Shown: piece after piece, positions 1 to 64,000 of the stretch
Position numbering within the stretch: position 1 is the first letter of the stretch
Layout: the number at the start of each line of letters is the position of its first letter
Assembly (NCBI GenBank): GCA_026770705.1
Contig: JANJGN010000065.1
Span: 806,001 to 870,000, forward strand
Direction of reading: 5' to 3'
From: Isurus oxyrinchus
Taxonomy: Eukaryota
Length of the DNA: 64,000 nucleotides
Position numbers and translations under genes: made by a program
The notes under the pieces: model-generated
What the model saw: the letters and a program-made list of their open reading frames with translations, nothing else
Databases searched by the model: none
What the model was told of the DNA's origin: nothing

Positions 1-459
1 TTCATTAACCACCCTCTCAAAGTGTCTTGCCGTAATCTATGATAAATATAGATACACAGGCTCAATAGTCTGCTCGGGGACAGCTTTCAAATATGCACCA
101 TTTATCGTCTCACTGAGTTTTTTGCGAGTAAAATTAAACATTTTAATTTGCCTGTATTTAATTACATTTGCAAAGTGTTTAGGGATTGTGTGGAATCATT
201 GTAGAGTTGCTTTAAATTCGTCCGTGGGTATTAATAACAAACGAGAATTACCCCTCGGCCACAATGATGGATTTTTGCCCCACTTTACCGGTGCAACCGC
301 CCCATTAATAATTCACTCACGCGGGGTTGCTGATGGCCGCCTCCCATATGCCCAGCATGGCTACCTTGATACTTTATTACTCCATGCACCATACTTAAAT
401 TGCTGTTGTCCGCACAGTTCTGAATGTTTGCAGCTCAGGACGGCTTCACTGAAGACATG

Positions 460-694
460 GCGACAAAAGCAAAGCAGAGTGCAACTGTGGATTCAATGAC
501 GCATCCCTGAGACGCTTTTAGGACATCACCAGGCAAGCATGATGTCCTCTACGCTGTTCTGCCCATAGACTGCGCATCAGTTTCACCACCCCGGTTTGGG
601 AGCACGTGGCAGCGGCAGTCGTCTCCAGCAGTGCACACAACAGGTCGGACATCCAGTGCAGAAAAATAATAAATTATCTCACCCCTGCCACAAT
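460..694 (+). pseudogene. Myb/SANT-like DNA-binding protein remnant of the Harbinger element
   Basis: Translates to ...WEHVAAAVVSSSAHNRSDIQCRKIINYL, matching the W..VA..V......R...QCRK..N.L trihelix motif. It is followed by a GTAATT donor-like site, and upstream codons are frameshifted. Confidence 0.7.
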
Positions 695-749
695 GGTAAT
701 TCAACCATCTCATCATGATATCATGGTGATATTTTCACTGGACTGTTAT

Positions 750-1000
750 TCTAAACACCCAGTGGATTACTCTGGGACTCTGGGTTGGAATCTCAAAAAC
801 GCAGATGCTGAAATTGGAATTCAATAAAAAATCTGGACCAAAACAGTTTGATGATGAGCATGAAAGCATTCTCGTTTGTCTTAAAAACTCATGTGATTCA
901 CTAATTGCCTTTCGGGAAGGATAATTGCTTTCCTTATCTGGTTTGGCGTGCATTTTACTTCAGAGCCACAGCAATATGATTCACTCTTAAAAGCTCCATG
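750..1000 (+). mobile_element. tRNA-derived SINE remnant (HE1-like shark SINE) inserted in the Harbinger element
   Basis: Shares tgaaatt.gaattcaa.aaaaatctgga...tt.gggaagga.a...cacagcaatat...tcac blocks with the copy at 35630-35945. Confidence 0.55.
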
Positions 1001-3299
1001 ATCAAGGGTTAGGTCTTGCGCATGATTCCTACTTCTCAAGAACGAATAATTTAAAAATGTCCTAAAAAAATCCATCAGTCCTACTCTCAGCCAGCTCAAG
1101 GGACATCATCGCTCACCCACACACGCCCACAGATCACCATCTGTCTTCATCTCCTCCAGATATTTCCACACCCAAGCCCCCACCCCCCAAACCCATGTCG
1201 CCCATGGCTTCACTTAGCACACACACATGCCTGGCATCATTCCCATTTGGCATTGGCAAGTGGCTTGCTTGCAATCTCCCCATCGTTGTTTATTCAGAGC
1301 AAGATCACGGATAATCTACGGGCGGAGTACTAGACTTCTGGTGGATTCCCAGTCATCGAGCTATTCACTCTGTTCGAGATTTGCATGGTGGAGGTAGCCA
1401 GAATGGAAGGGAAGTGTCCCTGCAGCGAAATTCACATCACAGGCAAGAATCCACAGAAGGATATCGCACCAGATCATCCGGCTGTCAACGGTACACTGAG
1501 TCCACTGTTTCTCACGTAATGCGAGTGCCGGAACTAATTATCTTCAGTTACTGTCCTAGACGCATCCTCTAACGTCGCTGTCAAGCAAACTTAACGCCGA
1601 CCCAAGCACAGAAAGTACCTATGATGAGGACTCTGAGGGCAGCACCTTTGAAGATTCGTCACAGCGCCCTACCACTACTTCTAAAAGCGCAGTGACACAC
1701 ACCTCTCTGGGACATAGATGTCGAGCTCTAAATCTGGTGAGCACAGAACACAATCTATTCCACTAAAGGCAGAGACAGGGACATCCGATATCGCTGGCAC
1801 TCAATGATCTAGTGGAGGGAAGGACATTGTTGAATATAAATCAGTTGATGAGACTTTTGACTCAGTCATCAATGAGTTGTTGGAGCTTCAAAGTCAATCA
1901 CAGGAACATCATGAAGTGATTCCTGATGCAAAATGTGATATAAGACTTTGTCTGGCTTCAGCCTGAGGTGAAAGCACCGGCATGCCAACGCATCGGGGTA
2001 AACACTAGCAGAGTGACGGTCGCCTAAACATTGTTCCTGCTTTGCTGACCGGGCTGAACTCCATCGCTGATACACAGTTGGCTTTAACCTTTCTTAATGA
2101 AAGAGGGGTGGGGGGCAAATCAATTTCACTCCAGATTCCCCTTCTCCTCAATAGTCCGCCAGAGGCTGATGGACACCCTTAAGGAAGATGACCAACAGCT
2201 GGATATCCTAGGCCACTCAACAGGTTTCTGGCAATGCCCATCCCATCGAAAGCCCCTCTTCTGGTGTCACCAACATCTCCAGCTCAAAAGACTGAAAAGG
2301 ATTAATTTTTTCACATCAGAGTGCACAAAGCAGCTCGTGAAATCCCTCCTGGTCTAGGTCCTCCAGAAGGTGCCCGCCAAAGGCATCACAGGCAATTTGA
2401 TGTAACAGTCAGCAGACTGCCCACACGTCCAATGTGCACATCGGGGGAGCACCAAGACATAGCAACAGGGTTATGATTGTAAAGAATATGTTGTAGCACC
2501 ATGTGGGCATCGGTGTACATAATGTTTGGTATTGTAAATAAAGTCTCAAGAATGTCTAATTCTCTTGCTGCACGTTGGGATGAAGTGTTTTGGCATTCAG
2601 ATGTGCAAACCTGGTTCCTGAAGATGAAGGGAAGTGTCTTACTCCTCAGCCTCTTCCCTGTGCAGTCTCTTCAGATCAACTAATCATCCGGCTTCACACT
2701 CAATTGACACATTCGTGACAGCTGCACATCGATCATATATGTTATTCTAGTCAGAATGTCATCGGCAGGAATCACAGACTTTCATCATTATCCCTGTGTG
2801 CTGTCAGAGCCTTTGAGGTGGGTTTGGCCTCCAATCTCTTCAGCATCAGCGTCCGGTGACGGAGCAGTTCTGACAAAAAAGTGTGATATTGGCTGCCAAA
2901 GGATCAGGTGCTGTTAAAGTAGCACCGCTGAACACACATGATATGAGACTGATCACAGAATGTAAGCAATCTGCCCTCGGCCAGACAGGAGTCAGACGTC
3001 TACTGAAGAAATGTGAAAAGTAGTGGAGTCTCCTCATGGCATGTTTTTATGATCCTCCTGAAACCTATCTAATAATTGTGGCCTCCAGTGGCACTCCAAG
3101 GCAAGTCCCTGAACACTGAATGTGCATTGCCATCAGCCTGGTGCCAAACTTGCACCGATGCAAGGATTTGTTTTTCCATCGCCTATCAGAAATTGCCATT
3201 GCCGGCTATGTTTCAAGCCAGATACCAGCACTGACCTCCCTGCATCTCGTCATCATTCTTCACGAAACAGGTGGCCATTGAAGCCTCATCAAATTGTCT

Positions 3300-4330
3300 G
3301 CCTTGCCTGGCCAGTGCTATAGCCTCAGTGCTGCCAACCTCGGCTTCGGGAACTCATCACTCTCATCCTTTTCGACGCCCTCCTCGTGAAGGAGACGTGC
3401 AGTTCGTTCATCTCCTCCACATGCAGGTCTTCTGCCCAGTGCAGCACCAGGTTGTGCAGCGCCAATCAGCTGTGATGATGCGACACCCTCTGGGAGATGA
3501 ATTACATGCCACACAGCTTGCAGAGATACCAGACCCTCAATGTCCTTATGTCTATTGTTTGTTCCACCAACGTCTGATTTATGGCAAAACCTCATTATAC
3601 TATGTCGCTGTTACAGCTTGAGGCTGGCACACGAGCTTGGTCAGCCACGTGAGTCGCCCTTGTCCCCGAGGAGCCAGCACTGCAGCTTCTCTAGACACTT
3701 GAGGATGTTGGGATCTGCGGCCGGCAAATTATTTTTTGTTTATGAACACGCTGTGGGAATCATTTGGGGAGCTGGAGGATACACTTGTTGAGGTTGCAAA
3801 GCAGCTGTGTGTACACTAACTGGGGGCCCTTGTGGTTGATGTCGTTGGATGTTTGTTGCCACAGAGAGCTAGGCACCGCATGAGTGCGCGCGATGGCACC
3901 ATGCAACTGTAGAAAATCAGAGGTTGCCAGAAGACCTAGCACTCTAAATGAAAACTTCCTGCCTTGCCTGACCCCGGTCAAAATGTAATAAGTTCTGGGC
4001 CTTCAGAAGAAGATGTCCACGATCGCATGAAAGGCCCTGTGAGAGAAGGCTTGTGAGATCGCGCACAGGTCACCTGGGGAACTAATTTTGTGTTACATCA
4101 CGTTCCTGGTCACTGACAGTAGATGTCCTCCATGTCCCCATGGCTCTATATCGTGCAGTAGATGAGTTATGTGACCGACAATTCCCTAGAAATCTGCACT
4201 CTCTGGCGACACTGGTTCTTAGCCATATGCAGAAATGGCAGGAGCCATCTATGGGCCTTGGGTCTAGTGAGGCACCTAAGAGCGACGGCCCACTGTGGAT
4301 CTTTAGCTGCATGTGCAGGATGCCCTGCCA
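3300..4330 (-). pseudogene. HARBI1-like DDE nuclease (transposase) remnant
   Basis: Minus-strand fragments GDLCAISQAFSHRAF (cf. GDL.GISQS.AHRCI), FLQLHGAIARTHAV (cf. FP.V.GAIDCTHV) and RYNEV. Many stops and frameshifts. Confidence 0.75.
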
Positions 4331-5879
4331 CACTTTCATTGTGAGGTTAGTTTTCAACTCATTTGCGAGCCAGGCACTCTTTCCTTTGTTCTCTGCTCCC
4401 TGTAAGCAATGAAACACAGTAGTAGCTCAACCGGCTGCACGATCCTGATGTCTGCTCCTGCAGGATCAGAAAGAGAGACGCTTGGGTTAGCATATTTGTC
4501 CAAAGTACATCTCTTGGTGAAGACAAAAGGCCACTTGGCGCTTGCCAGGAAGTGCCAGGCACCACCTCAAAAGCCAGTGCACTTCATGATTGTTCAAAAC
4601 ACCGCCTATTTCATTGCCAACTCTCTTGACCTATTGTCAGCAGTTTGTCTTCTGGAATTCATGCTGCACTCTCAGCTCAAAGCGGGCATCCACCTAACAC
4701 CACAGCAAGGCTATTTTGCTCAATTAAACCATGAAGGGAACTGCTCCAATTCTGAATAACCACATATCAAGGACTGTAAGTGAGGTGGCCGCATTTCACA
4801 AGGGGCGTGAACAATTTGCCCAGTCGTCCAATTGCAGCATCCTAAAACACTGATTAATTGGCAATGCGTGCTCGACAGATGAGAGGCTCTAGACAATTTG
4901 GTGGCACATTCATGCTTTTCCGTTGTTTGAGTGAGCAGACATGTTTCAGAACCTTACTCCAAACATATCAATGAAGTTGCTGCTGAACCATCCCACCTTT
5001 GCAGCAAAGCTCAATTTTGACAAGATTTTTGACACCTGGCCTGTGGCTGCGAGCATCCATCCGTCTTTGCTATTTTGCTCCCCACCTATCAGCCCACCTA
5101 CACCGGATCCCGTGCCCCAGCACTGCACTAAAAGCCAGCTGGGTATCAGTGACTTGCAGGTTCCCTCCCCACCACCCATGCCCTCCCCGGGACTCCAACA
5201 GAGTGTGCATTGCCTCTTCCTAAATGCCCTACGGGCGAGGCTTCTGAGAACTGCACAAGGTTGTTGCACTTACCTTCGAGGACTCTAAAACTTCAAGTCG
5301 CCAGATGCACGCCTGTAAAGATAATCGCATATCATGACATTCTGAAGTCACATTGATGTGGGAGGTAGAATTAACGTGGATAGATGATTCCAGCCCCCGG
5401 CACAGTATTAAAATACCAAAATTTATGGCCCCTTCATGGCTGGGAAGGTGGTGCAAATGCGGGGAGCCATTCCAGACTTCAGTGGCTACGGCTGACCGTA
5501 GCATCCTGCTGGAATCAAATTCCACATTTTGTTTCTTACATTCGATTGCGGGAAGTGAAGCCCGTCATTACCTGTTGCAGAGGCTATTCAAAAACTGTTT
5601 TTTCACGAAAGTGCAACTCCTACGTTTGGACTTGCCACTATATTGCCCATTCACGCCCGCCATGACGCCCGCCAAACAAAGAGACAAGGAAATTCCGCCC
5701 ATTGACACTTAGAATATTCCTACATGAAAGACAAGAAAAATAAAATAAAAAAAAAATAGGAAATCAAGGGGAAGAAGGAAGGGTGTGACTTGTAGAAATA
5801 TTTAAAACTAGAAGACAAAATACGTAGAAACATAACAGTAAAACTGGCAACCAATGTTCTTAATCTGATGCTTTGCAAC

Positions 5880-6720
5880 CCACTGCTTTCAGAATAGTGG
5901 CTACAGAAATAAATGGTTGGTTGCTGCAAATATTCTGAAATTCCAAAATCTGGAAATGTCACACTGGGTTGTAACATGCTGAATGTAACACTTCTATTGC
6001 ATAGGGTAGTGGACGAAAGCAACAAATTCTAGAGCAGTGAGCCAAACCTCTCTCACTGGGAAAACACTGGAATCCATGATTAATGATGGAGCAGCAGTTA
6101 ATTTCGGAAATTATAGTACGAAAAGAGTGAACATGATTTTTTGAAGGAAAAATAGTCTTAGACAAATTTATTCTTATATTCTCAGTTGTATGCAGCAGGG
6201 TGGATACACGGGGCAGCAGTAGATCTACTTTATTTGGTTTACAGAAAGAAAACGATATGATGCTGTGTAATACACAATCTTACCACAAATCATTCATGGA
6301 GTCGGGGAGAACGCATTATTATATATGGGGGAATGGTAAACAAAACTAAAGTGAGTCAGGATAAATGCTTCATTTTCAGCTTGACACTCGGTAACTAGTG
6401 GAGTGGCATGGGGCTCAATTGTGCAGCCTGACCTATTTCCAAACTCTCCAAATTTGTTCTATGAAACGGCGAGTAAGCTGTACACAAAATTTCTAACCAT
6501 GCCAAGAGAGCTGGGAAATAAATTTGCTAGGAATATACAAACAAGCCTGGAAAGTAGTTTAGAGATGTTAGCTGAAGACTTTTGACACGCACTGTACAAT
6601 TTTGGCATGTACTGTACAAAGTGGGAAAATGTCAGGATTTCCATTTTGTTCACAAGGATATCAAAGCAGGGTATTACTTAAATAAAAAGAGATTTTGGAA
6701 AGCTGTTATGTAGGAGGACC
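5880..6720 (+). mobile_element. Old CR1 LINE ORF2 (RT) fragment
   Basis: Decayed similarity to the younger CR1 at 52095-53380 (gtagatctactttatttgg..tacagaaag; gtaactagtggagtggcatggggctca). Confidence 0.6.
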
Positions 6721-6799
6721 TCTTTGCCAAAAAGGGTCAGGAGCACGTTATAAGGCGTTAGGTATATGGGGCAGCTATTTCATCCCCTACTCTTGCATA

Positions 6800-7420
6800 T
6801 GGAGAGGCTTGGGAGAAAGCAAATGAGATGTTTTATGTGGAAGAAATAACGAACAAACACGGAACATGTGGCAGGGGTGGGGGAAGATCTTATTAGTGAT
6901 CTAAGTGGACATGGTGGAAATTGTGGACGATAAAGTGCAGAAAGTGGAGATGATTGGGATAGAAGATGAGAATAAGGGGAAACATATCTTTCTGTTGGAA
7001 AGGAGGGGAAGACAGTGAGGGGAGAAATTTGGGAAAAGGAGCAGCCTTTACCGAGGCATCAGACAATTAAAATATGGGTTAAGTAATGCTGATTTTAAAG
7101 GAAGGCACAACTGAAGATTTGTTATGGGCAGTGACATCTGAACATTTGCAAAGGTGAAGGGAGAATTGTGCCTTGTTTACTGGAAATGGGGTCAAACGAA
7201 CAGTTCTCAATTTAACATTCTGATTTCGTAGTTCATAGAAAATATTAACGCTGAGAATAATCCCTGAAATTCAGATGGAAAGGTAATCAAAATAAAGGTA
7301 GGTTCACAGGTGGCCCGTTTGCAGGCGTGGGGTGGTCAGAAAATAGATGCAAAATTGTTTACTCTGTCAAGATCATCCTTAAAGAAGGAACTGTTACAAA
7401 AAGAATCATCAACAACCTAT
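6800..7420 (-). mobile_element. Old Penelope-like element fragment
   Basis: Purine-rich decayed sequence resembling the reverse complement of the RT C-terminal/linker part of the Penelope remnant at 28650-29350. Confidence 0.45.
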
Positions 7421-7859
7421 CGAATGAAGTGTTGAACTAGGAAAGCTATACAACTCACATTCCGTGAGAGATGGACAAATATTTCAAATCCTGTCCTTTG
7501 CCTCCAGTTCTAGGTCCCACAATTTAATTTTGAGAAACTTGAAGAGAGTGCAGTCGAGGTTAAAGGGGATTATTTTCCCCCATTAGCTGTCCGACTTTGG
7601 TAGCGATTCAAGCGGAAGCAAACAGAATAACTGACGGAAGATACATTACGCCAAATAAAGATGAGGAAACAAGGGAGTGAGTTTTGCTGAACTGCTCTTG
7701 CTGGCAACTGGCATTGGCAAGACAGGTGAAATGGCCGACTGCCTTTTTAAAAACATTTCACCTATCTATTTATTAATTTATTTTTTGCATCTATGAATTG
7801 TTCTACTGAATTCCCACAGGTAGGTAGAGCGGCCAATTACACGTGTACAGGGGAAAAGC

Positions 7860-8010
7860 ATTGGGTGTGGGCGTCGCTGGCTAGGCCAGCATTTATTGTG
7901 CACCCCTACTTAAAGGGTCAACACATTTCTGGAGGTCTGGGTTCACATGCAGGCAGATTTCCCTCCCTAAAGGACATTCGTGAAACAGATGAAAATAAAA
8001 ATCCACAATG
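7860..8010 (-). mobile_element. SINE/LINE 3'-tail fragment (HE1-like)
   Basis: tgtgggcgtcgctggctaggccagcatttattg...tcacatg.agg...tccctaaaggaca.t.gtgaaaca matches 63500-63770 and the reverse complement of 35630-35945. Confidence 0.55.
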
Positions 8011-9106
8011 CTTTTGTGGACATTTAATGCAGTGCTGCACCTGTCAAATACGACCATGTTTTTCCTGTGGGACCTGTCATTGTATGAATGTATTCAATGC
8101 GGGGCATCATATTACACTTGCTGTAAGTAGAGCTGATGACGATGATTCTGGGTGCTGAATAATCTCCATCGCTGTACACAGTCCCAAGAGCCACTGGGAA
8201 ATTAGAATAATGTTTTAATGAATAATATTTCCATTATGATTATAATTAGCTAATACCCAATTGCAGGTTTTACAGCACAGTAACGAGGCTCTCAGCCAAT
8301 CTTCCTGCTGGAGACAAACCCTACCCTTCTGCAGGTCATCGGAGACTATCAGTATAATCTTCGATTCCTGTTTCCCTCATACTCAATTAACTTCATCGTA
8401 AATATCATCTCATCCACTCCACGTGGTCGCAATTCCATATTCTCAACGACATTAAAGTATATCATTCTCTTTTCAGTATTTTCATGGATTTATTGCCGAC
8501 TGCCCTGCATTGAGGTGAATGAGAATTGGACACACACACATGTGTCACAACTATCCTATCCTCATTAGCCTCTGTTAATTTAATGGCCTCCATTCAATAG
8601 CCCATAAGCATTCTCTTATCCACAGGATTAAGGCATAACAATTTCCACAATGCTAATCTGTTTGTTTCCGTATTACCTTTGGACAGAATGTCGGCAGCTG
8701 ATACATGGAGTTGTGATTCTGTTATGATCGGCCAGAACCTAACATATGTGTGAAATTCGCTATTACCTCCATTCTATAAACAAACATATGTTTTAGTTCT
8801 TTTAGTGATCTTCCAGTTGAATTGAATGCCTGCTTTCTAATCGCATGTGCACCAACTCCATAAATACCCTTCTATACATAATAATGTGATACATCTTTAG
8901 CTCCGGTACCCAAATTACGTGGAGTGGTCTGAGACAAATGTGAGTCTCCTGTATGAGGGCATTGCTCACACCTGAATGATGAGTTTCCTGCAGAAGGCTG
9001 TGATCCCAAACTGGGATGACTCTTTACACTGAGAGTTGTCGGAGATCACATAACGATGTCCAGTATACCCATTTTGGTTACTCGTGAACAACATTTAAGA
9101 TGTCAA

Positions 9107-9364
9107 AACAAAACTGCGGATGCTGGAAATCCAAAACAAAAACAGAATTACCTGGAAAAACTCAGCAGGTCTGGCAGCATCGGCGGAGAAGAAAAGAGTT
9201 GACGTTTCGATTCTTCATGACCCTTCGACAGAACTTGATTAATGACTATCCTTTCAATTTGGCTCCTTTGCAATGCTTATTATTTCTGTAGGCTTACAGG
9301 CTTTCATCTAACATGTCTCAAATCAAGTTCTGTCGAAGGGTCATGAAGACTCGAAACGTCAACT
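9107..9364. mobile_element. Fold-back Penelope-like 3'-end insertion with captured local DNA
   Basis: Reverse arm ~9107-9240, 79-bp filler 9241-9319, forward arm 9320-9364. Perfect 15-bp TSD catttaagatgtcaa at 9092-9106 and 9365-9379. Confidence 0.85.
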
Positions 9365-10069
9365 CATTTAAGATGTCAACCTGGCTCCTGGAAGTAATCT
9401 GTTGCTTGGCTCAGAAACATATTTGTTACACCTGGTTTGGATGCTGGCTGAAGTCACGGTCGAGTTAAGCCTAACCACTGCCTTGCTACCAAATTCGTGC
9501 TGCTAAAATCCAATCTACCTGGACTCGGAAACGGAAAGAGTTCATCAGTAACCGCCCATCTCCGTCAATTGTGATCTTGTCCTATGGAAAGTGCCGCCTC
9601 TCCACCAGCGATACTTGCTACGCTGTGGTAATGGCACAAACAGAAGCCCTCATCATTATTTCAGTGGTTATGCTAAACCGAATCAATGATTATAGTGTCC
9701 CGCTCAATTTCCTGAAAATTACGCGTGTGCAGTGTTCGCTACACCTTGTTTCTTGCAACCACAGACTGTACTGCTTGGTTAACTGTCACTTTCAATTTTG
9801 ATCGATTCGATGTCATATGTTGCCAGAAGTTGAAATCTCAATATTGGACCAGATAAACTGCGGCTGTCGGTCTAGAAGCAGATAGCATTCCGTCCTGCTT
9901 AAAATAATCTTTCCAACCTAGGTTAGGTTTAACTATTATTGTTATCGGCAGCTCAGTTTGCCGTTGTTCTAAAAATCCAAGCTACTTTAATGATGCATGA
10001 TCGGTTGCTTTTATGATCTTCGAAAAAAAAACCGTATTGCTTCCAATCGGGTTCATTCCATTGTTCAAC

Positions 10070-10819
10070 TGTTATAAAGCATTTGGTTAATACCTTTATT
10101 TGAAACCCCAGAGGTAAAATGTATACAACTACCATAGCCTATACATTCAATTGGTATGTTGAATATGCATCTTTGATTTCGGAAATGAACCCACGAAGCC
10201 CCAAGAGGTGTGGATATCAAACTAAATTATATATTTATTTATTTACAACAGGTTATGAAATACATACATATGTCTACAAATTACAACTATCACAATTTCT
10301 AAACAAATTCCCAAATTAATCTCCACTAAGGCACCTGTAATCAATAGACTTAACCAGACACCAGGTAAAGCATTTTCACCTTATTGTATCAAAATGACTA
10401 TCCTTTCAATTTGGCTCCTTTGCAATGCTTATTATTTCTGTAGGCTTACAGGCTTTCATCTTACATGTCTCTGCAAAGCACACAGATACCGTTCTCTAAT
10501 AACGATCCTTTCCTTTTGAATGTAAATTTCCATTGATTCACCAGGTCCTTTGATCCCCTATCATTGTATTAGCTTTATTAATAACATAAGCATTGCTTGG
10601 CATCTCCTAGCTGCGTGCAAGAATACACACCCATTCCTGAATGCTCCATTCAACAAAATCTAAATGAACACTCTACCTCTACTTACGGCTCAAAAATTAC
10701 TATACATAAAAGTACCTAGACGAGTTGTCTTTAATCCAGTTAAAATTCGCATTGGCCAAACATCTACTAACAAAGAAAATTTCCAATATTATTATCTGCA
10801 TGAATATCACTTCCTGACA
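10070..10819 (-). repeat. 3' LTR of the Gmr1-like Gypsy element
   Basis: On minus it begins TGTCAGGAAG and ends ...TATAACA. It is preceded on minus by a purine tract (AGGAATGGGGA, 10820-10830) and is homologous to 20284-20948 and 31680-32427. Confidence 0.7.
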
Positions 10820-13800
10820 TCCCCATTCCTATCGAAAAATGAACAGTCAGCATCCTAAAGGAAGTTTCCATTTTTTTAATAAACCATCTCACACTATGTC
10901 CCATACTTATTAGCCTATAATATTACCAGACGCATGCATTAAAATAAGGCACCGTTCCATTGAAATGACCATGTTTTTGAAAATCCACAATTTTCCTTTA
11001 AGATTAAAACGCAGGTCCTCCACATGTATAATCCGTAGAATAAATGGTTGTAATAATAATCTCTTCGTACAAGGTCTTGCACTTTTATCACAAAATTTCT
11101 CCAAATCTTCATGGGATTGTGGTCTAGATAAATAATTGTTTCCAATGAATTGCTTGCAACATAAATTTCAAAATGCTGCGTTGCCAGCATTATTGAACTC
11201 TATTTCTATCGTTGACTATCGGCTATGTTGCACGTCCAGCTCCTGTGAAAAAAATATCCTACCGATTTTACAATTCCAATGTTATAAAGTTGTAAACGTA
11301 CAGCCATTGTGCCTATATCGCTTGCATCAATGGCGAACATAAAGTGGCATAATTGGGTACTTCCAAACTTGATGTCATAGTTAACACGTAGCTTTCGAAC
11401 TACTCAATGACTTCTGACACACCAATGTCCATTGAAATTTCCTGTTCATTTATGATAATTCAGCCAGTGGAGCAACCACTCGGCTAAAATGTGACATAAA
11501 TTTACCGTAAAACCCACTCATGCCCAGAAATATCATAAATTCTTGTTTTGTCGGAGGTACTGGGAAATCCCGATATCCTTGACGTTCACATTACCTGAGA
11601 GCAACCTTACGATTTCCAATGATATGTCCTGGATGCTTAACCTGCACTTTTGCAAAATCACTTTTAGCCGAGTTCAACGCCAAGTGAGCTTCTTATATTC
11701 GAGTAAATATGTTTTCCAGAGGGGGTGAATGTTCTAAATACAAACGTTTAGATCATCAATAAAAACAACACAATTGCTTAGACCCGCAATTAATTTGTTT
11801 GTCATTCTTTAAAATGTCACGTGTGTATACTTCATAACAAATGGCATGACCTTAAACTGGTGTAGTTCACTTGATGTTACAAAGGCTCATATCCCTATTG
11901 CTCTCTCTGACAAAGGTTGCTGCCACTTTACTTTAGCAAGCCAAGCTGTGTGATAAATTTCGATTGCCCTACTTTCTTAATACAATCTTCCAACCGTCGT
12001 GTAGGATATGAATCCGTTTTTGTCACCACATTCATCTCTCCATAGTCCAGAGAGAGTCATAGTTCTCCAACTGGGTTCTGTACCAATGGATTAGGTGCAC
12101 TCCATTTAGTGCAACTAGACTCACATATATAGCTTTGAAGCACAAAAGTAAGATATTTTTTGTATTTGAGATAACTTTGTCGGATTTAATCTATAAGGAT
12201 GTTGCCTGATTGAAGAAAGAACTTGCACTGAGGCATTAAATATAGCAAAATGCATGTTTCCCAAATTCTTTCCACAAATACACATCTGTTACTGCAAAAT
12301 AATTTCCAAACCACTTTGACACTTGTTTGGAACGTAACTAAATAGTTCATTAAAACTTTCAAGCACCCCCTCATTTTCTAATTCGATTAGAGGAAATTTA
12401 ATTGCAGAGACCTGCAGTTCTAATTGTTCTTCTTCGGTCACCATCAAAAATAGCTCTTTTTGTTCCTCTTCCCTGTGAAAGCACGTTTGAAGCATATTTT
12501 CGTGTCCGACCCTCTGCTTTTTGGTTATATCTGGAGTATGTATTAAATAATTTCCTTCAATCAATTTCTTTCCGATCCTGTAAGGCCCAGTAAATCGTCC
12601 ATTTAATGAATCAGTTCGCAATTGTAACTGAACTAGCACTTTCTCTCCAGAAGAAAAACTGTGTGGTTTAGCCTGCTTATTGGCCTTCACTTTCGTCAAT
12701 TGCTGTGATATGTTCAAATGTTTCCTCGCCAACTCACATGCTCTGTTCAATCTTTCCCTGAAATCTTATGTAATCCAGAAAAATATCTTTTGTATTTGAC
12801 CCATCAATTTTTCATGAATCAGCTTCAGTTGCCCCTTACCTTAGAGGCATACATTAGTTAAAAAGGGCTGAAACCAGTCGATGCATTTGGAGCGTCTCTA
12901 ATAGCAAGTAAAAGGAATGGAATTCCTGCATTCCAATCCTGTGGATAATTCTCACAATATGCCGTTCTCATTGTCTTTAGAGTTTGAAGCCATCTCTCAA
13001 AAGTTCCCCGTGATCCCGGAACTTAACTGTTGACTTAAACTGTTGAATCCCCAAATTGTTCATTTTTTTCACGAAAGAGCTGCGAAATTAAATTTGAAGA
13101 CTTATCTGATCGCTTTTTTTACCTACACCCTACACCATAACATGCAAAAATAAAAAGTCCTCCACAATCCTCTGAGTTGAAATATTTCACAATCGTTTCA
13201 GGAAATCTCGTAGATACATTGATTGTTGTCAGAAAATACTGATTTCCACTTTTGAACTTAGAAAAGGGTCCTACAAAATCAATTGTAGCCCATGTAAAAG
13301 GTTATTCAAACGGTGGTATAGGGATTAAACGCACGGCTTTAATCACTGCTTGACATTTATAACAGGTTCTACAGAATTTTAATACATCCCTATGCAAACT
13401 GGGCAAAAATGTAAAGGCAATGGTTCGTTCCCTGTGTTTTCCTAGTTCCTAAATTTCCACACATTGGAATTTGGTGACATTCCTCAGAATCTCGTTTTCT
13501 TTTACCCAACTGGGATGATAACCTGATGAACTTCAATGCAGTCTTCATTTGCTAAGAAATAATCCGACTTCTGCTTTTACATTTAGATATCTCCCTAAAG
13601 ATAATAACATATTGGAGTACAGTTTGCGTCTCTTTCTGCATAGACTTTCTGATATAACTCCTTTATTTGTAAATCCTTTATTCTGTAACTTCACTAACTT
13701 CGTTGAGTTAAACACCTCTGTTTAACGGTCCTGCCTTCTTTCCTCCAGAAACATGATATCAAATACAGTGTCAACTAATTCGATTTGGACATCTTTTAGC

Positions 13801-13984
13801 TTTTGAACTGCTTGCCCTTCGTGTGCGACTCGCTCTTCCCAGTAAGATTTTGACCTCGTTACAACACAATCAGGAAAGAATCCAGGATGTTCCTACTGTA
13901 ACAGCTCTGTTGGAAATAATTATACAGGTTGCTCAAATTCTATAGGCATCAACCACATTTGCGATCCAGCTCTATAGTTGCACA
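10820..13984 (-). mobile_element. Gmr1-like Ty3/Gypsy pol remnant with domain order IN-RT-RNase H
   Basis: Minus-strand order is integrase (~13500-12500: IDFVGPF..KSGNQYFLTTINVSTRFPE; RFTGPYRI), then RT (~12250-11450: VFIDDL at ~11750-11765), then RNase H (~11400-10900: QHFEIYV...TIIYLDHNP). Heavily frameshifted. Confidence 0.8.
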
Positions 13985-14695
13985 TGTTGGCCACTGGCTG
14001 CAGCTCAACTGCCAGACACAGGCAAAAGCAAATTTTGAACTGAAGTATCTTGAGTCCAGTTGCTGGCCTGAGTAACTTTTCAAATCTGACTCCAATCACT
14101 GGGTCCGAACTGGTTAGAACCACTTTCAAAGAAGCTGAGTTTCTTCAAGACAATGGAAATGTGATGCGTCCATATTTAGAAACAGAGAAACGAGATAATC
14201 CTTCAAGTCTTGGAACAGCCAATAGAGAAGATGCCAAAGATCAGAAAAGCAGACCAAAACCAACGGGAAGAGAGACAGAACAGCTTGAAGATATACAATT
14301 CAGTGTAACACTGAGAGGACTTCGGGCATCGGGCAGCGAGTCTCTGGAGACCAACCATGGCAGAAGTGAGGGAAACTACATCCGCAACGTTGAGATGCAC
14401 GGGAGAGAGAAGGGAATGCCTGGCCAGCATCAGCTCTCCTTTTCGGATACTAGCTTTTATATTCTGTGACCACTCAGGGAGTGTCAGAGAAACCTAGTGT
14501 ATGAGTGTTTAGATCCTAGTTCTGAGTATAAAACTGTATAACCTGCTGTAAACTGTATGTCTATATTTAAACAGATGTATGAATTGTGTGTAGATGATCT
14601 AAAGACGTGAATAAGCACGTTCAAAGTTAAGAGAGAATTCGCTCTACTCCGCTGTGTACTAAGCCATTAACCATTACCGGTGACCTCCTGCAACA
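13985..14695 (+). repeat. 5' LTR of the nested retrovirus-like element
   Basis: Has TGTTG...CAACA inverted termini, starts where Gmr1 pol homology stops, has TATAAAA near 14527, and is followed after 4 nt by the PBS. Confidence 0.7.
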
Positions 14696-14699
14696 TGTT

Positions 14700-14717
14700 T
14701 GGTGTCCCTGTGTGAGC
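14700..14717 (+). promoter_or_regulatory. Primer-binding site, tRNA-Asn-like
   Basis: TGGTGTCCCTGTGTGAGC versus the complement of the vertebrate tRNA-Asn(GTT) 3' end, TGGCGTCCCTGGGTGGGC (15/18; tRNA sequence from memory). Confidence 0.65.
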
Positions 14718-17700
14718 TCAAGGATAAGTCTCTGAGTTCAGTTACCGGGAGACTCAGGCGAACCAATTTGGCGAAGTATAGGCATAACAGGAGTTTGGGT
14801 TAATTCATAGCTGTTAACATAAGATGACGAATCAAAGGGAATATCTGTTTTGACTGGAAGGGAATTCTTCATAAATACGTAATAGGGGAGTGGCCGCATT
14901 ACACGGAAAATGTAGGTCACATTGGTCACAAGGGAAATCCGGCTATAGAGGCCCTTTGGAGAATTGCGCAAACAAAGATGTCAGATAAGAAATTTAAAAC
15001 AGGTACCGAAGTCCATAGCGATCGGATGTTTATTTCAGGAATGGATAGAATGCTAAAAGCAAGCTAGGAGAGAGCGAGACAAACTAGAGGAAGAAAATAA
15101 GAAATTCCATGAGGAGTTTAGTGAGAATTGCCTTAGTGAGAAGGTTACTGATTTAAAACAGCAGAGAAGTGTGGATTTGTTGCACATGAACCGATATCAG
15201 TTACAGTTCGAAAAATTGGCTGATAAAAAAGAGTAAGAGAGAGGGAGAAGCCCAAACAGCTAAAGCTGAGGAGGAGGGTTGGAAACAACAACGTAGTGAT
15301 TTTAAAAGTGTTATGAATGTGATTCACAGAGCAGCTCAGGAAAAGAGGAGCACTACCGGTGATCACACAAAGTGTCAGAAACTAATAGTGAGGCTGCAAG
15401 ATCAGCCACCTACACAGGGGGGCATACAGTGTGCTTTTACACCCGGAACAAGTGAAGAAAAATGTCAAGGGGATATAGATTGGGATGATTTAGCAGGCGG
15501 GGTGAATAGATACAACGGAGGTGACGGGAAAACTCCACCAGAGAATCCACCACTGGCATCTAAACCAGATCCGGAAAAACTGTCTGCCCAAATGGCCCCC
15601 CTTGTAACCACTAGAGCAAATGTAGGGCTGATGGCCAGGGTCAAGCCGGCCCTAATATGACATATTCCAGCCCACTTGGGATACAAGCACTGAGGGATAT
15701 TGCAAAATATATAGGGACGTGTGCACCCAGGGATGATCCGAGCGAGTGGTTCCTCGCAGTCAGGCAACAGGGAGGGGCACACGGCTTAGACGATGATGAG
15801 GAAAAATTAATTCTAATGTGCCTACACCCACATATATACTCTGCCCTACCGGAGGAGCAAAAACTTGGTAGAGGCACAAATGAGGCCTCAAAGAACCAGG
15901 TTTTACCTGTCATGGACGATAACAGAGGGGTCCCACTGTAGGCGCTGATGAAATGCTATCAAAGAAAAGGTCAATACACCACCACAGTTTGGCTCGCATT
16001 TGGGTGGTATTTTAATTGGTCAATGCCACTGGCCTAGATAAGGATAATTTACAGCTGGAGGTTAGGAACTGATGGCAGAGTATGCTCGTGTTGCAAGGCA
16101 CTGAGGAGTCGAGGAAAGCATTGGATCAGTTTGATTCCACATATGACGCACATAGAGAGCACTGGATAATTAAAAAGATAGTTGGAGTATGGGAAAGGGA
16201 AACACCAAAACTACCCAAGGCATCTTGGGACACAGCAATGCTTGTTAAGAATCAGCTGACAACCTGGAGAAATGAAGGGAGGGGACCTCCTCAGAGGGAC
16301 CATGCTCCAGCCTATCAGACATTGGGTAGAGACAGAGGAAAAGGAAACTTCTCGGGGACGGGGTGAAATCAGGGCTAGGTGTCCAGATGGTATAACTGTG
16401 GCCGAGAGGGAAACTTCTCAAGCGACTGCCCAAACTGGAGACGAGAAAATTCAGGTCAGGGAGGAAACCGGAGCCTACCCGTGGAAGGACCGAATAGAGC
16501 AAGTCCGCAGTGTGATATGATAGAAATACCAGCGAGTTCTTAGTTGTACCCTGAACTGCAATGACGGTCTCAGGCCTCTCCATAATGGGTGTGTGATATG
16601 CAGTGGGATGACACGGGAAGACTCTTAGTGAATGGTAGGGTTGGACGCCGGCCTATTAAATTACTTTGGGACACAGGGGGATCCCACACCGCCTTCAGCA
16701 CCAGTCAGATCAATGACATAGATTGGAAAATTAAAAACAACATTTTTCTAAGCCGATTCACAGGACATTCACAAGTAGGATATGTGAGTGTACCGTTGGA
16801 AGTCGGTGTGGGAGACATATTGATAGAACATTCAGTGGCTCTTATCAAATTACTCAGAGAACTAGAACATCTTTCAGGGAGCGACTGTATGGTCAGAGCA
16901 GGATTCTGCTTTGACCTAGTTAATTGTATGATTTGACAAATGCCTTTGGACAAAGGCAGTATAAATCACACACTCGCTGGGTAGGAAAATATCAGGATAG
17001 GATATGCATGATCGGGGAAACGTGGATAGAACCAGGAGAAATGAGTGACGATCTTCATGTAAAACAAATTATTGCACAAAACTCAATATTAATCGTCCGA
17101 CTAAAGCATGATTGTGGGAAAATGACCAGACGTGTGTGCATACAAGGTCCAGACTCCAAACCACAAAAGCAGTACGGTTTACCAAAAGAAGCAGAATAAG
17201 GGATAGGAAAGGTGATACAGAGTCTGCTGCAACAAGGGATATTAAGACCAATAGCTTCTACTAACAATGCACATATATGGCCGTTGAGAAAAACCAACAG
17301 CAGCTGACAACTACAGATAGACTACAGAGAATTAAGGGAAGTGACCCCTTTAACACCCCTACTGTAGCAACTAGCCCAGAGACAGTAGTTCGACAAAATA
17401 AGAATGGCAATGGTTCACAGTTTTGGACATAAGTAACGGTTTTTGGTCTAGTGCACAGGAGAAAGTATGTCAATATAAATTCGTTTTTACTTTCCATGGA
17501 AAGCAATATAGATGGACCACCCTGCCATAGGGATTTCAGAATTCCCTGTCCATATTTCACCAACGTGTAAGGGAAGGGTTAAAAGGATTCTCGAGGCCTG
17601 AATTTCTAGTGCAGTATGTAGACGACGTACCCCTACAAATTGAAACCAAAAAGCAACATAATCAACGACTAAGTGAATTACTGCAGTTAAGTGACTTGGG

Positions 17701-19930
17701 ATTAAAGATCAACCCTAAACAAGCGCAGATCATGAAACAATAAGTTACTTACTTGGCAATGATTGTGACACCGGGGAAGAGGGACATTGACAAGCGTAGG
17801 ATGAACACAGTTGGCAGACTCAATGTTACAAGACGTAAAAGGGTTAACGTCCTTCTTAGATTTGGTCTGATATTGTAGGGACCACATAGATGGATTCACC
17901 AAAAAAGCAGCACCGCTAATGGAATTATTTAAAAAGAATTTGACCTGTGAGTGGAAAACATTACAAACCCAGGCCATGAACGCTCTAAAGCAAGCATTAG
18001 CTGCTGTGTCAGCTCTGAAAACCCCAAATCCAACTGAGCCATTTTCATTTGGGGTGGCTATCACAGACACCACCCTTTCAGCAGTTCTATTACAGGAGAC
18101 ACATGGGAACTTACGACCCGTAGCGTATGCCTCACATATGCTCTCACCAATACAGTAGGGGTATACGATATGCACAAAACACTTGCTAACTGTCTTTTGG
18201 GCAGTGCAGCATTTTACCTTTATAGTGGGAATAAACACAATTACAACATTAACAGAACACATCCCTGTACAGCTACTGAATTACGGAACGATTAAGGATG
18301 GTACAGTTAGACAAATAGAATCCCTAGATGGATAATGTTGCACGGGAGAAATATAACCATAAAGGGGGATAAAACACTATCATGTTAAGAGATAACTTAC
18401 TTTATCAGGGAGAAAAACAAGAATGTCAAATTATGAATGCAAATGACTCCAAGGGCCCATTTGTATCAGAAGAAAAGGGAGGGCGTAGGACTGGGCCTGA
18501 AAGTAGAAAAACAAAGCAATCAGGAAAGGAAAACCCTATTTTAAATCCTGGTGAATGGCTCTTCATCAGTACAGCATGGGGAAAGGAGAACTGTCTGTGG
18601 GATATCCATGGAGTATGAAAACGGACAGGAAAGATTTAGAGCGGCTTTGAAATATCCATAAAACCATGAGTGTGCAGGGAGCAGAACTAGCAGCCATTGC
18701 ATATGTGGTTTGACACCCGGAATATTTCCGCCTAGATCAGTCATATATTTTGATGGCATGTCTGTCTGTAATAGCCTCACAGAACATTTGCCCCTATTGG
18801 ATGCAAAAGATTTTGTCTCTGCAGATGGAAGGCCTCTTCCTTCCTCCCCGCTATTGCAATACATCTTTCAAGAAGCACAAGGGAAAGAATTTGTGGTCAA
18901 AAAAGTGAAAGCTCATTCAAAATTATCTCCCGATGGGAACAGGAATTCTGATGAACTAGCCAAACGAGGTGCTGTAAGTGGACAGGAATGGTAGCCACTG
19001 ATTTTGGAAATTGGGGGCCAGAAAGAGAAGCAGGTTAAAGTAATGGATTTAATGGATGAGCAAAAGAAAGATGGAGAATTGAAAAAAAATAATAGAAGGA
19101 GCACAGTCAGACATACTTTAAAAGCACGAGGGCGTCTATATTCAAAATTGAGTGGTTTTACGTGAGCGGAAATTTGGGCCACCAGAGGAGGGGCGAAAGC
19201 AAATTATCCACCAGTACCATGAAATATGGGGACATAAAGGAATGGAGAGTACCCTGTATTCGATAAAGGAGGTATGCTGGTGGCCAGGAATGAAAGGTGG
19301 TGTGCACCACTATGTCAAGATTTGTTGATCTGTGCACAACACAACCCCGATAGAAATTTTAGGAAAGGGGCCTCCAACATAATAGACCAGTAGAAGGGCC
19401 TTGGACTAAGTTACAGATAGACTATGTAGGATCCCTTCCCCCACAACAGAGGACTACAAGGATATTCTAGTATTATTGGATACCTTCACTAAACAGGTGG
19501 AAGCTTTTCCGAACAGAACAAACACAGCCAAAATTAGTGCAATTTTTTTTTTAGGGAAGGTGTTTACATGCTGGGGTTTACCTGGAGGCAGAGAATTGCA
19601 TCAGGGAACATGTTTTACAGCCCAAGTAATGCACGATGTTATGAATCTTTTTGGGATCAGGCAGAGATTCCACATACCCTATAGACCACAGTCTAGTGGA
19701 ATTGTGGAAATTCTGAATCGGACATTGAAAAACATGATAGCCAAAATGGTGCAGCAGCACAAGACAAACCGGCAGATTGTTCTGCCCTATGTGCTGATAA
19801 TAATCAAGAATACCATGGCTTCAACAGGATACACTCCTTATAGGCTTATGACAGGTAGGGACATGAGGGGATTGGAGGGGTTGGTAGATCTGGATTTGGA
19901 CTCAAGAATGAGGTTTGTTGATGCATACTA
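14718..19930 (+). mobile_element. Decayed endogenous retrovirus-like element: gag-PR-RT-tether-RNase H-IN, 3' truncated (no env or 3' LTR seen)
   Basis: Gag-like fragments at ~15300-16500. Protease LLWDTGG (~16661-16681). RT QYVDD (YVDD 17615-17626). Degenerate RNase-H-like tether (LSAVLLQETHGNLRPVAYAS, ~18000-18300). A second RNase H (YFDGMSV...VKKVKAH...GNRNSDELAK, ~18560-18970). Integrase (CWWPGMK..., QIDYVG, DTFTK.VEAFP, YRPQSSGIVEILNRTLK). Confidence 0.85.
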
Positions 19931-19934
19931 ATCA

Positions 19935-20283
19935 TTACTCGTTGTCCGGGGCTCAACTCTATCAGGCTAGCTTTTGCATCGAAATAAGCCTTGCTTTGCT
20001 GTTTCTTCTTTCCCTGTCGGTGAGCAGTTACATAATTTGCTTCTTGTACAGTTTCTACTAGTTGTTGTACCCATTTTACTAAAATAATGTGTAAACACTT
20101 TCTCTAAAATAAATTTCGAAATAATTTTGGATGTGTTTGATCTGGTCGGAAAAGTTTCCACCCACTAGGTTGACCACATTATATCAGACAAAATTGCTGT
20201 ATACCCCAACAGTTCAAAATTGTTATGCCATAGCAGTTTTAAAAGACTGTTATTTAAAATCCGAGGGGACAACTTCCAACAAT
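19935..20283 (-). mobile_element. 5' leader/gag start remnant of the Gmr1-like element
   Basis: Lies directly inside the right LTR on minus, with a decayed PBS-like TTGGAAGTTGTCCCCTCGGAT at ~20259-20279. Most of gag appears deleted. Confidence 0.45.
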
Positions 20284-20948
20284 CGTCATAACCGATGTTT
20301 TCAACTGGAGTATTTGATATGGAACTCTGAATTCATAAATGAACCCGCCAAACCCCCAGACGTCTCTATATCAAACTAAATTAAACTTGTATTGTTTTGC
20401 AAAAAAGGTATTAAACACATACACATGTCTACACATTTCTATTTTAAATTTTAAACAAAGTCCCAAGGAAACAATAACCAATAGACTTAAGCAGACACTA
20501 GGCGGAGCATTTTCACCAGACGAATTCGAAATGTAGTTCCTTACTGTTTGGTTCCAATACTAACAGTTTTAATCTTACAAATTTTCAACTTACACGTCTC
20601 TGTGATGCACATGGGTTCACCCTTTGCTAAACCTAGCCTTTCTTTCTGAATGCAAATTTTCATTGTATGACCAGGCCCTTTGAAATCCGTTCATAGTTCC
20701 ATTGTCATCAGTAATAAAAGGATTGCTTGGTGTCTTCCTAACTAGATGCAAGATTTCATCCGCACTCTTGAATGTTCTATTTAGCAAAATGCAAATGTAT
20801 CCGCCAGCCCTGTTTACATCTGAAAACTACGGTACACCAAAGCACCCAGCCTCGCTGGCTTTCATCCAATTAGCACACACAGACTAATACTCGATTAAAA
20901 ATGTTAGAAATACTCCAATGATATTATCATTACTTCCTCTTCCTGACA
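20284..20948 (-). repeat. 5' LTR of the Gmr1-like element (strongly diverged from 10070-10819)
   Basis: Shared blocks aaatgaaccc, atatcaaactaaatta, aatagacttaa.cagacac.agg, tgaatg.aaattt.cattg, and the terminal cttcctgaca. Confidence 0.65.
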
Positions 20949-21799
20949 TCAAATCTCTGACAGCGAGAGACATTTTATTGGCCAGCCGAGTTCACCAGAG
21001 ACTGAGGGGGCAGACTGTGGGAGAGAATCACAGTTTCGATCTTTGGTGTATATTTTAGATATCTTGATGTCCTAAATGCTTGAGATGATGAATTTTCTTG
21101 CACCTATGATAATGTTGCGTAAATGCTGTGGAACTTAAGTTTGCTGCACAAAAAAATATTTATATGTTGACTCAGGCTTAGTTCAGGGTGCAGTTACAGA
21201 ATGCGCTGAATCATCCACTATATCGATTAAGAAATTAATTGCGGAACAAAAGAACTGAGAGCAGCTGAAATATCTAGAATCATGGGGCATGAGGTAACCG
21301 CAGCAGTATCGGAAGTAATGCATCCAGAGGAGAGCTGTTAACGAAAATTAAGATGGGTCAGTGAGCGGGAAAAACTGAAAAAAATTGTGCCACAGTTATC
21401 TGATACAGCGAAAAGCAGTGGGTCAAGATCATCGGGATACTTCCGGGGATTGCATTCAATGAGCACATTTAAGCAGACATTGAAAATACATTTATTAACT
21501 ATGCAGGCGGAGACTCCAACGCCAAAGGCTGCGTTTCAATGTCGAGATATAACATGCAGAGTCCGGGGAATAAATTAACAGATGGAGGCGGGCAGTCAAG
21601 AGAGCAGAGGACAAAGGACAAACTTGGTCTTTGGTGAACCGGAAATGAAGTTGACAGGAAGGCAGTAAAAACGTTCCCTGATGAACATAAAATAGCACAG
21701 CAGATACATTCTTTCCTCAAAGTAGACTTGCTCGATTTTGAACTCCTTGCTTCTTCTCAGAAAGAACGGAAAACAAGTTTGTATAACAGCGAGAGGCTG

Positions 21800-23600
21800 C
21801 ATATAGATGAAATCTCCTTTGGTCAATATGCTTTTATTCATTTGTTTATCCCCCATCCATCCCTCTTTCTGTCTGTCCGACCGTCTGATCGTCCATTCTT
21901 CCATGGATTTTGTATGTCCCTCATCCCGTTATTCTATCCTTTCGGCCATCTATCACCCTTCCCGCACCCATTTAGTTTGCATCCATACATCTATCGATCA
22001 ATCTATTGATTTTGTTATTCATTTATTGAAACGAATTATTGTATTGCCCTAGCCACCTTCCAGCCTTATCGCTGTCCTCTATTTATATGTCTCCCCCCAA
22101 GCTTTAAAAGACGCTGTTCATGGCTGAGCAACTGTGTGATCACACATAGAGCCAGGGTCGCCTTGCTCCCAAAACTTTTCATCTACTAACTCTTCCATAT
22201 CTCTGTAAACCTACTAAGCACTACAACAGAGTTTATTACTGTGAAGCCTACCAGCCAATAGTGCACCTCTTCCCGCCCCCGATCTCTATAAGTTCCTCTA
22301 GCGGCTCCGACAGTCTCCATCTTTCACCCCCTCAAGCACCTACACGCTAACTCGATTTGTGTTCCCTTGCAGTCTCTTTAACCTTTAAGAATATCTGGAA
22401 ACCTCCATTACTGGAACTTGTCCTTTTCCATTTTCATTTTTCCACCATTGGAGGCCGTGCCTTCAGCTGCACGTTTGTAAGGAATGTAAAATTGCATTCC
22501 TCAATCTCTCAGCCCCTTGTTTTGTGGAATTCAGGGCGCCCCTCAAAATCTTTCTCTAAATCCTAATTTCTCTTTGACTGGATGTAAAGCCTTTGCTTTC
22601 TAACACACCTTTGAAGATGCTTGTAAGCTTGGACTATAAGAATGGAATAAGGAGTATATCATCTATGTTTAACGTATCCCATCTTTGACACTCTGTCGAG
22701 CTCTTTCTCTCTCTCTCTCCCTCTTTCTGTGCCGCGTTCTGTACCGTCTAGCCTCTCCCTACTTTTCATTCTCGAAATTTCTAATTCTTCCCCTCTTTCT
22801 CCCATTCCAATCGCACCCTTTGTCTCTTAATGTCTGTCATATTATTATTTTTTTTCCTTTCTGTGATTCTCCCACTTTTGCCGCGCTTTAGTTTTACTTT
22901 TCACAGTCTCTTAATTGAATTTTCCTTATTTCTCTTGCTTAATATGTATCTATATTTCTGGGTGTTCATCTCTCTCCGTCAGGTTCTCTCTCCCTCCCTT
23001 ACTTTTCTCTCCCCTCCCTGCCTCCATCCCTCCCCATGAACCCCCCTCCCCCCGCACACGCACACATACACATTTTCTTCGCCTCTCTATTTCTCACTTT
23101 CTCGTTCTATTTCTACTTATCTTCGCCAATCTCTATCCCGATAACCCATTATTTTCCCACTTCTCTCAGTCGCTCTTCCTCGTTCTTCAAAACGTCGAGC
23201 ACCTACCCATCTCTGATTCTCACCGCTGTTCCACCTCTGCCACCTTCCCCTTCCTTCGATTTTCCTCAGCCCTCTCCCTCTGTCCCTGGAGGGCTCTTTT
23301 CACCAACTGCAGCACACCTCCCAACTGTCTTAAACTTTATCCATTTCCATCTCCGAATCTTTCTTCTTCCCTAATTTCTCTGTTCCTGAATCCATTTGCC
23401 ACCAGTCGAAATCGCTCGCCACTACCTTTCTCTCCTTCATTTGTCAACCTCCCTTTGTGATTATCCCCCTCAATCCCGTCCTCTGTCGTTTTCTTTCCCC
23501 AATACCTACCCTTCTTCTTGCTTACACACTTTTCATTTTCCCTCTCTGCCTCTCTCTGCCCTTTTATCCAAAAAATACCCTTCACTTGTTTTAACAAGAT
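21800..23600 (+). repeat. Pyrimidine-rich low-complexity tract (decayed TCCA/CT repeats)
   Basis: Strong C/T strand skew and (CT)n at ~22705-22720. The ORFs here are low-complexity F/L/S/P artefacts. Confidence 0.7.
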
Positions 23601-23747
23601 CAGCTTTACACTATTATCAATGGTTTTTGGAACCCCCGATCAGAACATAAATACCTCATGGTCTCTCCCACCTCTCCAAATCGAACACATCAAAAGGGAA
23701 GCAACATTTATGGCCATCCATCACTTGCCAAACCATTTCAATATCTG

Positions 23748-24840
23748 AAACAAAAGCAGAATTACCTGGAAAAACTCAGCAGGTCTGGCAGCATCGGCGG
23801 AGAAGAAAAGAGTTGACGTTTCGAGTCCTCATGACCCTTCGACAGAACTTGATTTCGATCCAAGAAAGAGTTGAAATATAAGCTGGTTTAAGGTGTGTGT
23901 GTGGGGGGCGGAGAGATAGAGAGAGAGAGGTGGTTGTGTGGACAAACAAGCAGTGATAGAAGCAGATCATCAAAAGATGTCAGCGACAATGGTACAATAG
24001 AACACATAGGTGTTAAAGTTAAAGTTGGTGATATTATCTAAACGAATGTGCTAATTAAGAATGGATGGTAGGGCACTCAAGGTACAGCTCTAGTGGGGGT
24101 GGAGGGAGCATAAAAGATTTTAAAATATTTAAAAATAATGGAAATAGGTGGGAAAATAAAAATCTATATAATTTATTGGGGGGGGGGAAAGGGGGAAACA
24201 GAATGGGGGTGGGGATGGGGGAGGGAGCTCACGACCTAAAGTTGTTGAATTCAATATTCAGACCGGAAGGCTGTAAGGTGCCTAGTCCCGTCTGAATATT
24301 GAATTCAACAACTTTAGGTCGTGAGCTCCCTCCCCCATCCCCACCCCCTTTCTGTTTCCCCCCTTTTTTTCCCAATAAATTATATAGATTTTTCTTTTCC
24401 CACCTATTTCCATTATTTTTAAATATTTTAAACTCTTTTATGCTCCCTCCACCCCCACTAGAGCTGTACCTTGAGTGCCCTACCATCCATTCTTAATTAG
24501 CACATTCGTTTAGATAATATCACCAACTTTAACTTTAACACCTATATGTTCTATTGTACCATTGTCGCTGACACCTTTTGATGATCTGCTTCAATCACTG
24601 CTTGTTTGTCCACACAACCACCTCTCTCTCTCTCTATCTCTCCGCCCCCCACACACACACCTTAAACCAGCTTATATTTCAACTCTTTCTTGGACTCGAA
24701 ATCAAGTTCTGTCGAAGGGTCATGAGGACTCGAAACTTCAACTCTTTTCTTCTCCGCCGATGCTGCCAGACCTGCTGAGTTTTTCCAGGTAATTCTGTTT
24801 TTGTTTTGGATTTCCAGCATCCGCAGTTTTTTTTTGTTTT
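23748..24840. mobile_element. ~1.1-kb near-perfect fold-back (head-to-head) Penelope-like 3'-end insertion
   Basis: Left arm ~23748-24266 is the reverse complement of the right arm ~24288-24805, with a ~21-nt spacer. Arms encode the Penelope ORF end (LGTLQPSGLNIEFNNFRS*). Perfect 14-bp TSD catttcaatatctg at 23734-23747 and 24841-24854. Confidence 0.9.
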
Positions 24841-25279
24841 CATTTCAATATCTGTCTTGTTTTGGGCATTGATGCTCTATCACATAACAATGGGGTAGAT
24901 ATGAATTTACCAGGAAGTCAGGGCAACATCGTAGGCCTCAATTATATTTTTTCCTCCCATTTGCACCCGCATATATTTCGTGTCAAGATCTAATTAATTA
25001 CAATCGAGGGCCTGTATCGGATCCAATGATATTTTTGCCTATTAATGTATGATGCAATGCTTGGTTTTTTCCCTGGTGATGAGATCATCCCACAAATCTT
25101 TGGTAAATAAGGGTGGAAACTCTGAATGCCGTTGCCTAAATCTTCCAATGTTTCTACAGGCTGGGCTAGAGGACAGGAGAAATGCAACACCTGTTTGTTT
25201 ACTCAAAATAATAAAAAAAGTTGTTGCATGTAATGATAGTCCCAGGATGTTTGGCCAATCAGCTCAACCTCAATAGGGG

Positions 25280-26120
25280 GAACACTTTAGGAAGAATAAT
25301 TCTGTCCAAATGCAATATTTCTGTCCAAATGCAGATGCAATATCACATGGATAATTGTGAATTTATCCACTTCGGTTGAAAAAATGAAACAGAATGGTAG
25401 AATATTATTCAAATTATGATAGAATGGGAAAATTTTGATGTCAAAAAGGGTTTGGGTGTCCTTATACACGAATTGCTGAATGTGAGGTTGCAGGTTCAGC
25501 AAAGTTTAAGAAGGCAAATGGTATATTGGCCTTGATTACTGAGAGAACATAAGTACAGGAACAAAGGTGTCTTACTGCAGCTGAAGAGGGCCTTGATGAG
25601 ACCACACCTGGAGCATTGCGTGCAGTGTTGTCTCCTTACATAAGAAATTATATACTTGGCACACAGGGATTGCAGCAAAGGTATTACAGACTGATTTTTG
25701 GCGTTACACGTTTGTCGTATGAAGGGAGTTTGGGCTGATTGGGTCCGTATTTTCTGGATTTTGGAAGAATCAGAGGAGATGTCATTGAACCGTGTCGCAC
25801 TTTGACAGGGCTGAACCGGCTTTGACTGGGAGATCACAGTTTCATGATACGGGGTAAACCACTTGGGATGGAGATGAGGAGACAGTATTTCAGTTAGGGG
25901 GTCGTAAACCTATGGAATTCCCGACTGTAGATGCTTGTGGAGGCCACGTCACTGAATATACGTAAGCAGTAATTAGAAAAAATTCTAGGCTCTAAAGGCA
26001 CCATGGGATTTGGGGAGTGTGCTGGAGTATTGCGTTGACAACGAGTATCAGCCATGATCTGATTGAACATTTGAGCAGTTGGGAGGCCGCATGACTGCTC
26101 CTGCTCCTGTTTTCTATAAT
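25280..26120 (+). mobile_element. CR1 LINE 3' fragment
   Basis: gccttgatgagaccacacctggagcattg.gtgcagtgttg (cf. LVRPHLEYC.QFW) and a 3' UTR ending in ...ctcctgctcctgtttctat. Confidence 0.75.
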
Positions 26121-27199
26121 TCTGATTTTCTATCATTAGGGTTTCTTCCGCATCTCCCTGATATGGAGTTCCTATTAATAAATTTGATGATAATAATTCC
26201 ATGTCGACTGCCTTAATGAGCGCAAAACTCAGCAGTCAGGGTAGTTTTTGCCATTCGACTCATTTTGTGAGCTTTCCGAGTTGAAAGGCAACATTTGCCG
26301 CTTTCTCTCATAAGATGTAACAAGAAACGGGATGCAATCGAAAGCCCTTCGCAAAGGTTTGCATTAGGTGCACCAAAAACATCGATTATTTTGTATTCTT
26401 AGAATGACCTAAAGGTAGAATTTTCAGCTCACAGTTCTTCACCATGATTTTAAATATTTTGTTCAGCGGCGTCAATGTCTCCAATCTGTTGATGTTTTAT
26501 TACAGTGCTCAGTTGTGAGGCATAACAGCTTGTGTATGGTCTTTTTGGCATGCTTAGAAAATTCAATTAGCCAATTGGCGTTTGGTGGTGTTCTGTCTCA
26601 GCTTTGGTAGCATCTGCATATTTTTGTGAGCACCCGGCACGTTTGACTTTGAGAGGGCCAACAATTTCTAAGTATGATAGTTGACGTAAGGTAACATCAA
26701 ACTGATACTGGCTTCTTTCTAACCCACATATGTAAAGGCCTCAGAAGCCTGCCTCCCATCCTGATGTTATTTTTTATTGCTATCAACATCAGTGCTTTGG
26801 ATCTCCCATATTACCATCCCACCAAAAGTTGACAGAATGCATCACCATGAAGGCGAGAGTTTTCTGCATTGGTAACACAAAAAAGAGAGAAAGGAATTCA
26901 CGCTCTTTCTTCAGTTGGAGACTAACTGACTTGAACAAAAGTGGTCTAATTGAAATTTACTATACTCTGCAAGTATCAGTGAAATTATACGCACATTCAT
27001 TGACTTCCCAAGTCTTATTTGCACACAGATCTCTTCATTACGTGGTTACAGGAACTCATTTACCTGAAGGTGATCCCTTTGCTGACATGCTGTGTTTATG
27101 ACTATTAACCCCGTGTTGGCCTTATAAGCTCCCTAAGATCGGAACATTTCTCTACAGAACAATTTATGAAATAATGTTGGGTGGCCCTCACCTGGGACC

Positions 27200-27975
27200 C
27201 TTCAATACACGCAAAATTCATGCCAACTCTCTAAGTATATCTCTTTAGCGTCATGTATGGTTTTACCCATATGTAATAGTAGCCACAAAAATATCTTAGT
27301 CACCCGATGGTTCTGTATGATATCTAATCCACTGTGATGCCTTTTCATGCTTCGACACCTGCTCGTTTGTCGTGGACTTTCCATGCCAGTACTAATTAAA
27401 TCCCTTCATAACGTATGTGAGGCCCTTTCCCCCATACCTGCATGTTCCTTCAAATGGGATTCATCAGCCGATCCATTATGGAAATTCAGAAACTCTTCCT
27501 TATTTCCAATTCTGGTAATGTATACTCCCACTCCATGGCTTTCACTGCCTGTCCATCAAACCGGACATTCAATCACTTTTTTTTATAATGTCCAGTATAT
27601 TTCCCTGCAGTTTCCGATACCTTGGAATGAATTGGCTGTCTTATGAGGAAAGGTTAGATAGGCTACGCTTTATTCCACTGGATTTCAAAACTTTGAACAG
27701 TTTCTAGATTGAAGTACGTATGATCCTGAATTTCCTTGATGCCATGGATGTGGAAATTATTCCCCCTCTTTGAGGGTGAGACCAAAGATAGGGGGCATTG
27801 TTTTACAATGAAGAGTCGCCTTAGAGGACAGAGAGGAGGAAGTTTTTTTTTTCTCTCTCAAAAGTTTGTGCGACTTTGGAATCACTGCCTCAAAAGGCGA
27901 CGGAAATGGAGCAATGAATAATTTTAAGGCAGAGGGAGATATATTATTATTAGGCAATGGAATCAAAGGTTATTG
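27200..27975. mobile_element. CR1 fragments (minus ~27200-27600, plus ~27605-27975)
   Basis: The plus part matches the CR1 ORF2 end/3' UTR (tatgaggaaaggttagataggcta...aggcaatggaatcaaaggtta). The minus part is decayed RT. Confidence 0.55.
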
Positions 27976-30205
27976 CAAAATACTGTGGATGCAGGAAATC
28001 TGAAATAAAAACAGAAAATGCTGGAAATACACAACAGTTTTGGCAGTATCTGTGGAAAGGAGAAGAAAGTTAACATTGTTATTACAGCTGACTCTCCTTA
28101 AGAGTGAAAGGTAAATAGAAATGTGATCGAGTTGCTACAATGAAATAGGGGATGGGGCAGGTGGAGCAAGGTAGAGGTTCAGGGGCAGGTGACTGCTGAG
28201 AAGAGATTGATGCCTGAGAAAGACAAAGTGATTTGATTGAATGGACGTGAGACAAAGGGAGTGTTAATGAAAATGTGAAAGAGTAAAGACTGTGCTGGGT
28301 TTGGCATAAAGGTACAAAAGGTGAAGCTGTTAAGAGCAGAACAGGGTTCAGTGCTCTGTGAAAGAATTACATAGAAACAAGAGAAGGCTCTTTGGGGCAG
28401 GGAGGCTGCAAAAAAGAATTAAAACTGAACAAAAATAACATGAAAAAAATAAAAATTATGCTTCCATGAATACAAAAATTAATTCAATAGGTAAATAAAA
28501 GTTCGATTTTTGAAAGTTGGTCAAGGTGGAGGAGGTCAAAATCATTGTTACGTCCACGAGGCTGTAACGTGCCTAATTGGAAGATGTGATGTTGTTCCTC
28601 CAGTTTCTATTGGGTAATAATGGAAGTCGGAGCAGGATCTGGAAAAAGATGGATTTTGCTTTCAATTTACATCCCTGTTTCATCTTCACGTCGCCCATCT
28701 GTGACATTTTCCTTCCCATCTTTGACCTCTCTGTTTCAATTCCTGGTGATAAGATGTCCACCAACATTCATTTCAAGTCCAATGACTTCCACAGGTACCT
28801 CAACTATAGCCGCTGACATGCTACTTCCTGCAGGGGCTACATTCCGTTCTCTCAGTTCTACCAATTCCACTGCATCTGTTCCAATGATTCTGCCTTCAAT
28901 AATGGCGCTTGCCTCATGCCTTCCTTCTTCCTTAACCAATGTTTACATCACGATGGTTGAAAGTGTCATCAACAATTTCCGACTCATCTCCCCCAACTCT
29001 GCCTTCACTATTACCCCTCCTTGCCGGAAGCATATAAGAGCCCTCGTTGTCCTCACTTGTCACCCCATCAGGTTTGATATTTTATTTGATAGCGTTTCGG
29101 CCTCCTCTATCACAATACCAGCACTAAGCATATCTTTCCCTCACCATCCCACCCCATCCCCCCGCCCTCTCACCAACATTGGCACGGTGACAACCTGGTC
29201 CAGTCCTCCATCACTCCTGAAACATTATCCCCTTCCCAGAGCATCTTCCCATGCAATCACAGAAAATGCAAATCCAGCCCATTTAGCTCATCTCTCTTCT
29301 TAATACACAACCTCAAGGATTCCTTTCAGGTGAAGGAGCACTTCACCAGCTCTTCCTTCAATTTGGGCAGCTGTATTCGCTGCTAGAAAAGTGGTCTTCT
29401 CTACTTTGGAGAGATTAAACGCAGAATTGGTGACCGATTTGCATAATGCCTTGGCTCATTTCATGTGCATGACACATAACTTTCTGCCGTCTGTCTTTCA
29501 ACACACGACCTTGCTCTCATCACAGTTCTACATTCTCGGCCTGCTTCAAAGTTCTGGCGAAGCACAATGGAACCTGAACAGACAAAACCACACTTTCCGA
29601 TCAGCAGCTTTTCAGTCTTCCAGAATTAAATTTGAGGTCAATAACTTTAGACCATACCTTTGTCATCCATCTTTACGTCTTTTTTATACATTTCTTTCTT
29701 TTTTCCAACATTTTAACTTTTATTTGTTTTGTTTAAAAATGTATTAATCTATTTTTTAGCCATTTTACGCATCCCACCACATCCAGTGACCCTCACCCCC
29801 AAGCCCATTGTGCCACCTATCACTTGTCTTCATGTTGTGATTTCACAGAGCTCTGACCCTTGCTTTGCCATTAACACGTTCTGGCCTTACTTAAATGCGA
29901 CAACCAACACCTTATTTAGTGTTTTCCACTACTTTTAACACTCACTATGTCTTGTGTCTGTATCATTTCTGTCAATTTTTCCTTAGCTGTCACCAAACCC
30001 TGACTTTCATTCTTGTTCCACCTGCTCCACCAGCTCTTCAACAACTTAAAATCCAACACATTTCCCCTCCTCTTATGTACAAAGAAGGGTCATACGGACT
30101 CGAAAGTTTAATTATGTTTCTCCCTCCAGAGATGCTGCCAGATCTGCAGTCTTTTCCCAGCATTTTCTCTTATCATTTCCGATTTCCATCATCAGCGCAT
30201 TTTGC
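27976..30205. mobile_element. Older Penelope-like element in head-to-head arrangement (reverse 3' end ~27976-28600; forward RT C-term/GIY-YIG/3' end ~28650-30205)
   Basis: GIY-YIG remnant QVKEHFTSSSFNLGSCIRC*KSGLLYFGEIKRRIGDRFA at ~29330-29445. Both outer ends carry the gatgctgccaga...cagcattt...atttcc terminal motif. Decayed hammerhead-like gaagggtcatacggactcgaaa at ~30085-30105. Confidence 0.8.
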
Positions 30206-30214
30206 TTTCTTTAT

Positions 30215-30810
30215 CTATCAAAACATTGAGTACAAATGCAAGGAATTTATTCAGAACGAGTATGTTGCTTTGTTCGCCCACAACAGCATTACTGTTCCGT
30301 GGTAGGTTCATTAATCCTCAGAAAAGGATAACTGCCTCTTTGGAAGGAAGCACACGTTATTTACCAGAATGGTTTCAGAAATATTACATTTTCCTTCTAA
30401 GTTTTCCTTGCGGCAGCTAGTGTTGCTCTGCCTGAAGCAAAATAGATTGATGGGGGATCTGATGACAGTGCGCAAGATCGTGATTGGCTTAGATGCATTA
30501 GAGAAATAAGTTTCCAATCCATCAGACGACTTTGCAAACGAGGGGCCCAGATTTAAGCTGTTAGGACCAAGAACTGGAGAGAAAGGGGTATTAACATTAT
30601 CATGCAGTTAGCACTAAGGGGTTGGAACGTCCTGCCTATGAGCTTGGTGGGAAATGGAGTAACCAATTATTTCAGTGAGAAGCTAGAAAACGCTTATGCA
30701 AAATATACCAGCGGGACTCTGATAATAGATTCGGGAATGGGAACGATTGGTTCGCTGCTGGGCGTGCCAACAAAATCTGGATGGACTGAATAACCTCTTC
30801 TACGGTTTTG
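30215..30810 (+). mobile_element. Old CR1 LINE 3' fragment
   Basis: Decayed ORF2 end and 3' UTR (gatggactgaataacctcttct). Confidence 0.55.
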
Positions 30811-31679
30811 ATGACTTAAGGACTATTAATCAGGGTACAAAATATCATTATAGAGTCACCAACTGTTCTTTTTAACTTCACGTCAGTATGAGCAACAAAG
30901 GCACTAAAAACGTTTACAAGTCATGGGGTAGAACTTTGTGTCCCCCTGCCGGCGTGTTTGTGGTGAGTGTAAAATCTGCCAGATGACCATCTGGACGTGT
31001 TCACGCAAGCCCAGACCTCGACACAATTGTACGACGACCCTTATGCAATTGAAGCCATTAACTGGCCAATTTTTGAAAACTTAATGTTTGTCTCCGCCCA
31101 GCCATAATGCTGTTTAGATGATGATTTCAAGTTGGGGTGTTTGGGGGGGGGGGGGGGGGGGGGGGGTGGGGGGTGGGGGGGTGGTGGTGTTGGGGGGAGG
31201 ACTTACGGGAGTGCTGGTGTTCCATCAGCAGCCATTGTCTAATACCGATAGACTGCTCAAAAACCCTCACGCTTGCGGGGTTCCTCCGCTCCCCCGCCTC
31301 TCAACAGACACCCCAAATATGTTTTTTTTCGCCTCCTCCAACCTCACCTCCCCTACGTATCCTGAGAAATCCAAAAACTATTGTTTCTCTAGGGCTAAGG
31401 CCTTGGGGACTTCTTCCGGAACTGGGACTAGCGAAGAGTTGGCCAGTCAGTTTCACTCTCAGATCTCTGAGGCGGGACTTACTCCCGATTTTTCGTCGTA
31501 GGTCCCACCTGAATCTAATAAATGCACGTTGAAACACTGAATGGCTGCCGGACAGGCAGTATCAGGGATATATTGCCATCCAAGAAGACCTGTTCACATG
31601 TGGGTAAGTCTTATGGCACTGCAGTTAGTAAAGATTGCATTGTTTAAATCCCGGAGGGAAACTTGAACAGCTATCATAA

Positions 31680-32427
31680 CCTATATTTTGAATAGGTATT
31701 TTTCAGATGCAGTACTGAATTCATGAATAAGACCATCAAGCTGCAAGAGTATTTTTAATGTAAAACTAAATTAAAAGTTTGTTAAATTAACAACGAATTA
31801 AACAAATAAACATGTCTACAAATTACTAGCGTAATAATGAAGTTAAAAGAATCCCTACAACAATAACTACCACGTAAATCTTCACAGAGGCAATAAGAAC
31901 AGATAGATTTTAAATAGACACCATGCAAAACACATTTGACCTTAAAAAATCTAAATTAGGTTCATTTCAATTTGTTTCCTTTTCAGACAGAGTTGTGCAC
32001 TTACAGACTGATTAGATCTGAAATGTCACTGACAGATGCAAACAAACACCTTTTTGTCTAGACCGAGCTTAATCTTTGAATGTAAATTTTCTATTGTAAT
32101 GTTTAAAAAAGAAACCGCTCTTAGAAATATTCTTTTCATTCCATAAATTTAATTTGTGATATAAACACATTGCGTGGCGTTTCCCGGCTTGGTGCAAGAT
32201 TTTACATATTCTTTTGAATTGTTTCTTCAACTGATGCAAAGTTATGCTTTACTTTCTACACCTCCCGTTTACCATAATGACACCCCAACCTACTATGCAT
32301 CTAAGCAACCAGGCTAGCAGGCTTTAATCCAATTAAGACCCACAGAGCCAAACAGAGGCAGGCTAAAAAAAAATCCAATTTAAAATAATTTCCAATTCCA
32401 GTATAGAAAATAATATTTCTTCATGAC
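31680..32427 (-). repeat. Solo LTR related to the Gmr1-like LTRs
   Basis: Shares aaactaaattaaa, ttgaatgtaaatttt, ggtgcaagatttt, gctttaatccaattaa and the terminal ttcatgaca with 10070-10819 and 20284-20948. No internal coding sequence is adjacent. Confidence 0.6.
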
Positions 32428-33196
32428 AGTAGGATATTTGACTGAAAATTGGCTTGAGCCTTCAGTTGCTCATCTGTCGTTATTCCTTGCATAAGCCTCA
32501 GATATACGAGAAAATCAAGTTTCCCACAATAATCTAAGGCAATCAGAGAATGCCTGTCAGCAACTTCACCACCCGAGAAAGAATTGTGTGAGAGACTGGA
32601 AAGATAAAAGGAACTGTTTAGAATTCGAGCAAAGAAGGAGAGTGTTATAGGAAGAAATTGAGGGTGGAAGACTTTAGTAGCTCCTATAGCCTTACGAACT
32701 ACAAAATTGGACAAATCACAACTTCGTTAAAATGTACTCAGTCACCTTTTCCATCATGCAGCCTTGATTCTGAAATCGGACGCACCAAAGCTACCCTGCA
32801 CGACAATCGGAACTTTGCTCATTGTGTGCTACTCAACATCATGAATTGTACAAAGGTAAGCACTTTTATTCCTGACAAGTTCTCCGTCTACGTCAAATTC
32901 CCCTTGGAGTGCAAGGTGTCTCAAATATTTGAGCAGCGGGCAAAGCAAAAAGTATTTTTTCACTGTGGTAGTGCAATAGTGGCACAGTGTTGCCAACAAG
33001 CGAAAATATGATCTTCTTACCACACAAATTAGTAACGTGCTGGATGAGTTCCATAGTTTCTATGATTATTGCTTTCTAGGCGATATGTCCCAATGACTGG
33101 TGCATCGTTTCAACAACAGTTCAATTCTATTGCTTCTACTGACCCGACTCAAGCACCCCGTTTTTGTAAAACACAGGAGAAACAATCAAACTTTAA

Positions 33197-33314
33197 AATA
33201 AAAATTAAAAAACTGCGGATGCTGGAAATCCAAAACAAAAACAGAATTACCTGGAAAAACTCAGCAGATCTGGCAGCAGACCTGATGAGTTTTTCCAGGT
33301 AACTATGTTTTTGT
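33197..33314. mobile_element. Minimal fold-back Penelope-like 3'-end insertion
   Basis: A reverse arm is joined directly to a short forward arm. Perfect 13-bp TSD aatcaaactttaa at 33184-33196 and 33315-33327. Confidence 0.85.
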
Positions 33315-33869
33315 AATCAAACTTTAAGTGTGATTCAGCAATTGGGGAGACTTACATAACAATCTCCAGTGTATTGAGATTTACACTCGCACTCAATATA
33401 AGATTAACAAACGGCTTGCAGTCAGGCTCACTCACATTTGCTAGTACCCTTTTATGCAGCATTCAGACGCAAGGCATTGTCCCATGTAAATACAATAACA
33501 TGCCCAGTCACTGCGCCTTATTTAAGTAAAAGGATTGGGGTTCAAAATTTCCTTGGAACATTCTTAATGCCAAAACATCGAAAATATTAACCGATTTGCC
33601 TGCATTGAATTTAAAGAAACGATTGAGCATATTTGTTGCTTGTGCATTGCTCATGAAAACACCTCAAGAAATCAATGTCCGCTTGCCAACCAATCAACAT
33701 TATTTTTCAAGCATATAAATTATTGTTACATTTTAAATTTGGAATTCTAGTGGATACTGTCCTGATGACTGAAAACTAAAAGCTTCCACAACATGTTTAT
33801 CTTTGGAGCCAGATTCAAATCCACTACTTATGAACATTTGGAAACAGTTGTACAAGATAACAAGTAACA

Positions 33870-35620
33870 GGCTGATTAACGAAATTGAGACTTATCCAAC
33901 AGGAGAGTCAGTGGCCAACGGGCCAAAAGTAAATAAATACATGGAGTAGAAAACAGCGAGTGGTAATTATGATTTTTTTTTCAGTTTGCTGATTTTCGGC
34001 AGCAGTATTCCAAATTGATGACCGATGGCACCATTACGTTCTGTTGCAAGATGTACACAGATAGGATCTTGGGTAACCGAGTGAAATTACAAACTTTGCT
34101 CGTAATGCCAAACCAAGAGGAATGGAAAACAGTGACGATGGTACAAATCAGCTGAAAAATATACAAAGTCCAGAAGACTGGGCAGACAAATGACATATGA
34201 CATTTACCAAAGGGAACAGTGATGCTGTGATTATTTTATTAAAATAAGTTATATGAATAAGTAATGTGGGCATAATGGCAGAGCTACAACTAAAGTAAAG
34301 GAAGAGAGGGATGTGTTGCTGCAGGTGGTTATAAAGGCATATTGGACCTTTGGTCTTATAAAGAGTAGTGATGAGATCAAAAAAAAGAAATTATATTCTT
34401 AACATTTCTAAACAACTGGTGATGACCCAAATGTATTAATGTTTCTCATTCGTCCAGGACTCTTCAGGAATGATGCGAGAGACTTTGTGGGCTGGCACAG
34501 AGATTTAGAAGATGAGTTTCCATAATGGGAAATTTTTGTCGTAAAATTAGTTAGGAAAAGCTGGGATTGTTCTTCTTTATGTAAAATAGGGGTGGAGATA
34601 GTTGATAGATTACTAAAAGGTTATAACATAACTCAGTAAGGGAGTCAACGAAAACATGTTCCTCTAGCCTGATGGTTCTAGCACTATGGGTCATACATTC
34701 AATGTCAAGAGCTAAAGATACATCGGGAATATAACTCGGATCGAGTCCTTCAGAACGCAGAGGTTGTTAGTGGCAATTAGAACGCAGCCCAAGATGTGAC
34801 TGGAAGGGGAATCAATCAATTCCAGGGCACTTTGCACGGCAGAACGTCTCTTTCCTTCATTCATGGAGTCGGCTGAATTACATTCCCGCCTGCCAAGGCT
34901 ACCAGCGCACACTCTAACGAATGTTAAGTGGTTGAAGTTAGGGCTTCTGCCCTACCCGCTGGAGGAAGTCCGCCTCAGAAAACTGATGGCCATTCTGATC
35001 GAGTGCTAACCGTTTTGCCTTGTGTGTAGGAGTTGCATTAGCCAGGACTAGCACGGTCATCTCTTCCCAGAACATAAGTCCCTGGATTCCAGGGCCAAGT
35101 TAACCATGGGACGGCCATGTCTCAAGTCCGGCCAGGTTAGTTGAAGGCTGGCATGGAAGTGGTGGAGAGACAATGTCGGTGGAGAAGCCGGGTGTGGGCA
35201 TTATACCCCGCAGGGCTCAGCCATTCCTACCAGAGGCCTGAATATGGTTAACTTGCTGGCTGCCCCACTGTCCCACAACTCCTCCGGCCAGCCTGAAAAT
35301 TGGTTCTGGGTGAGATATGGCACTTGAATGAGCGATCATGGACTATTTAAGAGCCTCAAATGAGGTAGGGGCTGGTGGGTTGTTCTCAGCTTCGCCCATC
35401 CCGGCATAATATTCCGTAGGAGGGAACCCGTGGGAAGGCCTTCCAGAAATTTGATCGCTACCCTGTGCATTCAGAGGAAGTTGAATTCTCCTCTAAAGAT
35501 TTCAAACGGTACTTGAATGTGCACTTGAAGTAATTAAGCTGGAACTGCTATGGGATACAAATGATGTTTCAAGCATGTCTATATAGCTCTCAGAGAACCC
35601 AGCATACACACCGTTGACTA
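33870..35620 (+). mobile_element. Old CR1 fragment interrupted by a GC-richer MITE-like insertion (~34870-35492)
   Basis: CR1-like sequence stops near 34830 and resumes near 35495. The insert has ggctgaatt...aattctcc TIR-like ends resembling the Harbinger end at 5688-5700. Confidence 0.5.
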
Positions 35621-35629
35621 TATTCAGGA

Positions 35630-35945
35630 AGGTGGTAGCAATGCGATACTGTCATTCTACTAGCATTGTGGCCTGTGTTCGAAATCCACGAAGGCAAATT
35701 GTGAAATTCGAATTCAAGAAAAATCTGGAATTAAAAGTCTGATCACTAAGATATCATTTTTACTTGTTGAGCAAACGCTTCTGGTTTAGTGACGTGCTCT
35801 TGGGAAGGAAATCAGCCTGCATTTCCTGTTCTTCTCTGCATGTAACTACAGACACACAGCAATATAGTTCACACTGAAACTGTCCTCTGAACAAGGGCTA
35901 TTGCGAAGGGGCAATAAATGACCGATGCCCAAATCCCATTAGCAA
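35630..35945 (+). mobile_element. tRNA-derived SINE (HE1-like)
   Basis: B-box-like GTTCGAAATCC, body tgaaattcgaattcaagaaaaatctggaatt, and tail gcaataaatg..cgatgcccaaatccca. Confidence 0.65.
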
Positions 35946-38329
35946 ATTGAAAAAAAAACACACCTTCTTATGCGTCCTAAATTACTCAATTGCTGTAGAT
36001 TCCATCATTGCTTTGGAATGCACCAAACATCGAAATTAATGTATCTTTTGGCAGTTCAGAATGCTTTACTGTTTTGAAGGCAGACAGAAGCTATTATATC
36101 TGTCTAAGCGTTAAAACGGCAAAACAGATTAGAGAGCTGATTTGCACAGCATTGTTGAAAACAAGTGGTTGAGTTTAAGTAACTAGCTCCAGGCCTGACA
36201 CTGACCTAGCTTTGCAATAATGTACAATGCAAGAAAATATTTTATGCAGTGGAAAATTAATTCTAATTCATTTGATACTATAGCAAATTTTATATCTCTT
36301 CCTTCACTCGAGTGTATGATCACTTTCAGAAGTAGGTAAATGGAAACAATTAACTTTAATGTTAAATTCAGTTTATAATCACAGAGCAGTCACTGGCAAA
36401 TTTGGTAAGCACATTTAAACTCAGGGCATTAAAATTCTTGATTAACCATAAGAAAGGGAAAACAGATTTGCTTGCCTTGCCTTACCCACTTCCATTCATT
36501 TGTTCGCTCAACTACAAGTTTCATTTTGGAGGGATTTAAGAACCCGGCCACCTGCACTAAATTTCGGCAGGTTCAGAAATTAACACTCGTATTAAGTTGC
36601 CTCTAACTCCAAGGTGCAGTATGTGGACTTTACGATTCATCCCATTCTTCGTGCTAGTGAAACAATTCAGAGACCGATACATTTTCACGTCCCAGTCACC
36701 ATATAGTTCAGGAACCGGACTCGGCTGGTCCCATATCAGTGCTGCCAAATTCTGGACAAGTGTTATTTGTCCCTGTGCTCTCTTTAGAAGTGTTCTGTTC
36801 CCATGCTATTGTGTCCGCCACCACATCTCTCAAACGTAAGTTCCTCACCCGCCCCGGCATTAAATCCCATCTAACATTTTTGTGCTCATTCTGCTCGCCT
36901 ATGGAGCTATCTATTTTGTTGGAATTGCAACACTCTCTGTTGCACCACGCATAGCACCATTGGCAAACTTTGAAAGTGTCTTTCACGTTCCACAGTGGCT
37001 ATTTCACTGCACATTGTAGAGCACCACTCTCGAGATCTTCCAGTCTAAAACACAACCATTTGCAAGGAATCAGACTCTATTGTCCTGAAGTATTTTCATC
37101 AATGCTGAAAAACTTCCTACTTTTCCATCTATCCAATCAGACGCCTGCTGTTCTTTTCCTCAGGCGCTTCACCCAGGAAGTAATGGAAATTCATGGACTT
37201 ACATCCATCTAATAGTCCCTTTTGAGGAGCAACCAGTCCACAGGTCAGAAGGAGCAGGAGTGATTATCCAGGGGTTAATGTCATTCTCTTCATCGGGGTG
37301 CAGCCAGGGAGGTAGCGGGGATCTCATCTATCACTAACCTGTTTGTTAAAATGCCTTCTAAATATGCCAGGAAAACGCCCAGGATATCCCACGAAAAGAA
37401 AAATACTTGTATGTCCTTTTTCACTCTCCAGAATTCCTCACACCTCGTTTAATTTGTTTAGCTCCCACTTGAAAAATTTTCCGACATGGTATCATTTTGT
37501 TAGTTGTATCATGTGCTCTTCCTCCTCCTATGTCCAAGAACCTCTAGCTTTGGTTCCATTCTCTATAGCCGTTAATATATACAGTCCAGTCTGTACCTGA
37601 ATCGTTTCCGACTTAATGTGGCTCAAAGAGTTTTGTGCGAGCTATTGGGTTAAATTCATGTATCACTGGCACCATAACTTGTGAAAGAGGGAATGTTACC
37701 TTTGGGCTGACTCCCTTTAAATGGAACTATGATCCATGACTCAGTAAATCCTACAAGTGTGAATATGTGAGAGAGTAAAAGGGTGCAGCGGAGTTTATCT
37801 AAAAGCAGACTGAGAAACGTCATTTGAAAAAGAAAAGTTGAGAGTCAAATTGAAAAACAGTTGGACTGAAGTGAAGCATCACACATCAGGTTGTGAGGAG
37901 AGAGATTAACGATCTTAGTGGCTTGCAAATAAGGTCCACCTAACGAAATAGCAGTGAAAACCTAAATATTAGGGCGCTTTATATGAGTCAGTCAGGACTA
38001 ATGTTTTCACCATAAGGTAGATGAATAAGAGGAACACGACTGTTAAATTGCCACAGACATAATCCAATAATTTTGGAGTTTATTATCAATGTACCATTTG
38101 TTTAATCACATTGGCAAATGTCGCCTGCAAGATAAGTCTATATTTCATGGTATTTGCCCGGAACGTGACAATTCAAAACATTTGAGGGATAAGGCTAACT
38201 ATCATTCAGTTCTGTACTGTAAAATAAGTTTCATCAGTAATTACATTTGGAAACTCTGCTGGTAAGCAATGGTTATGATAAATTCATTTTGTAGTTAGGT
38301 TTGAACGACACATTCAAATTGCGAACTAA

Positions 38330-38500
38330 AAGGAAAATATTGTGAATGCTGGAAATCTGAAACAAAAACAAAAAAGCTGGAAAATTCCAAAGCTCTGAGA
38401 AAGGATCTTACAGTCTCGAAAGATTGACTCCCTGCTTTTGTTTTTCTCTCCACAGATGCTTCTAGGTCTGCTGAGATTTCCAACATTTTCTGTTTTTGCA
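38330..38500. mobile_element. Older fold-back Penelope-like 3'-end remnant
   Basis: Reverse (atgctggaaatctgaaacaaaaac) and forward (ctctccacagatgct...ctgctgagatttccaacattttctgttttt) terminal motifs. No clear TSD. Confidence 0.6.
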
Positions 38501-38989
38501 CTTGACACTTCTAGTTCAACAAAGCAGGTCAGCCAATAGACTAAAACATGCACTGGTAAAAGCGCAGACCGAAACATATAAAGAAACAATCCAAAATAAT
38601 ATAATATCCGAATGAGCAGAATCCCAGAGGAGCCGCCTAGAAATCATGTTAAGTCCTCCACGTCGCCAATGTAGTCAAACAAGAAATTGTTTTGGGTTTT
38701 TCGTTTGTTTTTTTTGCACTGCAGTGTGAAATTGTAAAGCATCTTTGTGGCGTTGGCGACGTCAGCCAGGTTCGCAGGCATTGATTGCGTTCATCAGTTC
38801 CATGATGTTGCACGCTTCTGTGGTGTCACACAGATCTAATTGTTCGGCGATGTCAAACCACAGGTTTGGTGAACAGGAACAATAATGCCAAATGTCAATT
38901 TAACACGAGAATTGTTCGATGGGATTTGCTATTCAGATGACAGGAATGGTTCTCAAATTGCACATAAGTGGAACATCACTGAGAAAGTA

Positions 38990-40880
38990 AAAAAAAAGAA
39001 ATTTGATTAAAATGAGAGTTTTAAAATGTGGCAAAAGAGTTTTAAATATGAGAGCAGGGAGACTATTAGGAACCTTACAAGAACCAATAAAATGTTGATC
39101 AAAAGGGCAAAACTATAGAATAGGAGAAAACAGAATGCAGAAACAGATTGCAAAATATTTTATAAATGTATAAGAAAAGTGAAGACATTTGTTTCTTGAA
39201 TAGCAGAGAAAAGAGATATTTTGGTGAAAGAGGAATGTCGAAGCGGTTGCGAAAATTTGCCTCATCTGTTTAGCAGTAGAGAGCGCAATTTACAAACCTG
39301 GAACACAGAATTAAAGAAAAAAGAAAATGAAATGACCTATACATGTGCGATGCTCTTCGGAATTACTATTAGTAGAGAAAACTTTGTTGGCTAAAGTTAG
39401 GGGAATGCTATCCGATGAATGCCCAGGAACTGATGGGCTATATGCCCGGTGTTTGATAGTGAATACTGCGGAGTACATCATGCTCTGAACATTATTATTC
39501 AAATTATATCAGGGAATCGGGAATGACGAAATGTGATGGCGCTATTCATGAATGGAGTGCGACAAAGGAACTAACCTGCAGGCCTTTGAGTCCAACGTCA
39601 GTCATCAGAAAACTCTTAAATCTATCATTTCTCAATATTTAACAATGTGCGGGGAAGATTATATTATCATCAGACATCGTCACCTGGAAGTACAAAGACT
39701 GAAATCTAATTAGACTCTTTTTCAAAAATAAGAAACCAGCAGGGCTGATAAAGGTAGATACAATTCACTCGCCTTTCCAAATGTAATTCAAAAACGTCCT
39801 GATAAAAGGTATTTGTGGGGTAATAGCGTTTATTGGAATGGATAGAGAAGTGCCTATTGGACAAGAAGCAAAACGCAAGAATAAAGAAAACATATTCAAA
39901 TTGGAGTGCCAGAAGGCAATGCTGCGTTCTCAGTGACGTGCAGTCTATGTTTACAACTTTGACGAATTGACAGTGCTAATATTTCTAAGTTTGACAATGC
40001 GAAGTTAGTTTGGAATTTAAGTTCTCAGAAATTCAACAGAAATATGACAAAGATGTATAGACGGGTTAACTTGTTGAGCAGCAAAATCTCAGATGGAGTA
40101 TAAAAGTAAGAAAAAAATTGCTTCTTTATTTCCTTGTTAAGAATGAAAAAAAATGTTTGTAAAGGGGATAGAAGTGTACACATTCATGCTGCGAGGAGCT
40201 TTGGTGCCCTTGTACATAGGAAACAATACTTTCCATGTGGCTGCAAAAAAGGAATTAGGGGTGTAAAGGACATGCTCGACATTGGGATTGGTGTGCAATA
40301 ATATAGAAGCAGTGTTTCAATTGTACGGGGTGTTGGTGCAGTCACACCTGGAGTACTGTGCGTAGCTTTGCTCTCCGCATCTCAGGAAGGATATAATTGC
40401 TTTGGAGCTGCGAGAGCAAATGCTCAATAGATTGGTTTCTGGAATGGAACTGTTTTCCTATTTAAAAAAAAATAAAGACTAAACAACGCTCGTACTATCC
40501 AGCCTTTGAAGAAAGAGAGGTGTTCTCATTAATTCATAAACAATTCTGAAGGCCTATAAAGTGTAGATGCTATTTGGTTACATCCCCATGCCGCGAAACC
40601 TAATGCATGCATTAACGGTTTCTAGATAAGGGATTGATTAGTTAGGTCTGTGCTCTGGAGAAATTTCTTCACTTAAATGACTGTGTATGTTCCATTTCCC
40701 CACTCAAAAGGTGAATGCAATTAAAGATGAAGCAGAAATTTTTCGTTTCTCTCTCAGAAATCAAGGCATGCGTTGGGTGGGTGGGAAATTGATGTTGAGG
40801 CCAAAGGTCAGCAAAGGTGCACTGGATTGGAGGTGCAGTCTGTAGGGGTCAATCCGAGTGCTCAATTACTGATGCACTTA
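38990..40880 (+). mobile_element. Old CR1 LINE ORF2 3' half
   Basis: gtcacacctggagtactgtgcgtagctttgctctccgcatctcaggaaggatata (HLEYC...SPHLRKDI) plus upstream decayed RT blocks. Confidence 0.7.
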
Positions 40881-43569
40881 TATTCAAGTTCACCTATGAT
40901 TACATGGCAGGTTTGTTCTGTACATCTGTGATTCCATTTTTCTCTGTTTAATCCACTCTCTTGATATTTAAGCTAGGCCTCTTCCAATTTGGAACTTATT
41001 CTGAAGATTTCCACTTGCTCTTTTCCAATGTGAAAATATATTATATGATGCAATGGTCACTCTTACTTTATCGACTTTCACACAGAATTTACCCACATTG
41101 TCCACTATATTAATTTGCATCAGATGATTTAGTGTCCTCTTTCTCGTTATACAGAAAGAATAATACTCAACGAAATTTCTCCTGAACACATTTCGGGAAT
41201 GTTTCCCGTTTATCACTGTTCAAAGTAGCCTTATTTCCTTTTGATTATTTTTTGACATCTAACATACATATTTGGCAATTAAATTCCCACAATGCTGTCA
41301 CTTCACCAAGCATTAATTCTCCATATTCAATCTGAGTATTTGTTCCGCTACGTGTCCCACTACCCCACCACACCCACACCACCACCCCACCCCCGCACCA
41401 CCCCCCCCCCCCCCCCCCCCCCCAACTCCCTGGAGGCCTCTACAATTCCCACAGAAGCATGATTGTCCCCTTTATGTTTCTCATCTTTATCCAAATGAAT
41501 TCTATTTTTGCCCACTAAAGGACTTCATTTTTTTTGCACTGAACAAATTGCCGAATTACTCCTGCTATCCTACCTTCATTCTTTCTACTTCCATAACTTT
41601 TTCGGAACACCTCATATCTTTGATAACTAAGCGCAAAACGATGCCATTTTTCGCTCACGTTTTCATTGTTGTCATAAAAATAACATATCGCGGTATGATT
41701 ATGGACGTATGTAGTTGACCAAATTTCTTCGCCCCATTTCTAATTTACAAGCATGCATTATGAATGTACCTTTGTATTACTCGTAATACATCTAAGGATA
41801 CTGCTATCTAATATGGCAACACACCTTTCTCAATATTCTCACAATCATGTAAAATGCATTTCTTCAAAGTGGTTTATGAAGTAAGAATATGCCCGTGTGT
41901 CTTCGTGTCTATTTGTGTGTATGTTCGTGTGTGCACGTCGCCGCCTTTTAAATTTATGAATGTTCCCATTTAATGATAGCACACATACACACACGGTAAA
42001 GCTTTAGCCTTAAACAGGATAAAGTTTATTTTATTGAAGAACAATTGCTGAAAGCTACTTTAGTAAAAATGTTGCCGCTATTTACTAAAACACAAATCGT
42101 ATGTTAAATACAGGAGTAGAAATAATCCTGAAATATGCAAAATGTAATCATCCTAAGTAAGGTATCAACGCTTCCCATGCCTTGAATTGCCTCTCTATTG
42201 TGAAAGTCAAGGGGTTGAAACATGTTGTTCAGCTTAGCAGGTATGAAGTGTCCTGCAGTCGAAAAAATGGTGTTTGCATCTTTCATGTGGACTTAGCAGC
42301 TCAGCAATTTTTAATTCTGGGAGGAACAGAAAAATGCTCCTATTCCTCACTAACTATACGGTTGCAAAGCTCGCAGAATGCCGGACGCTTTCAGCCAAAC
42401 AGCAGCTAATTTGTTAGTACCTTCCTCTCCGTCTTCATTTAGCTAAGAATCATATATCCCGTTGCCTCTCAAAGTTCCTCCTGGGTGTTATACACGATTC
42501 CCCCGAACGTGGTTTCTTCCATTCTCAATTCCATAGTCCATAAAGCACAAATATGGCTTCTGTGGTAATTTTCAACGTGAATTGATAGACGAATCAAAAT
42601 ATTTAATAATGTTGACTTTCGTGAAGTTATCTCCTGCCTCTTGTGACATCAGAAGAAAAATTATTGTACTCAGGCCACACACTGATCCTCGATATATTCC
42701 GATTTCGCTCAGGAATGACAATGGGTATGACACAAGATTTTCTAATTCCCATGCACTACATTTCAACGTCATTTATAATCATGAAATTCTGGCAGAAGGG
42801 CAGACCTGCTGTCTCCCTTGCTCGTGCCGAGCATTTTGCACCCTGTCCATGCTGATCTTGACCCTGGCACACGGTGGCAAAACACCATAACTAACTCAGA
42901 ATGAATGTCACGGGAATACATCTCTGTTACCGTGCACTTGCAGTTTTCCCCAACGACACCTATTTAATCCTTTTTTGTTCCTTCTTGTGTAGTTCCTTTT
43001 CTATTGGTGCCATGGCCTGAACTTCACACTTTCAGGGTGTCTGTACGGCCTGCCGTTTCAAAGAATGAAAGCGGTTTTGAATGTGGCACGTAGCCGGCAC
43101 AATCCTGGATCTCTTCCAACCTTCTGTACGATTAACCAAAATCTATACAGGATTCGCCCTGCCAGTGGTATGATCATTTCATGGACAGAATTTATTCATT
43201 CTCCCGCATGCTCTGCCTTCACTGCATCTGCCTCTCAATTTCACAAAACCTGTGCCCCAGTTGCAGGATTCGAGACCCTCAACACCACCCCCCCTCCCCC
43301 CAACCTATGAAATGCAGATGACGGGCGGGTGGCAGGAGAATGGGTCAAAATCTGCCCTCGTGGATGTCAGTGGTGGCTTCGTAATTGTAGACTATGGATT
43401 CAGCTTTACTGTATCAAATGGAGCCAACCTTGAATCTGCCTAGGCGTGCTTGATGGCAAAGTGTGGATGGAGGTTTAATTTCTAAATCATGCATGTTTTA
43501 CCGGCACTCGACGTGTTTGGCCTAGTGTTGTTTGCAAAGTGTGCGGGAGGCAGTGTGTGCGTATATCCG

Positions 43570-43712
43570 TCTGTGTGTGTGTGTGTGTGTGTGTTAAAAA
43601 GGGGAAAGGAGAGCACGGGCGAAAGAATGGGAGCGAGGGAGACAGAGGAAGAGATAGAGAGCAAGGCAGAAACAGAGAGAGAGAGAGAGTGTGTGTGTGT
43701 GTGTGAGAGAGC
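43570..43712 (+). repeat. Compound (GT)n/(GA)n microsatellite
   Basis: Direct reading. Confidence 0.9.
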
Positions 43713-44035
43713 GAGATGGACTGTGGGATTTCAAGGTATCCCTAAAGTCTGCTAGATATACTGACTTATTCAAGAGTTCGTTAATTATGTAGCTGTCAGC
43801 GAACTGATTGCACACTTTTAGGTGTTCGTGTAGCCTTCTGCAAATACTGCTCTTCTCCAAATCAAATTATCTAAAATATCGGACAAAACTAATATTGTTT
43901 CTTCAATACAGTAATTGCCAATTTTCGGATCCCTTCGCAGGTCGTCAGTGATTGCTGCTCTCATTGAGTTGACTGATTTAGGAGTACACTATTTCATTGT
44001 TGTGACACAGACATTCGGCCCGTTTATGAATTCAC

Positions 44036-44946
44036 TCATTCTCTCGGTGTATTTATTAATTGCATAATTGACCTAACAGGATATGTTCCCGCCCTTTTGA
44101 ACTGTTCTCTGAATTTGGATTGTGTCACTGCATAAATGAATGTGTTTGTGCAACAACTTACATCTCGCAGCATAAATCCTACTTGCCGAAAAATGTATAA
44201 AGAATCGTTGTAACTATATGGATCTGTTCCTGTAATGTTATAATATAAAAAATCTACCACATTTGTCAACCACAACAGCATGAAGCTGCCGGATATTGTG
44301 AATAGTAAGATCATCGACTTCCTTCTGCTTTCCATTTCTGGGTCATTTTGGCCTTTTCCCTTGCTCTGACCCCTCAATTTCTTACGGACTCGACTGGCCA
44401 CTAAAATATGCCTGACTGTCAGAACATTAAGCAAAAGAATCAAAGTGAATGGGAGCAATGGTGTTAAAACTTTATGAAACCAGTCAAAGCCCACCCACGC
44501 TGGATCTGTATAATAGCTTGGCATATCATGGCAGTACCAGGGTACATTGCCGATTATCTCTCTTGGTTCATATATAAAGCAAAATGGAACGTTTCTTAAA
44601 CAGAACACAACACAAGTTGTTGATAAAACCACAATTGCTGTTTTCTCCGTGCAATATTTAGATCTAAACTTTTGGCAACAGATTGTGACAAATCGATCAA
44701 AGGAAAAAGTGACGGTGAACCAGACAGAACAATCTGTGGCTGCAGAAATCAGGGCAAAGATAACACTACATAACGGAGTGATGTCCAGGAAAGAACCAGG
44801 GAAATAATAATCACGTATCTGATACAAAATGGCATCAGTAATAATTACAAGTAAATCCGCCGCTGCCATTGCTACCAGGTACCTTGTTGTGCAAGTGGAT
44901 AGGCCGCACTTTCCCCTGGACAGGATCAAAATCGTCACTAAATTAA
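44036..44946 (-). CDS. Coding exon 2 of a GPR139/GPR142-like class A orphan GPCR (325 aa when spliced to a 67-nt exon 1)
   Basis: Intact frame covering the end of TM1 to TM7: YLVAMAAADLL (TM2), FSFDRF (DRY), LPF (TM5), NTFIY (NPxxY). Acceptor ttttctctcttacag at 44947-44961, phase 1 (G|TT = Val of VNLV). Confidence 0.92.
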
Positions 44947-45209
44947 CTGTAAGAGAGAAAATTAAAATAGATTGTAAATGACAGAGCAAAGTCTCCGTGT
45001 TTTAGTCGAGGTTGTAAGGCATGATTACATCATAAGGGTGATTTGGTATATTTTAAGGTGCTATGAGTTAATGAAATCACAACCCATCTCCCAGCCAAAC
45101 TCGAATCCATTCACCTCCAGATTAATCTCCGGCAGGACAAGGGGCGGAAAATGCTCCTGGGAAAATATTCTGGCCATTTCAACAGATAGTGTCTTTGGCA
45201 ACATTTGAT

Positions 45210-45660
45210 TTAACGGGGTTTCCAGGATTCACTTCATTTGACGCCGACTGGAGTTGAGAAGAGTAAGATGCTACCTGACTGCAAACTTTTAGAAGCTGGG
45301 GAATCTTCACAGGATGGATGTGGAGAAATTGTTTCTTCTTGTGTGAGAACCTAGAATTAGGAGCCACTGTTTTAAAATAACGGGCCTCCCATTAAAGGCA
45401 GCGATGAGGAGATTTTTTTTATGTATCTCTCAGAGGTTCGTGCATCTTTAGAATTCAATTCGTCAAATGCAGTGGCAGCAGAGACCTTCAATAGTTCTAA
45501 GGCACAGAACAATGGATTTTGAATTAACAAAGGGCTGAAAGGTAAGAGGCAGTGGGCAGAAATCTGGGGTTGAGGTTACAAACAGATCACCCAGGAATTT
45601 ACTAAATACCGGATCAAGCTCGAGGGACTGAGTGGGCTACTCCTGCTAAGTCTTTCGTTA
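45210..45660 (+). mobile_element. CR1 3'-end fragment in the GPCR intron
   Basis: ggatgtggagaaattgtttc...gagaacctagaattagg...ctcgagggactgagtgggctactcctgct. Confidence 0.7.
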
Positions 45661-47071
45661 TTAAGTTTTTATGACATGCTTCAACAGACTAATCATACGA
45701 CACAAAGTCATTCTGAATTGGTGAACGTCTCCAACTACCACTAGATTAGAATCCTTCCACGGTTTCTGAAGAATCAGATCCCCTCCACCTCACCACCCAC
45801 CCCCCCCACCCCCCCCCCCCCCCCCCCAAAAAAAAACGGATCAGCATAACTAATTTTCGCTCGTCGCCCTGACACCCTCGTGGTCGGGCATTCTTCAGCC
45901 TGTCTGTTGGCAGGTGTTCTACTCCTGTAGTAGCAAACAGTCAGTAAAATTATACACTTACAGTCCCTCGTGGTAATAAATTCCCAAAGGGGCTAGTGAA
46001 TGGTCAGAGTAAGGAACGTGCTATATCATGGGCCCAATGGTGTGAAAAGCCTTAAGGGGAAGTTCGATTGATCGATAGGTGAGGAAATACATGGATATGC
46101 TAATAACTTTAGCATGACTGTGAGGGAGAGGCACTGTTGTGGAACATAAACACAGGCAAAATCCATTTGGTACGAATGGAAATTCCTCTGTTGTAAATCC
46201 TATGAAATGAGCTGCAATTAAATTACGAACAATATTCATCAGTTCCTTTGTAACAGTACAGATGATAAACCCGTCTGTTCATTAAAACCGTGCACTATAA
46301 ATTCATATTTAATTTTTGAATGGCATTACTCCGTGCCCGTGGACGCAGCTCCGTTTTAGAAAAATCTGAATTGTATGCTTCTGGGTTTATATGCTTCCCC
46401 TGGTTCACAGAAAAGAACCGATTCATCAAACTTCAGTGAGATTCAGAAGTAGAATAATGAATAACAACAACGCAATCTTACTCCTACATAGCAGTAACAT
46501 TAAAAAATGAACACAATTGGGAAAGGGGTTCTCAACCGAGGGAAGGGGAATAGGCAACAACAGAAACTGTTTGTATTTAGTCAATAATGTGTAACGTTGT
46601 CATTATTCCAATTATTTGAATACGGTACTGCTGTCCAACTCTGCGTCTCTCACTGGACACTTAGCAACTCGGTCTCTTCCTGAAGTTCCATAAGAAATCT
46701 AAAATGTCAATCAGTTTCAATCAATAGACGTATTCAACCAGCAGCAAAAACCTTTCCATTTGCCATCGAGTTATTTAAGAATACAAGGCAGGGTTACTAT
46801 GGTGCGCAGTGATCAATCCCCCGAATGATTAGTTTTTATTAAGCAAAAATGGTGTGTACCATTACACTTGATGACCCGCATTCAGCTCAGTTCCACAGAG
46901 ACACATGCTCTTATTAAAACGTGTCCACTGGGGTCAGACTTTCTATCCCAGTTAATCACCACGCCCAGTGCTGTCCCAGAGGGTTCGATGCTCCGAGCAA
47001 TGATTTGTCTGCGCTTCTGCGTGATTCAAGAACCAAAAGTAATGCACTGAAATCAATTAGCTCATATATCA

Positions 47072-47265
47072 AAAGAAAAACAGAATTACGTGGAAAAACT
47101 CAGCAGGTGTGGCAGCACCAGCACACAAGAAAAGGTTCTGCTGAAGGGTCATGAGGACTCGAAAAGTCAACTCTTTTCTTCTCCACCGATGCTACCCAAC
47201 CTGCTGAGTTTTTCCAGGTGATTCTGTTTTTGCTTTGGATTTGCAGCATCATCAGTTCTCTGTTT
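47072..47265. mobile_element. Fold-back Penelope-like 3'-end insertion in the GPCR intron
   Basis: Short reverse arm plus a full forward arm. 15-bp TSD ttagct(c/g)atatatca at 47057-47071 and 47266-47280 (1 mismatch). Confidence 0.8.
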
Positions 47266-47476
47266 TTAGCTGATATATCAGTTAATCTGCGAGTTGAGAA
47301 TAGATCATTGTTATAAATCGACAATTAAATAAAACAACATAGAAATTTCAGGATACTGACTGAGTAATGTCACGGCATAATGGTATGCACTTTACAAACA
47401 AGTAATAGTCACACGCCAAATGTAGAAACCAATTTATAAGCAGGTTTCAACAATTTAAATGGTGCTTGTCTCTTTC

Positions 47477-47543
47477 CAGGAGCACCAAGGATAACAATGA
47501 TCGTGAAGTATATTGTATAAACACCATGAAATGTTTCCAGCAT
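47477..47543 (-). pseudogene. Proximal GPCR coding exon 1 with a non-canonical donor (GA instead of GT)
   Basis: ATG...MLETFHGVYTIYFTIIVILGAP+G, 67 nt, correct phase for exon 2, but followed by gaaaga rather than gtaaga. Confidence 0.75.
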
Positions 47544-47628
47544 TTACTGCCTTAACTGATTGGCTTCATCGAGCTGCAGACATGTTCGGCCGAAGGTAAT
47601 GTAAGGCGATAATTACTAGCGCCTTTCA

Positions 47629-47634
47629 TTTATA
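47629..47634 (-). promoter_or_regulatory. TATA box of proximal exon 1
   Basis: GTATAAATGAAAGGCG on minus, ~86 nt upstream of the ATG, and conserved in the distal copy. Confidence 0.6.
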
Positions 47635-48059
47635 CCCTTTGAAATCTCAACGGTGGGAATGCTACTGCAATACCGTCAGAATTTGTTTTTTAATTAAATT
47701 GTGAATGGAGAAATGGTAACAGCTGAATAAATTTTCTGTACTGATAGAGTGCATTTATCGCTGATATTTAATTTTAAAATCCCAAATACGAGAATGTTTG
47801 GGGTTATAATAAATAACCATTAAATGTTAGAAGTTGTATAAATCATAAAAGGTCATATTCTTTGAAAAGTCATCAGGTGCTAATTAATAACTTTTACAAT
47901 TCCATTTCTTCACAGTGTTGTGGCCATTCACTAACTGAATTCCTACTGTTTTAAGGGTATTCTGAGTGTTGTTATTTACTACTTCATAATGTAGCTTCGC
48001 TTTCGAATTGCGGTCATTCACTTAAACATACTGAAGTGGGAAATTGTATCACTGGATCA

Positions 48060-49160
48060 CCAAATCATTACAGCATCCTTAAGCGGTAGACCACTTAAAT
48101 CTGAAATAGCAGCTTCATCTAAATTATCAACAGAAACTAATACAGAACTATAAAAGAGAATAGCACATGAAGCGCATGAAGTAGCTGAAGCCATTAGAGC
48201 CCGCAAACGATGAAAAAAAGCAAAACGAATATAACAGCTGAAAGCGACAGTGTCTCCACAAACGTAGCCCCAGAAGCTGACACACATCCTAGAAAAACTA
48301 CATTTTCTGAAACAGTAGCGCAAACTGTTGCATCATAGAGGAAAGGACCCAGATGAAATTATAGGTTCACAAGGCAAAGCATTCTCTCAAGCTACTGCAG
48401 CCTCCAATTCTAATAAACATAATTAATCTTGTCCCTCACTACAGAAAAAAAGAATACAGCCTCTCGGGCGAATGCAGCCGAACAACAACGGAGCCATTTA
48501 AAACAATGTGAAAGAATTAGACAAACTCATATATATACTCAAAGAAATGTGTTCTGTCAGACTAAAATCCGGTTCCTAAATTGGGCACAGATACTCAAGC
48601 TAATATAGTGCTTGAAAAAAATACTGCTGCTCAAACCAAGCCAGTCGCTGCAATCTATAGGAATGCTACAGTCTAATTGAGCTCTTCACGACTAATGCAA
48701 TGCCTGGGTGTAATTCAGAAACTTCCCCTAATACAGGTCGTGGAGCTCATACGGTGATTCAAGTAAATGCAAATTTTCAAAATTATGTAAACCCTCAAAT
48801 CATACAGGATCACAAATAAATAATTTCTATAAAAGCACAGAATTCGCTGAAACTAATACATAACCAGAAAAAAAAAACAAAGACAACGAAGACTCCAACA
48901 ATAAATCTTTCAGCCTTTGGCTTAACACTTCAAATGTTATTAATTATGCCGTTCAATGTACTACAGAGACAACAGCTGACACAGCGTTCAATCAAATGCA
49001 TCTGCATAACCCAAGGAAGAATTTGAAACTAACATAAGCCCTCAAGATAATGTAGCCCCTCGGAACAATGCAATCCCTCAATATGACACTGTCCACCAAT
49101 GTTTCCCTCAAGCATAGAACGCACCTTAAACTAATCTAGTCATTCAAAATTATAAACGCT
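48060..49160 (+). repeat. Highly decayed ~17-bp tandem array (consensus about tcaaactaatacagccc)
   Basis: Recurrent aactaat/ctaata/cagcc words at ~17-nt spacing. A paralogous array lies at ~60060-60900. Confidence 0.5.
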
Positions 49161-49169
49161 GTCTATGTC

Positions 49170-49593
49170 CAAATGCAGCAACAACTGGAGATTAACCAGG
49201 CTTGTGCTGACAAAGACAAGTAACATTCACATCACACAAGTGTCAGGCAATGACAATCTCCAGCAAGATACAAACCAACCATCACCCCTTGATGTTCAAT
49301 GGCATTTCAACCACTGAGTCTCTGGCTGTGAACATCCTGAGGGTCATAATTGGTCAGAAACCGAACTGTGCTCACCACAAAAATACTGTGGTTAAAGGAG
49401 TAGGTTAGAAGCTGGCATTTGTGCGACAGGAGGCTCATCTACTGACTCCCAAATGCCTCTCAACCATATACAAGACAGAAGTCAGGAGTGTGATGGAATA
49501 CTCCCCATTGTCTGGATGACTTCACCTTCCACAACACTCAAGAAGCTTGACTCTGCCTAAGAGAAAGCAACCCACTTGATTGGCACCACATCC
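49170..49593 (+). mobile_element. LINE RT C-terminal fragment (second CR1/L2-group family)
   Basis: Translates as QVTFTSHKCQAMTIS...LSTIYKTEVRSVMEYSP. Confidence 0.7.
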
Positions 49594-49986
49594 GCACCTT
49601 ACAGCCTTCCGGTCTGAATATTGAATTCAATAACTTTAGGTCGTGAGCTCCCTCCCCTATCCCCACCCCCTTTCTGTTTCCCCCTTTTTTTCCCCTTTTT
49701 CTTTTTTTTCCCTATAAATTTTATAGATTTTTCTTTTCCCACCTATTTCCATTACTTTTAAATATTTTAAAATCTTTTATGCTCCCCCCACCCCCACTAG
49801 AGCTGTACCTTGAGTGCTCTACCATCCATTCTTAATTAGCACATTCGTTTAGATAATATCACCAACTTTAACTTTAACACCTATGTGTTCTTTTGTCCCA
49901 TTGTCACTGACATCTTTTGATGATCTGCTTCTATCACTGCTTGTTTGTCTACACAAGCACCTCTGTCTCTCTCTCTCTCTCCGCCG

Positions 49987-50017
<31 letters not shown>

Positions 50018-50200
50018 CCACACACCTTAAACCAGCTTATATTTCAACTCTTTCCTGGACTCGAAATCAAGTTCTGTCGAAGGGTCATGAAGACTCGAAA
50101 CGTCAACTCTTTTCTTCTCCGCCGATGCTGCCAGACCTGCTGAGTTTTTCCAGGTAATTCTGTTTTTGTTTTGGATTTCCAGCATCCGCAGTTTTGTTTT
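49594..50200 (+). mobile_element. Young single-arm Penelope-like 3' end
   Basis: Near-identical to the arms of 23748-24840 and ends in ...ggatttccagcatccgcagttttg. Confidence 0.85.
50070..50108 (+). ncRNA. Minimal type I hammerhead ribozyme-like motif (variant core CUGUCGA)
   Basis: AGUU-CUGUCGA-A-GGGUC(augaa)GACUC-GAAA-CGUC^-AACU: stem I AGUU/AACU, stem II GGGUC/GACUC, palindromic ACGU stem III. Further copies at 9326-9364 (+), ~9197-9235 (-), ~23811-23849 (-), ~24705-24743 (+), ~47134-47172 (+). Confidence 0.6.
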
Positions 50201-52094
50201 GTCATTATCTAGGTAACATCCGTCAGCCCTTCTCCCTCGAATATATTTGTCCTGCTACATTTGAATTTATTATTTCGCTGGATGTGGATGTTTCTGACTC
50301 GGCAAGCGTTTGCTTACTATTGCTAATGGCTCACCAGCATCTTCCTTTGGAAGGTGGTGGCGAGTAATTTTCTTGATGCGCTGTGGTGTAGGCTATCCAG
50401 CAGTGCTGTTAGGATGTGATTCCAAATCAGGATGGTATGTTGCTTAGAGATGAACATGCACTTGGTCGCTTTCATGTGCACCTACAGTCCTTGCTTAACT
50501 AGGCGACAGAGAATCTATGTTTGGGAGGCGCTGTTGAAGGAGGCATGACAAGTGGCTACAATGCATCTTGTATATGGCACCATCTTGATCGCTGGTGCAA
50601 ATGCCTTTAATTCAGCTGCCTTGACACTTGACTCTGGAAATTGCTGTTTACCCATCTCTACCTCTGTACTCCTTTAATATGGCCCCTGGAAGTTCAATGC
50701 AAATGACAACTTTGTTGATTACAGCTATTTTAATTATTTAATATTTAAATTTTCCTTGCTATCATGTCACTCTCGTTACAGAGTTACAAGTAATTGGTAA
50801 CTTGGGCATCGTATACATTACATAGGGGAACAGGCTCAAAGTTTGGATGGAGAGTCATGTTGGATTCGAAACCTTAGCTCCGGTTCTCCCTCCACAGATG
50901 TTGGCAAGCCGATTTAGTTCTTAGAGCTCTTTCTGTTCTTATTTCAGATCCGCCGTATTTTTTATGATTGTTATAGAGTATCAGTTTCCTTTAAATAAGC
51001 ATGATAATGGCCCACTTGTTGAAACTGCAATGTATGCAAGTTTAATTTCTCTATTTCAATACAACTCATTATCCAGCTGTGACATTTAATGCCTGTTGAT
51101 GTTTGCAGGTTATTTCTTAAATTCCTATAGGATGGCTGTTTCTCTTATCGCTCAATCAACGTTTGTGGTGTCCATAAAAATGTTAGCTAATGTGCATATT
51201 TTACTAAAGGGAATCAAAGACTCCAGCGTAGCTGCATTTGAGAGCCAAAGGATTTACTGCAACAAGCAGAAGGAGAGTTCAATAATTTGAATGTAGTGAC
51301 AGTATCATCCTGTTGTATACTCGTCAGTGGAAGTGCTAAATAGGAAACAGAGCAACATCAATGTACTTCAAGTTATTATCGTATTACCTAAGAACTTCCC
51401 ACAGCAGCAAGCATCAACTCAACTGGAAAACATGCCGGCAGCTCCAGGGAGTTGGTACACTACTGACTGGAAGCAATAGTTTCCATTTTGTACCACCCTG
51501 GTTAGTGATACATAGTCAATAAAATTTTACACTGAAAGATCATCCGAGTAATACATGTACACTGCTGTCAGGTGTTCCACTCCGGATAGTGACACACTCA
51601 GTGAAATTATATAATTACAGATAGTCCTCGTAAAAAGGAATCTCACACTGGAGTGCGGGGGTGTTCAGATGGTGGAATGAACTAGAACATGGAGCAGAGC
51701 ATAGGAAATGATTGTTCGCAGCATGTGGATAGGTACTTGAGAGAGAAGAATTTGATATGTTGATGACAGAAAAATGCACAGAATGCAGAGATTGACTTTG
51801 GAGAGATTATCCAGTAGAGCATAAAAACATGCAAAATCCAGTTGGTATCAGTGAGACCTTCATGTTCTGTATTTTCCAGGGGTTAATGACGTAACTTAAT
51901 GAATAATCGCAGTCAGCAGTTATTCCACTACTGTATGGGTATCGAATCAGTGCGCTCAATAAACAGTGCACTATTTACCCATTTTATATTGTTAGCTATA
52001 TTATTCAGAGCCCCTGGAATTAGCTGTACATCATGAAAATAAGGAAGGATTTTTTTCTGGCTTTATTCATCTCTCATCTCTCACTGGAGGACAT

Positions 52095-53380
52095 GGTTTC
52101 ATCAAGGGGAGGCCTTGCCTGACAAATCTGCTAGAATTCTTTGAGCAGCAAACGAGTAGGTTAGACAAAGGATAGCCAATGGATGTTATCTACTTGGATT
52201 TCCAGAAGGCCTTTGACAAGGTGCGAAACAGGAGGCTGCTCAGTAAGATAAGAGTCCATCGTGTTAGAGGTAAGGTACTAGCATGGATAGAAGATTGGCT
52301 GTCTGGCAGGAGGCAGAGGGTGGGGATAAGGGGGTTCATTCTTAGGATGGCGGCTGGTGATTAGTGGAGTTCCGTCGGGGTCAGTATTGGGACCACAACT
52401 TTTCAATTTATACATTAATGATTGAGATGAAGGAACCGAGGGCATTCTGGCTAAATTTGCAGATGATACAAAGATTTGTGGTGGAGTGACAGGTAGTACT
52501 GAGGAGGCGGGGAAGCTGCAGATGGGTTTAGACATGTTAGGAGAATGGCCAAAGAAGTGGCAGATGGAAGACAACGTCGGGAAATGATAGGCCATGCAGT
52601 TTGGTAGGAAGAATAGAGGCATAGATTATTATCTAAATGGGGAGAGAATTCAGGAATCTGGAGTGCCAAGGGACTTTAGAGTCCTAGTCCAGGATTCTCT
52701 TAAGGTTAACTTGCAGGTTGAGTCGGTAGTTAGGAAGGAAAATGCAAAGTTGGCATTTATTTCGAGCGGTCTAGTATCTAAAGCATGGATGTGCTGCTGA
52801 GGCTTTATAAGGCTCAGGTAATACCACATTTAGAATATTGTGAGCAATGACGAGCCCCGTATCTCAGAATGGATACGCTGGTCCTGGAGAGGGTCCAGAG
52901 GAGGTTCATGAGAATGATGCCAGGAATGAAAGGTTTAACATATGAGGAACGTTTGAGGACTCTGGGTCTATACTCGATGGAGCTTAGAAGGATGAGAGGG
53001 GATCTGATTGAAACATACAGAATTCTGAAAGGCCTGCAGAGTGGACGTGTGGCAGTTATTTCCATTAGCAGGAGAGACTAGGACCCGAGGGCACAGCCTC
53101 AGAGTAAAGGGAAGATCTTTTAGAACAGAGATGAGTAGAAAGTTTTTTTAGCCAGAGAGTGGTGAATCTCTGGAATTCCTTGCCATAGGAGGCTGTGGAG
53201 GCCAGGTTATTGAGTGTATTTGAGGCCGTGATAAATACGTTCTTGATTGGTAAGGGGATCAAAGGTTACTGGGAGATGTTGGGAGATTGGGTTGAGAAAC
53301 TTATCAGCCATGATTGAATGGCAGAGCAGACTCCATGTGAGGAATGGCCTAATTTCTGCTCCTATGTCTTATGATCCTAT
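52095..53380 (+). mobile_element. Relatively young 5'-truncated CR1 LINE
   Basis: MDVIYLDFQKAFDKV, SGVP.GSVLGP, KFADDTK, LERVQRRF.RMMPGMKGLTYEERL, and a 3' tail ...gctcctatgtcttatg. Confidence 0.95.
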
Positions 53381-53779
53381 TAAATCATTGAGCTACCGAC
53401 AAAGTTAATTGTAGAATGAAGTATAAAAACTGATTTTCCTTTAAAAACTTCCTCACCAAACGATAAGCAGTTGCAAAAAGTAGAATAATGAATAACAACA
53501 ACGCAATATGCATTGTGCATATAGTAGCACCAACAAAATGAGCGAACTTAGCCAAGACACTCCCCATTGATGGCAGGGGAATAATCAGCAGCAGGCAGTA
53601 TCTGAACTTAGTCTGTGAAGAGTAAGTTCGTCATTATTCTGTTTAGCTGAATAGCATAAAACTGGCCTATTAACCAGTTAACATCTCTCTCTGTTGCCGC
53701 AGTTCAATAAGAAACCAAAATGTCAATTTGTTTGAATCTGTTAACTTATTCAACCGACAGCATGTGAGCAACCGTCCAT

Positions 53780-56700
53780 ACGGGTTAGGAACAGGAGTGG
53801 GTCATTTGGTCTCTCGAGCCTTCTCTGCCAGACAATATGACCATGGTGAATCTAACTGCGTTCTGAGTTCCTCATTCCCATCTATCCCCTACAAGCTTTG
53901 ATTCTTTTTGCTAACAAGAATCTTCAACTCTGCCTTAAAATTAATCATTGCCTACCTTCTGAGGCAGAGTTCCAAAGTCACATAGCTCTCAGAGAGAGAA
54001 AAAAAAAACTCTTCTTCTCTTTGCTATAAGGGTGAACCTTAATTTTAACAGTGTACTCCCTCGTCCTGGACCCACTAACAAGAGGAAACATCCTTTCCGC
54101 ATCGACCTTGTCAAATCCATTCAGGATTTTATCTTCATAAAGTCACCACTCACTCTTTGAAATTCCATTGGAAACAAGCCAAGCAAGCTCAAACCAATTA
54201 TCTTACGACTGCCTGCTCATTCCAGATAACAATCCAGTACACTTCCTCTGAACTGCTTCCAGCGAATTTACATCCTTCCGTCAATAAGGAGACCAAAACT
54301 GCAAACAGTTTCCGACATGCCTTCTCGCCAATGGCCTGTTTAACTGACCATGGTATCCTTACTTTAATGTTGAATTCATGTCGCAATATCGTATATCATT
54401 CCAGTAGCCTTCTTAATTGCATGCTAAACCTGCAGCCAAATGTTTTGTGACTCCTGCACGAGGACACATAGATACCTGTGCACCTTATCATGCTGCAGTT
54501 ATTCCCTGTTTACATAACACTAGGAATGCGTCTTCTTCCTGCTAAAGTGAACAACTTCACGTTTTCCCACATCATAATCCAGCTGTCAGGTGTTTGCCCA
54601 CTGAGATAAAATAGCCATATCCGTGTGCAAACTCCTAACATCTTCTGCCGAGCATTCTTCCCCGCCTATCTTTCTGCCGTCTGCAAATTTAGCTACCAGA
54701 GACTCTTTCCACTTATCTAAGTAATTGATGTAAATTGAAATGAAAAAGATTCAGGGCTTAGCACAGATTCTTGCCAGTCTGAAAAATGCCCGTTTATGCA
54801 TACGCTCTGCTTTGTGCCAGCAAGCCAATCTTCCAACCAGGCTAATATGTTACCTCCGACGTAATGAACTTATATTTTATGCATAAACTTTGTTTTGGCA
54901 CCTTAGTAAATGCATTCTGGAAACACAAATACAGCACACTTACAGGCTCAACCCTTTCAATTGCACAATTTAATCATTCAAAGAGCTCTAATTATTTAGT
55001 TAAGCATGGATTCCCTTTCCAAAAACAATGCAGATCCTACACAATTACCTTGAGCTTTTCTAAGTATTTAGCTATAACAACTTAAATAATTGACTCTAAC
55101 ACCTTCCCCACAACAGACGTCAAGCTAACTAGCCTATTGTTTCCAGTTTTCTGCTTCCCTCCCTTCTTGAATAGAGGGGTGATATTTACTAATTTCCTGT
55201 CTGTTGGAACCTTTCCAGAATGCAGGAAATTATTGAAAATTAGAACCAAATCATTTACTCGCTCATTATCCATCGTATCTAAGACCCAAGGGTGAATCCA
55301 TCTGAGCCGGGACACTTTTCAGACCGCAGCTGCATGAGTTTGTTCAGCAGTTCTGCACTAGATATTACAATTTCGCCAAGTTTCTGCCATTCTCCACCTG
55401 CTGACTTACAGCTAGTACAGGAATGTACTTTTTATATATCCTCAAAACGGAAGCAAACTACTTGTTTATTTCATCCACCATGTTTTTCATTATACTATCA
55501 AGTCCCCACTGTCAATGACTGAAGGACGAACACTCAATAAGCCTACTCTCCTCTTTTCTAAATAACTGTAGAAACTAATATAATTTCTTACATTTTTTGC
55601 TGGCTTCCTCTCAGGCTCTGAATTCTATCCCTTGATTCGCCTTATAGTCATTCTCTGCCGTTCATTATATTCTGACAAATCATCTATCATGACACACACA
55701 TTGGCGCAGTAATATGCGTTTTCCTTACGTGTGAAGTGTGCCCTTAATTTTTTTTTTTCTGTTAACCATGGAAGGTCGGGATTCATTTCAGAATTTTTAC
55801 CAATATTAGTCATATACCTATTGTGAGTATTCTGAAATATTCTCTTCAATGCCTTCCATTGCGTATCTGGTTATATATCCTCTAGCTTAATATCACAGTT
55901 CATTTCAGTCAGCTCAGTATTCTTCCCCATATAGTGGAACTTTTCCCCCTAAGTTTTGCATACTTGTCTTCTCCCTTTCAATCTAGATGTAAAATTAAAA
56001 TCATAATATATTCTGTACTACCCAAGGTGCCTTTACACGGCCGTCACGAATTAACGCTGTCATATTACACAATACTTAGTCTAATATAAACTGCTCTAGG
56101 TTTTTTTCCGAAACCTGCCACTCGAGGAAACTTTCGCTACCAACTCCCGCTGGTGGCTTCATTCCTGTACTATTCCTCATGTGCACCCAACCCGATTCCA
56201 AAACCTGAACTCTTGAACCAAGGTCATCACTATGCTTTCTACAAATGTCATCCTTGATTACAAATAATTGGCCTCCAACTTTGTCTGTTGACGGTCATAC
56301 GCCTCTCCTTATTCGCAAGACAATTCATGTAATCTTGCATCCAGGTGTCCGTGATGGGTATCCAATCACAGTTATTTACATCAATGCGTATCTTCGGTTC
56401 CTTTATGTTGTTATGAATGCTACAAGCATTCAGACACAGGGCTCTGCACAAAAGGTCATACGGATTCAAAACATTAACTCTTTTCTCTCTCTTTCACAAT
56501 TGTTGTCAGGACTGTTGGGTTATTTCAGCACTTATTTGTTTTTATTTCAAATGCAGAGCCTGTAGTTTAGTCTTTGATTTAACTGTGCCAAAATTAGCCT
56601 GCTCTTTCTGCATTTTTTTTTTTGCTGTCCTATTCGCCATACTCTGACTCTCATTTCATATGTTACTCTTTGCCTCACATGCCTTCTCTCTGCTTTTTGA

Positions 56701-57600
56701 TATACCAATTCTCAATTTCCCTCTATGAATTTCCCAAGAACACGGACCTCAGTTCGGTTCGCTTGCACATTGACCCACCAGCAAAACCCCCACTTTCCCC
56801 AGTTCTTGTGCCAGTGCCGCAGAGACTGAACCAATTTCTCCCACACCACTCTTGAGCCACATATTCATCTCCTTAATTTTATGTACGCTGAGCCAATATT
56901 CATGCAGCTCAGATAATGTTACAGCACTTATAATATTTGAGGTTCTGCTTTTAAATGTATTGCTGAGCTCCTCATACTCTCTATGCAGACAATCTTCCTG
57001 TTTCTACCTATGTTGTCATGACCTACATGAACCAGAACAATTCGATCTCACCCTCCCACTGCCAGTCCCTATCCAGCTCTGTGTCGCTGTCCTGGACCTT
57101 GGCACTGGGCAGACAACATAGCTATATGAACGCTCCCTCTTTGCAACAGGGAAGCAAATTGCAGTCTCCAGACAGCCTTCTATTACCACTTCATTCTCTT
57201 TTGCTCCCCCCGCATGTACCACGGTGCCTTGGTCAGTTTGCACACCCACCCTGCAGCACCAATATCATTCAACCTAGCTGAGATAACCTCAAACATATTG
57301 GACCATTGTAGAGGCTCACACTCCTCCACTCCTGCTTCTGGGTGCCCTTACTTTACGCACTCGCAGTCACACCCACCTGCCCCTGGAAACTGAGCAAATC
57401 AGAAGAAACTATCCTAAGTGGCGTGACTATCTCCAGCTATCAAGCATCCAGGTACCTTTGCCCCTGTGATGTGTCTCAGTTTCTACAAATCAACCTCAAT
57501 ATCAATGACACTGAGCCGAAGTTCATCAAACAGCCATCACTTCCTGCAGAGTTATTTGCCCTCAATCGCAGTGTTATCCAGGAGCTACCACAAAAATGAG
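53780..57600 (-). mobile_element. Older long CR1 LINE (ORF2 and 5'/ORF1 remnants)
   Basis: Minus strand NITPLFKKGGKQKTGNNRLVSLTSVVGKVLESII (55082-55315). The 3' UTR lies at ~53780-53850 and decayed ORF1-like sequence at ~56600-57600. Confidence 0.75.
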
Positions 57601-58263
57601 AACCACAAATGTTATAATCGCTGGTTCATTACCTGAGCTGCATGTAAATAAGTTTAGCGTACATAAAAATAAGGAGATGAATCATAGCTCAAAGACTGAA
57701 GTGGGTGAAATTTGTTCAGCCATGATGCCCAGTCACTTCACTTGTCCGGCCATCTTTAATCTGTTTTAATTAATTAATGTATTCTGTTAATCACTTATTC
57801 ATCTTTTAGTTAAATAGCTTATTCGCTTTCCCAACAGTACCTGTATTAGTTTAAACCATAGCTATGGAATGGCACATAACCACTCAGCACATACTCACCA
57901 AACAGTTAGCTCATTTCTCTGTAGTAAAGCCGGAACCAAATCCTATGGCGTGAGAAGTTTGGAAAAAAAAACACATCCCCCCGTCCCACCCCGCCCTTCA
58001 CCGAACTGCCCTCTCACCAAATTCAAAGCCTTCAATTGTTACCTCAGCTGCACCGTTTATTCGATGGCTAAACTAAAGAAACCAGAATTATCTGTAAATT
58101 GAAGTGGGCCTATAGTAACCAGGTTCAAGCAGTTACCTGATTAACTATATAGATCCTAGGGGTGAAAGTGGGGTCACGGTGTCTAAACTGCGAGCAGAAC
58201 GAATTTAGCCTGATTAAACACTATTTTCTAGTTACTGCTAATTACAAAATCGATTAGATTATA

Positions 58264-58403
58264 ACTCTTTCGAGTACAAACCCATTTCCATCTGTTTCAG
58301 ATGAAGTTACATTGTTTCATAGTTTGCCATTGTGAGATTTGAACTCTCAATCTTGGGGTTACAAACCCAGTACCATAACCACTAGGCTATTTAGGTCAAG
58401 CCC
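58264..58403 (-). mobile_element. 140-bp tRNA-derived SINE (tRNA-Thr(TGT)-like head) with 15-bp TSD
   Basis: On minus: A-box TAGCCTAGTGG, anticodon-like loop TTTGTAA, B-box GAGTTCAAATC. Perfect TSD atcgattagattata at 58249-58263 and 58404-58418. Confidence 0.8.
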
Positions 58404-59616
58404 ATCGATTAGATTATAGGAACAGCATTTAATAAACAAATTATGGCTTAAAACTGCCTCTCCCACCAAACTCCAAACCTTCACTATTTTAGTTCAGCTG
58501 CACGCCGTTGGCCTTGGAGGCACCAAAGAACCCCGGACGTATCGTAAAATTAACTGGGGCGACAGCAAACAGTGTCAAAATGTTAGCAATTAACTGGACA
58601 TTCCCTGCAGCTGAGATAAGATTACCATGTCATACTGCAACAACGAAATAACTTAGTCTACTTAAGCAGCACTTTCCAATTGCTGTTAATCACAGACCAG
58701 ATCATATTTTAAGAGCAACATTTAAGAATAAGACGAACATTTAAAATCCCCCTTCACAACAAATTTCAAATTTTCAGTCAATTATCTCAGCTGAACTCCA
58801 TTTGCCTTAACGGCAATAAAGAACTCTGAATTAATAATAAACTGAACAGGGGCTAAATAAACGAGTTTCAAACAGCTTGTTAATTAACTACTCAGCACGT
58901 ACAACTGATACTGAATTTACTGCGTCTAAACAGCAATAAGTAAAGAACTGAGACACTGTCCACAGTATTTTACAATTGCTTCTAATTAAAAACGAGGTTT
59001 GATTTTAAGAGCAAAATGTAAGAACAAAATTCAATCGTAACATTCCCTACAAAGGAAAACCTCAGGTCTGCACTCAGGTACCTCAGCAGGACTCGGGTTT
59101 CTTTGAAAAAAACCCTGTGATAACTCCCTATTTTGTCAAACACAATGAAATTTCCATGGCAAACAGACATCGGCCACCTGAAGTCATGATTTTAAAGAAG
59201 TGTAGTTTATTCCATTCCAATCGGTGACCCATAATCAGTTCAGGTCTGAAGTGACACATGCTGCCAGTTAAAAAAAAAGACGGGGGTGAAACGTTTCACT
59301 CCAGTTAGTCAGAAAACTCAGCAGAGTTCCCCTTTCCATGTAATGACTTGCTTGAACTTCCATAAGATTCAACAGCATGCAATATTGCCCTCAAATCAAT
59401 TAGCTGATAGTACAATTAATCTTTAGTTCGGGAGGAGATAATTATTTTCAATAGCTACAATAAAATAAAACCACATACATAATTCAGGATATTGACTTAA
59501 TTTAAATAACGTCATTGCAGAACGTTCAACAGTTGACCTTGAAGTATGTGACAGACCAAGGATGGAACCAGATTTACAAACAGATTTACACAACTAAAAT
59601 GCTTACTGTAGCTTAC

Positions 59617-59683
59617 CAGGTATACCAATGATAGCAATGATAATGTAGCATGTTTTATCAATAGTGTGAAAAGTTTCGAGCAT
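59617..59683 (-). CDS. Distal GPCR coding exon 1 (intact)
   Basis: ATG...MLETFHTIDKTCYIIIAIIGIP+G|gtaagc: 67 nt with a canonical donor, phase-compatible with exon 2, giving the TM1 motif GIPVNLV. Confidence 0.85.
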
Positions 59684-59770
59684 TTTGTCCCTGAATTGAT
59701 TTTTCTTTTGTGCTGCAGGCACCGTCTCCCCCCAAAAAACTATGTGCTGATACATTATCGACGCCTTTCA

Positions 59771-59776
59771 TTTATA
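59771..59776 (-). promoter_or_regulatory. TATA box of distal exon 1
   Basis: GTATAAATGAAAGGCG on minus, ~88 nt upstream of the ATG, with the same core as 47629-47634. Confidence 0.6.
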
Positions 59777-60059
59777 CACCTTGAGATCCCCGCTGGGACA
59801 CTCAGGTTGCAACATCGTTCAAAATGTTTTTTTCTTTCAAATTTGATCAAAAATATTATGACAGCTGAATTAATTCGCTACACCGATAAGTTATGTTTAT
59901 CGCTGAGACTTAATTTATGAAAAGCATGGACAGGAATATTCTGGACCACGTTAAATAACCATTGAATATCGGAAGTTGGATGGTGCTGTCTCTTCATACA
60001 TCATTTTAGAACCCAGCTTGATTGTGTTTTGGCCACTCGTGAAACTAATGCAACACTCA

Positions 60060-60900
60060 CAATAATGCCGTCCTTGAAACTGAAATCCAAGCCTTAACTC
60101 GTTGGTAGAATCTCAAGTTAATATATTGCTTAAAGAACATACTTGCCCCTCCTAATACAGCCGGAAAATTCTGGTGCAGCACCTCGATCAAGTACAGCTC
60201 TCATTTACAACAGCCCAATCTAATCCATCTAATACAGGCCGTGGAAATAATAAACTAATTCAAGTAAATACACAATCTCAACATAAGGCAACTCTCGATT
60301 AATATAGGCCACAAATCAATTAACTCAGGAACAAGTCTTCCATTCCCTCAAACTAATACAGAACCAAAGGAATGAAGCATTTCAAAAAAAGACAAGAGTT
60401 CAAGAGTTTTCAGCCTTATTATTACTGCACACTTTGCTAGTAAAGTCTTTCAATTTAGTAGAGACAGAACATATCAAAAAGCCATTGCACTAATTCGTCC
60501 TTTTAAAATAAGAGTCGTAAACTAATATATGCTCAGAAAGAAATGCTACTCCTAAGAACCATAAAGTAAAAAACTCAGTTATACACTGCCCATCAGCCTA
60601 ACACAGTTAGGTTAATAGTTCCTCAAATTGGTTCAAACTCTAAGAAAAATGCAAGTGCATTCAAACTAGCAGCATGTCGTCAACCTGATGAAAGCCCTCG
60701 AGCTCATGCATCACCTTCAACTAATAAAGCCTTTCAATATGCTGCAGCATTTGAGACAAACCTAGCCGCTCAAAATCGTAAAACCTCTCAAAATAATGCA
60801 TACGATGAAACTAATTTAAACCTTAAAAGTAATACATTATTACAAAGCTGAAGAGGTACCAATTTAATATGGATCCATTAACGCATCATGAAATCAAAAT
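60060..60900 (+). repeat. Decayed ~17-bp tandem array, paralogous to 48060-49160
   Basis: Recurrent ctcaaactaatacag / aaactaat words. A smaller patch lies at ~61510-61720. Confidence 0.5.
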
Positions 60901-62446
60901 GTTACCTTAATATTAATTGCCCTGCCGTTCGGTTGTTAAAATAATATTTCTTCAGTATGGAAGAGCTGATGCAAAATCCTTGGAGGTATAGAATATAATT
61001 TAAAAGGACATTTTATTTTGTGAAGAACTTAGGCTTGAGAAAATTCCTTTGTGTACCCAATCCTGGATTTGATAAGATTGATTCTCAGGTTCCCCATATC
61101 AAAAACAAACTGCCTAAGTTGGATGATGAGACTGTTCCTGAAACAGATAAGCCAAGAGGTGAGTGAGTGGGTTTGGGGCAAGAACGAATTGGCTCTACTC
61201 TTTTGGTTTCTCCCAGGTGTAATTGTAAACGGGAATGACAAATAATGTAATGACTGATTGCGCCCTGCCCGGTGAAAACTGAGGAGGCCTTCTGATGCGG
61301 ATTCATCCTACTTTCCACTTACTTCTTTGCCTTACAGATGTCCAAGGAAGATGACGAGACATCGTTATGAAGAAACGACCATTCGTGTAGAAAGCAGCTA
61401 ACGTGCTCATTCCAGTTTCTATCCGTCCTTGCAATCTGCATTTGCTCAAACTTCGCAGCTTTCCCAGATAGTATTTTTGTTCGGTCTGTTCTGATTATGA
61501 GTTGACAATTTAACTATCACTCCTTAATTAACCATTTATGATTCCTCGGCCCTTTCTGGTACACTGTAATCCCTGATTAAACCCACATCTTAAAGAAAAT
61601 CCCCCTTAAAACTAATTAAGTCCCTTCAAATTATGCAACCGTATAGCTCACCAGTGTAACGTAGCCTCTGAAAATAATACGGGTCATAAAATGAATACAG
61701 TGCCTCCAAGGCAAGCATTTCCTTGAAGAAGTAGACAATAGTCTACTTCAGGCTTACAAGACACGAAGCTAGATGAAAGTCATGATACGAATAAGGCCAT
61801 GTAATAAGGTATAGAGTAATATCGCTGAAAGCAAGACACAAGTGCTAAAAAAGATGAATAACTGTTTTATTTCAGGGCAGTTATTTATTTCAAACACTGA
61901 CCTTACTAGAGAAGCTCAAATCGCAAGAACGTTTAAAATCCGAATGCAAACAAATAGGCAGTGCGGATTCAAGGGAGAAGTGTGACATATAACATGTGGG
62001 TAGTCATCTCAAAACTAGACCAATGGTCAGTAATCTGTGATAAACCTGTGTGCCAGTGCCAGCACAAGCGTGGTCAGATATAGATGTGCCGCCAGTGCAA
62101 TTATGAGTGAGGTTTCTGATATGACTCTATTTTCTGTGTAAGTGCAATACTGTACTTGAATCTTAGCGTCAGCAAAAATCGACGCCAGAGATATAATTGG
62201 ATGCGTGGAGGAATTAAGTGTGAGATTAGGGATATTTCAGCAAGGAACGTGACAGTGTAAGCAGGGCGATGAGTGGATGAATAATTAAATCCCCTGCGAG
62301 TTCGGTAATGTTGTCTTATGGCCAGTGGCAGCACAATTAGGCCGTTACAGGAGATGAATTATTTTTGACAATAAAGCTAGTTCAGGGAGGTTTAGCAATA
62401 TTGGTGAAGCCACTGATATGTCTGAAATGATATTAACAATAGTAAT

Positions 62447-62687
62447 AAAAACAAAAAAAACTGCGGATGCTGGAAATCCAAAACAAAAACAGAATTACCT
62501 GGAAAAACTCAGCATGTCTGGCAGCGTCGGCGGAGAAGAAAAGAGTTGATGTTTCGAGTCCTCATGACCCTTCGACCGAACTGAGATTGGTCGAAGGGTC
62601 ATGTGGACTCGAAACGTCAACTCTTTTCTTCTGCACCGATGCTGCCAGACCTGCTGAGTTTTTCCAGGTAATTTTGTTTTTGTTTTG
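62447..62687. mobile_element. Fold-back Penelope-like 3'-end insertion
   Basis: Arms meet at cttcgacc-gaactgagatt-ggtcgaag. Perfect 14-bp TSD ttaacaatagtaat at 62433-62446 and 62688-62701. Confidence 0.88.
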
Positions 62688-63499
62688 TTAACAATAGTAA
62701 TGATGTGTGATAGAATCAGATGTGCTTTAAGACCCTAGGTAAAGCCAGTGCTAACAAGGATCAGTCATGAATATACAACGAGACATTGCTGTGTCTGGAT
62801 AGGCAGTGAAAATGCGAGGGAGCTACATTTAGTGGTCTCTCTAGGTAGGTTACGCACATTTGAATTAACTGATTGGTATATCTGGATGGACGCCGAGTGA
62901 AGATGACTGATCAGTGATAAACATCGATGAATATTGGAAGTATGAGTGAGGGCCACAATGCTCCTGCATAGGTATGGATAATACTGGATGTTTCGTCAAG
63001 CAGCAGGATAGTCGCTGAGCGTAATTTGAAGGCTGCTTACTTTTATCATCCCAATGAAATCTCTGGTGTAAACGCTGCACTGAAATAATGAATATAAAAC
63101 GCACATATAGCATTTATTTGTCAAGAATGGAAAACTATCCCTATTTCCCATTCTGCAGTATTCGTCAGAATTGGCCACAACTTCCTCTTTAAACACCTCT
63201 TCTGCATTGTTCATGCAGCTTTGCAAATTATCCCTCAAACCTTAGCCGGAAAATTACTTGCACTAATTTAGCTTCACATATCAATAACGTTACTTTGGCA
63301 ATCTGGGACATCAATTTTACAATAAATGCTACTCTTCAGTAATATCCACTGAAAGAAAAAACATTAGCTTGTGCGCTGGTGACTCTGCTTTATCTCTCCC
63401 ATAACTGTTTGGATTCTGTTCCCTTACGCTTATAGCGAACATGGGCGTCGTCCACACCTGTCCTCTATCCGTCAACGCTACTGAATGGAATGGTTCACT

Positions 63500-63770
63500 C
63501 GGCCATTTCAGAGGATAATTAAGAATCAACGGCATTTCTATGTATCTTGAGTCACATGTAGGCCATGCTGAGTAAGGTTAGGGGATTTACTTCCCTAAAG
63601 AGGCACTAGTGAAACATATGTTTTTTTTAAAACAGTCGGTGAAGATTGCCATCTTCACCCTTACAAAGCCCTGATTACAGATTTATTAATTAATTAAAAT
63701 ACATTAAATGCTGTGGTGGAATTTGAATCGGCCATTTGACTTCTAAGCTGGTGATATGATCACTATAGCC
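63500..63770 (-). mobile_element. tRNA-derived SINE (HE1-like)
   Basis: Reverse-complement similarity to 35630-35945 (gagtcacatgtaggcca...ttccctaaag...ggtggaatttgaa). Confidence 0.6.
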
Positions 63771-64000
63771 CCGTCGCCCCGTGAATGCGCACTGTGCCAT
63801 TGACTTACAAAGCTGCTTGTCAAAACTCAACGCAGAATGCAAGGCAATTTCTTCCAACTAGCCATTACGTGGATTCTGATTTGGAATCTGCCATAAATAT
63901 ACTGGCGCCATTGAAATACCTAGCAGCAGGATGAATTTGGACCAAATCATATGCAAAATTGGTCTGGTGTTTAACGCTGAGGTCTTTCTTCTAGCGACAT

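What the first reader, a model, noticed from the sequence alone, without database searches (positions are those of the whole stretch)
9092..10471. Fold-back Penelope insertion has captured 79 bp of neighbouring genomic DNA between its two arms
Seen: between the inverted arms (inside a perfect 15-bp TSD), 9241-9319 is a 78/79 copy of 10393-10471. That donor lies ~1.15 kb away, in the same orientation, inside the local Gypsy LTR. The equivalent segments of the other two LTR copies in the window (~20530-20600, ~31950-32030) are far more diverged, so the nearby copy is the likely donor. Inference: two cDNA 3' ends primed from opposite nicks were bridged by copying nearby DNA, through an RT template jump or Pol theta-style templated repair. 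This would be a route by which these elements package local host sequence as the loop of a hairpin flanked by hammerhead-like motifs.
Basis: partly seen in the sequence, partly recalled or inferred. Interest (0 to 1): 0.78.

Follow-up and report, generated by a model that had tools for sequence, protein, structure and literature searches.

The report
Penelope fold-backs patched with neighbouring DNA
A mirror-image insertion of a Penelope-type jumping gene holds a 79-base copy of DNA from 1 kb away exactly where its two halves meet, as do 20 other insertions of this family, and the patch was likely copied while the element's two new DNA ends were being joined, a scar already known from other retrotransposons.

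Summary
Confirmed. A 15-bp target-site duplication (TSD) encloses two head-to-head arms of a Penelope-like element (PLE; a family copy encodes RT plus GIY-YIG) and a 79-bp filler matching 10393-10471. Four paralogous loci and a related organism show the empty site. A fifth paralog carries the same insertion with filler 79/79 identical to its donor. Four paralogs share the donor 79-mer, so here the cis copy is inferred, not proven.

The habit recurs genome-wide. Of 20 independent long non-element fillers at other insertions, 20 map within about 1.3 kb of their own site, with no unrelated matches. This affects roughly 0.6% of fold-backs. Junctions carry 2-7 nt microhomology (this locus: none). 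Five fillers copy the flank-TSD-arm junction, so their template was DNA that existed only after insertion began.

Best reading: both target strands prime cDNA on one RNA, and the two 3' tails are joined by microhomology-primed copying of local DNA. The polymerase is unknown, and later repair of a broken palindrome is not excluded. I found no sign that fillers are re-mobilised, so 'packaging' is unsupported. Similar scars are known for LINE-1, R2 and Pol theta; I found none in print for PLEs. This scan noted single cases before.

The parts
9092..9106 (.). Left copy of the 15-bp target-site duplication
   Evidence: single copy in 4 empty paralogs; empty site in run X15
9107..9240 (-). Long arm: 3' end of the PLE pseudo-LTR including the tail, 5'-truncated
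   Evidence: family identity from L064 (RT + GIY-YIG)
9197..9235 (-). Minimal hammerhead-like motif of the long arm; non-canonical core; one stem II pair broken by a change at 9211 that the C53 copy lacks
   Evidence: read from the sequence; not found by Rfam; does not fold into the motif as a monomer
9241..9319 (+). 79-bp filler copied from local chromosomal DNA
9320..9364 (+). Short arm: starts within 1 nt of the same element position as the long arm; ends 4 nt after the presumed hammerhead cleavage triplet (inferred internally primed)
9326..9364 (+). Minimal hammerhead-like motif of the short arm, core CUGUCGA instead of CUGANGA
   Evidence: sequence; fold gives stems I and II but z = -0.23; no Rfam hammerhead hit
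9365..9379 (.). Right copy of the target-site duplication
10393..10471 (+). Donor of the filler, about 1.0 kb from the target site, inside an old dispersed repeat (about 10096-10820)

Best explanation
This is a 5'-truncated, head-to-head insertion of a Penelope-like retrotransposon whose centre holds a copy of nearby chromosomal DNA, likely made while the element's two new cDNA ends were being joined. Shown: the TSD, two arms from one template, and the filler-donor match. Inferred steps: (1) The endonuclease nicks both strands about 14 bp apart. (2) Both 3' ends prime reverse transcription on one RNA, usually at two start sites about 35 nt apart, here one at the tail and one internally. (3) Both cDNAs stop at nearly the same point, leaving two single-stranded 3' tails of the same sequence that cannot pair well. 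(4) In roughly 0.6% of events one tail anneals through a few bases to exposed DNA within about 1.3 kb, is extended by 60-200 nt, lets go and joins the other tail. The polymerase (host Pol theta-type or the element's own RT) is not determined. The filler is a by-product with no shown function.
For: Locality: 18 of 18 independent fillers with at least 40 non-element nt (19 of 19 with the window) match their own 10-kb locus at 91-100%. The only non-cognate hits among 2420 pairs were one paralog pair and a 16-nt element piece. Two of 2 later picks also map locally. Distances are 39-1226 bp for the 16 pure-flank cases, although 4.7 kb was searched on each side. The L155 filler has only 2 matches in the genome, itself and a donor 531 bp away. 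Microhomology: 14 of 19 gap-free junctions have at least 2 nt, against 18% expected (p = 1.7e-7; 14 of all 32 junctions, p = 6e-4). DNA template: 5 fillers run through arm, whole TSD and flank, a junction that exists only after target priming; many others re-copy their own arm, some 3 times in tandem. Two primers, one RNA: 72 of 87 insertions have one long-tail and one short arm; TSD is 13-15 bp in 78 of 110; arms share 17 variants against 1.4 expected; inner ends are equal in 33 of 69 filler-bearing copies (mean difference 1.5 vs 3.9 nt permuted, 0 of 10000 permutations); in 6 of 28 copies neither arm contains the other. Age: filler-donor divergence 2.4% vs arm-arm 2.1%, p = 0.62. In vitro, a PLE protein nicks and extends both strands from two RT starts that bound the tail (PMC11167929).
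Against: This locus has 0 nt of exact microhomology at both junctions. [quoted passage not shown] A later break at the palindrome centre gives the same two 3' tails, so locality, microhomology and junction-spanning fillers do not fix the timing. Loci were selected by exact anchors and short arms, so they are young and not a random sample. Orientation bias (12 direct, 4 inverted) is not significant (p = 0.08). At this locus four paralogs share the donor 79-mer.
Confidence: 0.66

Rival explanations
1. The element first landed as a spacer-less palindrome. Later a hairpin or cruciform was cut at its centre and end-joining repair put in the local copy (centre-break revision, recalled from the palindrome literature).
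For: It gives the same resected 3' tails, and so the same locality, microhomology, symmetric ends and junction-spanning fillers. Central deletions could also make non-nested arms.
Against: Fillers are no younger than arms (2.4% vs 2.1%). 4746 copies persist with centres of 0-34 nt, several of them perfect palindromes, and a 1.1-kb palindrome persists at 23748-24834. Both duplicated insertions examined (window/C53, L093/L094) carry the filler in both copies, but that is only 2 tests.
Confidence: 0.17
2. The element's RT jumped from the RNA 5' end onto a nascent host transcript or a released single-stranded DNA fragment from the site, then onto the other cDNA.
For: Zero microhomology here, with 3 terminal bases that fit both donor and a short fold-back. 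Both orientations occur. R2 5' junctions include 'extra template' and 'snap-back' classes (PMC11331408).
Against: Five fillers copy a flank-TSD-cDNA junction that no prior transcript holds. Microhomology is enriched overall. All donors are within 1.3 kb, and no distant RNA source was seen in 21 cases.
Confidence: 0.11
3. The unit is a mobile cassette: hammerhead-armed hairpins that package and spread host DNA.
For: PLE pLTRs have carried unrelated sequence in trans in a rotifer (PMC3846280 passages). A minus-strand transcript here would place the filler 5' of an arm that keeps both presumed RT start sites.
Against: No filler recurs at another target site: 2 genome searches and 21 fillers compared; repeats occur only with the same TSD, in segmental duplicates. 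No filler had a non-local donor. The core motif is non-canonical.
Confidence: 0.03
4. The filler came from a paralogous or other repeat copy in trans, or the junctions are an assembly artefact.
For: Four paralogs share the donor 79-mer. No junction-spanning read was listed.
Against: The same junctions occur on a second contig that differs by 0.65%. A short-read contig covers the filler. 20 of 20 other cases are local, one shown unique genome-wide.
Confidence: 0.03

Closest known systems
Inverted-pLTR plus tail insertions of endonuclease-bearing Penelope-like elements (PMC3846280 and PMC8557442, passages; PMC4209133, parts 1-2 of 4; PMC11167929, parts 1-2 of 4)
   Same: Head-to-head 5'-truncated copies inside one TSD, a 30-40 bp tail on one arm, minimal hammerhead-like motifs on opposite strands, RT followed by GIY-YIG.
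   Different: The passages read describe palindromic junctions and propose self-priming; none describes a locally copied filler. One notes unrelated sequences between solo pLTRs without naming a local source.
LINE-1 twin priming and 'templated insertions' (bioRxiv 10.1101/2024.08.27.596794 and PMC11702581, passages)
   Same: Both nicks prime on one RNA; the inversion junction is closed by end joining with microhomology; rare copies of genomic DNA under 250 bp (22 cases reported in a set of about 3,600 insertions).
   Different: L1 arms mostly copy different parts of the RNA and the templates lie within 15 bp of the site. Here both arms copy the same stretch, end at the same point, and donors lie up to 1.2 kb away (median about 480 bp).
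Pol theta-mediated end joining with templated insertions (PMC12426944, passages)
   Same: Microhomology priming, flank templates, iterative and patchwork fillers.
   Different: Usually under 25 bp; here 60-200 bp. Pol theta dependence was not tested.
R2 'snap-back' and 'extra template' 5' junctions (PMC11331408, passages)
   Same: [quoted passage not shown]
   Different: One cDNA joined to target DNA at a fixed rDNA site, not two cDNAs joined to each other.

Membership tests
Endonuclease-bearing Penelope-like element | Single ORF with RT and C-terminal GIY-YIG | tested here: met
   Family copy L064: 831-aa frame, RVT_1 E 8e-8 (above cut-off), GIY-YIG E 8e-4 (below cut-off); its 3' end matches the arms. 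The window copy has no ORF.
Endonuclease-bearing Penelope-like element | Inverted pLTRs inside a TSD with a one-sided 30-40 bp tail | tested here: met
   72 of 87 long+short arm pairs; TSD 13-15 bp in 78 of 110; empty sites
Endonuclease-bearing Penelope-like element | Clade (Penelope/Poseidon, Neptune, Nematis) by RT phylogeny | not tested
   no tree built
Minimal type I hammerhead ribozyme | Stems I and II, unpaired base before stem II, palindromic stem III region | tested here: inconclusive
   Present by eye and in the right-arm fold, but z = -0.23; the left arm folds otherwise; no Rfam hit
Minimal type I hammerhead ribozyme | Conserved core CUGANGA (consensus recalled) | tested here: not met
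   core reads CUGUCGA in both arms and in the family anchor
Minimal type I hammerhead ribozyme | Self-cleavage | not testable with these tools
   needs an assay
Locally templated insertion at a retrotransposon junction | Template lies near the insertion site more often than chance | tested here: met
   20 of 20 other independent fillers; no unrelated non-cognate hit
Pol theta-mediated end joining | Microhomology at junctions | tested here: inconclusive
   enriched in the set (14 of 19 gap-free junctions); absent at this locus
Pol theta-mediated end joining | Insert generally under 25 bp | tested here: not met
   60-202 bp, but the search selected for long fillers
Pol theta-mediated end joining | Genetic dependence on POLQ | not testable with these tools
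   needs mutants
Non-autonomous PLE derivative (retrozyme-like cassette) | Same internal sequence at several target sites | tested here: not met
Gypsy LTR (donor repeat) | Paired terminal repeats flanking gag-pol | tested here: inconclusive
   old dispersed repeat, 65-76% to other copies; Gypsy-order domains only at about 17.4-19.7 kb on +; termini not defined

The most novel reading that the evidence does not exclude
The fillers record the PLE integration intermediate in vivo. A PLE dimer primes both target strands, copies one RNA to a common end, and its telomerase-like RT itself closes the centre by jumping, sometimes repeatedly, onto DNA up to about 1.3 kb away. This would explain the inverted-pLTR structure by double target priming rather than self-priming, and would make PLE RT a DNA-templated end-joining polymerase.
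Probability: 0.3. Interest if true: 0.7.

Novelty: new variant of a known kind. Interest (0 to 1): 0.46.

Why it matters
How PLEs make their inverted repeats is still open: PMC8557442 speaks of 'still undefined features' of the cycle, and PMC3846280 proposed self-priming. A recurrent, mappable filler class, above all fillers that copy the flank-TSD-cDNA junction, gives sequence evidence on the order of events and predictions that the existing in vitro Poseidon system can test. It is also a small but regular source of 60-200 bp local duplications in a genome with on the order of 100,000 family arms (rough estimate from read depth). The single locus has no shown function.

Tried and rejected
Young LTR subfamily as donor: rejected; all near-identical matches are paralogs of this locus.

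Rows dropped from the 22: L094 (paralog of L093, same TSD); L112 (tandem element pieces, longest non-element run 16 nt); L113 (no donor anywhere, because it is two adjacent insertions with their own TSDs). L122 was skipped by the pipeline (anchor offset). L127, L164 and L090 fell under the 40-nt threshold and had no local match.

The first arm-arm divergence (5.2%) was an out-of-register artefact of L062; it was redone with gaps on all 16. The first microhomology null was one-sided and was replaced by a two-sided one.

Donor side relative to long or short arm: 9 vs 7 by eye, no bias. An anchor further inside the element gave 4 matches, all element-derived by eye. Rfam gave only hairpin-shaped miRNA and weak snoRNA matches below gathering score. 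Raw reads (X21, X22) were too thin for junction evidence. PMC9977147 and bioRxiv 10.64898/2026.07.22.740005 (passages) held nothing on fillers. Centres longer than about 230 nt were not searched.

Full report
OBSERVATION. The window is G000:C65:806001-870000 of a 4.98-Gb assembly. A perfect 15-bp repeat (9092-9106, 9365-9379) encloses a 134-bp arm, a 79-bp filler and a 45-bp arm in inverted orientation. The filler is 78/79 identical to 10393-10471 on the same strand. The region is a segmental duplication. Four paralogs (C166, C55, C119, C65:1.97 Mb; 96-98% alike) have the empty site, and one (C53; 99.35%) has the same insertion with filler 79/79 identical to its donor. A contig of organism B spans the empty site, and a contig set of organism A covers the filler at depth 14 against 64 in the flank. 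No junction read was listed. The donor 79-mer is identical in four paralogs, 96% to the filler in two more and at most 79% in the other 24 of 32 matches. The cis donor is therefore an inference at this locus. The other two in-window copies of the donor repeat are 70-72% alike. The 'Gypsy LTR' label was not established.

THE ELEMENT. The arms are the 3' end of an abundant family. [quoted passage not shown] Fold-backs are routine: 4746 copies with exact 13-nt anchors and a centre of 0-34 nt, and 750 with 16-nt anchors and a centre of 60-110 nt. Each arm has a minimal hammerhead-like motif whose core reads CUGUCGA, not the CUGANGA consensus (recalled). Rfam did not find it and folding support is weak.

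GENOME-WIDE TEST. I searched for fold-backs whose centre departs from the element and fetched 110 loci of 10 kb. These were all distinct matches (except the C53 paralog, fetched separately), the listed 50 of 127, and 8 picked by eye, all chosen before flanks were seen. Twenty-two centres, the window's included, had at least 40 non-element nt. Three were dropped: a paralog duplicate (L094), a tandem element piece (L112), and two adjacent insertions (L113). All 19 remaining, 18 besides the window, match their own locus at 91-100%. Of 2420 non-cognate pairs, 92 hit: 90 from the 16-nt element piece and 2 from the paralog pair. Two further loci picked also map locally (133 bp at 94%; 196 bp at 100%). 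For the 16 pure-flank cases donors lie 39-1226 bp away (median about 480), 12 direct and 4 inverted (p = 0.08). One filler searched genome-wide had only itself and its neighbour as matches. Frequency is rough: 7 of 35 matches are flank fillers and the filter passes about a quarter, giving about 28 against 4746, or about 0.6%. None of 13 bystander fold-backs or 15 loci had a flank filler, judged by eye; 52 terminal hits stayed unpaired and unclassified.

MECHANISM, SHOWN. TSDs are 13-15 bp in 78 of 110 loci. One arm is long-tailed and one short in 72 of 87, and 14 have an internally ending arm, as here. The two arms share 17 variants against 1.4 expected in 61 loci (later gene conversion could contribute). 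Inner ends coincide in 33 of 69 filler-bearing copies, and by eye within 1 nt in 40 of the 50 centres listed, where short gaps favour symmetry. In 6 of 28 copies neither arm contains the other. Microhomology of at least 2 nt occurs at 14 of 19 gap-free junctions, or 14 of all 32; this locus has none. Five fillers copy arm, whole TSD and flank, four of them from the short or internally ending arm. Many fillers re-copy their own arm, some three times. Filler-donor and arm-arm divergences are equal within error (2.4% vs 2.1%).

MECHANISM, INFERRED. Both nicked strands prime on one RNA. This matches the in vitro finding that a Poseidon protein nicks and extends both strands from two start sites bounding the tail, and is predicted to be a dimer (PMC11167929, parts 1-2 of 4 read). 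Both cDNAs end together, likely at the RNA 5' end, leaving two identical 3' tails. These are usually joined directly. Rarely one first primes on exposed local DNA and is extended. Junction-spanning fillers show a DNA template made after target priming. If fillers form during insertion, they also show that the short arm was attached to the chromosome before the centre closed, which argues against one cDNA folding back on itself, the self-priming model (PMC3846280, passages). The caveat is real: a later break at the palindrome centre produces the same tails (centre-break model, recalled; one search gave only a listing), and the age test cannot exclude repair soon after insertion. Neither can the data name the polymerase.

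PACKAGING. Not supported. No filler recurs with a different TSD and none has a distant donor. An active hammerhead would cut between the filler and the RT start sites (inference).

COMPARISON. The inverted-pLTR layout is known (PMC3846280, PMC8557442 passages; PMC4209133 parts 1-2 of 4). Locally templated inserts are known for LINE-1: 22 cases, under 250 bp, within 15 bp of the site (bioRxiv 10.1101/2024.08.27.596794 passages; its supplementary figure on distances was not seen) and PMC11702581 (passages). They are also known for R2 (PMC11331408 passages) and for Pol theta repair, generally under 25 bp (PMC12426944 passages). I found no paper describing them at PLE fold-back centres: one search returned 0 papers, and searches returned none on the point. 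The library lacks most subscription journals. Earlier notes of this scan describe single cases in this and other genomes, one probably the C53 copy; I did not check them and do not count them as support.

VERDICT. Real and recurrent; a new variant of a known kind of insertion scar. It is of moderate interest, mainly as a testable footprint of how Penelope elements integrate.

Noticed in passing
window 44039-45001 (-): 321-aa intronless frame matching 7tm_1 (E 3e-20); the segmental duplication may be a GPCR gene cluster.
   Followed up: no
window 23748-24834: 1.1-kb fold-back of the same family with a 14-bp TSD; present in the C53 paralog, absent from C166 and C55.
   Followed up: partly
window 33209-33314, 47068-47257, 49594-50205, 62448-62687: Further family copies: two short fold-backs with TSDs, one older fold-back and one single-arm copy.
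   Followed up: partly
L171 about 4480-4760 (C119 paralog): Independent fold-back insertion at the position equal to window 9923-9936, its centre a short re-copy of the arm.
   Followed up: partly
L078, L122, L158, L112: Centres with about three tandem re-copies of the same stretch, an iterative realignment pattern that recalls telomerase repeat addition or Pol theta cycling.
   Followed up: partly
listing; window 9232-9240: Arm inner ends cluster 0-4 nt outside the 5' boundary of the hammerhead-like motif, which may mark a preferred RNA 5' end; unexplained.
   Followed up: no
L134 centre: 202-bp filler that is itself partly folded back: its first 39 nt are the reverse complement of its last 39.
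   Followed up: partly
L141 and rows on C8, C17, C21, C65: Both arms share the same internal jump into the ORF 5' region, suggesting a rearranged source transcript.
   Followed up: no
window about 17400-19700 (+) and about 10800-14500 (-): Decayed Gypsy-order RT, RNase H and integrase on +; a second decayed retroelement-like stretch on - seen only by eye.
   Followed up: partly
set of 16 pure-flank fillers: 13 donors lie to the right on the assembly + strand and 3 to the left, although strand is arbitrary; probably chance.
   Followed up: no

Follow-up and report, generated by a model that had tools for sequence, protein, structure and literature searches.

Two paralogous first exons facing one receptor body at a shark GPR139-like locus: a possible promoter and first-exon swap by complementary loss

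Duplicated first exons in other systems and at the shark locus

Fusion genes that arise by unequal crossover in tandem families include the Lepore-type globins, and a chimeric globin fusion gene has reportedly been described in sirenians (PMC6526914). In Arabis alpina, PEP1 has a second set of promoter, first exon and partial intron 1 arranged in tandem 6.3 kb upstream, and cDNA data show that the upstream exon is spliced over the downstream exon to the common exon 2 (PMC3527215). Tandem first exons also characterize the variable-first-exon clusters UGT1, GCNT2 and protocadherin alpha/gamma, where relic first exons occur (PMC1885805).

A window of 64,000 nt of Isurus oxyrinchus DNA, in which all receptor units under study lie on the minus strand, contains two paralogous first exons of 67 nt in the same phase upstream of a single second exon (Table 1). 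The initial annotation had described these exons together with their peptides, a GA at the proximal donor as opposed to GTAAGC at the distal one, a conserved TATA block at each exon and an intact exon 2, and all of these features are present in the sequence. Both TATAAA boxes lie within a run of 16 identical nucleotides, and the proximal donor differs by a T-to-A change at its +2 position (47475). When exon 2 is joined to either first exon, a stop-free frame of 325 amino acids is obtained, and splicing from the distal exon would remove an intron of 14,670 nt.

The likeness to PEP1 is close, as a copy of promoter, first exon and a partial intron 1 lies kilobases upstream in both cases, with 12.1 kb between the copies in the shark as compared to 6.3 kb at PEP1. 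However, both first exons are used at PEP1, whereas the proximal donor of the shark is broken and the shark copies are old, with flanks that are 65-70% identical. The arrangement may have arisen by partial duplication or by full duplication followed by deletion, and the sequence of the window fits both. The locus resembles UGT1, GCNT2 and the protocadherins in that first exons of the same frame follow one another in tandem ahead of a common exon and each carries a conserved promoter motif, but those clusters combine many large variable exons encoding the specificity domain with shared constant exons, whereas here two exons of 22 codons are found, one of them dead, in a family that duplicates whole genes. 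As in Lepore-type fusions, the 5' part and promoter of one paralog would be joined to the body of the next paralog, although in the shark the joining would occur by splicing across a retained dead 5' end and not by crossover within homologous sequence.

Table 1. Positions of the features of the receptor locus and of the collinear duplicate blocks within the window.
Feature	Positions	Strand	Description
Distal first exon	59617..59683	-	67 nt, phase 1, canonical donor G|GTAAGC
Proximal first exon	47477..47543	-	67 nt, phase 1, donor G|GAAAGA
Exon 2	44036..44946	-	frame open from the middle of TM1 to the stop codon; 7TM body of the rhodopsin family without signs of decay
Proximal intron	44947..47476	-	2,530 nt, ends in the exon 2 acceptor
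Distal promoter and leader	59684..59981	-	TATAAA at 59776
Proximal promoter and leader	47544..47839	-	TATAAA at 47634, intact
Far-upstream region, distal unit	60042..60595	-	homologous to 48523-49098 (E 2e-22 by blastn and nhmmer); globally aligned at 65.5% identity
Far-upstream region, proximal unit	48523..49098	-	homologous to 60042-60595
Surviving intron of the distal unit	51562..59616	-	collinear with 47476-45904 of the proximal intron; broken up by two inserts
Junction zone	49099..51561	.	intron end, exon 2 and 3' flank of the distal unit missing; young repeat copy at 49594-50205
Duplicate block, upstream	49098-48523 vs 60595-60042	-	nhmmer
Duplicate block, promoter/exon/intron	47839-47266 vs 59981-59400	-	nhmmer
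Duplicate block	47066-46812 vs 59409-59169	-	nhmmer
Duplicate block	46746-46423 vs 53762-53453	-	nhmmer
Duplicate block	46429-45904 vs 52105-51562	-	nhmmer
Distal-intron insert 1	about 59169-53764		in-window repeat matches
Distal-intron insert 2	53450-52105 (approx.)		in-window repeat matches

Extent of the duplication and the missing distal body

The intron duplication noticed earlier (46447-46746 against 53478-53762, 66.8% identity) turned out to be longer than first seen and belongs to a series of collinear blocks with nhmmer E-values of 1e-11 to 1e-27. Shuffled controls of the global identity reached 0.61-0.63 because gaps are free, and the significance of the duplication therefore rests on the nhmmer E-values. 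By these alignments, the distal unit represents an old duplicate, collinear at 65-70% identity and cut off inside its intron. The two inserts in this intron resemble, we presume, pieces of retrotransposons; a Pfam search with three open reading frames from the distal-intron stretch returned no domain. The sole Rfam match was borderline and tRNA-like.

In agreement with the initial annotation, neither a second exon 2 nor a remnant of one was detected between 47.6 and 59.6 kb by tblastn, by nhmmer or by a six-frame search with the family HMM (best HMM match in this interval 3.3 bits, E 1.3). The same searches do detect a decayed paralogous body on the plus strand (9565-10069 and 20940-21247), and an exon-1 HMM matched just the two first exons of the window (23.3 and 12.1 bits; next 2.5). 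At this locus, promoter, exon 1 and a portion of intron 1 are present twice and exon 2 once, and the junction zone exhibits no homology to the end of the proximal intron or to exon 2. The plus-strand body was considered as the inverted lost partner of the distal exon and rejected, as a repeat at 9100-9369 carries its own target-site duplication (TSD), the DNA upstream of 9565 lacks similarity to either intron and this body is far more decayed.

The young repeat in the junction zone shows 1 difference in 137 nt from its consensus and lacks a TSD, while TSDs of 14-16 nt are carried by 5/6 copies. These features may indicate a recent loss of the distal body or its absence through misassembly. If the repeat marks a deletion, the loss would be too recent to account for the decay of the proximal unit, and the intact distal exon would require no selection. 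Mismatched flanks of the repeat suit an assembly collapse as well as a true deletion, and collapse, with the distal gene being whole, is one form of a technical or allelic explanation; in its other form, the A at 47475 would be an assembly error or a segregating allele, the proximal gene normal and the distal exon a plain orphan. The intact proximal TATA block and the single base that separates the proximal site from a good donor are in agreement with such an origin, but the window contains no N, exon 2 shows no frame errors, the repeat measures just about 600 nt, and the residue changes and upstream ATGs of the proximal unit described below are beyond the reach of one wrong base. We consider this explanation unlikely.

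State of the two 5' ends and of the receptor body

Splice sites were scored with a matrix of approximate, rounded frequencies. The distal donor reached 9.6 bits, a score equalled by one of the 851 GT sites in the interval, and the exon 2 acceptor scored best of the 996 AG sites between the distal donor and exon 2. If position +2 is left out, the proximal donor scores 7.5 bits as compared to 7.8 bits for the distal one. Cryptic in-phase donors at the proximal exon (0.7, 2.9 and -0.4 bits) were discarded as weak and damaging to TM1, as use of either upstream one removes the GxPxN motif and use of the downstream GC site inserts 20 residues; unspliced read-through from proximal exon 1 meets a stop at 47411. 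Within the long distal intron, 7 AATAAA hexamers precede the proximal promoter, and 17 pairs of acceptor and donor might form pseudo-exons.

Use of the proximal GA donor in a non-canonical GA-AG intron would leave the proximal gene working unchanged. GA-AG introns are known in vertebrates (FGFR, ITPR1; PMC4176328), and the remainder of the proximal site is a good donor, but in FGFR GA-AG splicing depends on a GT located 6 nt upstream (PMC4176328), whereas the nearest upstream GT lies 9 nt away here. GA donors of the copepod Eurytemora and of Oikopleura are preceded by AG and followed by A; the proximal donor has TG before and A after it and does not conform to these flanks. Since the paralog has GT, the GA is not conserved between the copies. 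A literature search on +2 donor variants gave no match. Use of the GA donor appears highly improbable.

The proximal 5' end carries three lesions, in the donor, in the residues of exon 1 and as two upstream ATGs. Among eight exon-1 columns conserved in at least 75% of the relatives, five are changed in the proximal and two in the distal exon. At least five changes occurred in one of 80 family models (the odd-looking P0046) and in none of 28 held-out models (P about 0.012, given the body's own rate), whereas at least two were found in 17/80, and by this measure the distal first exon is typical of the family. The ATGs of the proximal leader (47583 and 47569) are out of frame and each opens a uORF of 5 codons; the distal leader has no ATG between TATA+30, where the start of transcription was placed from TATA spacing, and the start codon. 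For the proximal 5' end, a rough likelihood without calibration has its maximum near d=0.1-0.15. The exon comprises only 22 codons, and 5/52 members equal it in the drift-heterogeneity statistic; with close relatives removed, 6/52 or 5/45 members did so. The exon-1 dN/dS between the copies is about 1.0 (13.5 non-synonymous and 4.5 synonymous differences).

Twelve of 162 near-invariant columns are changed in the body, a number reached by 10/28 held-out members, and the ratio of changes at invariant versus variable columns (0.097) is matched or exceeded by 20/52 members. When the first 52 relatives served as reference, the body looked deviant, with a likelihood gain reached by 0/52 and 1/45 members; these relatives had been chosen for closeness to the query, and the excess disappeared when held-out members were used. 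Decay of the body was rejected as largely a selection bias of this test, as more columns deviate in the complete Mustelus model P0043 (18/166) and 10/28 held-out models match the body. A body starting without a first exon was also dismissed, as the frame is open from 45001 and has no Met before the acceptor. The probability that a neutral body remains open is 0.11 at d=0.03, 0.023 at d=0.05 and 0.001 at d=0.1.

These values bear on the explanation that both units are dying fragments of a birth-and-death cluster, namely a first exon orphaned through a recent deletion and a gene that its donor mutation killed recently (or a body that a second deletion fused to a dead 5' end), with distal splicing absent or unselected. 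Decay does occur in the cluster, as in the multiply broken paralog at 9565-21247, 56/120 database models lack an exon-1-like motif at their end (by loss or mis-annotation), a body can survive neutral drift to d of about 0.03 (P 0.11-0.46), the heterogeneity statistic is unexceptional and the repeat lacking a TSD suggests a recent deletion. However, proximal exon and leader are changed beyond drift of 1-3% while the body carries no decay, and we reason that one lesion giving rise to the other is more likely than two independent recent lesions that happen to complement and adjoin each other. The explanation is possible, if somewhat unlikely.

Proposed takeover and the receptor family

The reading that we put at about an even chance is a swap of promoter and first exon by complementary loss in a birth-and-death cluster, like that of plant PEP1. 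In this reading, complementary halves would have been lost from an old tandem pair of shark GPR139-like receptor genes with two exons each, a state that the anatomy of the locus displays. The upstream gene would have lost its intron end and coding body, and its promoter and same-phase first exon, with their own acceptor gone, face the acceptor of the downstream gene. Transcription from the distal TATA promoter would then be followed by splicing from 59617 to 44946 over 14.7 kb, giving the in-frame receptor with TM1 intact. The proximal promoter and first exon, once redundant, would have drifted, with donor loss, residue changes and upstream ATGs as the visible decay, and the body, because it is without decay, was presumably kept under selection. 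The outcome would mainly be a promoter swap, in which the downstream body, predicted to be the ligand-binding part, acquires the control region and 22 N-terminal residues of the upstream gene. The takeover suggested in the initial annotation gains some indirect backing, as decay is stronger at the proximal 5' end than in the body, the 5' end of the distal unit looks like that of other family members, and the distal donor and the acceptor of exon 2 are top-scoring in the interval; recent pseudogenisation or an error at 47475 keeps a share of the probability. Counting against it are the proximal TATA block, unchanged over 16 nt, the unexceptional drift-heterogeneity statistic, the exon-1 dN/dS of about 1.0, the hexamers and potential pseudo-exons of the long intron and the young repeat lacking a TSD.

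Should the distal splice occur, annotation would label as a splice-dead pseudogene what is a working chimera on its neighbour's promoter, and the locus would be an intermediate between whole-gene duplication and variable-first-exon clusters. The gene fusion as such is of an already known kind, and its biological effect is probably small, as one locus among very many paralogs is concerned and only 22 residues change.

The predicted product is a class A GPCR (7tm_1 73.3 bits, Pfam cut-off 30.5, profile positions 2-260 of 260) of a large shark family automatically named 'probable GPR139'. A family search gave 2301 hits; the best 120 were all from sharks, 74 of them from one species. Among the matches listed, the best identity to chondrichthyan 'probable G-protein coupled receptor 139' models was 76%; these have a first segment of 22-23 residues, as in this receptor, and no annotated model of exactly this gene occurred among listed matches of 166-529 (best 76%) or 530-2000 residues (best 74%). 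A first segment of 21-26 residues ending in G-x-P before a conserved Asn, found in 52/120 models, together with the high identity places the receptor in this expanded family, where the intron position of relatives was deduced from protein models and the body groups with P0006, P0043, P0010 and P0011.

A further reading is a variable-first-exon cluster of the UGT1 or protocadherin kind, in which several promoter-exon cassettes would serve one body and the proximal cassette would be a relic; the initial annotation had offered a variable-first-exon arrangement as its alternative. Two TATA-bearing first exons of like length and frame do face one body in tandem, just 4.3 kb are visible upstream of the distal exon so that more cassettes could exist beyond the window, and exon-1 and body identities correlate weakly across the family (Mantel r 0.18; 19/2000 permutations as high). 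However, the window contains one canonical donor and no second spliceable first exon, the cassette amounts to 22 residues and is not a specificity domain, and bodies have themselves been duplicated in large numbers, as the above hit counts indicate, apparently together with their own first exons. Body identity was at least 0.9 in 8/3160 pairs, all eight with first exons 70-95% identical, in a database whose clustering at 90% hides isoforms with the same body. This alternative is not supported and seems very unlikely to us. A broader idea, that first exons within the family are interchangeable owing to the conserved phase-1 intron in TM1 and a common TATA promoter, so that cluster deletions routinely reassign bodies to neighbour promoters or several promoter-exon cassettes share one body, would make the locus a caught example of recurrent re-assignment of expression among receptors; we regard it as speculative and quite improbable.

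Human GPR139 (PDB 7VUG, 9M42) was the best solved-structure match, with 35 bits (E 8e-8) to the human GPR139 chimera as compared to 29.8 bits for the prolactin-releasing peptide receptor. Vertebrate GPR139 is highly conserved (PMC12208981), and a match of 35 bits therefore indicates a GPR139-related expanded family and not the conserved ortholog. A literature search covering main texts and few subscription journals found no work on this shark family, and term searches in PMC8455134, PMC11979771 and PMC12208981 gave no match; the family may be listed in gene-family tables among the supplements to shark genome papers. According to a whale shark genome paper (PMC8455134), GPCRs are relatively few in cartilaginous fishes; set against this statement, a family with 2301 hits may matter more than the locus itself.

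Two first exons and one receptor body

The paired 67-nt first exons of equal phase, each with a TATA block, and their contrasting GA and GTAAGC donors reported in the initial annotation are all present in the sequence, TATAAA lying about 92 nt upstream of each first exon inside a 16-nt run identical between the copies. Exon 2 was said to be intact and indeed provides 325 codons without a stop when joined to either first exon. The proposed tblastn search for a second exon 2, or a remnant of it, between the two first exons found none, in agreement with nhmmer and a family HMM; the same searches do pick up a badly decayed paralog on the plus strand. An in-frame ATG at 59755 (minus strand), 21 nt past the start of the distal TATA, would add 24 residues if transcription began so early, and is probably upstream of the transcription start site.

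Features of the receptor locus and its surroundings
Feature	Position	Strand	Remark
Distal first exon	59683-59617	-	67 nt, phase 1, donor G|GTAAGC
Proximal first exon	47543-47477	-	67 nt, phase 1, donor G|GAAAGA
Exon 2 (body)	44946-44036	-	325 codons with either first exon
Decayed receptor body	9565-10069 and 20940-21247	+	stops, frameshift, split by ~11 kb of inserted DNA
Broken LTR retroelement	~10100-20900		inside decayed paralog
LTR-like repeats	10133-10742 and 20287-20872		68% identity; lone piece near 31611-31828
Aspartyl protease	16586-16933		Pfam
RNase H	18662-18991		Pfam
Integrase	19410-19928		Pfam
Young repeat copies	9100-9369, 23748-24844, 33197-33314, 47067-47268, 49594-50208, 62444-62690		mostly inverted (palindromic) insertions
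tRNA match, distal intron	58332-58389	-	29.1 bits, cut-off 29

Collinearity between the two units begins about 0.9-1.5 kb above the start codon, takes in the promoter and first exon, and reaches 1.6 kb into the intron. This homology, which includes the duplicated intron sequence noticed initially, forms five blocks of 65-70% identity (JC 0.39-0.48), and two inserts break it up on the distal side, within the intron. It ends at 51562 (45904 in the proximal intron), and 51561-49099 contains no match to the proximal intron end, exon 2 or the 3' flank; the distal unit is therefore an old paralog without acceptor and body. It may have arisen by partial duplication or by full duplication and later deletion, and the window fits both.

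Scored on a matrix built from rounded frequencies, the distal donor reached 9.6 bits, a value matched by one of the interval's 851 GT sites, and the exon-2 acceptor ranked first of 996 AG sites. Above the proximal promoter the interval also has seven AATAAA hexamers, and it contains 17 acceptor-donor pairs exceeding 7 bits; such sites are frequent in long introns and so neither prove nor block the distal splice. Unspliced read-through from the proximal exon meets a stop at 47411, and in-phase cryptic donors there are weak and their use would remove or interrupt the TM1 motif. Functional GA donors are described in PMC4176328 and PMC7072748 for FGFR genes (GT 6 nt upstream) and for two invertebrate species (upstream AG). 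The proximal GA donor has neither a GT 6 nt upstream nor an upstream AG context, and we give hardly any credence to its working.

An expanded receptor family

The body is a rhodopsin-family receptor. A protein search over 3381 candidates returned 2301 proteins at E ≤0.001. Every one of the best 120 is a shark model and almost all bear the name 'probable GPR139', with a top identity of 76%; Heterodontus francisci supplies 74 of these 120 (counted from the listing). Rays and skates occur among the longer matches. Judged by sequence, the receptor is assigned to an expanded GPR139-related family and not to a conserved GPR139 ortholog, because human GPR139, though the best solved-structure match, scores only 35 bits. 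Cartilaginous fishes have a very large number of these receptors, which are only weakly like human GPR139; our impression is that the abundance of two-exon paralogs differing at the N-terminus resembles chemosensory repertoires. No paper on the family was found in the main-text literature searched.

Among the best 120 models, 52 are plain, with a start of 21-26 residues and then the body. Of the 120, 64 close with an exon-1-like motif; the other 56 do not, which may reflect real loss or overlooked short exons. At least 15 of the 120, including P0005, P0012 and P0020, appear to read through the intron pyrimidine tract instead of a first exon, which suggests that the family's short first exons are frequently overlooked by, or absent from, automatic annotations. 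The body clusters with the models P0006, P0043, P0010 and P0011, and P0010 and P0011 share their six starting residues with both first exons of the locus, which places both exons in the body's own subfamily.

The initial annotation had offered a variable-first-exon arrangement as an alternative. UGT1-type clusters share their constant exons among numerous large first exons (PMC1885805). The receptor family multiplies whole genes. Bodies at least 90% identical occur in 8 of 3160 pairs, and in all eight the first exons are 70-95% identical. A variable-exon system is quite improbable. We go no further than disfavouring it, because exon-1 and body identity correlate weakly across the family (r 0.18), the database conceals isoforms >90% identical and the window ends just 4.3 kb above the distal exon.

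Uneven decay and a possible takeover by the distal exon

Taking the 52 plain models as reference, eight exon-1 columns are conserved (in ≥75% of relatives), of which five are changed in the proximal and two in the distal exon. Such levels (≥5/8 and ≥2/8) are reached by 1 and 17 of 80 models, respectively, once 28 of 32 models from a second query, found partly via first exons and hence biased toward typical ones, are added. The proximal leader contains two out-of-frame ATGs, the distal one none, and by eye the leaders of models P0073, P0079 and P0082, translated in frame, allow no ATG at matching places. That the proximal GA is an error or an allele we consider unlikely.

The body at first seemed deviant against the reference set, but those models had been picked for their similarity to it. 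Compared with held-out models it is unremarkable: 12 of its 162 near-invariant columns are changed, a level that 10 of the 28 reach, and its changes sit on variable columns, as they do elsewhere in the family. For a body drifting neutrally, the probability of staying open would be 0.11 after 3% drift and 0.001 after 10%; a likelihood curve for the proximal 5' end, rough and uncalibrated, has its maximum at around 10-15% drift. A decayed proximal 5' end with an undecayed body is the asymmetry predicted by takeover, in which transcripts from the distal promoter would be spliced from 59617 to 44946. Against takeover, the exon is short, a drift-heterogeneity statistic as large as the proximal exon's occurs in 5 of 52 members (6/52 or 5/45 without close relatives), the proximal TATA block is unaltered, and the first exons are 73% identical, barely above their flanks, with dN/dS of about 1.0 on few sites. 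The reading as dying fragments we regard as doubtful though a real possibility. To functional takeover we give an even chance on the sequence evidence; these weights are judgements, not computed values.

The arrangement belongs to an already known kind. The closest documented parallel is PEP1 of Arabis (PMC3527215): its promoter, first exon and part of the first intron are present in a second copy 6.3 kb upstream, which splices to the common exon 2. The shark locus differs in its dead inner copy, and would otherwise operate as PEP1 does.

Repeats and other elements

A young palindromic repeat occurs in six copies, five of them flanked by target-site duplications of 14-16 nt. The junction-zone copy (~49594-50205/50208) has no such duplication, and 1 of 137 positions in it departs from the head consensus. 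Against takeover, this copy may mark a distal deletion (recombination between two copies, or assembly collapse); if so, the loss was recent, the intact distal exon requires no selection and the proximal decay was otherwise caused. The repeat family presumably resembles Penelope-type elements. Between its arms, the copy at 9100 carries a 79-nt piece that matches 10393-10471, some 1.1 kb distant, at 98.7% identity.

No first exon was found upstream of the decayed plus-strand paralog. The retroelement within it may be Gypsy-like or retrovirus-like, and the borderline tRNA match is probably a tRNA-derived SINE head.
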